57,208 nt of DNA from a virus (IMGVR_UViG_3300013093_000054:1-57208); one strand, 5' to 3'. Shown: positions 1 through 57,208, counted from the first letter of the stretch. The notes: generated from the letters alone by a model not told the origin. Numbers and translations: made by a program.

Positions 1-2250
1 TGCAATGCTGCTCCGACTATTATTAATCCTGTTGTTTTAAACACTCTTACTGTTGGCGCGCAAAGTTCTTCTCAAGGTTCAATTGTTCTGGCCAATACTG
101 CGTCTGGACCAGAGTCTTTGACGCTTCAGTCGTCAAACTCTATGACCGCCGCCTGGACATTGACATTCCCGGTAACGCCTGGAACGCTAAACCAAGCGCT
201 TCTTACTGACGGAACAGGCGTTACATCATGGGGTGAGCCGCCTGTTACGACACTTCAGGGCGGCATTGCTTCTCAGATTCCATATCAGAGCGCACCAAAT
301 ACTACGTCATTTATTCCTAATGGCACAGCTGGCCAGTTTCTTAAATCAAATGGAACGGCTGCCCCCGCGTGGAGCACGGTTAATCTTGCAAGCTCTGCGT
401 CTGTTACGGGTATATTGCCAATCGCCAATGGCGGCACAGATCTTTCTACTGTTGGCACAAACGGCCAAGCGCTGATTTCTAATGGCACCGCTCTTCTTTA
501 TGGTAATCCGGCGATTGCTACGAATATAGCTGGCGGCGTTGCTAACAATGTTCCTTACCAGACGGCGGCAAGCACAACTGCTTTTGTGACAAATGGCGTT
601 GCTGGTAATTCGCTTATTACGGCAGTTGGTGGCGCTCCAACATGGGGCTCGGTTAATCTTGCCGACAATACAAATGCCGTGACAGGAACGCTTCCTATTG
701 CTAACGGCGGAACGGGATTGGCGACCGTTGGTGCATCTGGCACTGTTCCTATTTCTAACGGAACGTCGCTGGCTTATGGCGTTCCAAATGCCAATCTTGC
801 CAACGCAATTAAGGGCGGCGCTGCTTCTCAGATCCTATATCAATCTGCGGTTGATACGACGTCATTTATTCCAAATGGAACGCCTGGCCAGTATCTGACA
901 TCAAATGGAACGATTGCTCCTAGCTGGCAGACTCCAGCGCTGTCCAGCTATCACATTTCAGTAAATTCTGGCGGCACAATTGCCGCTGCTATTCTTGCTG
1001 CCGGCATTACAGATGCTGCTGGTAACTTTTATACCTTCGTCAATTCATCTACGAGCAACGTCGTTCTTACGGCGTCCATCGTCGATCAGAGCGCTGCGTA
1101 TCCTACGTCTGTGACGGGAACAAGCGTAACGCTAGCTGCCGGTGGAACGATTGGCGTTAATACGATTACGGCTGGATCTGAATATTCAATTGACGTTGTT
1201 AGCCCGATTAGCGGCTTGACGACGATTAACGTTACAGGAAATGTAACGCTTACGGCGTCTACTTCGGTTGATCGCTACGGCGTTATTCAGCTTTCGCCAA
1301 CTGGTTCTGGTTATACCGTAAACATTCCGGCTCCAACAAATACGTTAGCTGGACGACAGATCTTAGTCTGCAACAATCAACCGTATAGTTTGACGGTTTC
1401 TCCGCTTAATGGTTCTGCATTTACATTAACGCCTGCGACATCAGTTACGCTCATCTGGAATGGCGGTTCTTGGTATGGCACGACGCCTATTAATTCTGGT
1501 TCTTATGCAAGAGCGTATTCTTTTTCATCAAGCGCAAACATTAACTTCTTATCAATGATAGGCGCTGTCCAAGATAAGGACGGCAATGTTTACACGCTTC
1601 AAAATACAAATGCTACTTCCGGTATTACAATTACTTTCCCAGCAACATCGAATCCGACATTTCTTAACCAGTCATCTATGTCGTCTGCTACGCATACAAG
1701 CAATAATACAATTTATCTAAGACCATTTGAGTCTATTACGCTTCAGTGTTTTGTGGCGGCTAATTCGACTTACTATTATATTACAACGACGCAGCCGCAA
1801 GATTTCACCTGTAGGGCCACAATGGGCTCAATGGGTGCGCCGCCTCAAAATACGGATACAACTCTTAACTTTGTGACGAATGGATCAGCGCCGGGCCATG
1901 ATCCGATGGGCGCGTTCAACAGCACGACGCATACTTGGACATGCCCTCGAGCTGGTCAGTGGATTGTATCGTTGTCTCTAAATATTACTAGCACTAATAG
2001 TCCACCCACTTTGTATAATGTTCAGATACGAGTTAATAATGATAATTCAAAGGGAATTTATGCATATGGATATGCTCCTGGCACATCCACATTTGGCGGC
2101 GGTCAATCTTCTGGAAGTTGGCAAACTCTAATTACTGCAAATGTTGGCGATACGGTAATTGCTACCATTTACCCATATGCCGGATCTTCTGTTCTAACGC
2201 CTGCTAATAATAGCTCTACATGCCAACTTAATTTCTCGCTCGTCGGTTAA
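1..2250 (+). CDS. Tail fibre / virion fibre protein, 5'-truncated by the window edge
   Basis: Frame is open from base 1, upstream of the TTG at 118. T/S/G/N-rich. About 92-aa tandem repeats (GG.ASQI.YQSA..TTSFIPNGT.GQ.L.SNGT; VTG.LPIANGGT). C-terminal C1q/TNF-like segment (DPMGAFNSTTHTWTCPRAGQWIVSLSL). Confidence 0.7.
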   Translation, partial: CNAAPTIINPVVLNTLTVGAQSSSQGSIVLANTASGPESLTLQSSNSMTAAWTLTFPVTPGTLNQALLTDGTGVTSWGEPPVTTLQGGIASQIPYQSAPNTTSFIPNGTAGQFLKSNGTAAPAWSTVNLASSASVTGILPIANGGTDLSTVGTNGQALISNGTALLYGNPAIATNIAGGVANNVPYQTAASTTAFVTNGVAGNSLITAVGGAPTWGSVNLADNTNAVTGTLPIANGGTGLATVGASGTVPISNGTSLAYGVPNANLANAIKGGAASQILYQSAVDTTSFIPNGTPGQYLTSNGTIAPSWQTPALSSYHISVNSGGTIAAAILAAGITDAAGNFYTFVNSSTSNVVLTASIVDQSAAYPTSVTGTSVTLAAGGTIGVNTITAGSEYSIDVVSPISGLTTINVTGNVTLTASTSVDRYGVIQLSPTGSGYTVNIPAPTNTLAGRQILVCNNQPYSLTVSPLNGSAFTLTPATSVTLIWNGGSWYGTTPINSGSYARAYSFSSSANINFLSMIGAVQDKDGNVYTLQNTNATSGITITFPATSNPTFLNQSSMSSATHTSNNTIYLRPFESITLQCFVAANSTYYYITTTQPQDFTCRATMGSMGAPPQNTDTTLNFVTNGSAPGHDPMGAFNSTTHTWTCPRAGQWIVSLSLNITSTNSPPTLYNVQIRVNNDNSKGIYAYGYAPGTSTFGGGQSSGSWQTLITANVGDTVIATIYPYAGSSVLTPANNSSTCQLNFSLVG

Positions 2251-2259
2251 GGAACGTAA

Positions 2260-2961
2260 ATGAGCACCGATATGGTCTTCTACGTTTACGAGCATTGGCG
2301 ATTAGATCGCGATGAATGCTTTTACGTAGGTAAGGGCCATGGTAAGCGCGCTTATTCTATTAAAAACAGAAATCAGCATTGGAACAATATTGTTTTAAAG
2401 CTGGAGCGCATCGGATCGGGATACGAAATTAGGTTAGTTGCTACAGGGCTTTCCGAACAAGACGCCTTTTCGCTTGAAAAGGAAAGAATTTCTTTTTGGC
2501 GAGATCTTGTAGATTTAGCTAATATCTGCGATGGCGGAGAAGGCGTATCTGGATTAAAGCATTCTGAAGAAACTAAAAAACTTTGGAGTGAAAAAAGAAA
2601 AGGGTGTCCTGTTTCTATTGAGGGGCGAATTAAACGTAGCAAAACTATGAAGGGTGTTCCAAAATCTAAGGAACATGCGGCCAAAGCTGGAGCGGCCGGT
2701 GGTTTTGCCCGAAAAGGTATGAAACATAGCGAAGAACACAAAAAAGCAATTGGTTCTTCTTTGTTAAACAGTGAAAAATTTAAATCAGCCAATAAAGCTA
2801 GAAGAAAAACAATTATATGTTTAAATTCAGGACAGATATTTAGTGGGTTAGATGAAGCAGCAATAGCAAATAATGTTTCAAGATATGCCGTCCATGATTG
2901 TTGCTCTGGAAGAACAAAGCATACAAAAGATGGCTTAGTCTTTAAATACGAGGACGCATAA
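2260..2961 (+). CDS. Free-standing GIY-YIG homing endonuclease with NUMOD3/NUMOD1-type DNA-binding repeats
   Basis: FYVYEH...FYVGKG...R GIY-YIG motif; KHSEETKK and KHSEEHKK NUMOD3 repeats; C-terminal IICLNSGQIF..LDEAA...CCSGR HTH. Confidence 0.85.
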   Translation: MSTDMVFYVYEHWRLDRDECFYVGKGHGKRAYSIKNRNQHWNNIVLKLERIGSGYEIRLVATGLSEQDAFSLEKERISFWRDLVDLANICDGGEGVSGLKHSEETKKLWSEKRKGCPVSIEGRIKRSKTMKGVPKSKEHAAKAGAAGGFARKGMKHSEEHKKAIGSSLLNSEKFKSANKARRKTIICLNSGQIFSGLDEAAIANNVSRYAVHDCCSGRTKHTKDGLVFKYEDA

Positions 2962-3647
2962 TGGCAACCTCAAACACTTACTCTTTCAACCCTGATCTTG
3001 GCAGCATTACCTTATATGCTTTTAATTTAGTAGGCATCCGAAATACTGCTTTATTGCAAGAACATCTCGACTCTGCTCGCATGGCGACAAACATGATTTT
3101 GTCGCGCTGGAGCTCTGAAGGCGTTAACACATGGGCTGTTGATCTTGTGACTGTGCCTCTTGTTCAAGGGCAGTCAACCTACCCTGTAGATAGCAATACG
3201 ATCGTGATGCTGGATACTTATATCACCGTCGTCAATGGCGGCGTGTCGACTGATCGTATCATCCTTCCGATCTCAAGGACGGAATATGCGTCATATCCAA
3301 ATAAGCAGCAGCAAGGCTTCCCGACGACGTTCTGGATGGACCGCTTGCTTAATCCGACGGTTACAATCTGGCCTGTCCCAGATGGTAATGAAGCTTATCT
3401 GAAGTATTACCGCCTGATACAATTGCAGGACGCCAATCTTGCCGGTAATCAGCAATTAGATATTCCGTATTACTTTTTGGACGCTATGGCCTATGCTTTG
3501 GCGCTCCGTTTGGCTCAGATATGGGCCCCTGATAAGGTGGCGATGCTGAAGCCATTTGCTGACGAAAGCTACCAGATTGCTGTTGCGCAGAATATCGAAA
3601 CTTCTGCTTTCTATGTGTCGCCTACGATCTCTAGCTATTTCAGATAA
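2961..3647 (+). CDS. Probable head-tail adaptor / tail tubular protein
   Basis: Layout typical of podophage adaptor proteins (ISRTEYASYPNK..QGFPT, IWPVPD, ALALRLA), size 228 aa, position in the structural block. Confidence 0.6.
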   Translation: MATSNTYSFNPDLGSITLYAFNLVGIRNTALLQEHLDSARMATNMILSRWSSEGVNTWAVDLVTVPLVQGQSTYPVDSNTIVMLDTYITVVNGGVSTDRIILPISRTEYASYPNKQQQGFPTTFWMDRLLNPTVTIWPVPDGNEAYLKYYRLIQLQDANLAGNQQLDIPYYFLDAMAYALALRLAQIWAPDKVAMLKPFADESYQIAVAQNIETSAFYVSPTISSYFR

Positions 3648-3657
3648 GGAGGCGTAA

Positions 3658-4287
3658 GTGGGATACGCTTCTAAATCGGGACGGGCGAGGACATCTGCCA
3701 GTAACCCGCAGGCGTTTGGCGTTTGCGATCGCTGCGGCATTTGGACAAACCATAATAGATTATCCTGGCAATATGACTGGCGTGGCGCTAGTCTGATGAA
3801 TATTCGCGTTCTTGTCTGTGACCGATGCCTTGATACGCCACAGCAACAGCTTCGAGCAATTATCGTCCCAGCCGATCCTACAGCTATTGAGCAGCCAAGA
3901 ACTGAGCCATTTGTCTACGACGAGACCAATAACCGTTACACAAGCGGCCAGAATACGATAGACCCCAATACGGGTATTCCTATTATTGGCGGCGATAATC
4001 GTATTACGCAAGACAGCCAAGATCGCGTTACTCAACAGACTGGCGAAGCTCCAGGCGGATTAAATCAGCTACCTGGCACCGATTGGGCTGTTCCTGCTGT
4101 TATCTATAATAATACTGAGATAGGTTTGCCCTATAATACAGGCGTTGTCCCGTTTACTGGCCCTCTTTCTCCGCCGTATAATTTTGTCGATCAGTGGAAC
4201 AACCAATGGCAATTTGGTATGAGAACTGGATCATACTGGTCTAATACCACAAGTGCTTTTGTGACATGGACGTCGAACATTCTGTAA
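3658..4287 (+). CDS. Conserved phage structural-region protein with Zn-ribbon
   Basis: CDRCG...VCDRC cysteine pairs; GTG start with AGGAGG RBS. Confidence 0.6.
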   Translation: MGYASKSGRARTSASNPQAFGVCDRCGIWTNHNRLSWQYDWRGASLMNIRVLVCDRCLDTPQQQLRAIIVPADPTAIEQPRTEPFVYDETNNRYTSGQNTIDPNTGIPIIGGDNRITQDSQDRVTQQTGEAPGGLNQLPGTDWAVPAVIYNNTEIGLPYNTGVVPFTGPLSPPYNFVDQWNNQWQFGMRTGSYWSNTTSAFVTWTSNIL

Positions 4288-4347
4288 CCTATGAATAGTC
4301 GAAGAAATAGGGTAAAATTACACTCAAATATGTGGTAAGAGGAATAT

Positions 4348-5217
4348 ATGGCAACCGTCCCCTATACATTCGCAAATACCCCAGGCGGCGCGTCAATTCC
4401 ACTTGCTGAGTTGGATGCCAACTTTGCGGCCATTGGCGTTCAAACAGGACCCACAGGGCCTACAGGACCAGTTGGGCCGCAAGGTGCTCCTTCTAATGTT
4501 ACGGGGCCTACGGGATACACTGGGGCTATAGGGGCTACAGGCGCAACTGGACCAACTGGCCCAAATGGCACATCTAGTGTTTTATTTAATTATAATTCAA
4601 ATACATCAAACACAAATGTAAGTATTTATCCTGGTGACGGTAATATTTGTTGGAATAATTCTGCCCAAATATCTTCGACGGCATTAACCATCTCTAGCAG
4701 AGATACCAATGGTGCCGATATTGACTTATTTTTATCAAGTTTAGCTTCAGGTCAACAAATTGTAATCCAACAACAAACCAGCAGTTCAAATTATCAAACA
4801 TTTCAAATTACATCTGCGCCAACAGAGGTAAACCCAGGAACATTAACATCGTATTGGGCATTTCCTGTTTCTCTGGTTAATAGTGGTGGAACAGGGACGT
4901 CTAATTTTGCTAATGCTTTACCAATATTTATCGCTATTACCACGTTGCAACCCGGCCCAACCGGGCCAACCGGGCCCGCCGGGGCTGCTGGGTTAAGCTC
5001 TTACATGGAGCAATTAAATATATCGACTACAAATATATTGCCGCCATTAACTAATTCATATGTGACGGGGTCGTTTATTATGTTTGTAAATGGCCAAGGG
5101 TTTGTTCCCACAGGAGCAACTCCCCCGTTTTCTGTATCTGGAACGGCGATTACTTGGCTTTCGACGGTATGGAGTGTTAATCCTGGCGACTTAGTCGTCG
5201 TTATCTATACATATTAG
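4348..5217 (+). CDS. Short collagen-repeat fibre protein
   Basis: GPT/GAT/GYT triplets flank a globular domain paralogous to one in 6883..12651; N-terminal [10 protein letters not shown]. Confidence 0.75.
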
Positions 5218-5228
5218 TAAGGTGGGCT

Positions 5229-6836
5229 ATGCGGATAATTGTTTTTTTTAGTTCTCTGTTACTTTCTCTTCCTGCTTTAGCTCAAAGCTACAGCACGATG
5301 GCTTGGGGAATTGATAAATCTGTCAGTCCGTATGGGTTTGGATATAACATCAATGGAACTTGGTATAATTTGGGGACTATATCTTCTACCGGAACGTGGG
5401 TCATTCCTGTTGGAAATATAACCAACGGAGGACTTCCTATTTTATCTTCTGCTAATATATGGGCTGGCGCGCAAACTTTTTCTGTGGCTCCAAAATTCTC
5501 ATCTATGACGGGTTACATGTATTGTAACGGGGCTGCTCCATGCACGGCTTCCACAAGCGTCCCTGCGGCTAATGTGTCGTTTACTCAGTCTGGCACTGGA
5601 GCTGTGAGCACCAATATTAATGCCTTATTGCAAGCTGGCGCTCTTACGGGAGAGCAATTTGGTGTTGTTTGCGATGGCGTAACTAATAATACCACCTCAT
5701 TGAATAATTTAATTAGCGCTGCGCGAGCTGCTGGAAAACCCGCGATTATTCCTCCTGGCATATGTAAAACAGATATGATTGATTTGGGTCTTTCCGCAGG
5801 TCAGCAAGTATCTATTTACGGATATGGCACAAATGCGGCAGGGACGACTTTAGATAAAATTACTTCGGATGGAAATCCAATTATTAAAGCTAACACATCT
5901 ACTACAACGACGTTTTTCCCTTATTTAACAATATCTGGAATTAAGCTTGATGGTATTTCCGGAAACACGCCTGATGCTTTGCAATTGTATAATGTTGTTT
6001 TTGGTAACTTTCAAAATATAACTGTTGTGAACTCCATTCATGGCGTAGGCGTGTATGGAGGTAATACAAATTCATTTAATAATCTTACAGCAACCAGTAA
6101 CACAATAGGATTTTATGCCACACAATATGTTAGTCCGGCACCTTTTACTTACCCTCCTAATTTAATAACCCTTAATAATCCAATATTATCTAATAACTCA
6201 TACAGAGGATGTTATTATGAGTTGGGGTCTGGGTTTTTCATAAATAACGCTGATATAGAAGGAAACGGAAATGCTGGAAATGCTAATACAGGCGGATGTT
6301 ATATAAATGGTGTAGCTTCAACTATTGGGGGGCTTGGAGGTATTGGTGCTATTATTAAAGGTTCTTGGTTTGAAACTAACGCAGGGGGCAATTCTGTGTG
6401 GTTGAATGGTGGGCACAATGAAATAGACGGAACTCTTTTTATCGCTAATGGCTCATCTACAGATGACATTAAAATTAGTCTAGGAACTTACACTATTTCA
6501 AATTCAAACTTTGTTGGGATCAAAAGTGGTTACAGCATTAATGAGACGGTAGCTGCCAGTTATGGTAATTTCATTTATAATACCTCTTATGTTTCTGCTA
6601 CTTATGATCCAAAGAAAACATCGTTCTTTTCTGGGTCAAAATCAACCATATCAGCATTTCAGTTGACTCCTTATACTGTCGGCGCATTGCCAACGTGTAA
6701 CGTAGGAACAACGAACTCCCTATATGCTGTCTCAGATTCAGCCATTGTTCCGACATATAACGGAGCTTTGGGGGCTGGCGGCGGAACAAATGTTAGCCCT
6801 GTTTTTTGCGATGGAACGGGATGGAAATTCCATTAA
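5229..6836 (+). CDS. Pectate-lyase-like beta-helix (tailspike/depolymerase-like) protein with N-terminal signal peptide
   Basis: FGVVCDGVTNNTTSLN...IIPPG motif typical of the start of tailspike beta-helices; N/G-rich repeats; N-terminus MRIIVFFSSLLLSLPALA-QS. Confidence 0.7.
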   Translation: MRIIVFFSSLLLSLPALAQSYSTMAWGIDKSVSPYGFGYNINGTWYNLGTISSTGTWVIPVGNITNGGLPILSSANIWAGAQTFSVAPKFSSMTGYMYCNGAAPCTASTSVPAANVSFTQSGTGAVSTNINALLQAGALTGEQFGVVCDGVTNNTTSLNNLISAARAAGKPAIIPPGICKTDMIDLGLSAGQQVSIYGYGTNAAGTTLDKITSDGNPIIKANTSTTTTFFPYLTISGIKLDGISGNTPDALQLYNVVFGNFQNITVVNSIHGVGVYGGNTNSFNNLTATSNTIGFYATQYVSPAPFTYPPNLITLNNPILSNNSYRGCYYELGSGFFINNADIEGNGNAGNANTGGCYINGVASTIGGLGGIGAIIKGSWFETNAGGNSVWLNGGHNEIDGTLFIANGSSTDDIKISLGTYTISNSNFVGIKSGYSINETVAASYGNFIYNTSYVSATYDPKKTSFFSGSKSTISAFQLTPYTVGALPTCNVGTTNSLYAVSDSAIVPTYNGALGAGGGTNVSPVFCDGTGWKFH

Positions 6837-6882
6837 GTAAAATATAGTGATATGGTAAAAAAACTTTAATAGGAAAGATTGT

Positions 6883-9800
6883 ATGTCTAACGTCCAGATC
6901 CCAAATCTTCCTGTTGCTATTTCTCTTAATGGCACAGAAGAACTTGAAGCAGTTCAGGCTGGGACGTCTGTTCGCGTTACTTCTTTGCAAATTGCTGGGT
7001 TGGCACCAGGCCCAACTGGCGCTCCTGGTCCATTTGGACCAACCGGACCTACTGGATATACGGGGTATACAGGGCCAGGAATAACAGGTCCTCAAGGCCC
7101 AACAGGCCGAACTGGTCCAACAGGATATACAGGTTATACGGGCTATACCGGTGATACAGGTGCGCCATCTTTTGTAACTGGCCCGACTGGGTATACCGGT
7201 TATACTGGTCCCACAGGATATACTGGTTCACCTGGAACTAGCATAATTTATCAAGGCACAGTTGCAAACTCGACATTATTGCCACCTCAACCGCAGCCTG
7301 TTGGTTACGCTTATGTTGCGCAAGATACGGGTCATCTTTGGATATCTACTGGTAGTGTATGGTCTGATGCTGGCCCTGTTGTAACCAACTATACCGGTGC
7401 CACTGGCTATACAGGTTATACGGGATATACTGGACCCACTGGGTATACCGGCTATACAGGAAGCATTGGCGCAACTGGCTATACTGGTCCAACAGGTTAT
7501 ACAGGCCCAACTGGCTATACAGGTCCCACCGGATTTACTGGTTATACAGGATTTACCGGTCCAACTGGGTATACTGGAGATACAGGTCCTACTGGTTACA
7601 CAGGTTATACAGGCGCAGCTTCGACTGTAACAGGTCCAACTGGTTATACTGGATATACTGGATATACAGGATACACTGGTGATACTGGGCCAACTGGATA
7701 TACCGGATATACGGGATATACAGGATATACTGGTGATACCGGTCCGACTGGTTATACTGGGTATACGGGTGAAACTGGTCCAACAGGTTATACTGGGTAT
7801 ACAGGAGAAACCGGTCCCGCTTCTGACGTTACGGGCCCAACAGGTTATACGGGTTACACTGGTTATACTGGCTACACAGGCGCTGCTTCTGATGTAACTG
7901 GTCCGACTGGTTACACAGGATATACTGGATACACCGGAGACTTCGGTCCCACTGGTTATACTGGTTATACTGGGGAAACCGGCCCAACGGGTTATACTGG
8001 ATATACAGGTGAAACTGGCCCTACTGGTTACACAGGATATACGGGATACACTGGGGACACAGGCGCTCCGTCTGATGTCACAGGACCAACTGGTTATACT
8101 GGTTATACTGGCCCAACAGGCTACACAGGCGATACAGGCGCTCCTTCTGATGTTACAGGGCCAACTGGCTATACTGGCTATACAGGTATGGCTGGTAGTG
8201 GGATTCAATATCTTGGCACTGTTAATGGATTCACAAACTTACCTGGATATCCTAGTTCATATCTAGGGGCTCAAGGCGATGCTTATGTAGATACTGTTAC
8301 TCAAGATCTTTGGGTTTGGAACGGACTTACTTGGGTAAATAACGGTCCTTTTGCTTCAATTACAGGACCCACTGGCCAAACTGGCCCAACAGGGTATACG
8401 GGCGATATCGGACCTACTGGCTATACTGGATACACTGGAGATATCGGACCAACTGGTTATACCGGTTATACGGGTGACACAGGTCCAACAGGATATACTG
8501 GATATACAGGCGATATTGGTCCAACAGGTTATACTGGTTATACCGGGGCAACCGGCCCAACTGGATATACAGGATCAATTGGACCAGCCGGTTCTTCTGC
8601 TACATCTTTTGGCTATATTGCTAATACGACTATCCAGTCTGGAGATCCTGGGACTGGTGACGTTCTATGGAACAACACAGCTCAGATTTCTGCTACATCT
8701 ATTAATGTAAGCACAACTGATGGGGCGAGCGCGGATATTAGCGTTTATCTGTCTCTCTTGCAGCAAGGGCAGACGCTTGTCCTTCAAGATTCAGCCGTTG
8801 CAACATCTTGGCAAGCATTTACTGTTTCTGCTGCTACGACGGATAATACGACATATTGGACGATTCCGGTTACTTATGTAAGTAGCAGCGGGGCCGCAAC
8901 AACTAACTTTGCCAATGCTACATCTTTAATTTTTGCTGTCGCTAGTGGCGCAATTGGCCCTCAAGGACCGCAGGGTGTAACTGGTGCAACCGGAGATACT
9001 GGCCCAACTGGCTATACTGGTTATACAGGTATTCAAGGCATTCAGGGTAATGTTGGCCCAACTGGTTATACGGGATATACGGGCCCGCAAGGAAATGCTG
9101 GCACTGTTGGAGATACCGGACCTACTGGATATACAGGTTATACTGGGTATACTGGAGATACAGGTCCTACTGGTTACACAGGTTATACAGGCGCAGCTTC
9201 TACTGTAACTGGCCCAACTGGCTATACAGGCTATACAGGTGCGCAAGGTGCAACTGGCTATACAGGCTACACAGGCGTAGGCGACACTGGTCCAACTGGT
9301 TACACTGGCCCACAAGGAGCCACTGGCTATACCGGGTATACTGGCGATCAAGGCGCTACTGGTTATACAGGCTACACTGGTCCAACTGGGTATACTGGCT
9401 ATACGGGTTATACGGGCGATACAGGACCGCAAGGTGCTACAGGTTATACTGGTTATACGGGAGCTGCGTCTAACGTAACCGGCCCAACAGGCTACACGGG
9501 CTACACTGGCCCTCAAGGTGGCGGCATTGTTTATAAAGGCACTGTAACTGATTCCACTCAGTTAACAGTTGTTGACCCAACGCCTTCTGTTGGCGATGCT
9601 TATATCACGCTTGATAACCAGCATCTTTGGGTATGGAATGGCGTTAGCTGGGTAGATAACGGCGCAATTACAACAACTGGCCCAACTGGCGCTACTGGTT
9701 ATACGGGGCCAACTGGTTATACGGGATATACAGGTTATACGGGCTACACAGGATACACTGGTGCTGCTTCTACTGTAACAGGCCCAACAGGCTACACTGG

Positions 9801-12651
9801 TTATACAGGGCCAATTGGTGCAACAGGTTATACCGGTTATACGGGCGATACAGGTTATACGGGCCCTCAAGGGGCCACTGGCTATACTGGTTACACGGGA
9901 CCTCAAGGGGCGACTGGTTATACTGGTTACACAGGCCCGGTTGGCCCAACAGGATACACAGGCTATACTGGGTATACAGGTTACACAGGCACAACTGGTT
10001 ATACAGGTTATACGGGCTATACCGGTTACACAGGTATCCAAGGACCAACTGGACCAGGTGGCGCTGTCGCTTATTGGGGTTCGTTCTGGGATACAACAAC
10101 CCAGACAATCGCTAGCACGACAACTGCTTATCCGATTACGTTCAATTCTTTTGATCCTAACAGTAACCAAGTTACTATTGTATCAGGAAGCCAAATCACA
10201 TTTGCGCAGGCTGGAACATATAATATTCAATTTTCGATACAGTTTGCCAATACTGATAGCGCTCAGATTTGGAATGCCAATACATGGCTGCGCAAAAACG
10301 GCGTAAATATTCCAGATTCAAACAGCTACTGGACGATAACGAGCAAGCATGGCGGCACAAATGGTCAGATAGTTGGCGCTGCTAACTTCATTGTTGAGGT
10401 CACAGCTGGTCAATATATTGAACTTTACTGGCAGGCAGAAAGCACATCTGTCATCTTGGAAACTGTCCCTGCTGGAACGACCCCAACAACGCCAGTAAGC
10501 CCTAGCGTTATTTTGACAGCTACGCCAATCGTTTCAACGATTATTGGGCCAACTGGTTATACGGGCTATACGGGATACACTGGCTATACAGGCGCAGCAT
10601 CTACTGTAACCGGTCCAACTGGTTATACAGGGTTCACCGGCCCTCAAGGCCCAACTGGATACACTGGTTATACAGGACCTCAAGGCGCTACTGGTTACAC
10701 TGGTTACACAGGTCCTCAAGGAGCTACTGGTTATACGGGTTATACTGGGGCCATAGGCCCAACAGGATATACTGGGTATACAGGCCCACAGGGCCCAACT
10801 GGTTACACTGGGTATACGGGGCCAATTGGTGCGACAGGCTATACAGGCTACACAGGCTACACAGGCCCAACTGGCTATACGGGCTATACAGGCGATATTG
10901 GTCCGACTGGATACACAGGATATACTGGGCCCGGTATTACAGGTCCAACTGGCTATACTGGCTACACAGGTCCAGGCATTACTGGACCGACTGGTTATAC
11001 TGGCTACACTGGTTATACGGGACCAGGTGTAACGGGCCCAACTGGTTATACTGGTTATACTGGCTACACTGGGCCTCAAGGCGCTACTGGCTATACTGGA
11101 TATACCGGCGCTACTGGCCCAACTGGCTACACTGGTTATACGGGACCAGGTGTAACTGGACCAACTGGTTATACTGGTTACACCGGGTATACTGGTTACA
11201 CAGGCCCGGGCGTAACGGGACCAACCGGATATACTGGCTATACTGGTTACACAGGATACACTGGTTACACAGGCCCACAGTTAATAACGATTAATTCAAC
11301 GCCAATTGGAAGTGGCACGTCTGGTCGTATTCTTTATGACAATGCTGGCACTGTAGGCGAGCTTGTTATACCGCTTTCTATCTCAAATGGCGGAACAAAT
11401 AACTCATCTGCTTATACTGCTGGATCTGTTATATTTTCTAATGGCACTTCATTAACCCAGGATAATGCAACTTTCTTTTGGGATGACACGAATACGCAAT
11501 TGTCAGTTGGAACTAATGTAACAGCTACTACGCCAGCGAATATTCAGCTGCAAATATTTAAAGACGCATTAATTAATGGCATGACTGTCGGTCTTGGAAC
11601 TGCGCAGCTAACGACAAATACCGCAGTTGGCTATCAAACACTTTTAGGTGTGACAACAGGAGCTTCCAACACAGCTGTTGGTTATCAGGTTCTTAAAGTA
11701 AATACTATTGGAACTCAGAATACGGGTGTTGGAAACCTTGTTCTATCTGCCAATACGACAGGAAACTACAACGCTGCTGTCGGTCAGGCTTGTCTGTTTA
11801 AGAATACGACCGGATCTCAAAATTCAGCATTAGGTCAAGGTTGTCTTTTCAATAATACCACAGGTGCCAGTAATTCTGCGATTGGTGGGTCTGCGTTATT
11901 CAACAATTCTACAGGCTCTAACAACACAGCCCTTGGCCAAGCGGCTATGAACACTAATACCACGGGGGCCACAAATACAGCTGTTGGCACGTCGTCTCTC
12001 TATTCTAATACAATTGGAACAAACAACTGCGCCGTTGGTTATCAGGCTCTTTATTTTAACACTACCGGAACACCCAACACAGGCGTTGGAACGTTAGCCC
12101 TTAGAGCAAACCAGACTGGAACAAATAACGTCGCTGTTGGTGATAGTGCATTAACAGCATGCACTGGAAATCAAAATACATCTCTTGGTTCCAGCGCTGG
12201 TTCTTCGGTTACGAGTGGTTCAAATTTAACAATAATTGGCTATAATGCCCAAGCAACATCTGCGACTGCTACTAACGAAATCACTCTTGGAAATTCGTCA
12301 GTTGCAACTCTACGTTGTCAAACTACAACTATTACATCTCTTTCTGACGCAAGGGATAAAACTGAAATAAGAGTTTTACTGGCTGGAATTAATTTTATAA
12401 AAACACTTAAGCCTGTGTCGTTTATATGGTCAATGCGCGATGGAGGTAAGGTTGGTATAGAAGATTCTGGTTTTATTGCTCAAGATTTACTTGAGTCCCA
12501 AAATATTACTGGAATTAAAATTCCTGGTCTTGTTTACGATGTAAATCCAGATAGACTCGAGGCTTCTTACGGCAAGCTTATACCTGTATTAGTAAAGGCA
12601 GTTAAAGAGCTGATCGAAGAAATTGATGCCTTAAAAGGGAAAGTTGGCTGA
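6883..12651 (+). CDS. Giant collagen-like (Gly-Tyr-Thr/Gly-Pro-Thr) fibre protein with C-terminal beta-roll repeats and intramolecular chaperone (peptidase S74-like)
   Basis: Six G-X-T blocks separated by globular domains; BclA-C/C1q-like domain ([13 protein letters not shown]...[12 protein letters not shown]); 14-aa NTAVG..L..NTTG repeats; SDARDKTEI...GFIAQDL...LVKAVKEL chaperone signature. Confidence 0.85.
7009..11280 (+). repeat. Coding 9-bp-period collagen repeat tracts (GGN TAY ACN / GGN CCN ACN)
   Basis: Visible directly as degenerate ggttatact/ggcccaact units; synonymous positions are highly varied. Confidence 0.95.
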
Positions 12652-12946
12652 TATGTCTATTAAAAAAACAATAAAAGCAGCGCGCCCGACCGTCAACTCT
12701 GTTTCCGGATATGTTTTAAGTTGGGATGTTGATATTACTTTAAGAGAAGGTAGCTTTGAATATAATTACAACTATTCAAAAGATGTTGCTAATTTAAATA
12801 AAATACCATCTGATTTCTCTGAACCAGAAGTTTTAGGATATATGCCAGAAGGTCTGGAAGATGTATTTAAACACCACAAAGAATTTTTGGGTGGAAATAA
12901 TTCTTCTGAAACAATTATTGTCGATGATTTTACGTTTAGCAATTAA
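12644..12946 (+). CDS. Hypothetical protein (possible fibre assembly/accessory)
   Basis: 100-aa ORF overlapping the collagen gene stop. Confidence 0.6.
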
Positions 12947-12955
12947 TAGGAGTAA

Positions 12956-13627
12956 ATTGAAATTCGCACCGTTCTTCTTTCAGCGCCATCTTATGACGGC
13001 AAAGTAAACGTATGGCACTGCACGTCTTTAACTGAAACGGTAAAAATAGGTATATCAAAAAATATTAACATTGTGGCTGTTTATATGTCTTACGATGCCT
13101 TAGTTCAAAGGGCTCGTAACGATATATTTAAACTAGCATATGATAATGATGTTGATGATCTGGTTTTTATCGATTGCGATCAAGATTGGCAACCGGAAGA
13201 TTTTTTTAAGCTTCTTTCACATGATGTCCCAATTGTTGCCGCACCAGTCATAAAAAAATCTGACGACCCTCAATATAATGTAAAATTATTAGGAAATTAT
13301 ATTATAAATGAAAAAGGGTTGGTTGAGGTAGACGGAGTTGGCACTGGATTTATGAGAATAAGAAAAGATGCTATTAAAAAAATGTGGTCTGCCTCAAGTG
13401 AATATCGTGAAAGACATAAGGAAGATTCGTCTCGTATGGTATTTGAAGTAAAAGTTATGAATGGGGAAATCTGGGCAGAAGACATTGTTTTTTGTGATAA
13501 ATGGATTAAATTGGGCGGTAAGGTATATATTGACCCATCCATTAATTGCGGCCATTCAGGTGAAAAAAGATGGGTAGGGAATTTTTCGTCTTGGATCAAG
13601 ACCTTAAACTTAAAAGGAGGGGTGTAA
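12956..13627 (+). CDS. GT-A fold glycosyltransferase (GT2-like); start codon uncertain
   Basis: RARN..., FIDCD (DxD), GVGTGFMRI, EDIVFC and CGH motifs. The frame stays open upstream of the called GTG (13073), encoding IRTVLLSAPSYDGKV, back to ATT at 12956/12962 behind an AGGAG RBS. Confidence 0.75.
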   Translation: MEIRTVLLSAPSYDGKVNVWHCTSLTETVKIGISKNINIVAVYMSYDALVQRARNDIFKLAYDNDVDDLVFIDCDQDWQPEDFFKLLSHDVPIVAAPVIKKSDDPQYNVKLLGNYIINEKGLVEVDGVGTGFMRIRKDAIKKMWSASSEYRERHKEDSSRMVFEVKVMNGEIWAEDIVFCDKWIKLGGKVYIDPSINCGHSGEKRWVGNFSSWIKTLNLKGGV

Positions 13628-13628
13628 A

Positions 13629-13817
13629 ATGGAAAACGAAATTATCAAGCTGGAGTTAACACTAGGTCAGGTTAACCACATTTTGGCTGTGTTAGGTGAG
13701 GCATCTTTTGTAAAAGCCGCAGACCCCGTAAACTGGATACGCGAGCAGGCGATTCCGCAGCATGCGGAAATAGCTAAGAAATATCCTGCTGAAGAAATAG
13801 CGCAAGCAGCAGAATAA
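13629..13817 (+). CDS. Small hypothetical protein
   Basis: 62-aa ORF with GGAGG RBS, in operon. Confidence 0.65.
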   Translation: MENEIIKLELTLGQVNHILAVLGEASFVKAADPVNWIREQAIPQHAEIAKKYPAEEIAQAAE

Positions 13818-13851
13818 ATATAAATTCGCATAAGAGAGGAAGGGTCTCGTT

Positions 13852-14487
13852 ATGCATACATCGGCGTATAATCATGCGCAGCGTTTTTACGACTGCTATA
13901 ACGGGGCTTTCCCTGATGGGTTTAAGGTAATTGAAATTGGTTCTCAAGACGTCAATGGCTCTTTGCGGCCTATTTTTGAAAGAGACTGCGACTATACGGG
14001 CGTAGACTTTGTGGCTGGTAAGGGCGTAGATCTTGTCTTAACCGACCCATACAAACTGCCTCTTCCAGACAAATGCGCAGATATCGTTGTTTCAAGCTCA
14101 TGTTTTGAACATTCAGAAATGTTTTGGCTGACGTTCCTAGAGATCATGCGCATATTAAAGCCGCATGGTTTGTTTTATCTAAATGTTCCATCCAACGGTA
14201 TTTATCATACTTACCCCGTTGACTGCTGGCGGTTCTTTCCAGACAGCGGAAAGGCGCTCGTAACATGGGCCAAGCGCAATGGAATAAACGCAGCTCTTCT
14301 TGAATCCTATATTGGCTTCAAAGAAGGTGAAATGATTTGGAACGATTTTACGGCTATTTTTCTTAAAGACGAAAAGAATATAGAAAAACATAAAAAGCGC
14401 ATTCTTAGCGTCCTGAAAGATTTCCATAACGGATATGTTTATGAAAATCCTGAGATTATGAACCGCGTTTATTGGCACGATAAATGA
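13852..14487 (+). CDS. Class I SAM-dependent methyltransferase (type 11-like)
   Basis: VIEIGSQDVNG motif I; YTGVD; DIVVSSSCFEH; RILKPHG; YPVDCWRF. Confidence 0.85.
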   Translation: MHTSAYNHAQRFYDCYNGAFPDGFKVIEIGSQDVNGSLRPIFERDCDYTGVDFVAGKGVDLVLTDPYKLPLPDKCADIVVSSSCFEHSEMFWLTFLEIMRILKPHGLFYLNVPSNGIYHTYPVDCWRFFPDSGKALVTWAKRNGINAALLESYIGFKEGEMIWNDFTAIFLKDEKNIEKHKKRILSVLKDFHNGYVYENPEIMNRVYWHDK

Positions 14488-15092
14488 CTCCGATACTCGT
14501 ATGCACGGTTACGGGGCGTAGCCTTCCAGTTCTTGAAGCGAGCGTTAAAGCTTATTGCTCGGACGTTTCGTTGATCGCGCATCACGTTGATCGGTCAACT
14601 TTTGGTCAATCGTATAACACCGCATTAGATGAGGCCTTTAAACAATACGATGAAGTTATTATCGCAAATGACGATGTTGTTTTGACGCCATCTACATATA
14701 CGACTTTACTTGAAGATGTGGCCGCGTTAAAATCAGAGCATGGCGATAAGGTAGGTATAGTTGGCGCTAGGTCTGATTGCGTTCGAGAAGCGCAAAATAT
14801 TAAAGAGAATCTGCCAGAAGAAGTTTTCTCAACGCTGTATGTATCCCCATTATTCGCTTGGATTCCAAAGATCGTTTTTGATATTACGCGCTTCCCGCAT
14901 ACAAACTGGTTTAGCGACGATATGATTTGTATGGATTTGAATTATGCTGGCTTTACCAATTGGGTGTCTCGGGCGTATGTCCATCATGCCGGATCTCAGA
15001 CGGTCGGCAATAATACATGGGAAATGTATTTACAGGCCATAGACTGGATAGAAAAGAATAGACCAGAACGTCTACATAGGTTTAAACGATGA
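14484..15092 (+). CDS. GT2-like glycosyltransferase
   Basis: FGQSYN, IIANDDVVL (NDD), FSDD and YVHHAGSQT motifs. Confidence 0.8.
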   Translation: MTPILVCTVTGRSLPVLEASVKAYCSDVSLIAHHVDRSTFGQSYNTALDEAFKQYDEVIIANDDVVLTPSTYTTLLEDVAALKSEHGDKVGIVGARSDCVREAQNIKENLPEEVFSTLYVSPLFAWIPKIVFDITRFPHTNWFSDDMICMDLNYAGFTNWVSRAYVHHAGSQTVGNNTWEMYLQAIDWIEKNRPERLHRFKR

Positions 15093-15943
15093 AAATTATA
15101 GATGCTTTTACGTTTTATAATAATGTAGACATATTAAAAATGAGGCTCCAGCTTCATTTTGATCATGTGGACGAATTTTATATTTGCGAATCTGACCATA
15201 CATATTCCGGCAGACCAAAAGAATTTATTTTAGAGCAGCATTTGCATGAGATAAATCCCTGGATAGATAAGGTTCGATATATAAAATATCATGCCGACCC
15301 AAGTGGATTAGATTTTTCTCAGGAATTTAAAGACGAAATTCTCAATCTTAGCAATCCCGGCTGGATTATGGAGTTCAGGCAACGCAACCAACTAAAAGAA
15401 CATATCCAAGATTTTGGCGATAATGATGTTATTGCAATTTGCGATATTGATGAATTTATTAGCCATGATGTTTTTAACTATATTAGGCAAAATGGTCTCG
15501 GGCCAGATGAGTTACGTTTAAATCTCGTCATGCATCACTATTACATGAATTGCATACAACCTGGAAGGATATGGACACAACCATTTATGTGCAAGGGGTC
15601 CAGATTTCGGCAGATAGATGACGTATCCTTTCACCGGCACTGCGTAGGTATGTATCATTGGTGGCCTAATGCTGGCTGGCATTTTTCCAACCTTGGCGGC
15701 TATGAAGCCATAATGGATAAGATGCTTGCCACTTGTCATACAGAGTTTATTACCAATGGCGTAAATGACCCTGAATATATAAAAAATTGTATGAAATATG
15801 GGATCTTACCTAACATAAAAAAACCAACGCCATCTCTGGCTACATGTGAATTGGCTTTTGTGAAATTAGACGCATATCCCCCCTATTTGCGTAAAATTAT
15901 GCTAGATAATCCAAAATATATTGTTACCGATTTGACGGTTTAA
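15089..15943 (+). CDS. GT17-family (beta-1,4-GlcNAc transferase/MGAT3-like) glycosyltransferase
   Basis: KIIDAFTFYNNVDIL.MRL...VDEFYICESDHTYSGRPK; EFRQRN; CDIDE; AGWHFS. Confidence 0.85.
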   Translation: MKIIDAFTFYNNVDILKMRLQLHFDHVDEFYICESDHTYSGRPKEFILEQHLHEINPWIDKVRYIKYHADPSGLDFSQEFKDEILNLSNPGWIMEFRQRNQLKEHIQDFGDNDVIAICDIDEFISHDVFNYIRQNGLGPDELRLNLVMHHYYMNCIQPGRIWTQPFMCKGSRFRQIDDVSFHRHCVGMYHWWPNAGWHFSNLGGYEAIMDKMLATCHTEFITNGVNDPEYIKNCMKYGILPNIKKPTPSLATCELAFVKLDAYPPYLRKIMLDNPKYIVTDLTV

Positions 15944-15956
15944 GGAAGGGAAAACA

Positions 15957-17066
15957 ATGGAAACTATAGAATTAACGGCGACGGAAATTATCCCGGAAAA
16001 GAAAAAGCTGAAGATATGCGTCTACGGTATCTCAAAAAACGAAGAAATGTTTATTCAGCGATGGGCTGATTCTGCTAGGCAGGCAGACCTTATTCTCCTT
16101 GCTGATACAGGCAGCGACGACGATACCGTCAAGCTGGCAAAGGAAAGCGGCGTCCAAGTCCATCATATCCACATCAAGCCGTGGCGCTTTGACCATGCCA
16201 GAAACGCCGCTCTTTGCCTGATCCCAGGCGACTTTGATGTCTGCGTCAGCCTAGACATTGACGAAATCTTGGAGCCCGGTTGGCGCGAAGAAATTGAGCG
16301 CCTATGGGAACCAGATACGACCCGTATGCGCTATATCTTTGACTGGGGGATGGGTAAGAAATTTTACCATGTCAAAATTCATAGCCGCCATAGCCACTTC
16401 TGGAAACATGCCTGCCACGAAGTTCCTGTCACAGACATGCGGACTCCAGAAAAGTTCTGTTTTACCGAGAAGCAGATGGTGACGCATTACCCAGATCATA
16501 CCAAAAGCCGGGCGCAATATTTTGGCATCCTAAAGGTTGCTGTGGACGAAGACCCAAGCTGCCCCCGCAACGCTTTTTACTGGGCCCGTGAGCTTTCCTA
16601 CTACAGCAAATGGGAAGAGGCGCTAGTAGCGCTTAAAAAATACCTTGATATGCCTAGCGCAACATGGAACTGCGAGCGATGCTACGCTTACATAACCATG
16701 GCAAAATGTTATGGAGCGCTTGGAAATCCTGTTGAAGAAGAAAAATCGCTCCTCAAGGCGGCTATGGAAGCAGGCGAAACGCGGGAACCGTGGGTGGCAA
16801 TGGCGGACTTAATGTATCGACAAAACCGCTGGGCTGAATGCTTTGCTTACGCCATGCGGGCGGTAAATATTACCTACCGGGCCAACAATTATACGGAAGA
16901 TCCAAATTGCTGGGGATGGCGTCCGCATGACTTTGCCGCTATCGCAGCTTTCCGGTTGGGATTGAAGGAAATAAGTATCCAACAGGGGCAGATTGCGGTA
17001 GAATTGGAGCCGGAAGATCAACGCCTAAAAGATAATCTTTTGTGGTATATTGGTGAAAAGTCATGA
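15957..17066 (+). CDS. GT2 + TPR glycosyltransferase (protein O-glycosyltransferase architecture)
   Basis: ICVYGISKNEE, DTGSDD.T, WRFDHARNAAL, SLDIDE and HE motifs, followed by helical TPR-like repeats. Confidence 0.85.
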   Translation: METIELTATEIIPEKKKLKICVYGISKNEEMFIQRWADSARQADLILLADTGSDDDTVKLAKESGVQVHHIHIKPWRFDHARNAALCLIPGDFDVCVSLDIDEILEPGWREEIERLWEPDTTRMRYIFDWGMGKKFYHVKIHSRHSHFWKHACHEVPVTDMRTPEKFCFTEKQMVTHYPDHTKSRAQYFGILKVAVDEDPSCPRNAFYWARELSYYSKWEEALVALKKYLDMPSATWNCERCYAYITMAKCYGALGNPVEEEKSLLKAAMEAGETREPWVAMADLMYRQNRWAECFAYAMRAVNITYRANNYTEDPNCWGWRPHDFAAIAAFRLGLKEISIQQGQIAVELEPEDQRLKDNLLWYIGEKS

Positions 17067-17326
17067 TGGAGACAGGGATGGAGCCGCAAACAGTTATTAA
17101 TATTGTGGCAGGCACCGTCCTGATGGTAGCCGGGTGGCTTTTTAGGGAGCTTTGGCAAGCTGTCAAAGCTCTCCAAGCCGACCTTCGTAAGATAGAAGTA
17201 GACTTGCCATCGAATTATATCCGAAAAGACGAATTTGGCGAGGGGATGCGTGAAATAAAAGAAATGCTCGCTAAGATATTCGACAAATTAGACGGTAAAG
17301 TAGACAAACATTGGGGCGATAAATGA
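17063..17326 (+). CDS. Probable holin-like membrane protein (single TM + coiled coil)
   Basis: N-terminal TM (IVAGTVLMVAGWLF), directly upstream of and overlapping the endolysin start. Confidence 0.5.
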   Translation: MMETGMEPQTVINIVAGTVLMVAGWLFRELWQAVKALQADLRKIEVDLPSNYIRKDEFGEGMREIKEMLAKIFDKLDGKVDKHWGDK

Positions 17327-17793
17327 CCTGGCCCCTTCAGTCCGAATGTTTAAAAATGTTTGGCAACCCCTATGCGCCCGGCTGGGGGAATACGCACATT
17401 GTCCATATTAATTGCCCGTGGCAGCTCTATATGGGGCCGCTGCATATTCCGTATATTAAAATAAATAAGATTGCCGCCGAGTCTTTAACTCGTGTCTTAA
17501 ACCATGTCTGGGATGAATGCGGAAAGGACCCAGACAAAATACACGCCATCCATGCCGACCAGTTCTCAGGGGACTGGGTCATCCGTCAGGCGCGCGGCCT
17601 GAAGATGATATCAATGCATAGCTATGGCCTAGCAATAGATTGGGACGCTCCCCACAACCAGCTAGGTTCAAGAACGCATTTTTTTACGGCTGATAACCCA
17701 CTCATTAAGGCTTTTCTTGATGAGGGATGGATTTGGGGAGGCCAATGGAGCAGACCGGACGCAATGCACGTTCAAGCGGCGAGGGTTGGTTAA
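17323..17793 (+). CDS. Endolysin, M15-family Zn peptidase
   Basis: SMHSYGLAID (SxHxxGxAxD) and WGGQW..PDAMHVQ motifs. Confidence 0.85.
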   Translation: MTWPLQSECLKMFGNPYAPGWGNTHIVHINCPWQLYMGPLHIPYIKINKIAAESLTRVLNHVWDECGKDPDKIHAIHADQFSGDWVIRQARGLKMISMHSYGLAIDWDAPHNQLGSRTHFFTADNPLIKAFLDEGWIWGGQWSRPDAMHVQAARVG

Positions 17794-17816
17794 ATAGGCA
17801 AACGGTAGGGGCGCTT

Positions 17817-17978
17817 GTGGCGGCCATATCATACAGTATCGTATTAATAAGTTTGGCAGCCCTTGCAGGCTGCACTCAGATAGAAGGTGATGGATTTTCT
17901 AACAATGGCCATGAGTATGGTCCTGTTAGATGCGTTAAGGCGAAAGATAACGTTCTTCGTTGTTATACGATTAAATAG
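17817..17978 (+). CDS. Small lipoprotein
   Basis: Likely GTG start at 17817; hydrophobic stretch ending in lipobox LAGC; mature part has a further Cys pair. Confidence 0.5.
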   Translation: MAAISYSIVLISLAALAGCTQIEGDGFSNNGHEYGPVRCVKAKDNVLRCYTIK

Positions 17979-17987
17979 GAGACAGAC

Positions 17988-18161
17988 ATGGGTTCAATTG
18001 GTTCTTTTGTAGTTGCCAAACTGCGTGAAGGCTCAACCTGGGCCGGTATCGCTACGCTGATTGCTGGCGCAAGCTTTATTCCTCATGCTCAAGAGATCGG
18101 TGCTTTGGTTCCAACTGTTGGCACGCTGGTAGCTGGCGTTTTGGCGATCTGGTTTAAATAA
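17988..18161 (+). CDS. Probable holin (57 aa, 2 TM), absent from the ORF track
   Basis: AGGAG RBS; MGSIGSFVVAKLREGSTWAGIATLIAGASFIPHAQEIGALVPTVGTLVAGVLAIWFK; stop overlaps the next ATG (TAATG). Confidence 0.7.
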   Translation: MGSIGSFVVAKLREGSTWAGIATLIAGASFIPHAQEIGALVPTVGTLVAGVLAIWFK

Positions 18162-18400
18162 TGGTCGCTACAATCTTATCTCTTATCGGCGCGCTATTTA
18201 CGCTTGCCGGTAAGATATTTGATTGGTTAAACGCACAACAATTAATTGATGTCGGCAAGACGGCGCAGCAGGTTCAGGATTTAAAGGGGCAAGTAGATGC
18301 TGCACATGAGGCGCTTCAAGCCCGTCTGGATATTGAGCGCGATAGCATTGACAAGCCTGACAGCGTGTCAGTCGACGACGGGTTCAAGCGCCCTGACTGA
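18161..18400 (+). CDS. Probable i-spanin (Rz-like)
   Basis: N-terminal hydrophobic anchor plus helical region; overlapped by a lipoprotein gene in another frame. Confidence 0.6.
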   Translation: MVATILSLIGALFTLAGKIFDWLNAQQLIDVGKTAQQVQDLKGQVDAAHEALQARLDIERDSIDKPDSVSVDDGFKRPD

Positions 18401-18521
18401 TAGGCTGGCTTTTTGTGATGGGGCAAAACCTATTTATTGGTCAAAAAAAGATACGGACAAAACAATTTGGCAGGTGAAGGCGCATAACAATGTAGGCAAG
18501 GAAGCCTGCAACTGGAGATAG
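18297..18521 (+). CDS. Probable o-spanin lipoprotein (Rz1-like)
   Basis: MRRFK + hydrophobic stretch + LTAC lipobox; extra cysteines; overlaps the 3' half of the Rz-like gene. Confidence 0.7.
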   Translation: MLHMRRFKPVWILSAIALTSLTACQSTTGSSALTDRLAFCDGAKPIYWSKKDTDKTIWQVKAHNNVGKEACNWR

Positions 18522-18524
18522 GTA

Positions 18525-19265
18525 ATGACTACTGGCCTTAGTTATGATGGATCTGTAGCAGGGACGACTTCGTATGTCGCTCAGATATCAACTATGGCCG
18601 TCGTTGATCCGACAGATCCAGCGTTTTTGACCATTTTACCACAAATGATAACTTATGCTGAAAATAGAATATATCGTGAAGTCGACTTTTTATTTACATC
18701 AATTTCTACAACTTCTTATGGATTAACTGTTGGTAGTCGTATTATTTCTGTTCCAGCAGGAACGCTAGTAGTCCCAGAGCAAATAAACGTCCTAACGCCA
18801 GCAGGGACAACTAATCCCGATGCGGCAACAAGAAACCCATTGCTGCCAACAACCAAAGAATATCTGGATGCGGTGTGGGGCAATTACGCCAATACTGGTT
18901 TGCCCGTCTATTGGTGCCCCTTTGACGACTATACCTTCTTGGTAGGGCCCTATCCAGATCAAAATTATACAGTAGAAATAGTAGGAACATATCGCCCTAA
19001 TAGCTTGTCGGCTTCTAATTTAACAACATTTATTAGCCTATATCTCCCCGATCTATTTATTATGGCATCAATGATATACGTCTCAGCATACCAAAGAAAT
19101 TTTTCAAGCGCTGCTGGCAACGATCCGCAAATGCCTGTTACTTATGAAACGCAATATCAGACGCTTCTCAAATCTGCCCTTAGCGAAGAGAATCGCAAAA
19201 AATTTGAGGCAGCAGCGTGGTCGTCTCAAGGTGTTTCTACTTCAGCTACGCCGACTAGAGGTTAA
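18525..19265 (+). CDS. Probable head-tail adaptor / tail tubular protein A-like
   Basis: ITYAENRIYRE, VGPYPDQNYTVEI and PDLFIMASM pattern of phage adaptor proteins; sits directly upstream of the nozzle-like gene. Confidence 0.6.
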   Translation: MTTGLSYDGSVAGTTSYVAQISTMAVVDPTDPAFLTILPQMITYAENRIYREVDFLFTSISTTSYGLTVGSRIISVPAGTLVVPEQINVLTPAGTTNPDAATRNPLLPTTKEYLDAVWGNYANTGLPVYWCPFDDYTFLVGPYPDQNYTVEIVGTYRPNSLSASNLTTFISLYLPDLFIMASMIYVSAYQRNFSSAAGNDPQMPVTYETQYQTLLKSALSEENRKKFEAAAWSSQGVSTSATPTRG

Positions 19266-19270
19266 GTATA

Positions 19271-21886
19271 ATGCCGCACGCCACATTAAAGCTAACAGGC
19301 GGCGTCGACCAAAACCGCACACCCGCCTTAAACGAGGCGGCAATTTCTGCTACAAATCTTGTTCGGTTCGTTCCAGATAAGCAGGGTTTGACGCTTGTTC
19401 AAAAGCTTGGCGGCTGGACAAAATATCCTAATGCAGCAGACGCAAAATTTCCTAGTGTTATACGCGCACTTTGGGCATGGGAAGATCTTAACGCTAAATC
19501 TTATCTTGCTGTTGGGTGCGCAACAGATCCGTTAAGTTTAGAAAGTCTTTACGTTATACCGATTGGTTCTAGCGCTGCAACAATACCTATTACACCTAAA
19601 ACAAGCACATTAAATGTTCCTTTTGCGTCTACTTGGACATACTCAATAACGACTGCGACGACTACCGGCACAACTGCAAGCGTCAATTTTACAGGTTATC
19701 ATTATTTTTCTGCAACTGAATCAATTTATATATCTGGCAATACAGTCTCAGGATATGATGGTTTTCAGCCGCAAGTTGCTTTAGATACCCTCGTTTCTCC
19801 AACATATGCCCAAGTTCAGTTCCAAATAACAGCAGGAACAGGCGCAGGCACAGGCGGAACAATTGCACCCCCTAATGGCTGCATAACAAACGCTGGCGAC
19901 CCTACTGTTACAATTAACGTATATGGATCTAATGTTAATAGTTATGATGCTGTAGACATAAGGACTCAAATTAGCGTCGGCGGTCTTATATTATTTGGAA
20001 CATATCCTTGTATTTTTTATGATATTAATGGCTTCCAAATTATAGCAAGAGACGCTTTAGGCGCTCCCCTTTCAGCTACAACTACAATCCCGGGCCCAAT
20101 AGGCGGCGGCGTATTACCTACGTTTGATATGACAGTTAATCAGGCAACGATTACTGTCACTCTTCCAGATCATGGATATGCAGTAGGAGACACGTTCCCA
20201 GTTCTTATACCTATTAATTCTGGAACAGTAATTATATATGGTAATTATGTTATTCAAAACGTTTTATCATCAAGCCAGTTTACAATAAGCAACAACACCA
20301 GCGCCACCGCTGTCACACCTCTGTCCTTTAGTGGTGACGGAACATACGCAACAGTTGAATACCCATTAAGTTATACCTTTAATATTGGCGATCAGATAGA
20401 TATTACAAATTCCGGATCAGGATATGATACAACAGCGGCAATAATTGTTAAAGTAACTACTGGCGTAAATTCAAGTTTTGCGACATATGCCAATACAACA
20501 ACAGGATCAATTGTTGTCCCAGCAAACTGCACGCTATTCAATACTTTAACATTATTAAACGGTGGAAAGGCGCAATTTGTTATTTACAGAACCCCCGCTC
20601 CGCTTCCTACCGGCGTAGGATATGGAATTGGGGGATATGGCGATGGTGGTTATGGGACAGGCGTTATTCCGCCTTATGGCGGTGGTGGAACTCAGATAAC
20701 CGTAACAGATTGGACGTTGGATAACTGGGGTGAGATATTAATTTCTTGCCCTGTTAATGGGGCAACTGGCGGACCTATTTATCAGTGGGGGCCAAATATT
20801 GGCTCAACGATCGCATCTGTCATCCCACAAGCTCCGCCCATAAATGATGGCGTGTTTGTCGCAATGCCACAGCGTCAGCTTGTTGCATGGGGTAGCACTT
20901 TTACCGGTATTCAAGATCCGCTGCTTATTCTTTGGAGCGATGTTGCAGATTTTAATTCTTGGATTCCGACGCTTACAAATCAAGCTGGTTCTTACAGAAT
21001 CCCGCGCGGCTCTCGTATTGTCTCTGCTGGTCAGGGCCCACAACAGGGTATTGTATGGACTGACATTGGCGTATGGGCCATGCAATATTCTGGTCCTCCT
21101 TACGTCTATCAATTTAACGAGATAGGAACAGGTTGCGGATTAATTTCTCGCAAAGCCGCATGTTCAATGAATGGTGTAATCTATTGGATGGGGCAGTCTC
21201 AGTTCTTTCAGATGGGTGGAACATCAATTCAACCTATTACCTGTCCGGTTTGGGACGTTATATTCCAGGATCTAGATACAACTCATTTAGATAAAATCCG
21301 CACAGCCCCAAACTCAAATTTTGGTGAGATTGCTTGGTATTATCCGTCTAAGAATAATGGCGGAGAAGTAAATAAGTATGTCAAATACAATATACTTCTA
21401 AATCAATGGGACTTTGGCACGTTGTCACGCACAGCGTGGATTAATCAGTCCGTTCTAGGACCTCCTGTTGGCGCAGGTATTACAAGCGATAATAGCTATT
21501 ACGTTTATCAGCATGAAACATCTCCCGATGCTGATGGCACTGTTATGGATTCATGGTTCCAGACTGGATACTTCATTATATCTGAAGCGGAATATAAGGT
21601 TTTTGTGGACCAGGTATGGCCAGATATGAAGTGGGGACTCTACGATGGTATTCAGAACGCGCATGTAAATATGACGTTCTATTATACAGACTATCCTGCG
21701 CCATTTAATGATCCCAAAGTTAGACAAACACAACCTTATAATATTTCTTTAAGCACGGATTACGTTACACCTCGTTTTAGAGGTAGGTTAATGTCTATCC
21801 GTCTTGAGAGTGATCCAAATGAAATTGGAACTTTCTGGCGTCTAGGTGCGATGCGCTATCGCTGGGAACAGGATGGTAAGTTCTAA
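19271..21886 (+). CDS. Tail nozzle / DNA-stabilisation protein (P22 gp10 / tubular protein B-like)
   Basis: 871 aa, beta-rich; WTLDNWGE, ILWSD..D...W.P...NQAG, EIAWYYPS and PRFRGR.MSIRLES motifs; contains an inserted low-complexity beta region. Confidence 0.65.
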   Translation: MPHATLKLTGGVDQNRTPALNEAAISATNLVRFVPDKQGLTLVQKLGGWTKYPNAADAKFPSVIRALWAWEDLNAKSYLAVGCATDPLSLESLYVIPIGSSAATIPITPKTSTLNVPFASTWTYSITTATTTGTTASVNFTGYHYFSATESIYISGNTVSGYDGFQPQVALDTLVSPTYAQVQFQITAGTGAGTGGTIAPPNGCITNAGDPTVTINVYGSNVNSYDAVDIRTQISVGGLILFGTYPCIFYDINGFQIIARDALGAPLSATTTIPGPIGGGVLPTFDMTVNQATITVTLPDHGYAVGDTFPVLIPINSGTVIIYGNYVIQNVLSSSQFTISNNTSATAVTPLSFSGDGTYATVEYPLSYTFNIGDQIDITNSGSGYDTTAAIIVKVTTGVNSSFATYANTTTGSIVVPANCTLFNTLTLLNGGKAQFVIYRTPAPLPTGVGYGIGGYGDGGYGTGVIPPYGGGGTQITVTDWTLDNWGEILISCPVNGATGGPIYQWGPNIGSTIASVIPQAPPINDGVFVAMPQRQLVAWGSTFTGIQDPLLILWSDVADFNSWIPTLTNQAGSYRIPRGSRIVSAGQGPQQGIVWTDIGVWAMQYSGPPYVYQFNEIGTGCGLISRKAACSMNGVIYWMGQSQFFQMGGTSIQPITCPVWDVIFQDLDTTHLDKIRTAPNSNFGEIAWYYPSKNNGGEVNKYVKYNILLNQWDFGTLSRTAWINQSVLGPPVGAGITSDNSYYVYQHETSPDADGTVMDSWFQTGYFIISEAEYKVFVDQVWPDMKWGLYDGIQNAHVNMTFYYTDYPAPFNDPKVRQTQPYNISLSTDYVTPRFRGRLMSIRLESDPNEIGTFWRLGAMRYRWEQDGKF

Positions 21887-22461
21887 TGGCTACTCTTGAC
21901 GATATCCTCACATGCCAAAAGAACGGCGTTGTTGCGATCAATAACTTATCTCAATCGCTTACGTCCTTTTACAATTCGTATACGTATTTATCTGGCAAGA
22001 CGACATCACCAACTGTTGCTGTTCCTACAATACTTACTCAAGGCGCTGGCAGGCTAGTCAGCTATAATACAATCGTTGCCGGTTCAGCGGGAACAATTGT
22101 CGATACTGTTGCCTATAATATCAAAAGCGCCTCGTTTGCAGCAGGCGTAGCAACAATTACCTATGCAGGTCTGAAAGCCTATGCTTTAGGTGACACCATA
22201 ACAATTGCGGGTTGTGGCGGATATGATGGAACGTTTGTTGTGACATCTCAAACGCCTCCAGCGACTATCACATATGCTATAGCTGGTCCCCTTTCGACCA
22301 TTACAAACCAGGGCGTAATATATGTTAAAAGCGCCTCTCAGGTTCTAACAGGTCTTTCTACGACAGTAGATACACATTTGGTCGGGTGCAATTTTACAAA
22401 TGGACTATTGGCGCTTCCTGGAGCTGGCCAGTCAGTCAACGTCACTTATAGCTTGAGTTAA
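21886..22461 (+). CDS. Virion structural protein (hypothetical)
   Basis: T/A/G-rich 191-aa ORF translationally coupled to the nozzle-like gene. Confidence 0.55.
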   Translation: MATLDDILTCQKNGVVAINNLSQSLTSFYNSYTYLSGKTTSPTVAVPTILTQGAGRLVSYNTIVAGSAGTIVDTVAYNIKSASFAAGVATITYAGLKAYALGDTITIAGCGGYDGTFVVTSQTPPATITYAIAGPLSTITNQGVIYVKSASQVLTGLSTTVDTHLVGCNFTNGLLALPGAGQSVNVTYSLS

Positions 22462-22469
22462 GGTGCGAT

Positions 22470-22847
22470 ATGGATGATCAAGCAAAGATGTTTGTGGGGC
22501 CCATCCATAGTGATGTGGCGGGACGGACAGACCATTTACCCTGCAATGTGCCCTCCGGTTCTTACGTCATTCCTGCGGATATAATTTCCGGTATGGGCGA
22601 GGGGAATACGATGAATGGCTTTAAAATAGCCAATCGTCTATGGGGTAAACAGAAACTTTATGGAGATGAAACGCCTACGGAAGTTGTCGTTGCTGGTGGT
22701 GAATATGTGATTTGCCCACATTCTGTTAGAGATATCGGTGGCGGAGATATAAACGAAGGCCATAATCAGCTAGATAGATTTGTTAAGTTGGCTAGGGAAG
22801 ATTTAATTAAAACTCTGAAAAATCTTCCAGGGCCGCGTCGGGACTAA
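22470..22847 (+). CDS. Conserved phage protein with duplicated G(S/E)YVI motif
   Basis: GRTDHLP..VPSGSYVIPADIISGMGEG and VAGGEYVICPHSVRDIGGG internal repeat. Confidence 0.6.
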   Translation: MDDQAKMFVGPIHSDVAGRTDHLPCNVPSGSYVIPADIISGMGEGNTMNGFKIANRLWGKQKLYGDETPTEVVVAGGEYVICPHSVRDIGGGDINEGHNQLDRFVKLAREDLIKTLKNLPGPRRD

Positions 22848-22857
22848 GGGGAAGAAC

Positions 22858-23355
22858 ATGAGTGAGGAAGTTCATGTTAGGGTAGGGACGCCACAAGATA
22901 TGGATGCTCTTATGGTGCTTTCTGATGAGGTTGCTAAAGAAAATGGCATATCTCAACCTGATTTTAATAGAGTAGCGGCTGAAATGTGGGCCGCTCTAAA
23001 TCACGATCATGGTATTGTTGGGGTTGTTGGAGAAGTTGGTAAGCCATTGGAAGCCTTCGTGCTTCTAAGAATTGGCCAAACGTGGTATTCTGAGGGAAAT
23101 ATCATTGAAGAGCGGACGGTATTTGTCAGCAAAAAGTATCGTAGCGCCAAGGGCGGCAGGGCTAGAAAATTATGTGAGTTTTCCAAAAAAGTGGCCGAGG
23201 AATTAGGGATGCCGCTTTTGATCGGAGTTTTAAGCCATCAGCAAACAGAAGCCAAAATGAGATTATACAGAAGATTATTTGGCGAACCTTCTGGGGCTTT
23301 TTGGTTATGGGGCGCTGAAACTGGTGAGTGGAGTAATCGGCTGGCTGCCGAATAA
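22858..23355 (+). CDS. GNAT-fold acetyltransferase-like protein
   Basis: VRVGTPQDM start; VFVSKKYRS.KGG.ARKL acetyl-CoA-binding-like motif; upstream of the ejection proteins. Confidence 0.6.
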   Translation: MSEEVHVRVGTPQDMDALMVLSDEVAKENGISQPDFNRVAAEMWAALNHDHGIVGVVGEVGKPLEAFVLLRIGQTWYSEGNIIEERTVFVSKKYRSAKGGRARKLCEFSKKVAEELGMPLLIGVLSHQQTEAKMRLYRRLFGEPSGAFWLWGAETGEWSNRLAAE

Positions 23356-23380
23356 TCCTTAAGGTTTTTGGAGAAGCAAT

Positions 23381-26300
23381 ATGTGTGGTGGCGGCGGCAA
23401 AGGAACTGGTGGATATAACCCAATGGGTGGCCAGTGGGGCAATTTAACGCCTCAACAGCAGCAAACCACCACAGCATCTCCGCAGGCTATTGGTTGGTAT
23501 CAAGATGCTATGGCCAAGGCTCAACAGGCCGCTGCTACTCCTTGGCAAAATTATAGCACCGATCCTGCTGCGTTTGTTGCTCAACTAAATTCGCAGCAGC
23601 AAGCTGCACAGCAAGGAATAGCCGGTCAAGCTGCCGCTACTGCCCCGTTTGCACAAATGGGTGCAGGTATGCAGGCCGCAGCTGGTTTGGGCAATGCCGC
23701 TCAGATGGCTGGCTCTTATATGAGCCCTTTTATGCAGCAGGTTGTTTCACCTGTGCAGCAGGCTCTTCAACAACAGCAGGGACAACAACTAGCTCAACAG
23801 CAAGCAGACGCTATTAGCGGCGGAGCATTTGGCGGCGAGCGCGCTGGTTTGCAACGTGCAACCCTTCAGGGCCAGCAGGAGCTGGCTATGGGTCAGGCGT
23901 TAAGCCCTCTATATCAAACTGGCTATGGTCAAGCTCTAGGCGCGGCTCAAACAGACCTGGAGCGTCAATTACAAGCTGGTCAAGGATTATCTCAAGCTGG
24001 CCTTGCGGCACAACAAGCATCGTTAGGGGCTGGCACGCTTGGGCAGCAGACTCAGCAAGCTGGCCTATCCGCTTTATATAATCAGTGGCAGCAAGCACGT
24101 ATGTATCCGTATCAGCAAGCTCAATTCCTTGCTGGTATCGCTGGCGGTCTTGGTCCTCTTATGGGCCAGCAGTCATATCAGTCTCAGGCAACAAATCCTT
24201 TCGGCATGTTCCTAGCTGATGGCGGAGCTGTTGACGAAAACCGCATGGGCGGCGCTGTTACCAATGGCGGAGACTTTGCGCGTGGTGGGTATGCAACCAG
24301 AGGCGGCGTAGATGAAGATCCTCTGGCCATCCAAGAACAAATGTATAAAGATATTGAGAAACCGGTAGAAACTTCTCTTCCTACTGGCCAGGTTCAAGCT
24401 GCTCAAGGATTAAAGCCAGCAGATTTTGCTCCTACTCCAAAACAGGAATCTGCTCTTGATAAAGCCAGCAAAGTCGCTGGTTTGGCTAAAGAAGGCATTG
24501 GCGGCCTAAAAAATGCTTATGATTGGCTTACAGGTCCTACTAAAGTTACTGGAGCGGCAGGTAGCTTGGCTGTCCCAACATACGGCGGTGGCATTCTCGG
24601 AGGACTTGGGAGCACTCTTTCAGAAATAGGCAGTGGTATTGCGTCTTTTCTTCCGTTTGCTTTGAATGAAGGCGGTGTTGTTCCACGCGATGGTTATGCC
24701 GATCGTGGCGCTGTTGAACCAGATGACAGATCCGCCGATTATATGGCGCGCACCATGCTCAAAGAAGCAGGTGGAGAAGGTCCAGAAGGAATGGAGGCTG
24801 TAGGCCATGTGATCAGCAATAGGCTTGAAGCAGGGCGTTACGGCAAAGACATACCTTCGGTTGTAACAGCTCCTAAACAATTTTCTCCTTGGAATACTGA
24901 GGCGCGTGGCACTTCAGCAGATCCTCGTTTAGTTGATACTTCAAGTAAATCATATCAAAATGCACTTGGTCTTGCTCGCAAAGTGTTGGCAGGTGAAACT
25001 GAAGACCCAACGGGCGGAGCGACTCATTTTTATAATCCTAAACTTGCCAGTCCAAAATGGGGCGCAGGTATGGAAAACGCAATTCAACTTGGTCAACATA
25101 GGTTTGGTCGTGCTGATGCTGGTGCAGATCAAGCAGGTGTAGCTGCGGCTTTAAAGAGAGCTACTCCAGAGCAGCGCAAGATGATGGCGCTTGATACGTC
25201 TGATCGTAGCGGTGTAGCCGCAGCAGCGCCAGAAAATGATAGCATATTTAAAGAGGAAAACGTTCTTCCCGCTATTTCCGGTCTTGGCGCAGCGCTTGAA
25301 GGAATGGTTACGTCTCCAACTGTTGGTCTTGGGGGAGCTCTTCTTAGAGGCGCTGGCGCTGGCATGAAAGAAGGTGTGCGGTCTGCTCTTGAGGTTCCAA
25401 AAGTTAGAGCTGAAACTCTTGAGCGTCAACATCTGGCTCAAAAGGCCCTCGAAGAGGCCAGATACAGGGCGGCTGAAATACCTAAAGTTGGCGCTGAAAT
25501 TGGCGAGATTGGTGCAAGAACAGATCAAATCAAAGGCGCAACTGAAAAACTTGCTTCTGAAACGGTTGATAGCTCGATTCAGGTTAAGGATGGCAGAACG
25601 TTTATTCGTTACGTTGATCCTAATACTGGAACATATAACTGGATGCCATTCCAGGATTATTATGCGCTTGATCCTAGCAAACGGCCAATTGTCGATCCAC
25701 GAGCCGTTCAAAAAATTATTGTATCCGATCCGTCAAGTATTGTTACAAAGCCATCTCCCACAACAGCTGAAGGGAAACCTCAAACAGAAATATCTTCTGG
25801 GGCGGCTGGTTCTGGAGTAGGTTCTGGAGCAAAGCCTCAAACTTCAATTTCTACCAATCCAGAACAAGCAACTACAGCTTTTGAAATAACCAAAAACAAG
25901 GCTGGCTGGCCTTCTGAGCGTAGAAATTCTGAACCTGACTATTTCACGCCACAAGATGAAATAGCAAAAGGCATTCAGAACCAGAAACAATTAATTGTCC
26001 CATTGGCGGGAGCTTTGGCTGCTTTGCCACAGGATAAAAGTATTCTTGCTTCCGGTAAGGCACAGGAAATATTGAGTCCGGTTGCTGGTATTTTAAATAA
26101 CATAGCTGCTGTTGCTGGCTATCCTGGTCTTATCGTTGACCCTAAATCTCTTACAAGCCAAGAAGAGGTTAACAAGCTTGTTAATCAACTTCAGCAAGCC
26201 GCTACTACAGCTTCTCAGCAACATGCTTTTGCGGCTTTTAAAGAAATGGCTCAAGGAATACCAGGAATTACCAATTCTCCTGGTGGCCAAGCAAAGCTTA

Positions 26301-26656
26301 TTGCGCAGATTCTGACAAACAATCAAAGAGAGATCGATAAAAATCATTTCTTTGCTGATTGGGCAGATAAGGCGTCTGGACCAAATAAACGATTTAGTGA
26401 ATTTGCACGTCTTTCAAGCCGTGAGGCTAATAGAGCTTTTGATGATAAATATACAAATGCCTATTACGCTGGCGATAGAGCTGAATTAGAAAAAATGTTT
26501 AATAAGAAAATACGATATAAAGAAGATGGTAAGACTGAAGAGATGAGCTACCTAACCGCCCTTGCTCAACATCCATCAATGTTCAAGCCAGAACAGCTTG
26601 ATAGAATTGAAAAAGAGCATCCAGGCGTTCTTCGTTATTTTGGCATTAACCGTTGA
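23381..26656 (+). CDS. Internal virion / DNA ejection protein with SleB-like (Hydrolase_2) peptidoglycan hydrolase domain
   Basis: MCGGGG start and Q/A/G-rich helical N-terminus; ARTMLKEAGGEG..GMEAVGHVISNR...QFSPWN...DPTGGATHFYNP...P.W...GQHRFG at about 24740-25110. Confidence 0.8.
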   Translation: MCGGGGKGTGGYNPMGGQWGNLTPQQQQTTTASPQAIGWYQDAMAKAQQAAATPWQNYSTDPAAFVAQLNSQQQAAQQGIAGQAAATAPFAQMGAGMQAAAGLGNAAQMAGSYMSPFMQQVVSPVQQALQQQQGQQLAQQQADAISGGAFGGERAGLQRATLQGQQELAMGQALSPLYQTGYGQALGAAQTDLERQLQAGQGLSQAGLAAQQASLGAGTLGQQTQQAGLSALYNQWQQARMYPYQQAQFLAGIAGGLGPLMGQQSYQSQATNPFGMFLADGGAVDENRMGGAVTNGGDFARGGYATRGGVDEDPLAIQEQMYKDIEKPVETSLPTGQVQAAQGLKPADFAPTPKQESALDKASKVAGLAKEGIGGLKNAYDWLTGPTKVTGAAGSLAVPTYGGGILGGLGSTLSEIGSGIASFLPFALNEGGVVPRDGYADRGAVEPDDRSADYMARTMLKEAGGEGPEGMEAVGHVISNRLEAGRYGKDIPSVVTAPKQFSPWNTEARGTSADPRLVDTSSKSYQNALGLARKVLAGETEDPTGGATHFYNPKLASPKWGAGMENAIQLGQHRFGRADAGADQAGVAAALKRATPEQRKMMALDTSDRSGVAAAAPENDSIFKEENVLPAISGLGAALEGMVTSPTVGLGGALLRGAGAGMKEGVRSALEVPKVRAETLERQHLAQKALEEARYRAAEIPKVGAEIGEIGARTDQIKGATEKLASETVDSSIQVKDGRTFIRYVDPNTGTYNWMPFQDYYALDPSKRPIVDPRAVQKIIVSDPSSIVTKPSPTTAEGKPQTEISSGAAGSGVGSGAKPQTSISTNPEQATTAFEITKNKAGWPSERRNSEPDYFTPQDEIAKGIQNQKQLIVPLAGALAALPQDKSILASGKAQEILSPVAGILNNIAAVAGYPGLIVDPKSLTSQEEVNKLVNQLQQAATTASQQHAFAAFKEMAQGIPGITNSPGGQAKLIAQILTNNQREIDKNHFFADWADKASGPNKRFSEFARLSSREANRAFDDKYTNAYYAGDRAELEKMFNKKIRYKEDGKTEEMSYLTALAQHPSMFKPEQLDRIEKEHPGVLRYFGINR

Positions 26657-26665
26657 GACTAAACA

Positions 26666-29053
26666 ATGGCTGGTGAATTTGAGTTTGTTGAAGAACAACC
26701 AGCAGCCGCTCCAAGCGGAGGCGGTGCTTTTGAATTTATTGAAGAGCCAGCACGCGTTCAAAGGCTTCCTGGCATAGATGTTGGGAAGACGCCTGAACAA
26801 ATTCGTATGATGCGAGGTAGAACGCCTGAACAGCAACGCGCTGTTGATGAGGCTCAGGCTAAAGAAACATACGAAAAGATGTTATTAAGCGGTAGGTCTC
26901 CAGCAGAAAAAGGCGCTTTATCTTTCCTTGGCTCTTATGGTCAAGCATTTGCACCAGGTGTATTTGAATGGGCTCCAGCCGCTGGCGCTAAATTGCTTGG
27001 TAAGGTTGGCGTTCCTGGATATGAAAGCTATGCAGAGCAGCCTGTAGAAGACATTAGGCAGAAAGCTAAAGGGATAATAGGCGGCGCTCAGGCAGAATAT
27101 CCAAAGACTTCTGCCGCTGGAACGGTCACAGGCCTGGGGGCTGGCGTAGCAGCTTTACCAGCCGTAACCAAATTGCCCGTAGTAGGAGAACTTGGAACTG
27201 TTGGTTCTGGAGCTGCTACTGGCGCTCTTTATGATGGCCTATCTGAAGGAGCCGAAAAAGGCGACTTAGGTAGTGCGCTTAGGGCGTCTATAATGGGCGG
27301 CGGATTGGGTGCAACATTAGCCCCAGTTGCCGAAAAAGCTATTTCTGGTTTGACCACTTTAGTTAAAGGCGGTCGTCCTGTCGTTGACGCTCAAGGAAAC
27401 TTGACGCAAGAAGCAATAGACATTGCGCAAAAAGCTGGCCTAACTCCAGAGCAAATAAATTATTTTGCACCTTCATTAGTTCAAACATTTGAGAAGCGCG
27501 GGTTAACTGAAGCTGCGGCGAGAGAAGCTCCATTTGCAGAATTTGGTATTGAGCCAAAACGCGGAATGGTTAGCCTTGAGCCTAAACAATTGGCGAGAGA
27601 AGAAAAATTTGGTGAATATGAACCAATCGCGGCTCAAGCAACAGCAGAGGCTGAAAGGGCGTTTGGAGCACCTGTTCCGTTAAGAGACGCCGTAGAGCAA
27701 GCTGTGGCCAAGGGGCAATCTGAGGCGGCTAAGTTAAAGTCTGATTATGAGCAGGCTTATAAAACGGCTGCAAGTGTTCCTGGTAAATTTAGCCGGGAGA
27801 CACTAACGAGCGTTGGCGATAAGCTTTTAGGTAATTTGGCAAAAGATGAAAAAGCTCTTGCTTTCCGTAATAGCGATGTCGTCCAAAGCGCCGCTAAAAA
27901 GCTTAACGAAACTCTTGGCCAAGCCTTACCGACTGGCCCAGAAGTTGGCGCTCCACGTATTGTTCATCAAACTTTTGGCGCTGTTGAAGAAGCTAGAAAG
28001 ACACTTAACCAAGCTTTTGGCGCGGCTAAAGATAAAACAGATCGTGCTGGTGTCCGTCGATTGATCAACGATTTTGACCAATATGTTGAAGACTCCATTA
28101 GCAACGGCGCTTTTTCTGGCGATAAAAATGTTGTCCAACAATGGCGTGATGCTCGTAAATTGTTTTCTAAGTATCAAGACAAATACGGCGTAAAGAAAAC
28201 AGGCGAAGAGTCTGGTATGCTTTTAAAGCAAATTATGGACGGAACAAAAAGCCCTGAAGACGTCGGCAATATGATGTTTAACTTTGCCAGCACAGGTGAG
28301 GCAAAAGCAAAAGCATCTGCTCTTAAAACATATTTTCAACTGCAAAGAGCGCTTGGACCTAATGCTCCAGAATTGCAACAGGTCACAAGATCTTTTTTAC
28401 AGCAGCTTGTAACGCCAACTATTAAGGCTGGAGAGGCAGTATCTCCAAAAACATTTACTGCTACAGCTAATCAAATAGATAATTTTCTTAGCGGCAATCA
28501 AGCCAGCTTTGCCAGAAGACTTTTAGCCCCAGATGATATTAAATATTTAAAAGAATACGCCAATGTGATGAGGGCAGCTGGAACTAAGGCTCCTAAAGAT
28601 GTTCAGCCAACATTAGGTGCTTTTGGCCAAGCGGCAGCGGCTTCAGCTCCGTTGGTTTTAGAAGCTACTGCTGCCGCTTTAGGCCATATACATCCAGGTT
28701 GGGCCGCATTAATTGCTGCTCCCACTGCTCTTTCATCAAGGTTTAGCGCCGTTAAAGGTAGCGAATGGCTGGCCCGAAGAGCTGCAAATCTTGCTCCTGA
28801 ATCAGTTGGCAGACCTTATGAGACACCTGGTATCAGAACTGGAATACCTCTTTTGGAACAGGCGGCGTTAAGAGATCAAGAGAGACAACCAAGGGCCACA
28901 GGCGGCAAAACCGGTCGCGTCTACACCGCAGAGCAAATGCTTTCAAGATCAAAGGTTGCTAGAAAAGCGATTGGCGATCAGACTAAATCAATCTTAGAAC
29001 AGCCAGATGAGCGCGTTGTTAGTGCTCTTAAAGCTGTAAGTGATCACATATAA
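26666..29053 (+). CDS. Probable internal virion / ejection protein
   Basis: 795 aa, helical and A/G-rich with hydrophobic GxxxG segments; follows the hydrolase-bearing ejection protein. Confidence 0.6.
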   Translation: MAGEFEFVEEQPAAAPSGGGAFEFIEEPARVQRLPGIDVGKTPEQIRMMRGRTPEQQRAVDEAQAKETYEKMLLSGRSPAEKGALSFLGSYGQAFAPGVFEWAPAAGAKLLGKVGVPGYESYAEQPVEDIRQKAKGIIGGAQAEYPKTSAAGTVTGLGAGVAALPAVTKLPVVGELGTVGSGAATGALYDGLSEGAEKGDLGSALRASIMGGGLGATLAPVAEKAISGLTTLVKGGRPVVDAQGNLTQEAIDIAQKAGLTPEQINYFAPSLVQTFEKRGLTEAAAREAPFAEFGIEPKRGMVSLEPKQLAREEKFGEYEPIAAQATAEAERAFGAPVPLRDAVEQAVAKGQSEAAKLKSDYEQAYKTAASVPGKFSRETLTSVGDKLLGNLAKDEKALAFRNSDVVQSAAKKLNETLGQALPTGPEVGAPRIVHQTFGAVEEARKTLNQAFGAAKDKTDRAGVRRLINDFDQYVEDSISNGAFSGDKNVVQQWRDARKLFSKYQDKYGVKKTGEESGMLLKQIMDGTKSPEDVGNMMFNFASTGEAKAKASALKTYFQLQRALGPNAPELQQVTRSFLQQLVTPTIKAGEAVSPKTFTATANQIDNFLSGNQASFARRLLAPDDIKYLKEYANVMRAAGTKAPKDVQPTLGAFGQAAAASAPLVLEATAAALGHIHPGWAALIAAPTALSSRFSAVKGSEWLARRAANLAPESVGRPYETPGIRTGIPLLEQAALRDQERQPRATGGKTGRVYTAEQMLSRSKVARKAIGDQTKSILEQPDERVVSALKAVSDHI

Positions 29054-29065
29054 GAGGACGTTTTA

Positions 29066-29887
29066 ATGGCTAACAATCCATCACCAAATAAGCTTCTTGA
29101 TCGTCCAGACAAAGGTGATTTGGATTGGTCAACGCCGCTTAATTATAACTTTACGGATCTTGATAGCATCCTTGGCGCGACAGTCCAGCCAGTTAACGTC
29201 GCCAATGTTTATACGTTGAGTAGCACGGACATACAAAACTCACGCATTAACGTAACTGGCACAATTACGGCTGATGCTAATGTTACAATTCCAGCTACAT
29301 TTGGCGGTTATTGGATTGTTTCAAATAACACGACTGGCGCTTTTAATGTTCGCGTTAAAGTATTGACTGGCGCAAATCTCGTTACGGTTCCTCAAGGATT
29401 TTCAACGATCGTCTTTAGCAACGGCACAGAGGCATACGACGCTTTAAGTAGCAAGCTAAATGTCACGGGTGGAACGGTATCGGGCAATCTTTCTCTTGGC
29501 GGCGTCCTGAATGTTGGAACAGGTAAGTTGGTATTTGATCCTACATCAACTTCTCCTGTTTTAAACGTTTCTGGTAATATCGTAGCTTCTGGAAATGTTA
29601 CAGCTTTTGGAACAATCCCTTCCGACGAAAGATTAAAAGAAGACGTCAGAACGCTTGAAGATTCTCTGGATATTATTAAGCGATTGCGTGGGGTTAGCTT
29701 TATCTTAAAAAATACCAAGAAGCCATCTCTTGGTCTTATCGCGCAAGAAGTTCAAGAAGTTTTGCCATCTCTTGTATATCAGGGCCCAGATGAGATGTTG
29801 AGTGTTGCATACGCCAACATGGTCGGTGTTCTCATTGAAGCTGTTAAAGAGTTGTCCGATCGTGTCGAACAATTAGAGAAGAAATAA
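29066..29887 (+). CDS. Tail fibre protein with C-terminal intramolecular chaperone (S74-like)
   Basis: GNVTAF..PSDERLKEDV...LRGVSF...GLIAQEVQEVLP.LV...LIEAVKEL. Confidence 0.85.
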   Translation: MANNPSPNKLLDRPDKGDLDWSTPLNYNFTDLDSILGATVQPVNVANVYTLSSTDIQNSRINVTGTITADANVTIPATFGGYWIVSNNTTGAFNVRVKVLTGANLVTVPQGFSTIVFSNGTEAYDALSSKLNVTGGTVSGNLSLGGVLNVGTGKLVFDPTSTSPVLNVSGNIVASGNVTAFGTIPSDERLKEDVRTLEDSLDIIKRLRGVSFILKNTKKPSLGLIAQEVQEVLPSLVYQGPDEMLSVAYANMVGVLIEAVKELSDRVEQLEKK

Positions 29888-30570
29888 TGACTCTTCCTGC
29901 AAGCGGTCCTCTTGTTCTTGGGTTGGCTAGTGGAGGCAACTCCATCAATAGCGAATTTGGCTACGGGAATGATTTAGGGTCGTATCGTGGCGTTTATTAT
30001 GGTTTAGGAGGTCAAGAATTTAGATTTCCTGTTTCTCCTAATTCTATTGCAATGAATTTATTTTATAGCACATATAAAATTGTTGGCGGGTCTCGGACTT
30101 TTAATAGCACACAATCTTTTGTTATTCCTGTTTATAATACAATTACGATTACTGTCCAAGGAGGACAGGGAGGCGCATCTGGCGCTCCTGGATATATTAG
30201 TTCTCCTTGTACGGGAGCCGGCAAATTCACTTCAGGTTCTTCCGGAGGATACGGTTCCGGATCTTCTTTTGGCGGCTATTTATCTGCGGCAGGCGGAGCT
30301 GGTGGAGCAGGTTCTGCTTCATCAAGCAATCCAGGACAGTCTGGTCAGGTTATTTCAACAACTTATACTAATCCAGTTCAAGGAGGATCAGGCCCTCCAT
30401 CTGGAACAACCGTTACTGTTTCAATTGGCGGGGGCGGTTCTGGTGGCGGTGGTGGCTGTCTTGTTTATCAACTTATAGTTGGAACAACTAATTTTGGTTG
30501 CGCATGTTGGAACAATGCCGCTTCTGGCAGTGGAGGCGCAGCAGGCGTTGTCACTGTAACGTGGGCATAA
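29887..30570 (+). CDS. Glycine-rich distal fibre / adhesin-like protein
   Basis: MTLPASGPL...INSEFG N-terminus followed by polyglycine-rich segments; coupled to the fibre gene. Confidence 0.6.
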   Translation: MTLPASGPLVLGLASGGNSINSEFGYGNDLGSYRGVYYGLGGQEFRFPVSPNSIAMNLFYSTYKIVGGSRTFNSTQSFVIPVYNTITITVQGGQGGASGAPGYISSPCTGAGKFTSGSSGGYGSGSSFGGYLSAAGGAGGAGSASSSNPGQSGQVISTTYTNPVQGGSGPPSGTTVTVSIGGGGSGGGGGCLVYQLIVGTTNFGCACWNNAASGSGGAAGVVTVTWA

Positions 30571-30600
30571 ATATTTGCATCCCGACCACGAACAAATGTT

Positions 30601-30643
30601 AATGGCGATTATAAAAGCAGCTTTGCTTATCTTAATCGCCATT
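30601..30643. terminator. Long hairpin at the convergence of the late operon and the gcrA-like gene
   Basis: AATGGCGATTA (30601-30611) / TAATCGCCATT (30633-30643) perfect inverted repeat with an inner AAGCA/TGCTT stem. Confidence 0.5.
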
Positions 30644-30702
30644 TATAGTTTTAAGTTAGGTCGCGTGTTTTATGACTTTATGCAATTAACGCTTGAGTAG
30701 AT

Positions 30703-31182
30703 TTACATATTTTTGCGAAGCATTTTTTCCAAATTACCGCGTGCAGGGTAGTAGCATATCGAGTAATGCTCGGCGCAATAAGAACCACGCGTCTGCATCT
30801 CACCACAGTATTTAACAGGCGTTTCGTCACCTGAAATAATAAATCTACATGAGTTCAGTTTAAGATCCAGTAATTCTATGCCACCTGAACGCGTTGGCAG
30901 TGAAGGAACATTTTCTATTTGTAAATCTTTAGGTATTATATTTATTGCTTTTGGGTTATGTCTTTTGGCGTAATCTTCTTCTCTAACTTTTCTTGCTTCA
31001 ACAACTCTTTTCTTATGCTGTTCTTTTTCATCACGCGCAAAAACGTGACCCTTGCGTCTTAGTCTATTAACCATGCCAATAACGGCATTGCGCGTCATAT
31101 TAAGCTTCTCGCCAATTTGGCTGCCGCTTAACCCCTCTTCCCAATATTTAATAAGTTGGTCTCTTTGCTTTGAACTGATCAT
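30703..31182 (-). CDS. gcrA: GcrA-family cell-cycle regulator homolog
   Basis: W.EGLSGSQIGEKL.MTRNAVIGMVNRL N-terminal domain; LLDL...CRF......YCG......YCAEH C-terminal domain. Start taken at MISSKQ behind AAGGA. Confidence 0.85.
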   Translation of the reverse strand: MISSKQRDQLIKYWEEGLSGSQIGEKLNMTRNAVIGMVNRLRRKGHVFARDEKEQHKKRVVEARKVREEDYAKRHNPKAINIIPKDLQIENVPSLPTRSGGIELLDLKLNSCRFIISGDETPVKYCGEMQTRGSYCAEHYSICYYPARGNLEKMLRKNM

Positions 31183-31295
31183 GTCGATTTCCTTGCTATA
31201 TTTCGATATTAAATGTAAAATACATAACCCATTGACATAAAACGACAATAATTAACGTCTATAGGGTTAGTGCCCCGATATTACAGGGAACGCCA

Positions 31296-32588
31296 ATGAT
31301 TGCAAGAGAAGAAGCTGAAGAACTAATCAGCTTAATTGAACAGGCGCTCCGTAACGGGGATTATCCAGACGGACATAAATGCGTTAACCATCAAAGGCTG
31401 GCAACAGCAACTATCGCAAAAAAATTAGGTGTTCACAGATCGGTTATTGCCAGAAAGCTGGGAGAGTCAAAGAGAGAACATGGGTTAGAACCAAATTGGA
31501 AAATATTTACTGGTATCAAAGAAGAAAACGCCGACCACATCATTGTCCGACGCCTTAAAGATAAATTGGCAATAGCAGAGACAAGAGCGGCCAAGGCTGA
31601 ACGCACCAACATTAGCTCAGAGGCGATTAGGGAAGGCATTTTAGGTCTTGCCGCCACGCCACTAGAGCCGCAGCCCTGGAAGCCATCTAAAGGCGATAAG
31701 AAGGGACAGAAAGAGGCGCTGGTTCTTATGGTATCGGACGTCCATATGGGCGAGACGATCGACAAGAATCAGATGGGCGGCAGGAATACATTTGATAAAA
31801 AGATTTGCGGTAAACGTCTTGAGCGTCTATTCCAAGGCGTCGTCAAAATGGGGACTGTCCACTGGTCTGGTCCTCCGCCTGGCGTGATATATGTTATACT
31901 TGGCGGCGATCTTATCAGCGGTGAAATCCACGAAGAATTAGCGAAGTCTAATGATCTACTTGCTATCCCCGCTGTCAGAGAACTTGCAACGCATATCATA
32001 TCTGGGCTTGAACTCCTTCTCGAATCCTTTGACTGCGAAATTCGAGTCGTCTCCGTTCCGGGCAACCATGGACGGACAACCCGTAAGCCAGAATCAAAGG
32101 GATTTGTCCTCAACTCCTACGACACCCTCGTCGCCTGGCTCGTCGAAAGCTGGTTCATGGCAAAAGGGACCAAGCGGATATCATTTGCAGCCCCGGCGTC
32201 GGGTGATGCGTTAATCAATATCTGCGGCTGGAATTTCCTTTTCACTCATGGCGATAGGATAGGGTCGCGGGGTGGCATGGGTATGGTTGGTCCGGTTGCA
32301 ACAATTGCTCGTGGTATGCAACGCGTTATTCAGGACTATGCGGCAGAGCAAATCGTGGTAGACTATGTGGTTGTTGGCCATTTCCACACCAGCGTCGAGC
32401 TGGAGCAAGGATTTTGTAATGGCTCAGTCTCAGGTCCCAGTGAGTATAGCCGCTCTGGTCGTATGCGTAGCAGCCCTTGCAGCCAGTGGCTCCTTAGTGT
32501 TCATCCTAATCACGGCGTTGCTAGACGCTGGAAACTCATACTCGGCGCGCCCGATGAAGGCAGTATATATAAGGGAAGGGCGGCGTAA
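31296..32588 (+). CDS. Calcineurin-like metallophosphoesterase with N-terminal HTH/coiled coil
   Basis: SDVHMGE, GGDLISG, GNHG, HGD and GHFH motifs. Confidence 0.85.
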   Translation: MIAREEAEELISLIEQALRNGDYPDGHKCVNHQRLATATIAKKLGVHRSVIARKLGESKREHGLEPNWKIFTGIKEENADHIIVRRLKDKLAIAETRAAKAERTNISSEAIREGILGLAATPLEPQPWKPSKGDKKGQKEALVLMVSDVHMGETIDKNQMGGRNTFDKKICGKRLERLFQGVVKMGTVHWSGPPPGVIYVILGGDLISGEIHEELAKSNDLLAIPAVRELATHIISGLELLLESFDCEIRVVSVPGNHGRTTRKPESKGFVLNSYDTLVAWLVESWFMAKGTKRISFAAPASGDALINICGWNFLFTHGDRIGSRGGMGMVGPVATIARGMQRVIQDYAAEQIVVDYVVVGHFHTSVELEQGFCNGSVSGPSEYSRSGRMRSSPCSQWLLSVHPNHGVARRWKLILGAPDEGSIYKGRAA

Positions 32589-32612
32589 GCGTCCGTTCTG
32601 AGGGAGACTGAT

Positions 32613-32840
32613 ATGATTGACGACGAAGACGACATCGTTGAAATCGATACGTCTGATGGAGACGAGTTTCCGTTAGATAGCGTGGCAGCTAGGGTCGTGG
32701 CATTTACGAAGTTAATTGCTCTTGTCGATCATTTGAAGAACGAGGACGCAAAGAAAGAAGCCATTATGATGCTTGGAGCTGTCAGGCGTTCGTTTAAGAC
32801 GATTCCAACGGCTGAAGGGGTTACGCCGATAAAGTCATAG
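32613..32840 (+). CDS. Hypothetical protein
   Basis: 75-aa ORF with GGAG RBS. Confidence 0.6.
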   Translation: MIDDEDDIVEIDTSDGDEFPLDSVAARVVAFTKLIALVDHLKNEDAKKEAIMMLGAVRRSFKTIPTAEGVTPIKS

Positions 32841-32949
32841 TCTGACTATGTATTTTTGATGCTTTGTAAACTTCGTGCGTCATATTTGGATCATATGAAG
32901 GCTTTGTGAGCCATATATGGATTACGGCATTATACCGTATCTGAAATAT

Positions 32950-33168
32950 TTACTGTTCAGTAAAATTTTTACCTTTTTTTATTTGAGAACTATTATATTT
33001 ACCGTTCGGTAAAATCTGCCAAAAGTGTTCACACGGGCCTTTGTAATCATCAGGCCAAATGAAATACGATTGCCAATATTCACTGGCCTTTGTGCCGCTA
33101 TCTTTGTGTCGGTAACACTCGTTCGACTTTGGGCAAATGGTTACGGCGCACATGCTGATGTCAGGCAC
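32950..33168 (-). CDS. Small Cys-rich hypothetical protein
   Basis: (M)PDISMC...CPK...CYR...QSYF...CEHFW; GTG start with GGAG RBS. Confidence 0.6.
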   Translation of the reverse strand: MPDISMCAVTICPKSNECYRHKDSGTKASEYWQSYFIWPDDYKGPCEHFWQILPNGKYNSSQIKKGKNFTEQ

Positions 33169-33397
33169 TGTCCTTCTCTCCCAAAATAGCATGTTCTATT
33201 TCAGTATCTATTTCCTCATGCGACATATAAGGAAAACAACGCAGCATATTGACACGAAATGCCGCTTTTAGCAGCATATTCTCAGTGCAGAGGTGTTCAA
33301 TAGCGTCAGCTGCTGTTTTAGCTGCTGGGTTTATTTGCCAAGGATCAGTCCCGTGTTCGCCACGCAAACGCTCTAAGAGGGATGTATAGTCAGTCAT
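33161..33397 (-). CDS. Hypothetical protein
   Basis: Overlapping-start/stop operon member; AADAIEHL motif. Confidence 0.6.
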   Translation of the reverse strand: MTDYTSLLERLRGEHGTDPWQINPAAKTAADAIEHLCTENMLLKAAFRVNMLRCFPYMSHEEIDTEIEHAILGEKDSA

Positions 33398-33765
33398 TCT
33401 GCCTTCTCCAAATCTGATCTTTCCTCAAGATGATGCAAAATATCCTCGCCCTCTCGTATCAAAGAGTCAGGTATTTCTGTCGTCATTGTCAGCTCATTGC
33501 GTCTTGCTTCCGGCAAACTGCCGTATTTAAACAACTTTTCCATCCAATATTCTAAAAGCGCAATACGTCTCGACATTCGTTTACGGTGCCAAAGATAGGT
33601 GTCACACTCGAATTTCAGTCGATGTTCTAGTTCAGCGGTGCGCTTATCTTTTCTATCTAAATCATACAGCGACTTCACGCATATCTTGGCGTCATCATAT
33701 CTGCTTTCAAATTGCAGCTTTGATATAAGCTCAACAAGCTCAGGGTATGACTTTTTGTCGGTCAT
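33394..33765 (-). CDS. Hypothetical protein
   Basis: ATGA-coupled ORF in the minus-strand operon. Confidence 0.6.
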   Translation of the reverse strand: MTDKKSYPELVELISKLQFESRYDDAKICVKSLYDLDRKDKRTAELEHRLKFECDTYLWHRKRMSRRIALLEYWMEKLFKYGSLPEARRNELTMTTEIPDSLIREGEDILHHLEERSDLEKAE

Positions 33766-33896
33766 TTTGATGCCCTCACCGAACGTCTCAATTTCTTAAA
33801 CTTCTTCTTTAATTTCTTTAACTCCTTGGCAAGACCGCTAATAGGATCTTTCTTCTCTTCTTCAGAATACGGAACTTTTGAATCATCTTTTTTCAT
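33762..33896 (-). CDS. Small basic hypothetical protein
   Basis: MKKDDSK... start overlaps the upstream stop (ATGA); K-rich C-terminus. Confidence 0.5.
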   Translation of the reverse strand: MKKDDSKVPYSEEEKKDPISGLAKELKKLKKKFKKLRRSVRASK

Positions 33897-34081
33897 GGTT
33901 TCCCCGACCGTATTTCTTCTTGAATGCTTTTCACGACTTTTAGTAAAACCAGCAAGGAATGAGCGTCTATATCGCCATAATGCGTTGCTATGTAACTCGA
34001 CCTTTGCCATTCTTCCGTAATTGCAATGCATCTTGCACGTTCGTTTTTGATCCCATCTGCGTATGTTGGATCGTCATTCAT
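33893..34081 (-). CDS. Hypothetical protein
   Basis: G..NERARC motif common in small phage proteins; coupled ORF. Confidence 0.55.
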   Translation of the reverse strand: MNDDPTYADGIKNERARCIAITEEWQRSSYIATHYGDIDAHSLLVLLKVVKSIQEEIRSGKP

Positions 34082-34274
34082 CTGTCTTTTCCTTTTTAAC
34101 TGGGTAAACCGTTATCTCTATTTCTGGATCTACAGGTTCACCTTCTCCCCGCCAAACATACAGGCTGGCGTAGCAGGCGTGTGGAAGCGGTAGATAAGAC
34201 TCAAACTCCCATCCTAATCTCTCAAAGTCTTTTTCCTTCGAGAAAGGCACATACCTGTAAAACTTCTCTGTCAT
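34074..34274 (-). CDS. Hypothetical protein
   Basis: 66-aa coupled ORF. Confidence 0.55.
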   Translation of the reverse strand: MTEKFYRYVPFSKEKDFERLGWEFESYLPLPHACYASLYVWRGEGEPVDPEIEITVYPVKKEKTDE

Positions 34275-34630
34275 TACGCCACCTTGTAAATCGGCTGTAT
34301 TGGGAAGATCGTTTTCGGTGGCATCATATCATCATTTTTATCGTAATTTGGAATTTTCATTTTAACTTTAGGAGGGTCCCAACGGCGCTCTTCGATAGGC
34401 ATGGACTCAATGCGCTTAACGCCATGCAATACGCTGGTATGATCTCTGTTCCCAAAATATCTGCCTATGGCGGGGTAAGAAAAACCCGTCTCAATCTTTG
34501 CTCGCCACATACAGTAATGACGCAAGTGGCATAATTCATGTGTTCTTTTTTCACCAGTAATGTCTGACGCAGGAACGCCGGTTCTTTCAGACTCTTGGCG
34601 GATTATGTCCATAACTTTTACTTTTCGCAT
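34274..34630 (-). CDS. Stand-alone DnaA C-terminal (domain IV) HTH protein
   Basis: DITGEKRT...RHYCMWRAK..TGFSYPAIGRYFGNRDHTSVLHGVKRI matches the DnaA_C signature; no AAA+ domain. Confidence 0.85.
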   Translation of the reverse strand: MRKVKVMDIIRQESERTGVPASDITGEKRTHELCHLRHYCMWRAKIETGFSYPAIGRYFGNRDHTSVLHGVKRIESMPIEERRWDPPKVKMKIPNYDKNDDMMPPKTIFPIQPIYKVA

Positions 34631-34649
34631 CTCAACCTCAATAAAATAA

Positions 34650-34667
34650 GGGGGAGATATCTCCCCC
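34650..34667 (-). terminator. Perfect 18-bp palindrome, probable minus-strand terminator
   Basis: GGGGGAGATATCTCCCCC followed on the minus strand by TTATTTTATT. Confidence 0.55.
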
Positions 34668-34675
34668 ATAAAGTA

Positions 34676-35101
34676 TTAAACCGGCGTCACAATCTCGTCT
34701 TCAAGAGCATCAAGATTGATCGCAATCTTAGGAGGCATTTTTGTTTTTAGCGTCGTAATGTTTGCAGGCTTACGATCGGCTTTGCGCTGATAGCCAAGCT
34801 CAACTTCTGGCGTCTCACTGCGCTGCTTAACATAATCAGGCGCAAATACTGCTGCAAAAGCCTCGTAGTTGATGCTATCCAGATGGCTGTCCATGTGATC
34901 AGGCGTCGCAAATGAACGTGCGTTTTTAACGCAAGCCATAATGACTGCAATCTCATATGGGTGGAAATCGCGGCCAAGACGTAATGAAGACAGATCGGCA
35001 ATAAGCTGGAAGTTGTCTTCAATCTGGCCGTAGTTCTGGCCTCTCTGACCTATAATTTCACTTGCTTGCTGTAATAAAGTATGTGGATCTTGCTTAGTCA
35101 T
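34676..35101 (-). CDS. DUF6378-like protein
   Basis: A..II.QRGQNYG..EDNF..IA.L...VIMACVK.AR....H.DS.LD.INY pattern. Confidence 0.7.
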   Translation of the reverse strand: MTKQDPHTLLQQASEIIGQRGQNYGQIEDNFQLIADLSSLRLGRDFHPYEIAVIMACVKNARSFATPDHMDSHLDSINYEAFAAVFAPDYVKQRSETPEVELGYQRKADRKPANITTLKTKMPPKIAINLDALEDEIVTPV

Positions 35102-35102
35102 T

Positions 35103-35360
35103 TTATTCCTTTCTGAAGCTGGCGGGATCGTTGTTCATAACCTTAACTTTCCCAACATATCGATAGTTAATTGCCATATGCCCTCTACTATAATCCTCCT
35201 TCGTATTTTGATCTCGATAAAATTCTTGCACTATAACGAAATCATTTTCCGTTAATGCATCTACAAATTCTTCCAAACTATTAACTGGATACTCAGCTTG
35301 GATCTGGTGAACTAGATTGCCGCTATAGGACGGCATAGACATGGTAATTAAAAACCTCAT
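35103..35360 (-). CDS. Hypothetical protein
   Basis: 85-aa ORF in operon with GAGG RBS. Confidence 0.6.
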   Translation of the reverse strand: MRFLITMSMPSYSGNLVHQIQAEYPVNSLEEFVDALTENDFVIVQEFYRDQNTKEDYSRGHMAINYRYVGKVKVMNNDPASFRKE

Positions 35361-35843
35361 TTACGCCGCCTCTTGTGTAAGATGTGACCATCTTTTGTTG
35401 TTTCTAATTAAAGAAACCAGCGCAATGCTAATGTTAAACATTTTAGCTATTTCTTCATGAGTTATAACACCGCATAATTCTTTAATTTTATAAATATCTT
35501 CGTCAGATAATTTATGTTTAGAATGTTTTTCGCCTCTATTATGAGTTCCATGACGCAATTTATCTGCCATATTACCTTTTCTTATGTCCCATCTTAAATG
35601 ATTAGGATTAACGCATAATCTATTTCCACAATCGTGTGCAGCCTCGTGCTTATCTGTAGGCTTTGGCCCATGCAACATTTCGCATGAAATCCAAAAAGCC
35701 AAAACTCTTGACCCATTTAAAGTCATGCGGCCATATCCATGGCCATTGGTCCCAAATGGCCAGTTTATACAATCTTCTTTTGCAGAAGAGATATTTTCAT
35801 AAAACCATTCAAGCATTTGCTTATTTTTTGCTTGATTACTCAT
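35361..35843 (-). CDS. HNH homing endonuclease with C-terminal HTH
   Basis: CINW....GHGYG, AAHDCGNRLCVNPNHLRW...N..D, KLSDEDI..I...EIAKMFNIS...VSLIR. Confidence 0.85.
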   Translation of the reverse strand: MSNQAKNKQMLEWFYENISSAKEDCINWPFGTNGHGYGRMTLNGSRVLAFWISCEMLHGPKPTDKHEAAHDCGNRLCVNPNHLRWDIRKGNMADKLRHGTHNRGEKHSKHKLSDEDIYKIKELCGVITHEEIAKMFNISIALVSLIRNNKRWSHLTQEAA

Positions 35844-35935
35844 ATCTGTTCCTTGTGTAAGAGGGTGTGACGCGGCTTTGCAAAGTAACGCCACACCCAA
35901 TATCAGACGAAGTTAGGGCTCCGTCTAATGGTCAA

Positions 35936-36592
35936 TTAACCGAAATCATCCTCATCTTCCGAAACAGGGGCTGACACTTTTGTCGAACCAGTTGACGGAG
36001 GAGCTGATGGCGCAGAAGAAGCTGCCGACGAATTACGCGGCTTATATGTAAGATCAGAAGGACGAGCAACCCATCCAGTAATCTCCCATACAGGAACGTA
36101 ATTCGTCGACTTTCTGGCCCCTTCACCAGAGGTTTTTGCCACTGCGTCCTTAAGGACAACAACTGGCAATTTATCAGGGTTAGACTTAACACCTTCGTTA
36201 TAGGCGTCAGCTAATTTCTTAGCGCCATCAAGGAACGCAGCTGCATTGCTGGCGAACTCTCTGACGTCACCACCACATTCCTTGGATAACTTGATAACGA
36301 AGCGGACTCCGCGCTTGTAACCATCACCAGGATTATCGACAGAAACACCGTCGGAGAGACGAACCATACGAAAGTCTGGAGCGCCGCCGGTAGCGAAATT
36401 GATGAAACCAACTTCCACGTTCGGGAAGTCGATGATCGCTTTAAAGTTCTTCGTGATATCAACTTCTGTTGTCTCCCCGTTATTTCGATCACGGCGCGAA
36501 ATACGTCCGCTACGCGAGTCAAATTTAACGATAGGCAAAAAGTCTGCACCACCTGTGCCGACACCATCAAAAAAACCACCAAATGCTGACAT
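35936..36592 (-). CDS. Probable single-stranded DNA-binding protein
   Basis: Beta-rich core, S/A/P linker and acidic aromatic tail EDEDDFG; near the exonuclease gene. Confidence 0.6.
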   Translation of the reverse strand: MSAFGGFFDGVGTGGADFLPIVKFDSRSGRISRRDRNNGETTEVDITKNFKAIIDFPNVEVGFINFATGGAPDFRMVRLSDGVSVDNPGDGYKRGVRFVIKLSKECGGDVREFASNAAAFLDGAKKLADAYNEGVKSNPDKLPVVVLKDAVAKTSGEGARKSTNYVPVWEITGWVARPSDLTYKPRNSSAASSAPSAPPSTGSTKVSAPVSEDEDDFG

Positions 36593-36657
36593 AGTCTTTC
36601 TCCTTTGCGCGACAGTCTGGCCTGTCGCAAGCCTCTTCCCGTTTCGGGAAATTCCGT

Positions 36658-36903
36658 TTAACGCATGTGAGGATGTATTGACTCTAGTTGATCAAGGATC
36701 TGTTCAAGCGTTTCTTTAACGTAGAAATCAACTTCGTCGGCTATCCTAATGATAGTGAAACTATATTCATTATCATCTTCGTCTGTAGATACGCGATTAT
36801 GAATTCCAGCGATCTTATCAGCCTTAACTAAAATCCGACCTTCATCATCAGCATCCGTTAAAGCCAAATATCCAAATTGCTGTGCTGGTGTTGTATGCGC
36901 CAT
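36658..36903 (-). CDS. Hypothetical protein
   Basis: Coupled to the nuclease stop; YVKETLEQI motif. Confidence 0.55.
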   Translation of the reverse strand: MAHTTPAQQFGYLALTDADDEGRILVKADKIAGIHNRVSTDEDDNEYSFTIIRIADEVDFYVKETLEQILDQLESIHPHMR

Positions 36904-37664
36904 TATACGCCCCAAATCTCAAACGCGGCTTGTCTTGCCTCGTCATCGTTAAAGTAAAAAGAGCTCGTGTCTGGAACAACGTAAGACGCAAGCTCCTGCG
37001 GATCTGTCGATAAAGACAGGAATCTTTGAATCGTCATTCCAATGCGCTTCAAAGCTTTTAAATGTTCATCAACTGAATCAACCGCATATGTCGCAGACTT
37101 CTTTGGCGTAACATATGTCACGCGGCCTTCAGTTGCACCTTCTACGGCAGCAACATACAGACTTACTTGGCGTGCATGTTTCGCGCTGATTTTGCTTGGT
37201 AACGCGTGCGTAGTTTTGAGGTCGACAACAATTTTGTCTTTGAACAGGAAATCATAAAACCCGGTGAACGGCACTGCAATTTCATCAAAGGTGTATTGTA
37301 TTTGGATCTGGGTCGACGATGGTTTACCGTATGGTAATAGTTCGGCCAAACCCACCTTAACAAAGTCTGAAATAGACCCTTCTTCTTTGTCACGACGTGG
37401 ATCGGACGATAAAGCATTGAGGCTCCAGAACTCTTTCTGCGCCACATCAATGCAGTCTTTAACCGACGCACCAGTGAGAAGGCCATGCTCAATTCCTTTC
37501 TCGACAGCTGTTCCGCGATAAGCTGCGGCACCAACCTTACCCCCACGCTTTAATACTTTATTAAGCACAAAAGCAGCAGGGCTGGCCTCAAACAAATTAC
37601 AGGTTGAAGGGGAAAGATGCTCAATGCCATGCGCGGCGAATGGGTCGTTGGATGTCAATGTCAA
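36903..37664 (-). CDS. PD-(D/E)XK exonuclease (RecB/Cas4-like)
   Basis: HLSPST..., GTAVE, GFYDF....VVDLKT and QVSLY motifs. Confidence 0.85.
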   Translation of the reverse strand: MTLTSNDPFAAHGIEHLSPSTCNLFEASPAAFVLNKVLKRGGKVGAAAYRGTAVEKGIEHGLLTGASVKDCIDVAQKEFWSLNALSSDPRRDKEEGSISDFVKVGLAELLPYGKPSSTQIQIQYTFDEIAVPFTGFYDFLFKDKIVVDLKTTHALPSKISAKHARQVSLYVAAVEGATEGRVTYVTPKKSATYAVDSVDEHLKALKRIGMTIQRFLSLSTDPQELASYVVPDTSSFYFNDDEARQAAFEIWGV

Positions 37665-37699
37665 TTCCTATGTCAACTCAAATCAAGACCACAACATAT

Positions 37700-37766
37700 A
37701 GTCTTGGCGGTGGGTGTCAAGCACTTTTAAAATGATCGTTGACAAAATTTAATGTAAGGATATAGG
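37700..37766. promoter_or_regulatory. Divergent sigma70-like promoters
   Basis: TTGACA (37739-37744), 16 nt, TATAGG rightward; TTGACA on the minus strand (37715-37720) leftward; lies between divergent operons. Confidence 0.55.
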
Positions 37767-37791
37767 GTCTGTTATCGGTATGGAGATTGAT

Positions 37792-38064
37792 ATGTCTATG
37801 TTCAGCAGGCCACCACGGCAAGAATATATATTTTTCGTCCAATGTGAAAACTACGTCAAAATAGCGCGATCGATAAGCCCTGATTATTTTCTAAAGGACA
37901 TGTCTTATCACAATCCTTTTGAGCTAAAAATGCTCAAGAAATTATGTGGCAATATAAAAAATGAGCAAAGCTTGAAAAGAAAGTTTTCAGGCTATCGCCA
38001 CAATGGCGCGTGGTATCGGTATGAAGGTAAATTGAAAGAATTTATAGAAGGAACATTAGTTTGA
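37792..38064 (+). CDS. T5orf172/GIY-YIG-like protein
   Basis: YIFFVQ..NYVKIA.S....EQSLKRKF..YR..GAWY pattern. Confidence 0.6.
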   Translation: MSMFSRPPRQEYIFFVQCENYVKIARSISPDYFLKDMSYHNPFELKMLKKLCGNIKNEQSLKRKFSGYRHNGAWYRYEGKLKEFIEGTLV

Positions 38065-38534
38065 CTTATAACTGCATCCTTGGCGTAGACCCAGGACTAA
38101 CAGGCGCTTGTGCTTTTTACTTCCCATCACATCCTATGTTGGTGGGAATACACGATATGCCAATAGACGGGAAATCAGTAGATGGTTACGAACTTTCTAA
38201 AATCATTCGCCAATATAATCCAGACGTTGCTTTCATTGAAGCCGTGCACTCTTTCAGTGGACAAGGAGTTGCATCATCATTCAACTTCGGATGTTCATAT
38301 GGCGTGGTTAGAGGCGTGGTCGCAGCGTGTAACATACCGGCTATATTGGTAAGCCCACAAAAGTGGAAACGCGCATTAGAATTAAGCAAAGATAAAAATC
38401 AATCATTAGAAATGGCGCGCATGATGTGGCCTGACAGTGATAAGTTTAAACGTCGCAAAGATGATGGAAGAGCAGAGTCGGCATTGATAGCAATGTATGG
38501 ATATAAGTCTCAGTTTGATGTGAAGGAAAAATAA
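38061..38534 (+). CDS. RuvC-like Holliday junction resolvase
   Basis: ILGVDPGLTGA, AFIEAV, SSFNFG.SYG, PQKWK and DGRAESALIA motifs. Confidence 0.9.
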   Translation: MTYNCILGVDPGLTGACAFYFPSHPMLVGIHDMPIDGKSVDGYELSKIIRQYNPDVAFIEAVHSFSGQGVASSFNFGCSYGVVRGVVAACNIPAILVSPQKWKRALELSKDKNQSLEMARMMWPDSDKFKRRKDDGRAESALIAMYGYKSQFDVKEK

Positions 38535-38536
38535 TC

Positions 38537-38713
38537 ATGAAATCTAAAGACTATGAAAAAGGCTGGAACGACGCGTTTGATGCAATATCAAAATATATTG
38601 AGGAAGAGCTTTGCCTTATCACAGGATCAATGATCAGACGTATGAAATATGATTGGTGGAGATTTGAAGAAGAAGAGAAAAAGGAAGAAACAAATGTCGG
38701 AACTGATACCTGA
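38537..38713 (+). CDS. Small hypothetical protein (58 aa), absent from the ORF track
   Basis: MKSKDYEKGWNDAFDAI...; AAGGA RBS. Confidence 0.55.
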   Translation: MKSKDYEKGWNDAFDAISKYIEEELCLITGSMIRRMKYDWWRFEEEEKKEETNVGTDT

Positions 38714-38873
38714 ATTAAAGATGCTAATTTCATATCTGCGCACTAAAGGTCAACCTCGTGGTTGCGCAGAATGTCAATCACCAGAATGGGCGGCTGCAAC
38801 AGTTATTGAACACTTGCATGCAGAAAACGAAGAATTGAAATTGAAAATCAAACAGCTGGAGTCGAAAAAATGA
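38694..38873 (+). CDS. Small hypothetical protein
   Basis: MSELIPEL...CAEC...AATVIEHL.AENEEL coiled coil. Confidence 0.55.
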   Translation: MSELIPELKMLISYLRTKGQPRGCAECQSPEWAAATVIEHLHAENEELKLKIKQLESKK

Positions 38874-39046
38874 TACCTGTTCAAGTAGTCATAACCGCTA
38901 TGTTTGCATGTGTAGGTGGATCAATACTCGTTGTCGTAACTGAGTATTTTATCTAATCATCTTGATTTGTGGTGAATTTTGGGTGTATGCCCAAATTGTC
39001 CGACCAAGAGACCGGACTTAATGTCTCTTAAAGTAGGAAGTATAAA

Positions 39047-40105
39047 ATGTTAAACAATGATCAGATCGCCCAGGTCAAGGGCTTACTTAAGTTCGGCCAT
39101 AAACAGCATGACATCGCTGCATACTTTGGCGTTAACGGCGGCAGAATTGCTGAAGTTAGCACAGGTAAAGTTGGAGCAGGTATAGCTCCTGCAAAAGCTG
39201 AGAACCTCCCAAACATAAATCATCAAAAAGTTAGATATTTCACAACAAAACAATCAGTTAAGGAGCAAGAAGAAATTCTTGCAGACTTGATTGAACGCCC
39301 TAGCGAGGCAGCTCGCGTATATACAATTTCACCCGAGCTGGCTGAAATCATACTTGAAAAAAGAAATGGCGGTAATCGCCAGCCAAGTTCAAAGAAGATT
39401 GCTGAATACATTGAGGCAATGAACGAAAATCGTTGGCCAATCACCGGGGCAACGATTGTGTTTTCTAAATCAGGTTTCCTTCTTGACGGTCAACACCGTT
39501 TGCTTGCCTGCGTGAGATCTCAAATACCATTAAAAACATTTGTGGTATTTGGAATTGATGATGGAGCTTTTACGCTTATTGATATTGGTCGTAAAAGAAC
39601 AAACGTTGATGCTTTTGCCATTGCTAAGGTTCAAAACTCAAGAGTTGCGGCCAAGGTAACAAGATGGCTTGTTATTTTTGATAATGATCCTAATGATCGC
39701 GGAATTACATTATCAAATGACGAAGCTCTACGTTGGTATAATGACCATGTAGATAAGAAATTGTTTGAAGAATGTGTTCGACTTTCTATTCAAATAGAAA
39801 AAGAAACAAAGGCGCGAAGGACGGCACTTCCTTGCGGGTCAATGGGTGCTATGCTGTATCTATTTGCAAAAAAATCAAAGAAAGATATGCAAGAATTTGC
39901 AAGTCTTTTTATTGCGCATAAAGGTGCAGCAAGAACATGCTCTATTGTTCTTAAAGAAGCTATGCATAAAAGTGGTGGTCGTATACACGAAGTGTATCGT
40001 AACGCTGTTATTGTATTAGCTTGGAATGCTTTCCGAGAAGGAAAAAGAACTTCGTCAGCTACATTAGAATGGACTGGCGAAAAAGATTTTCCAGTAATCA
40101 AGTAA
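39047..40105 (+). CDS. HTH + ParB-like (DGQHR) domain protein
   Basis: N-terminal QHDIAAYFGVNGGRIAEV HTH; GNRQPS...W..TG..IVF...LLDGQHRL...ID.GRKRT. Confidence 0.7.
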   Translation: MLNNDQIAQVKGLLKFGHKQHDIAAYFGVNGGRIAEVSTGKVGAGIAPAKAENLPNINHQKVRYFTTKQSVKEQEEILADLIERPSEAARVYTISPELAEIILEKRNGGNRQPSSKKIAEYIEAMNENRWPITGATIVFSKSGFLLDGQHRLLACVRSQIPLKTFVVFGIDDGAFTLIDIGRKRTNVDAFAIAKVQNSRVAAKVTRWLVIFDNDPNDRGITLSNDEALRWYNDHVDKKLFEECVRLSIQIEKETKARRTALPCGSMGAMLYLFAKKSKKDMQEFASLFIAHKGAARTCSIVLKEAMHKSGGRIHEVYRNAVIVLAWNAFREGKRTSSATLEWTGEKDFPVIK

Positions 40106-40114
40106 AACAAACTA

Positions 40115-40140
40115 GGCGGGGGAAACCCCGCCATTTTTCT
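40115..40140 (+). terminator. Intrinsic terminator
   Basis: GGCGGGG-GAAA-CCCCGCC followed by ATTTTTCT. Confidence 0.7.
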
Positions 40141-40157
40141 CACTTTATGAGGATGCT

Positions 40158-41291
40158 ATGCGCGAATACGATATTCACTCACTATCTTTGATATTTCCTC
40201 CAATGAGTAAAGGTGATTTTGATCAACTTGCTTCTGATATATCTTCAAACGGTTTGCTTGAACCGATTACTCTTTATGAGGATCAAATACTTGATGGCCG
40301 TAATAGATATAGAGCTTGTGTTAATACGGGTGTTTCTCCAAAGTTTGTAGATTACGAAGGTGATGATCCTCTTACATTTGTCATTTCAAAAAATTTATCC
40401 CGCCGCCATTTAGATGAATCTCAACGTGCGATGGTTGCCGCTCGTTTAGCAAACATGAAACAGCATTCTAATCAATATAATAATGGTCAGGCAAATTTGC
40501 CGGACCACATTTCTCAAAAGAATGCAGCTGAAAAATTAAATGTCGGAGATAGATCCGTTCGCAGTGCTAGAAAAGTTATCGAAAGCGGCGACAAGAATTT
40601 AATTCAGGCAGTAGAAAATGGATCAATAGCTGTATCAGTTGCTGAAAAGATTGCTCGCCTTGATCCAGAAGAAAGAGAGCAAGTTATATCTGCATCTCGT
40701 CCAGAACAGGCGATTAAAAAAGCTACGCGTCAAAAGAAAGAAGTTGAGTTGGCGCAACGTCAAACTGCTTTACCGCAAAAAAAATACGGCGTTATTTATG
40801 CAGATCCTGAATGGAAGTTTGAAACATTTTCTGAAAATGGCATGGACCGTTCAGCCGATAATCATTACCCAACAAGCGTAACTGATGATATTTGCCAACG
40901 TCCTGTTTGGGAAATAGCCGCAGAAGATAGCGTTCTATTTCTTTGGGCAACAGTGCCAATGATTAAGGATGCCTTTAAAGTAATGGACGCATGGGGATTC
41001 ACTTATAAGTCTCAAGCCATATGGGTAAAGGACCGTATAGGAACAGGTTATTGGTTCCGTAATAAACATGAAATACTTCTTGTTGGCACTAAAGGTAAAA
41101 TACCCGCGCCAGCAATGGGTGATCAATTTAATTCAATAATTGAAGCACCTCTTGGCGCACATAGTGAAAAGCCAAAAGTTTTTCATGAAATGATTGAAGC
41201 ATATTTCCCAACACTTCCAAAAATAGAATTAAACGCGAGAGATGCGCGTGAAGGTTGGGATATTTGGGGCTATGAAGCTCCAATAAAATAA
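40158..41291 (+). CDS. ParB-N + HTH + MT-A70-family adenine methyltransferase fusion
   Basis: GLLEPI...ILDGRNRYRAC...NL.RRHL..SQRA (ParB); AAEKLNVG.RSVR HTH; YGVIYADPEW, HYPT, LFLWAT, WGF.Y, GTGYWFRNKHE, HSEKP and ELNAR..REGW..WG.E (MT-A70). Confidence 0.9.
   Translation: MREYDIHSLSLIFPPMSKGDFDQLASDISSNGLLEPITLYEDQILDGRNRYRACVNTGVSPKFVDYEGDDPLTFVISKNLSRRHLDESQRAMVAARLANMKQHSNQYNNGQANLPDHISQKNAAEKLNVGDRSVRSARKVIESGDKNLIQAVENGSIAVSVAEKIARLDPEEREQVISASRPEQAIKKATRQKKEVELAQRQTALPQKKYGVIYADPEWKFETFSENGMDRSADNHYPTSVTDDICQRPVWEIAAEDSVLFLWATVPMIKDAFKVMDAWGFTYKSQAIWVKDRIGTGYWFRNKHEILLVGTKGKIPAPAMGDQFNSIIEAPLGAHSEKPKVFHEMIEAYFPTLPKIELNARDAREGWDIWGYEAPIK
40484..40512 (+). repeat. Copy 1 of 29-bp repeat (24 bp exact) containing palindrome GGCAAATTTGCC
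   Basis: TGGTCAGGCAAATTTGCCGGACCACATTT, inside the ParB-MTase coding sequence. Confidence 0.95.
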
Positions 41292-41319
41292 AAAAAACGA
41301 CGCCTTGTGGGGGCGTCGT
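41291..41319 (-). terminator. Hairpin with A-tract (minus-strand/bidirectional terminator-like)
   Basis: AAAAAAACGACGCC-TTGTGG-GGCGTCGTT. Confidence 0.5.
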
Positions 41320-41387
41320 TAAGGTGCTTAGAAACCAAGCTTCAAAGTTCTGGAACTTCGAAGAAGTGAACAGCGAAGGAAGTCGCT

Positions 41388-43652
41388 ATGACTGAAGAAT
41401 TTAATGAATTACCTTTAGAATGTCAATCATTTGATGATGAGTTTGCATCACTCATTGACTATGCAAAAATGTATAGAAGTCTGGGACTGCAAGTTGTGCC
41501 GGCCATATCGCCATCAAGCGGCAAGAACTGGAAAAGACCTGCCCTTCCCACCTGGAAAGAGTTTACACATCAGCTTGCAAGCGATGAACAGTTTGAACAG
41601 TTCTTTGCAGGTCATGCTAATTTAACTAATATTGGCCTACTTACCGGCCCATGTTCTAATAACCTATTCATTGTTGATTTAGACATACACAAGAACCCTA
41701 ATGCAATGGTCTGGTGGGAAGGTATTCACGCCGACCACAATGCCGGAATTATGTCTGAGGCCCCTACCCAAAGAACGGGCGGCGGCGGCTTGCAGATGCT
41801 TTTCTTTGCTCCAAAGGGCTGGAACCCTCCAACAATCAAAACATCTATTGGCGTCGATATTAGAGGCGTTGGCGGCTTTGCGGTTGTCGCCCCTTCCCGT
41901 CATGAAGCGCAAGGAAGCGAATATGCGTGGATTGAAGGCCAAGAGCCATACACCATCCCCATTCCTGTAGCAGATACGTGGCTATGCCAGGAAGTCGACG
42001 CGCTGGCAGCTAAGTATGGCGGACACGTTACGAATGAAGCTGGCGAGAGGGTTAGGACTGAGACGCCTCAACATCAAACTGACGAATGGGGAAAGATCAT
42101 TGATGGTCGTGAAGACCGAATGTATCGCATGATCTGGAGGACAATGCTTGACCTCTACCGCGACTCTCCAATTATCCCAAGCGAAAGTGACCAAGTAAAA
42201 TTAAAAAAGGATCTATTTGATTCTTATGTTGAGTCAGTCGAGAGCCGCTTGCGTGAACCTGGAACGCCTAAGCATATGCTTCTTGAAAAAGAAGATCGCG
42301 GCATATCGATGTTTAATCTTAAATGGCGCGCTGCGGTTAAACAGTGGGATACAAAGGTAAGGGAACAGGCGGCAGAACCTTGGATCTACGACGAACATAA
42401 GCAGAACTACAATTTTAAAGAAAAAGTAGACTTCACCACCGATAACTCAGATGCCGTGAACGGAGAGGGAACACCAATCCGCCCCCCAGACCTTTTTAGA
42501 GTTTGGGACATAGATGATTTGGATAAACAACCGCCAGCTGTTTTTATATGGGATGGCATAGTTGTTGAGGGTGGATCACATTACTTTGCTGCTGCTCCAG
42601 GCATAGGGAAGACGTTTATCGGTCTTGGCCTAGCAGGAGCCATTGCGACAGGCATGGATAGCTTTCTTGGTAAGAAGGTCAATAGGCACGGGCTGGTGAT
42701 CTACATCACTACAGAGGGCTTATATGACCATAGGAAGCGTCTCAGGGCGTTTGAGAAGACGTATGGCGTGAAGGTGCCAAAAGAGAACTATCTTCTTATC
42801 CCAGATTCCATGAACCTTATGAATGAACGTGACCGCTCAAGGCTGATGCGGACATTGGCATGGGAAACAAAGATAAGAAACAAAATGCCCGTAATGGTCG
42901 TATTCGATACGGTCTCAAAAGTGACGCCTGGTGCTGACGAGAATACCCAGAAGGACACGACCCTTTTTATCAAGGCAAAGGCCGATATAAAGCAGGAGTT
43001 TAATTGCGCCGATCTTTGTATGCACCACCGTTCAAGAAATGGCGATGGGGCTATGCGTGGCTCAACAACCTATGAGGGCGAAGCAGACGGCATATACGTG
43101 TTTGAACGCGAGAAAGGATCAGAAGAACTTACCTTCACCGCTGCCAAGATTAAGGCCGCGCCAGACGGTTGGGACATGAAGGTGTTATTAAAGACCGTTG
43201 ATCTGGACAACTTAGATACGAGCCTTGTTGCCGTTCTCCCAGATGCTCCGGGTGTTAGAGAGAAACATGATTTTGGCGGCCAACAAGAGACCGGGTATAT
43301 CTTTGCAGCTGGCGTTAAGATGAGTGTGGCAGAACGAGATGAAATCCTAAGATCTGCCAAAGAAGCATGGGATGGTGGAGACCCATGGTCTATCGCTTCT
43401 CAAACAAAATATACCATGAGATATGCTCCAATATGGATTGAGAAGGTTCTTAAAAAAAGAATCAAAAACGATACACATGCTCTTTTGGTCGCCAGCGCGT
43501 TTGTCCAAATGGGCCTTTGGAGCAACGAATTAAGAAACTCAGATACAAAAATTAGAGGATTAAAGGTGTCTAATATGTATCAAAATGGCACAGAAAATAC
43601 ACGGAAGTCCTCAGATAGCAATAACAACGACTTCCGTGAGAATGAGGAATAA
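41388..43652 (+). CDS. Bifunctional primase-polymerase (Prim-Pol) fused to RepA/AAA_25-type helicase
   Basis: NIGLLTG, IVDLD, RTGGGG.Q, GVDIRG.GGF.VVAPSRH (Prim-Pol); AAPGIGKT Walker A, VVFDT Walker B, HH...MRGS. Confidence 0.9.
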   Translation: MTEEFNELPLECQSFDDEFASLIDYAKMYRSLGLQVVPAISPSSGKNWKRPALPTWKEFTHQLASDEQFEQFFAGHANLTNIGLLTGPCSNNLFIVDLDIHKNPNAMVWWEGIHADHNAGIMSEAPTQRTGGGGLQMLFFAPKGWNPPTIKTSIGVDIRGVGGFAVVAPSRHEAQGSEYAWIEGQEPYTIPIPVADTWLCQEVDALAAKYGGHVTNEAGERVRTETPQHQTDEWGKIIDGREDRMYRMIWRTMLDLYRDSPIIPSESDQVKLKKDLFDSYVESVESRLREPGTPKHMLLEKEDRGISMFNLKWRAAVKQWDTKVREQAAEPWIYDEHKQNYNFKEKVDFTTDNSDAVNGEGTPIRPPDLFRVWDIDDLDKQPPAVFIWDGIVVEGGSHYFAAAPGIGKTFIGLGLAGAIATGMDSFLGKKVNRHGLVIYITTEGLYDHRKRLRAFEKTYGVKVPKENYLLIPDSMNLMNERDRSRLMRTLAWETKIRNKMPVMVVFDTVSKVTPGADENTQKDTTLFIKAKADIKQEFNCADLCMHHRSRNGDGAMRGSTTYEGEADGIYVFEREKGSEELTFTAAKIKAAPDGWDMKVLLKTVDLDNLDTSLVAVLPDAPGVREKHDFGGQQETGYIFAAGVKMSVAERDEILRSAKEAWDGGDPWSIASQTKYTMRYAPIWIEKVLKKRIKNDTHALLVASAFVQMGLWSNELRNSDTKIRGLKVSNMYQNGTENTRKSSDSNNNDFRENEE

Positions 43653-43840
43653 TATCAATGCTTTACTATATTACGAAAGTCTCTAACTTCCGTAGTGGTT
43701 TGTTCCGTATCTACAGTATCAAAAACGTTATTGAAAATAAAGGGTTTTTATACGGAAGTAAGACACGGAAGTTACCCCCCTGTTCCCTACGGGAACTACC
43801 CCCCGCTCGCGCTGCGCGCCTTGAGGGCGCTCGCGCTCGC
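43599..43840. repeat. Iteron-like ACGGAAGT cluster and GC-rich hairpins: probable replication origin
   Basis: ACGGAAGT at 43601, 43752 and 43765; inverted at 43630 and 43686; variants at 43673 and 43703; AT-rich spacer 43711-43751; GTTCCC-TAC-GGGAAC and a GC-rich stem after it. Confidence 0.65.
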
Positions 43841-43918
43841 CAAATTGAAATGGCTCTTGACGGCAAAACGAAATGGCGATACGGATATCGGCATTCGTAT
43901 GATTGATATTAGTATTTT

Positions 43919-43947
43919 TGGTTAGGCAAATTTGCCGGACCACATTT
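43919..43947 (+). repeat. Copy 2 of 29-bp repeat (24 bp exact) containing palindrome GGCAAATTTGCC
   Basis: TGGTTAGGCAAATTTGCCGGACCACATTT, intergenic, just upstream of the RBS of the 43961 gene. Confidence 0.95.
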
Positions 43948-43960
43948 AGGATTGATATAC

Positions 43961-44644
43961 ATGGCATCCAAACCTAAAATCAAAAAGTCAAACGTCGACC
44001 GTGGCGTAGTCGTATCGGAATATACGTCGGTCCCATGGATGGTCACTCCTGGAGCTTACTTGGCTGGCAGAGCGGCGCTTGATGAGGCCGACGCGCTTGA
44101 AGTTGAGTTTGAGTTGAAGTGGGGCAGGGATCGGCTTCGGCTTCTTGTCGATACGGCTCTCAGAGAGAAGTTTGACCGGCAGCGCTACCTCACCAGCCAA
44201 GCACGGTGGACAGGCACGCTGGAGGACGTCCAACGCGAAGGTAAGCGTATGGCAGCGGCGTGGAAGGCGTTAGACAAGGCGGCGACAGCGGCAGGCGCTA
44301 AAGTCCTCGACCCTTCCATTTGGGAGGTGACGCTTGAGGATGGCACAGTCGCCACACTTGTCCGCGAACCACAACTAGCCAACCGCGTTCTGGCAGACGG
44401 CAGAAGAATTAACGTCTACACGCTGGAAGAAATAGCCAATATGATTTCGGCCTTTCCAGAAGTCGTGAAGGCAAAAAGAGAGTTTGCAGGGGCAACTGTA
44501 ACGCGGACAAAGTCTAGCGTAATTGACCCTCTTGATATGCCTACAGGCGGAAAAAACTCAGAAGGAATATTTGATGCTACTGCTCCTATAGATGGACCAC
44601 CTGAAGGCTTTGACTGGGAAAAGGGTGATGATATACCGTTTTGA
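43961..44644 (+). CDS. Conserved phage hypothetical protein
   Basis: KWGRDRLRLLVD..LREKFDRQ; ends in DDIPF (SSB-like acidic tail). Confidence 0.65.
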   Translation: MASKPKIKKSNVDRGVVVSEYTSVPWMVTPGAYLAGRAALDEADALEVEFELKWGRDRLRLLVDTALREKFDRQRYLTSQARWTGTLEDVQREGKRMAAAWKALDKAATAAGAKVLDPSIWEVTLEDGTVATLVREPQLANRVLADGRRINVYTLEEIANMISAFPEVVKAKREFAGATVTRTKSSVIDPLDMPTGGKNSEGIFDATAPIDGPPEGFDWEKGDDIPF

Positions 44645-44667
44645 TATACAAACTGATGGAGATCGAT

Positions 44668-44853
44668 ATGAAAGTGAAAGACTCTTACCTCTACGTAGCC
44701 GTTTCAATAGATAAGATCCTAAAGAAGAAAATGGCGGAATTGTATGACGCAGAGTTTGAAGGTGACGCCAAAAAGGTTGAAGATTTAAACGAGGAAATAA
44801 AAAAGTATAAGACCATGTGGTCTGTTGGCGAACGATATGAAACGAACTTTTAA
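44668..44853 (+). CDS. Hypothetical protein
   Basis: ATG behind GGAGATCGAT. Confidence 0.55.
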   Translation: MKVKDSYLYVAVSIDKILKKKMAELYDAEFEGDAKKVEDLNEEIKKYKTMWSVGERYETNF

Positions 44854-44863
44854 GGAGTGAAAC

Positions 44864-45040
44864 ATGGCAGAGGAAGAGATTATACCGCAGGTCGAAAAGA
44901 TTTACGACTTTTTACCTAATCAAGATATTGGCGTTGCTGACATAGCGGCAATTTGGACAGCGGCTCAACTGGCGGTCGGTGAAGCCATTTATGAAAAACT
45001 GCCAGACAAAACAAAAGTTCACTTCTCAGAGCGCAAATAA
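44864..45040 (+). CDS. Small hypothetical protein (58 aa), absent from the ORF track
   Basis: AAGGAG RBS; MAEEEIIPQVEKIYDFLPNQDIG... Confidence 0.6.
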   Translation: MAEEEIIPQVEKIYDFLPNQDIGVADIAAIWTAAQLAVGEAIYEKLPDKTKVHFSERK

Positions 45041-45068
45041 AAATAAGGGGGCACTTAGCCCCCTTTTT
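45041..45068. terminator. Bidirectional intrinsic terminator
   Basis: AAATAAGGGGGC-ACTTA-GCCCCCTTTTT between convergent genes. Confidence 0.75.
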
Positions 45069-45294
45069 AGTCTATCAGTTCACGTAATTCGTTTTCTACT
45101 TTTGGCAACAGCCACCCTTGATCAATTACTCCTTCGTCCATGCCAATCATAAAAATGGATACAAGGCGAGGGATAGGGTAAGCGCCAGTAAGCCAGCTTC
45201 TAACCTGGCGATCCGTCACGCCCACAATCGTTGCTAAGTCCGAGTTGCTGAGATTTTGATTGACCATAATGCTTTTCAAATACTTGGGCGTCAT
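45067..45294 (-). CDS. XRE/Cro-like HTH protein
   Basis: LSNSDLATIVGVTDRQVRSWLTG.YPIP. Confidence 0.75.
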   Translation of the reverse strand: MTPKYLKSIMVNQNLSNSDLATIVGVTDRQVRSWLTGAYPIPRLVSIFMIGMDEGVIDQGWLLPKVENELRELID

Positions 45295-45451
45295 AGCCTA
45301 ATCCTCGTGAGATAAGATATTGAACAACGTCTTGCTCGGTCCAATTGTAATTTGGAACGTCGTAAGGTCGGTTGGTTAAAACACAGAACACGCGCCACAA
45401 TGTAGGGTTGTGCTCATAGCAAGGTTCAAGCGTGGCAAGTATGTATGTCAT
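45200..45451 (-). CDS. Hypothetical protein
   Basis: ATG behind GGAGG; 3' end overlaps the HTH gene. Confidence 0.45.
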   Translation of the reverse strand: MTYILATLEPCYEHNPTLWRVFCVLTNRPYDVPNYNWTEQDVVQYLISRGLGYDAQVFEKHYGQSKSQQLGLSNDCGRDGSPG

Positions 45452-45452
45452 A

Positions 45453-45785
45453 TCAATCCTCCAGATAATCAGGTGCGTTATACTCTTCGCCAATTTTAGT
45501 TAAGATGTGGTCTTCGTAGTCTTTTATTAAACGTTCCTCAATGAGATCCCAAAGAGGGTTAGCGCCATCAAGATTAAGCTTCGACCCTTTTGGCGTCTCA
45601 TGGTCAATCAGAATGGCCTTGATGCTATATGAGAAGCCGTCTTGGTATCCTGAGTAGGCGTCACCACCGTCATAATACCAATCTATCTCGGCTTCGCCAT
45701 GAACGAACAGGCAGTATTCTGGATAAGGTTGCAGCTCTTCAAAAGAATACATGATGCTGCCGCTATCTGATCTACGTCTACGCAT
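45453..45785 (-). CDS. Acidic hypothetical protein
   Basis: ATG behind GGAGATTGAC. Confidence 0.6.
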   Translation of the reverse strand: MRRRRSDSGSIMYSFEELQPYPEYCLFVHGEAEIDWYYDGGDAYSGYQDGFSYSIKAILIDHETPKGSKLNLDGANPLWDLIEERLIKDYEDHILTKIGEEYNAPDYLED

Positions 45786-45796
45786 GTCAATCTCCA

Positions 45797-45928
45797 TTAG
45801 AAGGGGAATAAAACGAAAGTTATTGCAGCAAAAATCAAAGCTCCAATCAAAGGTGGACGGTCATCAGAGTCAGATCCGAAGTAGCTGGCCATAATGATAA
45901 GAGCTGCGGAAAGCCCAAGAATGTGCAT
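45797..45928 (-). CDS. Small two-TM membrane protein
   Basis: MHILGLSAALIIMASYFGSDSDDRPPLIGALIFAAITFVLFPF behind GGAGATCGAT. Confidence 0.55.
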   Translation of the reverse strand: MHILGLSAALIIMASYFGSDSDDRPPLIGALIFAAITFVLFPF

Positions 45929-45941
45929 ATCGATCTCCTGT

Positions 45942-46055
45942 TTATTTAATGTTAAATTGCATGACGAACCAAACGACGAATATACCAAACCATAACGGCC
46001 AGAGATAAACTGCGGCGCAAATGAATAAGGCGAGAGCTGTTTCCATGATCATCAT
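45942..46055 (-). CDS. Small hydrophobic protein (about 37 aa), absent from the ORF track
   Basis: MMIMETALALFICAAVYLWPLWFGIFVVWFVMQFNIK fills the gap in the operon. Confidence 0.4.
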   Translation of the reverse strand: MMIMETALALFICAAVYLWPLWFGIFVVWFVMQFNIK

Positions 46056-46087
46056 CCAATGTGAGAGAAGTGAGGGGAAGTATCCCC

Positions 46088-46375
46088 TCAAGCTGCTACA
46101 GCTGTTTTAGAAGAAAGTTTAACGCGGATGGTCGTAACCAAAGACGTTGAGCTGCAAGCTGTGATCTGAGCTGGCGTCAGGAGCTCCTTGACCTTTTTGT
46201 TGTCAAGAGTTGAGCGCTCTGACAAGCCGATGGTGACGGTGAAGTTTGTGCCAACGATCTCTTCTACGCCTGTGGCTTTGATCTCAGCTTTTACTTCGTC
46301 AAGCTTCTTGGCCCATGCGTCAGCTTCTGCTTTGATCTGGGCGTAACGGTCAGCGAGGTTGTTGAAGTTAGACAT
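46088..46375 (-). CDS. Coiled-coil hypothetical early protein
   Basis: MSNFNNLADRYAQIKAE...; GGAG RBS; first gene after the leftward promoter. Confidence 0.65.
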   Translation of the reverse strand: MSNFNNLADRYAQIKAEADAWAKKLDEVKAEIKATGVEEIVGTNFTVTIGLSERSTLDNKKVKELLTPAQITACSSTSLVTTIRVKLSSKTAVAA

Positions 46376-46407
46376 TGTGAATCTCCGTTTCAATCTCAAT
46401 TCGATGA

Positions 46408-46530
46408 GTGGAAGATACTTCCACGAATAGAGGTTGTCAAGCACAAAAAGGAAAAAATTTCCAAAATAATTTAAAATAATTTGTTTACAGATAAGATGTT
46501 GACAACAGCCAATGGTTTATAAGATATTGC
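46408..46530. promoter_or_regulatory. Divergent promoters with palindromic operator
   Basis: Minus strand TTGACA-17-TATCTT (46440 to 46412) overlapped by GTGGAAG-ATA-CTTCCAC; plus-strand TTGACA at 46499; AT-rich spacer with AAAATAATTT x2. Confidence 0.6.
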
Positions 46531-46581
46531 GTCGTTGCCGTTGGCAGCTTAAATATCGATATTGAAATGGAAGGATCAGAT

Positions 46582-46911
46582 ATGACGAACAACCAGTTGC
46601 AAGCCATTGTCAGTCGCATAGAAAGCCTTGAAGAAGAAAAGGCCAATATTGCGGAAGACATCAAAAGCATCTACGCAGAGGCTAAAGGAAATGGCTTTGA
46701 CACCAAGATCATTAAAAAGATTATCTCGCTACGCAAGCAAGATGCGACTAAGCGCGCTGAAGAACAGGCTCTCATTGCCACTTATATGGACGCTCTGGGG
46801 ATGCTGGCAGACCTACCCTTGGGGAAGGCGGCGTTGGCTTCTGCGAAAGCTCCGAGAGCAGCGGCTGCGTCATCTTACGAAAACTTAGACGACGATTCCG
46901 ATTTTATCTGA
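46582..46911 (+). CDS. gapR: GapR / DUF2312 nucleoid-associated protein homolog
   Basis: LQAIVSRIESLEEEKANIAEDIKSIYAEAKGNGFDTKIIKKIISLRK...EEQALI.TY..ALGM. Confidence 0.9.
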   Translation: MTNNQLQAIVSRIESLEEEKANIAEDIKSIYAEAKGNGFDTKIIKKIISLRKQDATKRAEEQALIATYMDALGMLADLPLGKAALASAKAPRAAAASSYENLDDDSDFI

Positions 46912-46968
46912 TTTAACTAAAAGACTGGGATGTGTTATCATGTCCCAGTTTTCACAGTGTGGTTTGAT

Positions 46969-47430
46969 ATGAGCGAAGAGGTCAAACAAAAACGCCCAGT
47001 TGGAAGGCCGAGCAAATATGATCCGGCCTTTTGTGATGCCGTTTTGGAAATGGCCGCTGACGGAAAAGGTTGGGCTCATTACGCTTCAAAGTTCGGAATT
47101 GATCGTCCTACGCTTTACGATTGGGCCGCAAAACACGAAGAATTTTCGACAGCTTTAACGCGTGCGAAGGTTTTGGAGCAGGAATGGTGGGAAGAACAAG
47201 CCCGTTCCAACCTGAAATCAAAAGAGTTTAACGCTAATCTTTGGATCAAATCTGCGTCTGCTCGTTTCCGCGATGACTACACAGAACGCAAGGAAACGCA
47301 GCTTACTGGCGCTAATGGCGGCGCGATCCAGGTTGAGACGACAAAAAAGCTTAACATAAATGAGTTAGACCCAGAGCAGCGTGATGTGTTGAAGCAAGCG
47401 TTACTGGCTGCGAAGGGTGCAAAAAAATGA
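46969..47430 (+). CDS. terS: Terminase small subunit
   Basis: GRPSKY, HTH (FGIDRPTLYDWAAKHEEF..A), LTGANGGAIQ; upstream of TerL. Confidence 0.8.
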   Translation: MSEEVKQKRPVGRPSKYDPAFCDAVLEMAADGKGWAHYASKFGIDRPTLYDWAAKHEEFSTALTRAKVLEQEWWEEQARSNLKSKEFNANLWIKSASARFRDDYTERKETQLTGANGGAIQVETTKKLNINELDPEQRDVLKQALLAAKGAKK

Positions 47431-47705
47431 GTGATGAAGGTGAGTCTGTCGAACTAACGTCTGAACAACTTCAGTCGATAGTTCAACTGACGAACCAAAT
47501 CATTTATCTCATTAGCGATGCCCAGGATGGCGTTATCGTTTTGAGGTCATTGTCTTCAGCGCTTACGTTTGTAATTTGCAACGGGCCTGAAACGCATGAG
47601 GAGGCGGAGAACGCTTTCGACTTTTTCGTTGCGTCAGTTGACGAAGCAATGGGTCAGGCCGACTTATATGGAATGGCGCGATGGTCACGGGGAACGGCAC
47701 ATTAA
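47427..47705 (+). CDS. Hypothetical protein
   Basis: ATGA-coupled 92-aa ORF. Confidence 0.55.
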   Translation: MSDEGESVELTSEQLQSIVQLTNQIIYLISDAQDGVIVLRSLSSALTFVICNGPETHEEAENAFDFFVASVDEAMGQADLYGMARWSRGTAH

Positions 47706-47884
47706 ATCTTGATTACGTCATTGAAACCGTTCGCAGAGAAGAGCGTGAACGTGCGGCTGATATCATAAGAGGTTGGGAAATCTATTCGCCTTATATCGTT
47801 GGCAAAATGAAAATCGACGATAGGAAGCGTGCAATCATTGCCGCGATCAGAGGTGAAGAAGAGGACTATTATTCAGGTGCGTAA
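47681..47884 (+). CDS. Hypothetical protein
   Basis: EERERAA...AAIRG small phage protein motif. Confidence 0.55.
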   Translation: MVTGNGTLNLDYVIETVRREERERAADIIRGWEIYSPYIVGKMKIDDRKRAIIAAIRGEEEDYYSGA

Positions 47885-49521
47885 TGGGCGAAGTTATTTA
47901 TATTGATGGCGATCTTTATGACGTAGATGAAGAGCTCCTGGACATATCAAGATTAGAATGCAAAGAAAGCCTCAGTGAGTTTGTCCGCCAAGCGTGGCAT
48001 GTTATTGAGCCTGGATCAGAATATATCCACAACTGGCACATCGATTTTATCGCAGAGCACCTTCAAGCCATAACAGATGAAGTCGAGCTTGATGATGGCT
48101 CGCCTTACAATCGTTTAGCTATCGCCATTGTGCCAGGCGCGATGAAATCGCTTATGGTCAATGTGTTCTGGCCCAGTTGGGAACTTGGACCAATGGGCAT
48201 GTCTCACATGAGATACATTTGCGTATCGCATAGCCAAGAGCTGGCGATCCGCGACGGTCTCAAGATGCGCCGCCTCATCGAATCTGATTGGTATCAGGAG
48301 CGTTGGGGCAAAACCGTTAAGATCGCCAAAGATCAAAACCAGAAACAGAAATTCGAATTTGAAGGCGGAGGCTTTCGCCAATGCTGCGCTGCCGGTTCAA
48401 TAACAGGCGCAAGAGCTGATCGCGTCATCGTCGACGATATGCTGTCAGTTCAAGATGCAACATCTAAGCAGATCATGGAAAGCACGACGCAACAATTCTT
48501 TGAAGCTATCCCAACGCGTCTCGTTAATCCTAAGAAGTCTGCCATCGTCGTGATCCAGCAAAGGCTCGCAGAGAACGATATCATTGGCTCAATCAAAGAA
48601 CGCGGTCTGCCTTACGATCACATCATGCTTCCTATGCGTTATGAGTCTGCTAGGGCAGAAGCCACGATGCTTGGCATGGAAGACCCACGCAGCGAGGAAG
48701 GCGAGCTCTTATTCCCTGATCGCTTTCCAATTGACGTTGTTGAGCGCGACGAAGCAATCATGGGAAGATGGGCGACAGCTGCTCAGTTCCAGCAGAATCC
48801 AATTCCACGCGGCGGCGGTGTCATTCAAGCCGAATGGTGGCGTGAGTTTGAAGGATCAAGCTATCCGCCATTTTCATACGTCATTGCAGCCGTCGACGGT
48901 GCGTTCACTGTCAAGCAGGAGAACGATCCCAGCGCCATGACCGTCTGGGGCGTATGGGATGGCGGCGATCAGATGGCGCTGCCTACCAGATCGATAAACA
49001 CAAAAGGCGAGATCATCTACGACAAGGAGCGCGTCTACCAAGTTGGCAAGAACAGCGTCATGCTCATCTACGCCTGGGCGGAGCGCTTGGAGTTCCATGA
49101 GCTCGTTGAGCGTGTCAGAGATACGATGCTGACTTACAGCGTCGACAAACTGCTGGTCGAGAACAAAGCCAATGGCTACTCCATAGCGCAAGAGATGCGA
49201 CGTCTATACGGCCATGAAGACTTTGGCGTTCAGCTGATCGACCCGAAAGGTCTTGACAAGCTTGCGCGCCTTTACGCCGTCCAGCATCTGTTCACTGACG
49301 GTCTGATCTACGCGCCAGATACGCAATTTGCGCGAATGGTCATTAACGAAGTTTCTACATTTCCAAAAGGTCGCCATGATGATTTGACCGATACGACGTC
49401 TATGGCCTTGACCTATTTGCGTCAGGCTGGCTTATTGACAAGACAGGCTGAACACGTTGCACAGATGGACCGCGAGATGGAGCACTCTGGCCATCCCGCA
49501 GATCCTCTTTATCCAGTTTAA
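47884..49521 (+). CDS. terL: Terminase large subunit
   Basis: NWHID, VPGAMKS Walker A, ITGARAD.VIVDD Walker B, IQQRL, QQNP.P.GG, RNase-H-like D..., VENKANG, FPKGRHDDLTD. Confidence 0.95.
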   Translation: MGEVIYIDGDLYDVDEELLDISRLECKESLSEFVRQAWHVIEPGSEYIHNWHIDFIAEHLQAITDEVELDDGSPYNRLAIAIVPGAMKSLMVNVFWPSWELGPMGMSHMRYICVSHSQELAIRDGLKMRRLIESDWYQERWGKTVKIAKDQNQKQKFEFEGGGFRQCCAAGSITGARADRVIVDDMLSVQDATSKQIMESTTQQFFEAIPTRLVNPKKSAIVVIQQRLAENDIIGSIKERGLPYDHIMLPMRYESARAEATMLGMEDPRSEEGELLFPDRFPIDVVERDEAIMGRWATAAQFQQNPIPRGGGVIQAEWWREFEGSSYPPFSYVIAAVDGAFTVKQENDPSAMTVWGVWDGGDQMALPTRSINTKGEIIYDKERVYQVGKNSVMLIYAWAERLEFHELVERVRDTMLTYSVDKLLVENKANGYSIAQEMRRLYGHEDFGVQLIDPKGLDKLARLYAVQHLFTDGLIYAPDTQFARMVINEVSTFPKGRHDDLTDTTSMALTYLRQAGLLTRQAEHVAQMDREMEHSGHPADPLYPV

Positions 49522-49536
49522 TCAAGGAACAGTAAG

Positions 49537-49755
49537 ATGATTTACGCTAACGCCGTCGTTGACGTTATTGATAAACCGCCAGCGCATGGTCAGGGGCTTG
49601 GCAAGTTCCGCGTGGAGGTCTGGGGGCGCGCCCCACACGACTTCGTTCGCATATATGATATTCGCGCAAAATCTGATAATGTGGCTGCTCGGGAAGGGCT
49701 CGACCGTTTCGTTGAAGAAATTGGAAAGCTCGTCGGAGATGTTCAAGGAATTTAA
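49537..49755 (+). CDS. Hypothetical protein
   Basis: 72-aa ORF with AAGGA RBS between TerL and portal. Confidence 0.55.
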   Translation: MIYANAVVDVIDKPPAHGQGLGKFRVEVWGRAPHDFVRIYDIRAKSDNVAAREGLDRFVEEIGKLVGDVQGI

Positions 49756-49757
49756 TT

Positions 49758-52160
49758 ATGCCAATTACGCCAGGGCTCAATCCAAACATTCGTCAGGAAC
49801 AGGAAGAGCCCCAAGGGCTTGGCGCTGTCAGTGACCTTCTCGTCGAGATCGTAGAGGATGGCGATAAGCCAGAGACAGATGACAAAGGAAACATTCTTCG
49901 CCTGGATCATGGCGACGGTAGCGTTACTGTTTCACTTGATGGACGTCCTGTTGAGGGTGCCGAGGCCGAGTATAACAAAGAGTTCTTTTCTAATCTCGTT
50001 GACGATATTGATAGCTTTGAGCTTTCTCGTATTTCTGAAGAGCTGCTCAGAGGAGTTCGGGACGACCTCGACAGCCGTAACGACTGGATTGAAGATAGAG
50101 CACAAGGCATCAAGCTCCTTGGCTTAAAGGTTGAGATCCCAGGTCTTCAAGGCGCGTCTGACGGAGCGCCAGTTGATGGCATGAGCCGCGTCCGCCATCC
50201 GCTATTGCTTGAGGCCGTTCTTCGGTTCCAAGCCAATGCTCGTTCCGAGATGCTTCCGACGGATGGTCCTGTCAAAGTCAGGAACGACGATTACCTTGCG
50301 ACAGTGCAAGAGGACGGACTGGCCGATGCGCTCGAAAAAGATCTCAACCACTATCTCACGGCCATTGCGAAAGAATACTATCCTGATACTGACCGAATGC
50401 TGTTTATGCTGGGCTTCGGCGGGACCGCATTCAAGAAAGTATACTTTTGTCCACTCAGAGGCAGGCCGGTCTCTGAAACAGTTGATGCGGACGACCTCAT
50501 CGTCAACAACGCAGCAACGACGTTAACAGACGCAAAGCGTATCACGCATCGCGTTTACATGCGTCCGTCAACTGTAAGAAGGTTGCAGATTCTTGGCGTT
50601 TACCGAGACATTGATCTCATGACGCCAAGCATGGAGAACCCTGACGCGGTTCAGCGTGAGAAGGCCAGCCAGCAAGGTATATCAGTTGATTCAAAAGATC
50701 CTGAAGATCGTGACCGCGAGATTTATGAGATCTATTGCGAGTTAGATATTCGCGGCTTTGAACATAAATATAAAGGAAAAGAAACAGGATTAGAGATTCC
50801 CTATCGCGTCACAATTGATGTATCATCGCGTGAGATACTGTCCATTGTTCGTAACTATAACGAACCCACGGGCGAAGAGGGCGATGAACTTCCTGAAGCA
50901 CGCATTAACATCGTCAAGTATTCTTTTGTCCCTGGCATGGGCTTTTACGACATTGGTCTGCTGCATATTCTTGGCAACACTACAAATGCGGTGACAGCTG
51001 CATGGCGCGAAATGCTGGACGCGGGAATGTATGCAAACTTCCCCGGCTTCCTAATGGCAGACACAGGCGCTCGCCAAAACACGAACATATTTCGCGTGCC
51101 ACCTGGTGGGGGCGCGTTGGTGAAAACGGGTGGAATGCCAATCAACCAAGCGATCATGCCTTTGCCCTACAAGGAGCCTGGGCAGGCGATGATGAACTTG
51201 GTTCAGAACATGGTGGAGACGGGCCAGAGAGTTGGGTCGACAAGCGAGTTGCAGGTTGGCGAGGGCCGATCTGACGCGCCAGTTGGCACAACGCTAGCAA
51301 TGATTGATCAAGCCACAAAAATCATCAACAGCGTTCACAAAAGACTTCATGCGTCACAGGCGGAAGAGTTTCAGCTATTGGCGCAATGCTTCCGCGAACA
51401 TCCTGAAAGCTTCTTTAAAAAGCGCAAAGGGCCGTCGCTGCAATGGAACGCGCAGCTATTCCTGCAAGCCTTGGATAATCATGAGATTGTCCCGCAGGCA
51501 GACCCAAACACCGCAAGCCATACGCAGCGCTTGATGAAAGTCATGGCGCTGAAGCAGTTGCAGGCGACAAATCCTGCTATGTTTGACGCGACAAAGATTG
51601 ACATGGAGGCTATGCGCGCAATTGGTTGGTCTAACCCAGAACAGTTCATGGCGACCAACCAAGGTCCGCCGCCACCTCCGCCAGAAGTTATGGCAAAGAT
51701 GGAAGAGCTGAAGATCAAGAAGCAAGACGCCGACACAAAGACAATGCTGGCTCAAGCTCAGATCCAGAAAGATATGCAGGGCCAGCAGGGCGTTCCGCTT
51801 GACCAGAATAAGTTGATTGACTTGCAGCTTAAGCAGCAAGACATGAAGCAAAAGCAGCTGGACGCGCAGATTAAGCAAATGGACATTGCGGCTAAGATGC
51901 GTGAGTCCATGATGCAGATGCAGACTGAACGTGCAGATACGCAAGTTCGTTTGCATGAGGCAGAGTTGAAGAATCAAGACGATCGGTTTGAAGCCGCCAA
52001 CCGTCAGCGTGATCGTGAAAGCGCTGAGAGGATTGCAGCGGTGAAGCTGGCGCAGGACGTCATGCGCACACCTGGCGCGGATAAGGTTGTAGAGAAGTTG
52101 TTGCCGCAAGATATGCTTAAGCGCCTTCAGTCTGACGAGCCGCCGATTGAGGATCAATAA
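49758..52160 (+). CDS. Portal protein (P22-like, long C-terminal coiled coil)
   Basis: HPLLLEAVLRFQA, GTAFKKVY, GFYDIGL.H, PLPYKEP, APVGTTLA and S.VHKRLH; Q/M-rich barrel-like tail; follows TerL. Confidence 0.9.
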   Translation: MPITPGLNPNIRQEQEEPQGLGAVSDLLVEIVEDGDKPETDDKGNILRLDHGDGSVTVSLDGRPVEGAEAEYNKEFFSNLVDDIDSFELSRISEELLRGVRDDLDSRNDWIEDRAQGIKLLGLKVEIPGLQGASDGAPVDGMSRVRHPLLLEAVLRFQANARSEMLPTDGPVKVRNDDYLATVQEDGLADALEKDLNHYLTAIAKEYYPDTDRMLFMLGFGGTAFKKVYFCPLRGRPVSETVDADDLIVNNAATTLTDAKRITHRVYMRPSTVRRLQILGVYRDIDLMTPSMENPDAVQREKASQQGISVDSKDPEDRDREIYEIYCELDIRGFEHKYKGKETGLEIPYRVTIDVSSREILSIVRNYNEPTGEEGDELPEARINIVKYSFVPGMGFYDIGLLHILGNTTNAVTAAWREMLDAGMYANFPGFLMADTGARQNTNIFRVPPGGGALVKTGGMPINQAIMPLPYKEPGQAMMNLVQNMVETGQRVGSTSELQVGEGRSDAPVGTTLAMIDQATKIINSVHKRLHASQAEEFQLLAQCFREHPESFFKKRKGPSLQWNAQLFLQALDNHEIVPQADPNTASHTQRLMKVMALKQLQATNPAMFDATKIDMEAMRAIGWSNPEQFMATNQGPPPPPPEVMAKMEELKIKKQDADTKTMLAQAQIQKDMQGQQGVPLDQNKLIDLQLKQQDMKQKQLDAQIKQMDIAAKMRESMMQMQTERADTQVRLHEAELKNQDDRFEAANRQRDRESAERIAAVKLAQDVMRTPGADKVVEKLLPQDMLKRLQSDEPPIEDQ

Positions 52161-53923
52161 TGGCTAAGATCAAAGTCGATTATCCTCTCAAAAAGTCAAA
52201 GTCGTTAGACAAAGCTTTGGAGCCTGGCAACAAGACCGGCTTTGTTACGGTGATGAGCCCGACGGATTTTCTGAAGCACGCTAAGAGGCTAAAAGAAACA
52301 AAAGAAGACAAACTCCTTATTTCCTCATTTAAGGAGGGGATGAAGGATGGCAAAAAGTTCAAAGCTCTTAAACTTCTTGATCATAACCTCGCTGATGGTC
52401 GCCACCGTGCTACTGCTGCTGAAGAGCTTGGGATCAAGAAGATACCGGTAATTGATTATCGTGAGAGCGACCTAGCCAAAGAACCAGATGGGATTCATGC
52501 CGTGAGCAAGAAGTCAAACAGAGTTGGCAAAGCAACAGGCGGCGCAATGAATTTACCATTAGGCAGCGACGACCCAAATGATGCTTTCCGTCGACTGATT
52601 ACCTGGAGCTTTGCAACTGCGCCTCTGTTTCACAGGGCTGCGGGCGGAGGTGTTCAAGGCGATGTTCAGTTTGCGCCTGAAGATGAAACGTCACGCCTTC
52701 CGACGTTTACGCAACCAGAAGCACAGGCTGTGTCACGGGCTCTTGATGTGGCTAATGCCGTTCCTAAAAAAGAATACAAGCCATTTGGCGTATTGCCATT
52801 TCGTGAAGATGAATCAGGTATTCACTTTGACCCACATGCCGGTGTGCTGGGAAAGATCATAGGCGGCGTAACCGCGCCAGGAGATGTAGTTACTGGCAAA
52901 CTTGATCCTATGTCTGACGAGGGAATTAATAGAATTGTTGATTTAGCAGGAGTGGCTGGCGGAGGTGGCACCGCGTTTAATGAAGCACCTGCTGGTTCTA
53001 TTGGTATGTTTATTGGCAGAAACGCAAAAACAGCAGATTTGGATGCCCTTAGAGAAGCTCAAAAAATGGCTCTGAGCCGAGAAGGGCGTGACGCCATTTG
53101 GGATAAAACAGGTTGGTATGAAGGAAGGGACAAGAATTGGCGCAGTGAAATATCAGATCATCGTTCTGATTTTCATCCTGAAGTTTTTGACAAACTAATG
53201 GATAAGGGAATTGTTTATGGGAAGATGGGGGATATTTATAATCACCCGGATTTATATAAAGCCTATCCCCATCTTGCCGATCTTGGCGTAGTTGTCGAGC
53301 ATGGAGCATGGCATAACCCAAGCGGTTTATATGAACAATACAAACAAATACCGGGAATTGAGGTAAAGAGTAACCAAATTGAAGGTCCTAATGGATTGCG
53401 TTCTATATTATTGCATGAATTGCAACATGCAGTTCAGCATCACGAAGCACATGCCCCCGGCGGAAGCCCTGCGCATTTTACTCAGCAAAAGGAAGCTGAA
53501 GCAGCTCATAGTGCATTAACTTTAAGAAAAGAAATGGATCAGGTAGCAAAAGAAAATCCTGATTTAGCAGGAAAGCACCAAGAATTATTGTCACGTGTAT
53601 TTGATGACTATGCCAATATGGGTGCGGCTGATTGGTTCCCTAATTCAATGGCTCAAAAAATGTCCATTGATTATGAAAATAATCCAACTAAAATTTTGGA
53701 AGATTTAACTAAAATATATGGCACAAACAGACAAACATCTGCTTTCACTCCAATGGAAATGTATAAAAAGATTTTAGGCGAAGTTGAATCCAGAAATACT
53801 CAAAAACGTATGGACATGCTTGATTTAGCTAGGCAAATTCATCGTCCTTGGAAAACTCAGAGTGTTCCTGATGAGGAGCAATTGGTTCTTTCTCCAAGCG
53901 GGAGAGAGGTAATTGTTGATTAA
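52160..53923 (+). CDS. Polyvalent protein: ParB-like N-terminus + LPD23-like domain with zincin HExxH
   Basis: DGRHRATAA..LGIKKIPV; IWDKTGWYEGRDKNWRSEISD; HPDLYKAYP.L; LLHELQHAVQ..E...GG; GEVESRNTQKR. Confidence 0.7.
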   Translation: MAKIKVDYPLKKSKSLDKALEPGNKTGFVTVMSPTDFLKHAKRLKETKEDKLLISSFKEGMKDGKKFKALKLLDHNLADGRHRATAAEELGIKKIPVIDYRESDLAKEPDGIHAVSKKSNRVGKATGGAMNLPLGSDDPNDAFRRLITWSFATAPLFHRAAGGGVQGDVQFAPEDETSRLPTFTQPEAQAVSRALDVANAVPKKEYKPFGVLPFREDESGIHFDPHAGVLGKIIGGVTAPGDVVTGKLDPMSDEGINRIVDLAGVAGGGGTAFNEAPAGSIGMFIGRNAKTADLDALREAQKMALSREGRDAIWDKTGWYEGRDKNWRSEISDHRSDFHPEVFDKLMDKGIVYGKMGDIYNHPDLYKAYPHLADLGVVVEHGAWHNPSGLYEQYKQIPGIEVKSNQIEGPNGLRSILLHELQHAVQHHEAHAPGGSPAHFTQQKEAEAAHSALTLRKEMDQVAKENPDLAGKHQELLSRVFDDYANMGAADWFPNSMAQKMSIDYENNPTKILEDLTKIYGTNRQTSAFTPMEMYKKILGEVESRNTQKRMDMLDLARQIHRPWKTQSVPDEEQLVLSPSGREVIVD

Positions 53924-54105
53924 ACAGCTCTGAAAAATCAACGTCTTGGTCTATTGCCACATTGTCTGGTAGGTTTAATTTTATCTTTGTAGCCATTTCG
54001 ATCCCCATATCGACACTATTAATAATCCCGACGTTAGTATATTATCTGATCTTCCGCAAGGACGGAGACCGGGACGCCGGTTATTTCTAGCTAGGAATAG
54101 ATAAA

Positions 54106-55539
54106 ATGTCTGAATACTCTTCAAAAACATTACGGGGTAAGATGAAGGATAAGGCAAAGCGCCTTGCCTCCCCAGGTAATTATTCCAAGGATCAGGAAGT
54201 ATCAAGCGCCGATTGGTCGCCTGCTGCTCCTATCAATGCAGACGTAAAGACGGGTCTGCGTCCTGTTTCCCCACGAAATTATAAGCGTGGCGGTGCCGTT
54301 AAAAGAGCCGAAGGCGGCGCTACTAAAGGCAGCAAATGGACAGACGAATTTATTAACCGCAACGTCAAATCAGCTAACGCAGAGCGCCCAGGCGGCAAAG
54401 ATCACGTTGGCGCTTTGAAAAAAGGCGGCAAGGTTAAGCGCGCAAGTGGCGGCTTGGCTGAAGAATTATCAAAACCTGTTTCTGATTTAAGAACCCGTCT
54501 TTCACGGGAAGATCGCCGCAGAAAAGAGATGGAGCCTGACAGCAAAGGCAGCGGTATGTTAAGCGGGTTGCTGGGTAAAAGGCATGGCGGCAAAATTAAG
54601 CGCGCTACTGGTGGCAATGTCCCGTCGGACAAAGAAACGCAAACGGACAAAGCCCGTATCGGCACAGAAAAGATCAAGCCAGTTCGCGCCAAGGCTGAAC
54701 ACTACAAGAAGGGCGGGAAGATTAAACGCGCTTGTGGTGGTTACGATGATGGCGGTCGCCTTCCTTCTCCCGAAGAGGCAATTGGCTCAGAGGTTCGCAT
54801 GAAGGGCCTTAAGGTTATGCCTTCTCAGTCCGCCAGCAAAGCCGCTATGGTTCCTCCTTCAACGCTGCGTCGTGAAGAGGGCTATGCCGCTGCCGACATG
54901 AAAGCCAAGCGTCCAGGACGTAAAGACGGTGGCGCTAAGTGGATTCAGTCAGCAATTAAAAAGCCCGGTGCTCTTCACAAGCAGCTTGGCGTTCCTGCTG
55001 GCGAGAAGATCCCCGCGAAGAAACTTGCTAAAGCCGCCGATAAGCCAGGTAAGCTTGGCCAACGTGCGCGCCTAGCAGAGACGCTGAAGGGTCTACGCAA
55101 AGGCCGCGCTACAGGTGGCGCAGCTGATGCAAGCCCACTTAGCACAGCTGCTAAGTCTGTTCGTGATGGCCGTGCAACGGGTGGACGCAAGTCTGGTAAG
55201 ACAGACATTAAAATTAACATTTTAGCTGGCGGTGCAAAGCCACCTATGCCTGGCGCAATGATGCCGCCTCCAGTTGTGCCAATGTTGCCGCCTACAGGCG
55301 GACCTGGCGCTGGTCCTGCTCCTATGCCACCTGCGGCTGTTCCTGCTGCTGGTCTTCCAACACAGGGTATTCCGATGGGTCGCAAAGCAGGTGGACGTAT
55401 TACCAAAGTAGCCAAGTCATATAAAGACATGCAGGCTGGTTCAGCTAGTGGAGAAGGTCGTCTTCAGAAGACGGATATCGCCAAGCTTCATAAAGATGCG
55501 CCTTCACGCAAGTCTGGTGGTAAAGTTCGCGGGAAGTAG
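54106..55539 (+). CDS. Basic, low-complexity probable internal head protein with repeated xxxGG motifs
   Basis: About 14 di-glycine motifs (YKRGG, RAEGG, RATGG, etc.); KWIQSAIKKPGALH...RARLAETL module; Pro-rich segment. Confidence 0.7.
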   Translation: MSEYSSKTLRGKMKDKAKRLASPGNYSKDQEVSSADWSPAAPINADVKTGLRPVSPRNYKRGGAVKRAEGGATKGSKWTDEFINRNVKSANAERPGGKDHVGALKKGGKVKRASGGLAEELSKPVSDLRTRLSREDRRRKEMEPDSKGSGMLSGLLGKRHGGKIKRATGGNVPSDKETQTDKARIGTEKIKPVRAKAEHYKKGGKIKRACGGYDDGGRLPSPEEAIGSEVRMKGLKVMPSQSASKAAMVPPSTLRREEGYAAADMKAKRPGRKDGGAKWIQSAIKKPGALHKQLGVPAGEKIPAKKLAKAADKPGKLGQRARLAETLKGLRKGRATGGAADASPLSTAAKSVRDGRATGGRKSGKTDIKINILAGGAKPPMPGAMMPPPVVPMLPPTGGPGAGPAPMPPAAVPAAGLPTQGIPMGRKAGGRITKVAKSYKDMQAGSASGEGRLQKTDIAKLHKDAPSRKSGGKVRGK

Positions 55540-55550
55540 TTCTCGTGCCG

Positions 55551-55600
55551 GGGGCGGCTCTTCCCCTTCCTCAGAGTCGCCCCTACTTATAAGAGGAAGG
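55551..55600 (+). other. Hairpin with anti-SD loop / H-type pseudoknot candidate
   Basis: Stem GGGGCGGCTCT/AGAGTCGCCCC; loop CCTTCCTC complementary to GAGGAAGG at 55593-55600. Confidence 0.5.
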
Positions 55601-55618
55601 CCAGAGTGGAAGCTGGTC

Positions 55619-55828
55619 ATGGGAACGTTAACGCAAGTAAGTGTCTATATACGCGAACTCGAGCATCTTATTAATATTGAGATTGAGAGGTTAGTTGAGC
55701 AGATGGCTCTTGGTAGGCTTGAACGCATAGAAGAATACAAACATTTAGCTGGCAGGATTGCAGGTCTTGCGCAGGCAAAAGAATATCTTGGCGAGGCCGA
55801 CAAGATATGCGCCGAGAAGTATCGTTAA
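55619..55828 (+). CDS. Conserved small head-region protein
   Basis: EEYKHLAGRIAGL motif; upstream of the GroES-like gene. Confidence 0.6.
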   Translation: MGTLTQVSVYIRELEHLINIEIERLVEQMALGRLERIEEYKHLAGRIAGLAQAKEYLGEADKICAEKYR

Positions 55829-55842
55829 CGAGGAAGGGTAAT

Positions 55843-56235
55843 ATGAAACAACTAGAAATGAGCCATGACGTAGATCCAAAGCAAAAGCTGATAGAAGATT
55901 TGGGTGACATCTCAAACATTGAGATATTTAACAATCAGCTTCTTGTTGCGGTTTATATTCGCCCTGAGAAAACCAAGAGCGGTTTGTATCTGAGCGATAA
56001 GTATCGTGACGAAGATCGTTTTCAGTCTAAGATTGGATTGATTGTTGGCATGGGTCCAACTGCTTTCCAAGACGATACGGGTGTTTGGTTTAACAATTCC
56101 AGCTTTGCGGTAGGAGACTGGGTTGTGTTTAGGCCATCAGACGGCTGGAGCGTCACGGTTAATGGCTCTTTATGCCGAATGTTGTCGGATACGCAGGTAA
56201 AAGCTCGCGTCCCGAACCCAGATATCATGTGGTAA
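55843..56235 (+). CDS. GroES-like co-chaperonin
   Basis: NQLLVAV..PEKTKSGLYL....GLIVGMGP....VGDWVVF...G. Confidence 0.85.
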   Translation: MKQLEMSHDVDPKQKLIEDLGDISNIEIFNNQLLVAVYIRPEKTKSGLYLSDKYRDEDRFQSKIGLIVGMGPTAFQDDTGVWFNNSSFAVGDWVVFRPSDGWSVTVNGSLCRMLSDTQVKARVPNPDIMW

Positions 56236-56245
56236 GGAGATTTAT

Positions 56246-57208
56246 ATGTCTGATGAACCAGAGAACCAGGAAGACAGCATTGAGATTGTGTTAGAAACAG
56301 TTGAAAAGGCTGAATCTAACGAGCCAAAAGTAGAAATTGAGGACGATAAGCCAGAAGTTGAGGCTAAAAAGCAAGAAATTACCGAAGTTTCTCCTGATCA
56401 GGGTATTCAAGAGCTAAAGAAACGCCTTGAAGACGAGAAGCAAGCCCGTCGTGAAGCTGAAAGGCTTGCGCGAGAGGCTCATGAACGTGCCGCAAAAGCC
56501 AATACAGACAAATCTGAGTCTCAATACCAGCTTGTTGTGAACGCAATTGAGACAGTTAAGGAGCGTGCCAAGGCTCTTGAGACGGCTTATGCAGAAGCTT
56601 TAAGCGTTGGCGATACCACAAAGGCCGCAGAGATCGTTTCTGCTATTTCCGTCAACAACGGACAACTGGAACGCTTGAAAGACGGCAAGAAGGCCATGAA
56701 GCGCCAGATGAAGGAGGCGGAAGAGCAGGCTAAACAGCCTATTCAGCCTCTTCAACCGCGTGGCAGCATCGTTGATCAGATGATCGAAAATGTCGGACAG
56801 ACGTCAAGAGCTTCTGCTGAATGGCTTGATCGCAACAGAGACAACATCCGCAACGAGCGTGACGTCAGAAAAATGATACGTGCTCATGAGGATGCGGTTG
56901 ATGATGGTATCCGAGTGGATACACCTGAATACTTTTCATTTATTGAGGGGCGTTTAGGTATCAGTAATAAAGTCAACGAGACGGTTTCAGAAGAAAGCGC
57001 AGAAAATCCAATGTCTTCTGCTTCGGCTCCTGCTCAAAAGCGCTCAACTCAGCCACCTCCAGCTCCAGTTTCTCGCGCAACGTCTCGTCCTAATACAATG
57101 AGGCTTTCACGCGATGAGGCCGACACTGCTAGAGCTTTAGGTTTCACGCCTGAAGAGTATGCCAAGAACAAAGCTTTATTAATCAAAGAAGGCCGCTACG
57201 GCCATTAA
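56246..57208 (+). CDS. Probable capsid scaffolding protein
   Basis: Acidic N-terminus, long coiled coil, C-terminal PPPAPVSR...LSRDE...ARALG.TPEEYAK; position after portal/GroES. Confidence 0.65.
   Translation: MSDEPENQEDSIEIVLETVEKAESNEPKVEIEDDKPEVEAKKQEITEVSPDQGIQELKKRLEDEKQARREAERLAREAHERAAKANTDKSESQYQLVVNAIETVKERAKALETAYAEALSVGDTTKAAEIVSAISVNNGQLERLKDGKKAMKRQMKEAEEQAKQPIQPLQPRGSIVDQMIENVGQTSRASAEWLDRNRDNIRNERDVRKMIRAHEDAVDDGIRVDTPEYFSFIEGRLGISNKVNETVSEESAENPMSSASAPAQKRSTQPPPAPVSRATSRPNTMRLSRDEADTARALGFTPEEYAKNKALLIKEGRYGH

Follow-up and report, generated by a model that had tools for sequence, protein, structure and literature searches.

The closest known analog of the gene module described here is the pair of SgtA and BclA3 in Clostridioides difficile. 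SgtA is a 358-aa protein with a GT-A domain at residues 3-225 and TPR at residues 262-358, and its gene abuts bclA3; in the published account of this system, SgtA adds beta-O-GlcNAc to Thr residues of BclA3 collagen-repeat peptides, and enzymes that the account treats as unknown add further sugars and a cap (PMC7157674). GmaR of Listeria is reported to put GlcNAc on flagellin (PMC9638930), and Mycobacterium phages reportedly carry glycans on capsid and tail tube (PMC12619734, citing Freeman 2023). Collagen-like fibres are common in phages, and it is not settled how they fold and gain stability in the absence of hydroxyproline. Phage glycosyltransferases are routinely interpreted as modifiers of DNA or of the host surface, as in PMC10202952, and a literature search found no paper describing a pairing of collagen and GT2-TPR genes in phages. 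The presence of a Thr-rich fibre gene with an enzyme of the type that decorates spore collagens encoded behind it leads us to propose that a phage-encoded module probably O-glycosylates the phage's own collagen-like tail fibre.

A Thr-rich tail fibre followed by five enzyme genes

The module is found in an uncultured lake phage, in a 91%-complete record of 57,208 nucleotides (hereinafter, the window); 48 ORFs of the window were compared with Pfam and 33 with PHROGs. The features relevant here are as follows.

4348..5217, plus strand: short collagen-like fibre protein, 289 aa, with GPT and GAT triplets (Pfam Collagen, E 9.5e-6, below the cut-off; PHROG tail-fibre families; reading of the sequence)
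6883..12651, plus strand: collagen-like tail fibre, 1922 aa (Pfam Collagen and Peptidase_S74; PHROG tail-fibre families)
12644..12946, plus strand: 100-aa protein with no family match, its start overlapping the fibre stop by 8 nt
12962..13627, plus strand: GT-A-fold glycosyltransferase-like protein (phrog_1574, 1.2e-17; AF2 model)
13629..13817, plus strand: 62-aa protein with no family match, conserved in 5 of 80 related loci
13852..14487, plus strand: class I SAM-dependent methyltransferase, 211 aa (Methyltransf_11; phrog_32762, 9.8e-19)
14484..15092, plus strand: GT-A-fold glycosyltransferase-like protein, 202 aa (AF2 model; Foldseek; fusion in relatives)
15089..15943, plus strand: GT17-family glycosyltransferase, 284 aa (Glyco_transf_17, PF04724)
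15957..17066, plus strand: GT2 catalytic domain with a probable C-terminal TPR, 369 aa, the conserved enzyme of the module (phrog_13126, 2.8e-98; Pfam; PDB sequence matches)

Downstream of the fibre gene, the five enzyme genes lie on the same strand in a single, tightly packed block that ends before the lysis genes. The successive junctions along the block measure -8, +15, +1, +34, -4, -4, +13 and -4 nt, in agreement with the earlier note on this DNA, which had described a same-strand enzyme cluster with short or overlapping gaps behind the fibre. Scans for promoters and terminators did no better than chance, with 32 promoter-like and 11 terminator-like sites where 33.7 and 12.0 were expected, and transcription units are therefore described here from gene spacing. 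Comparison of the cluster DNA with 50,697 phage records yielded a single match of 94 nt. The 100-aa protein had no matches in Pfam, PHROG or NCBIfam and did not turn up in the 80 related loci. Even at E values up to 10, Pfam gave nothing for this protein, the 62-aa protein, a 535-aa protein or either GT-A protein, and NCBIfam yielded nothing useful for them.

The fibre contains 313 Gly-X-Y triplets (counted in runs of at least four, of which there are 23, each of 4-36 triplets); the same note had estimated roughly 300 G-X-T triplets by eye. Thr occupies the Y position in 250 of them, with 152 GYT and 58 GPT triplets; Lys occurs 16 times in the whole protein. The match to Pfam Collagen (PF01391) is highly significant (4.2e-109, 356.7 bits against a cut-off of 27.2), Peptidase_S74 is recognized at residues 1821-1871 (28.6 bits against a cut-off of 22), and PHROG tail-fibre families match with E values down to 4.8e-172. 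Six collagen blocks are broken by small globular domains and followed by a repeat-rich C-terminal domain with the S74 intramolecular chaperone at the end, so that the protein combines the long uninterrupted Gly-X-Y runs and the trimerising C-terminal domain of a phage collagen-like tail fibre. At the DNA level the repeats are degenerate (59-94% matches), and the 152 GYT triplets are spelled by 26 different 9-mers, which indicates that the repetition exists at the protein level and is not a simple DNA repeat. For comparison, a review puts Thr at Y at 31.6% for all bacterial collagens and at 48.3% for those of Gram-positive bacteria (PMC8968730). This composition favours glycosylation of the fibre; against it, Thr at Y is common also in bacterial collagens without known glycosylation. 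The short 289-aa collagen-like fibre protein is a possible second substrate.

The conserved GT2-TPR enzyme

The 369-aa protein scores 23.1 bits with Glycos_transf_2, just below the cut-off of 23.3, and shows a faint TPR_2 match (E 0.065). Its homologs carry the same domains more clearly: P0002, which is 90% identical, reaches 32.3 bits for Glycos_transf_2 and 28.9 bits for TPR (cut-off 27), P0007, which is 69% identical, reaches 43.9 bits for TPR, and Atlas clusters carry TPR families. In an alignment of 30 sequences, D100, D102 and E103 are invariant and form a DXD-type motif. Searches against PDB sequences identified GmaR (1.2e-4), the ThuS-type structure 7msk (1.4e-3) and, weakly, SunS; the SunS-family model TIGR04195 gives 21 bits against a cut-off of 350, so the protein does not fall within that family. 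SunS and ThuS of Bacillus act on glycocin peptides. A faint resemblance to TPR_P4H reflects the general TPR fold and was set aside as evidence of a collagen substrate.

The family is large, with 2394 homologs and at least 525 IMG/VR loci; a locus search with the single protein recovered one relative, and an alignment-based search was needed to collect more. Among the best 120 of the 2394 homologs, 29 have the 202-aa GT-A domain fused at the N-terminus, and a further 26 have an N-terminal extension of 150-200 aa, with methyltransferase Pfam families in 23. The fusion in relatives of both the 202-aa GT-A protein and a methyltransferase to GT2-TPR ties the two to one pathway, and comparison with these relatives thus supports the prediction that the module enzymes belong to a single pathway.

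Accessory enzymes

The first GT-A gene had been listed at 13073-13627, whereas its real frame extends from 12956, with a probable ATT start at 12962 behind AGGAG: 906 homologs cover 95-100% of the stop-to-stop frame, and their start Met aligns to this ATT. The protein has a conserved D-x-D-x-D motif, and its AlphaFold (AF2) model (pLDDT 90.7) has a GT-A fold for which Foldseek retrieves STIV A197 (1e-9), followed by COLGALT1 and LH3; it has no Pfam match, and PDB sequence searches with the single sequence or a profile produced nothing useful. The likeness to COLGALT1 and LH3 was not taken as an indication of a collagen substrate, because it concerns the general GT-A fold, with TM-scores of about 0.5. 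The 202-aa protein is likewise modeled with a GT-A fold (pLDDT 89.4); Foldseek reports 335 matches at E<=0.001, all nucleotide-sugar enzymes among the matches listed, and the best E value in the PDB sequence search is 0.32. The label GT2 previously given to this protein therefore stands as far as the modeled GT-A fold goes but not as a family assignment, given that it lacks a Pfam match. Of the four glycosyltransferases counted at that stage, two, namely the GT-A proteins, are assigned from the predicted fold.

The GT17 protein matches Glyco_transf_17 with 56.4 bits (cut-off 26; model positions 74-277 of 348), and PF04724 is present in all 120 listed homologs, the protein from the window included. 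It is found as an identical protein on 15 contigs and at 69-77% identity on others, and it is present in some close metagenomic relatives. GT17-like genes were detected neither in the 80 related loci nor by a pattern search of IMG/VR, and the PDB sequence search gave 0 matches. The animal GT17 enzyme catalyzes beta-1,4-GlcNAc transfer.

The protein encoded at 13852-14487 scores 40.1 bits with Methyltransf_11 (cut-off 21.2) and is a class I SAM-dependent methyltransferase. Methylated sugars are among the glycans of BclA. This particular methyltransferase is present in 1 of the 80 related loci, and the fused methyltransferases of the relatives are of a different lineage (no phmmer match to it at 1e-3). 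The set of accessory enzymes differs among relatives: in the same cluster slot, a second methyltransferase accompanies a GDP-mannose-4,6-dehydratase-like gene in the closest relative (L002), and three related loci have 2OG-Fe(II) oxygenases. The presence of these further modifiers of glycan and collagen type speaks for fibre glycosylation.

The enzyme accompanies Thr-rich collagen genes within the phage clade

In the window, GT2-TPR lies beside a collagen gene rich in Gly-X-Thr, in the same operon and 3.3 kb behind the fibre. Among 80 IMG/VR loci anchored on the enzyme, with collagen ORFs defined by at least 20 triplets, all 14 loci with at least 8 kb of upstream sequence have a same-strand collagen ORF upstream of GT2-TPR, and in 12 of these at least half of the triplets have Thr at Y; with at least 5 kb upstream, the ORF is present in 21 of 25. 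In 13 of the 43 loci that have such an ORF, its stop is located -12 to +28 nt from the GT2-TPR start. The locus L078 was rejected as a case of the enzyme without collagen: in its near-identical sister L021 the collagen gene is 8.1 kb upstream, a distance that the record of L078, with 7.3 kb, does not cover.

Of the 28 whole records in an unbiased sample anchored on the adaptor gene, 19 carry GT2-TPR and 11 have a Pfam Collagen match. Eleven enzyme-bearing records are uncut within about 2 kb on the upstream side, and 10 of them have collagen, against 1 of 9 enzyme-less records (Fisher p 0.0009; p 0.049 when all 28 records are used; both uncorrected for kinship). Two near-complete genomes (99% and 80% complete) lack both enzyme and collagen, and the lone collagen-bearing record without GT2-TPR has a GT-B glycosyltransferase in the same slot. 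On the adaptor tree, enzyme presence changes at least 9 times; these changes provide 4 independent contrasts, in about 3 of which collagen changes the same way and in 0 the opposite way, and a sign test on these 4 contrasts, too few for significance to be reached, is not significant (median p 0.25). Given that the collagen and enzyme genes are neighbors in the clade, their joint gain or loss could be a single swap of the fibre block rather than a sign of function.

Recurrence in unrelated lineages and the target of the enzymes

In the 129 kb Actinomycetia phage DSL-LC01, an enzyme with 40% identity is encoded on the same strand, 3 kb behind two GPT collagen genes. More distant loci (36-44% identity) come mostly from genomes of gut Bacilli and are apparently chromosomal, with cellular neighbor genes in 3 of the 4 distant loci scanned. 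Here a collagen ORF is the upstream neighbor of 23 of 72 enzyme genes, against 3 of 729 for other genes in the same gut Bacilli loci (Fisher p 5e-23); a collagen neighbor is lacking in about two thirds of the distant genome loci (in 39 of 62 there were fewer than 8 triplets). The co-occurrence check named by the earlier note is thus passed, with the GT2-TPR family tied to Thr-rich collagen genes in the clade and in at least two unrelated lineages, and the comparison of these sequences supports the view that the enzyme family travels with such genes.

The same comparison bears on a different target, namely that the enzymes glycosylate other virion proteins (capsid, other fibres, Gly-rich fibre proteins) and adjoin collagen only because they end the fibre module. 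The capsid and tail-tube glycans of Mycobacterium phages cited above set a precedent for such targets. Fibre genes of non-collagen type (Gly_rich_2, DUF7483-SPRY, Laminin_G_3) separate the collagen gene from GT2-TPR in many relatives; the locus L027, with 6.9 kb upstream, has GT2-TPR and S74 fibres but lacks any collagen ORF with 20 or more triplets; and three jumbo phages (PaBG, Lu11 and Alexandra) encode a homolog with 27-31% identity between a DNA ligase gene and head genes, where the annotation shows no collagen nearby. We nevertheless consider this target unlikely: the pairing recurs outside phages, in the gut Bacilli, and in the unrelated actinophage, and clade members without collagen also lack the enzyme although they keep the capsid and other fibres.

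Improbable, too, is a role of the enzymes in remodeling a glycan of the host envelope (LPS, capsule or another surface polymer) late in infection, perhaps to block superinfection or the sticking of progeny to debris, although this is the usual view of phage glycosyltransferases in the reports cited here (PMC10202952, PMC12619734), and PHROGs labels the family 'moron ... beta-1,4-glycosyltransferase'. It is also in line with the lack of sugar-nucleotide genes in the Pfam-scanned part of the window, a point that had been noticed at first inspection and that would make the enzymes dependent on host sugar pools. Against it, the five enzymes have no membrane segment (maximum 19-residue hydropathy of 0.88-1.46 versus 1.66-2.33 for the lysis-region proteins p87, p83 and p79, on a simple scale and not by a dedicated predictor), and no flippase or polymerase partner genes were seen in the window; the cluster accordingly differs from a Gtr-type O-antigen module, with its membrane-embedded transferase and flippase partners. 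Furthermore, TPR-bearing relatives of known function act on proteins or peptides, and an envelope target leaves unexplained both the tie to collagen genes across lineages and the absence of the enzyme from collagen-less clade members.

That the cluster is recent, partly decayed cargo with no virion role appears very unlikely. Such decay could account for the first GT-A gene having no ATG, GTG or TTG start and for the window protein scoring below the Pfam cut-offs for both GT2 and TPR; GT17 is, moreover, rare in phages (1 of 50,697 records). All frames of the block are open and tightly overlapping, however, catalytic-type motifs are invariant in the enzyme alignments, the GT17 protein is preserved across contigs as described above, and GT2-TPR relatives with 90% identity pass Pfam. 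Glycosylation of phage DNA as an evasion of restriction, well known from phage DNA glycosyltransferases (PMC12619734) and proposed for lake actinophage enzymes (PMC10202952), is barely credible here, because the scans of 48 ORFs with Pfam and 33 with PHROGs in the 91%-complete record revealed no hydroxymethylase, thymidylate-synthase-like or other hypermodification gene (methyl-adenine is expected from an MT-A70 enzyme), the genes belong to a late fibre-lysis operon and not to the replication genes, and neither the TPR domain nor the collagen tie would be explained.

A tentative model of fibre glycosylation

Under the preferred reading, glycosylation of the collagen-like fibre, the cytoplasm would late in infection contain newly made fibre chains as well as the five soluble enzymes of the same operon. 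The TPR part of the 369-aa enzyme may hold unfolded or folding Gly-X-Thr chains, while its GT-A domain would start the glycan on the Thr in position Y, in the manner of SgtA on BclA3. Further sugars, drawn from host nucleotide-sugar pools, could then be added by GT17 and the two small GT-A-fold proteins, and methylation of a sugar would fall to the SAM methyltransferase. The predicted product is a triple helix of about 270 nm with up to about 250 glycan sites. The earlier note had already assigned the enzyme cluster to the Thr-rich fibre; this assignment is backed by co-occurrence, the SgtA-like architecture and the fusions. The model further infers the acceptor residue, the first-acting enzyme and the order of the others, the identity of the sugars, and the effect or benefit, be it helix stability without hydroxyproline, protection or receptor contact.

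A broader scenario, possible although doubtful, is that tailed phages run their own collagen maturation. An SgtA-like primer would read Gly-X-Thr, and fast-swapped accessories (GT-A proteins, GT17, methyltransferases, dehydratases and, in relatives, 2OG-Fe(II) oxygenases) would give each lineage its own fibre glycan, which might replace hydroxyproline as the helix stabiliser, provide a variable 'serotype' for host recognition or for escape from host or grazer enzymes, and let a proline-poor Gly-Tyr-Thr helix of this length exist.

Should fibre glycosylation hold, the widespread GT2-TPR family would be the missing collagen-modifying activity of phages, an idea directly testable with two cloned genes; it would also suggest that fibre glycans are a hidden layer of variation in phage host range and stability, and would supply enzymes for glycosylated recombinant collagens.

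Comparison with known systems

Mimivirus, with its lysyl hydroxylase and glycosyltransferase, is described as modifying collagen-like proteins of its own (PMC8968730). The first GT-A protein has the animal enzymes COLGALT1 and LH3 among its best fold matches, and relatives of the phage carry 2OG-Fe(II) oxygenases; in these systems, however, hydroxylysine is glycosylated, and the phage fibre is Lys-poor. The glycosylation of mycobacteriophage virions is similar in that phage-encoded glycosyltransferases in a structural operon decorate virion proteins, but the targets named in that report are the C-termini of capsid and tail-tube subunits and not collagen repeats (PMC12619734). GmaR, SunS and ThuS, the best solved sequence relatives, have protein or peptide acceptors and a GT2 domain followed by TPR-like helices, a build that the phage enzyme probably shares, although the sequence similarity is low (E 1e-4 to 0.56) and confined to the GT domain.

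The BclA protein of Bacillus anthracis and B. cereus is, like the phage fibre, a Thr-rich collagen-like filament, and it is O-glycosylated, with sugars that are thought to aid the hydration network (PMC8968730); this GPT collagen differs in belonging to the spore surface (exosporium) of a Gram-positive bacterium. Compared with SgtA and BclA3, the phage has a 1922-aa tail fibre with half of the triplets Gly-Tyr-Thr, and its enzyme gene lies behind the collagen gene, with four more enzymes alongside, whereas sgtA is located in front. What the two systems have in common, as judged from architecture and gene context, is a soluble GT-A/GT2 enzyme of about 360 aa, with a C-terminal TPR that is probable in the phage protein, encoded beside a Thr-rich collagen gene.

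The collagen fibre and the enzyme cluster

The fibre gene (6883-12651) encodes a protein of 1922 residues that contains 313 Gly-X-Y triplets (counted only in runs of at least four), with Thr in the Y position of 250 of them (80%) and with Tyr and Pro in 152 and 86 of the X positions, respectively, in agreement with the earlier note, which described a long G-X-T collagen fibre with Thr almost always in the third position. The Pfam Collagen profile matches this protein with a score of 356.7 bits, an S74 intramolecular chaperone domain of the tail-fibre/spike type is recognized by Pfam at its C-terminus, and in PHROGs the protein falls among tail fibres. The collagen blocks are interrupted by globular pieces of 51, 54, 116, 51 and 159 residues, and the protein ends in a C-terminal domain of 456 residues. 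The repeats are only 59-94% alike as DNA and the 152 GYT triplets are encoded by 26 different 9-mers, indicating that the periodicity is kept at the protein level. At the collagen rise of 0.286 nm per residue, the collagen part (939 residues) would extend ~270 nm. According to PMC8968730, Thr accounts for 31.6% of Y residues in bacterial collagens overall and for 48.3% in those of Gram-positive bacteria.

The five enzyme genes 3' of the fibre gene are:

12956/12962-13627: first GT-A-fold protein (no Pfam or PDB sequence match; GT-A fold in the AlphaFold model)
13852-14487: class I SAM methyltransferase (Pfam)
14484-15092: second GT-A-fold protein, 202 aa (no family match; GT-A fold in the model)
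15089-15943: GT17 enzyme (clear Pfam GT17 match)
15957-17066: GT2-TPR enzyme (phrog_13126, 2.8e-98)

From the fibre gene to the endolysin gene, adjacent genes either overlap or are separated by no more than 34 nt, and none of the five enzymes contains a membrane-type hydrophobic stretch. Promoter and terminator scans of the window yielded only chance-level matches. In line with the earlier observation that no nucleotide-sugar synthesis genes are seen, no sugar-nucleotide gene was found in the window, and neither a 2OG oxygenase nor a base-hydroxymethylating enzyme was detected in it. The four glycosyltransferases initially proposed hold up to different degrees: GT17 is supported by Pfam and GT2-TPR by phrog_13126, and the other two are assigned to the GT-A fold only, from predicted models.

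In the ORF list, the first GT-A gene starts with GTG at 13073, yet 906 homologues span 95-100% of the stop-to-stop frame. No ATG, GTG or TTG is present at the true start (12950-12965); an ATT at 12962, nine bases 3' of AGGAG, aligns to the Met start of 29 homologues, which points either to initiation at ATT or to a start codon that was lost recently. This protein has no match among Pfam families and PDB sequences, but its AlphaFold model (pLDDT 90.7) adopts a GT-A fold, with STIV A197 as the best match (1e-9) followed by COLGALT1 and LH3; D73, D75 and D77 are invariant in the homologue alignment. The second GT-A protein likewise has no family match in Pfam and PDB sequence searches; its model (pLDDT 89.4) shows a GT-A fold, for which Foldseek gave 335 matches at E≤0.001, including majastridin with UDP, GnT-I, POMGNT1 and TarS/TarP, and D63 and D64 are invariant in the homologue alignment.

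All 120 homologues listed for the GT17 enzyme, the window's own protein included, belong to the Pfam GT17 family; the closest of those listed are 69-77% identical, and one is on a contig of phage size. Otherwise, sequenced phages hardly ever encode this family (1 of 50,697 records), and no isolate resembles the cluster at the DNA level among 50,697 phage records. The Pfam GT2 score of the GT2-TPR enzyme is just below the cut-off and its TPR match is faint, with homologues that are 90% (P0002) and 69% (P0007) identical passing both. By sequence, its nearest solved relatives are GmaR (1.2e-4), the ThuS-type protein 7msk (1.4e-3) and SunS (0.3 to 0.56); in a family-model test, it lies outside the SunS equivalog family. 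Residues 312-365 of P0007 faintly match, at an E of 4.3e-4 that is below the cut-off, TPR_P4H, the TPR domain with which collagen prolyl 4-hydroxylase binds its peptide substrate.

Association of GT2-TPR with Thr-rich collagens in the phage clade

Co-occurrence with Thr-rich collagens was the check named in the earlier note, and within this phage clade GT2-TPR does travel with such collagens: a same-strand upstream collagen ORF of at least 20 triplets is present in all 14 loci with at least 8 kb of upstream sequence, and collagen accompanies the enzyme in 10 of the 11 informative enzyme-bearing records. The former count comes from 80 loci fetched by the enzyme itself, in which the conserved order is fibre genes, GT2-TPR, small membrane protein, adaptor and 871-aa protein. 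With at least 5 kb upstream, 21 of 25 of these loci have the collagen ORF; in 13 loci the distance between its stop and the GT2-TPR start is only -12 to +28 nt, and Thr clearly predominates at Y (2246 residues vs 262 for Ala).

Because this sample is biased towards the enzyme, 80 loci were fetched by the adaptor gene instead. Among the 12 of these with at least 9 kb upstream, both genes are present in 7, the enzyme only in 2, collagen only in 1 and neither in 2. When 28 whole records were searched, GT2-TPR was found in 19 and collagen in 11, namely in 10 of the 19 records with GT2-TPR and 1 of the 9 without it (Fisher p 0.049 for all 28 records and 0.0009 for the 20 informative ones, uncorrected for kinship), although absences in this comparison are soft, given that the contigs are fragments. 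In 8 of the 9 enzyme-bearing records without collagen, the contig ends within ~2 kb upstream of the enzyme. In L078, an apparent case of an enzyme without collagen, the missing collagen gene reflects a contig end. Neither gene is present in two near-complete genomes (99% and 80%). In a tree of 112 adaptor proteins, the enzyme state changes at least 9 times and the collagen state at least 6 times; collagen follows the enzyme in about three of 4 independent contrasts and opposes it in none, 4 pairs being too few for significance.

The only collagen-bearing record without GT2-TPR (L152) encodes, in the same slot, a GT-B glycosyltransferase (Glycos_transf_1, L152:7175-8254) that lies behind a 117-triplet Thr-rich collagen gene and precedes a lysozyme and a holin. 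In three loci that lack both genes (L109, L110, L122), no glycosyltransferase family was detected among the ORFs scanned. A true exception is L027, in which the enzyme is fused to a methyltransferase and has S74 fibres as neighbours but lacks a long collagen ORF.

The same pairing in unrelated lineages

The best isolate match to GT2-TPR (40% identity) is in the Actinomycetia phage DSL-LC01 (129 kb), where the enzyme gene is located 3 kb behind two collagen genes on the same strand; Thr fills the Y position in 22 of 34 triplets of one and 28 of 46 of the other. Among prokaryotes, sampled at one genome per species, 200 GT2-TPR relatives were identified; 73 distant ones (36-44% identity) come mostly from gut 'uncultured Bacilli' or Tenericutes assemblies. 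In 3 of the 4 distant loci scanned, genes nearby encode, among others, guanylate kinase, an RNA polymerase subunit, a queuosine-synthesis-like enzyme and an ABC transporter, so the gut Bacilli loci looked at appear to be cellular. In distant loci with at least 1 kb upstream, the directly upstream ORF is collagen-like in 19 of 62 at a threshold of at least 15 triplets and in 23 of 62 at at least 8 triplets, and Thr occupies Y in 847 of 1134 triplets. Counted over non-overlapping ORFs of the same loci, a collagen is the upstream neighbour of 23 of 72 enzyme genes, compared with 3 of the 729 remaining genes (p 5e-23, without correction for kinship). A Sphingomicrobium assembly (L230) carries the same enzyme-collagen pair.

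Two observations count against the tie. About two thirds of the distant loci lack a collagen neighbour, and the 27-31% identical homologue of three jumbo phages (PaBG, Lu11 and Alexandra) is encoded between a DNA ligase and head genes, in a neighbourhood that has no annotated collagen.

Several gut Bacilli loci that lack a collagen neighbour (L201, L204, L210, L216, L218, L221, L222, L224 and L229) have, directly upstream of GT2-TPR, a 64-85-aa ORF with 21-29% Ser plus Thr that may encode a small peptide substrate of the enzyme; glycocins are small peptide substrates of this kind.

Fusions and variable accessory genes

The GT2-TPR family comprises 2394 homologues at E≤0.001 and is represented in at least 525 IMG/VR loci. 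Among the best 120 of these homologues, 56 are stand-alone proteins, 29 have the complete 202-aa GT-A protein as their N-terminal domain (2 more have part of it), 26 have an N-terminal extension of 150-200 aa (from methyltransferase families in 23), 4 have other N-terminal extensions and 3 have C-terminal extensions. These fusions place the 202-aa GT-A protein and a methyltransferase in one pathway with GT2-TPR.

We scanned 59 ORFs, all but one located between the collagen and GT2-TPR genes of relatives, the exception being the GT2-TPR gene of L002. In this closest relative (enzyme 83% identical), which has no GT17 gene, the same part of the cluster encompasses a Methyltransf_24 gene and a gene of the GDP-mannose-4,6-dehydratase/epimerase family (1e-50), and the GT2-TPR enzyme itself is extended by an additional N-terminal domain. 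In three relatives, a 2OG-Fe(II) oxygenase gene (PF13759) lies between GPT collagen genes and GT2-TPR:

L005:2449-3087
L016:8549-9181
L021:6035-6640 (with a faint PF13640 match too)

The 2OG-Fe(II) oxygenases are the enzyme class of collagen hydroxylases, and these three are candidates for that role; the window, where Tyr rather than Pro fills half of the fibre X positions, carries none. Further fibre proteins (Gly_rich_2, DUF7483-SPRY, Laminin_G_3) occupy this interval in other relatives. Thus, GT2-TPR is the constant part of the cluster and the rest is variable.

Other genes of the phage and hints at its host

The window is a linear record of 57,208 bp with an estimated completeness of 91%. 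Its genes include those for a large terminase, a portal of the SU10 type and a primase-helicase. The lysis block 3' of the cluster includes an M15 endolysin together with membrane and lipobox proteins. Other features include:

2961-3647 and 18525-19265, + strand: two SU10_adaptor-family genes
17063-17326 and 18161-18400: membrane proteins of the lysis block
17727-17978 and 18297-18521, + strand: small lysis-block ORFs with lipobox-like motifs (…LAGC…, …LTAC…)
23381-26656, + strand: 1091-aa protein, probably a virion protein that is ejected, in which a cell-wall hydrolase domain (Hydrolase_2) lies internally
34274-34669, - strand: DnaA C-terminal HTH protein
40158-41291, + strand: MT-A70 adenine DNA methyltransferase with a ParB-like N-terminal part (PHROG matches)
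46567-46911, + strand: GapR-like DNA-binding protein (PF10073, 7e-31)
55807-56235, + strand: Cpn10/GroES-like gene adjoining the head genes

L122 also has a second SU10_adaptor copy, 5' of its fibre genes (L122:5930-6613). The MT-A70 protein is the sole DNA-modifying enzyme seen in the record. The lipobox and membrane ORFs of the lysis block resemble a spanin or holin set, which suggests a Gram-negative host; GapR proteins are typically found in Alphaproteobacteria and the phages that infect them, so the host is perhaps alphaproteobacterial.

A tentative glycosylation pathway and its relation to known systems

Sequence and comparative data show the composition of the fibre, the fold or family to which each of the five soluble enzymes belongs, the operon packing, the tie of the GT2-TPR family to Thr-rich collagen genes and the fusions. 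By analogy with SgtA, Thr at Y would be the sugar acceptor. GT2-TPR, as the conserved, TPR-bearing part, would act first, the GT-A and GT17 enzymes would lengthen the glycan, the methyltransferase might modify a sugar, and nucleotide sugars would be drawn from the host, to the presumed benefit of the phage. Stabilization of the helix is an attractive putative role of the glycan because the fibre has no hydroxylase to go with it and Pro fills only 86 of its 313 X positions.

In phages, glycosylation of the capsid and tail tube is attributed to mycobacteriophages (cited in PMC12619734), and the genomes of lake actinophages have been noted to combine a glycosyltransferase with collagen-like proteins, although DNA protection or a change of the cell wall was proposed there (PMC10202952). 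A limited literature search retrieved no paper linking phage collagen-like proteins to GT2-TPR glycosyltransferases. The GT domain of GmaR puts GlcNAc on flagellin, and its TPR is a proposed substrate binder (PMC9638930). In the SgtA of Clostridioides difficile (358 aa), the GT-A domain (3-225) is followed by four TPRs (262-358), and the gene adjoins bclA3; in vitro, SgtA transfers beta-O-GlcNAc from UDP-GlcNAc onto Thr residues in peptides of the collagen repeat, and the enzymes for further glycan elongation are described as unknown (PMC7157674). Compared by description, the phage enzyme resembles SgtA both in its GT2 domain and in its nearby Thr-rich collagen gene, and the TPR part is clear in its relatives of 90% and 69% identity.
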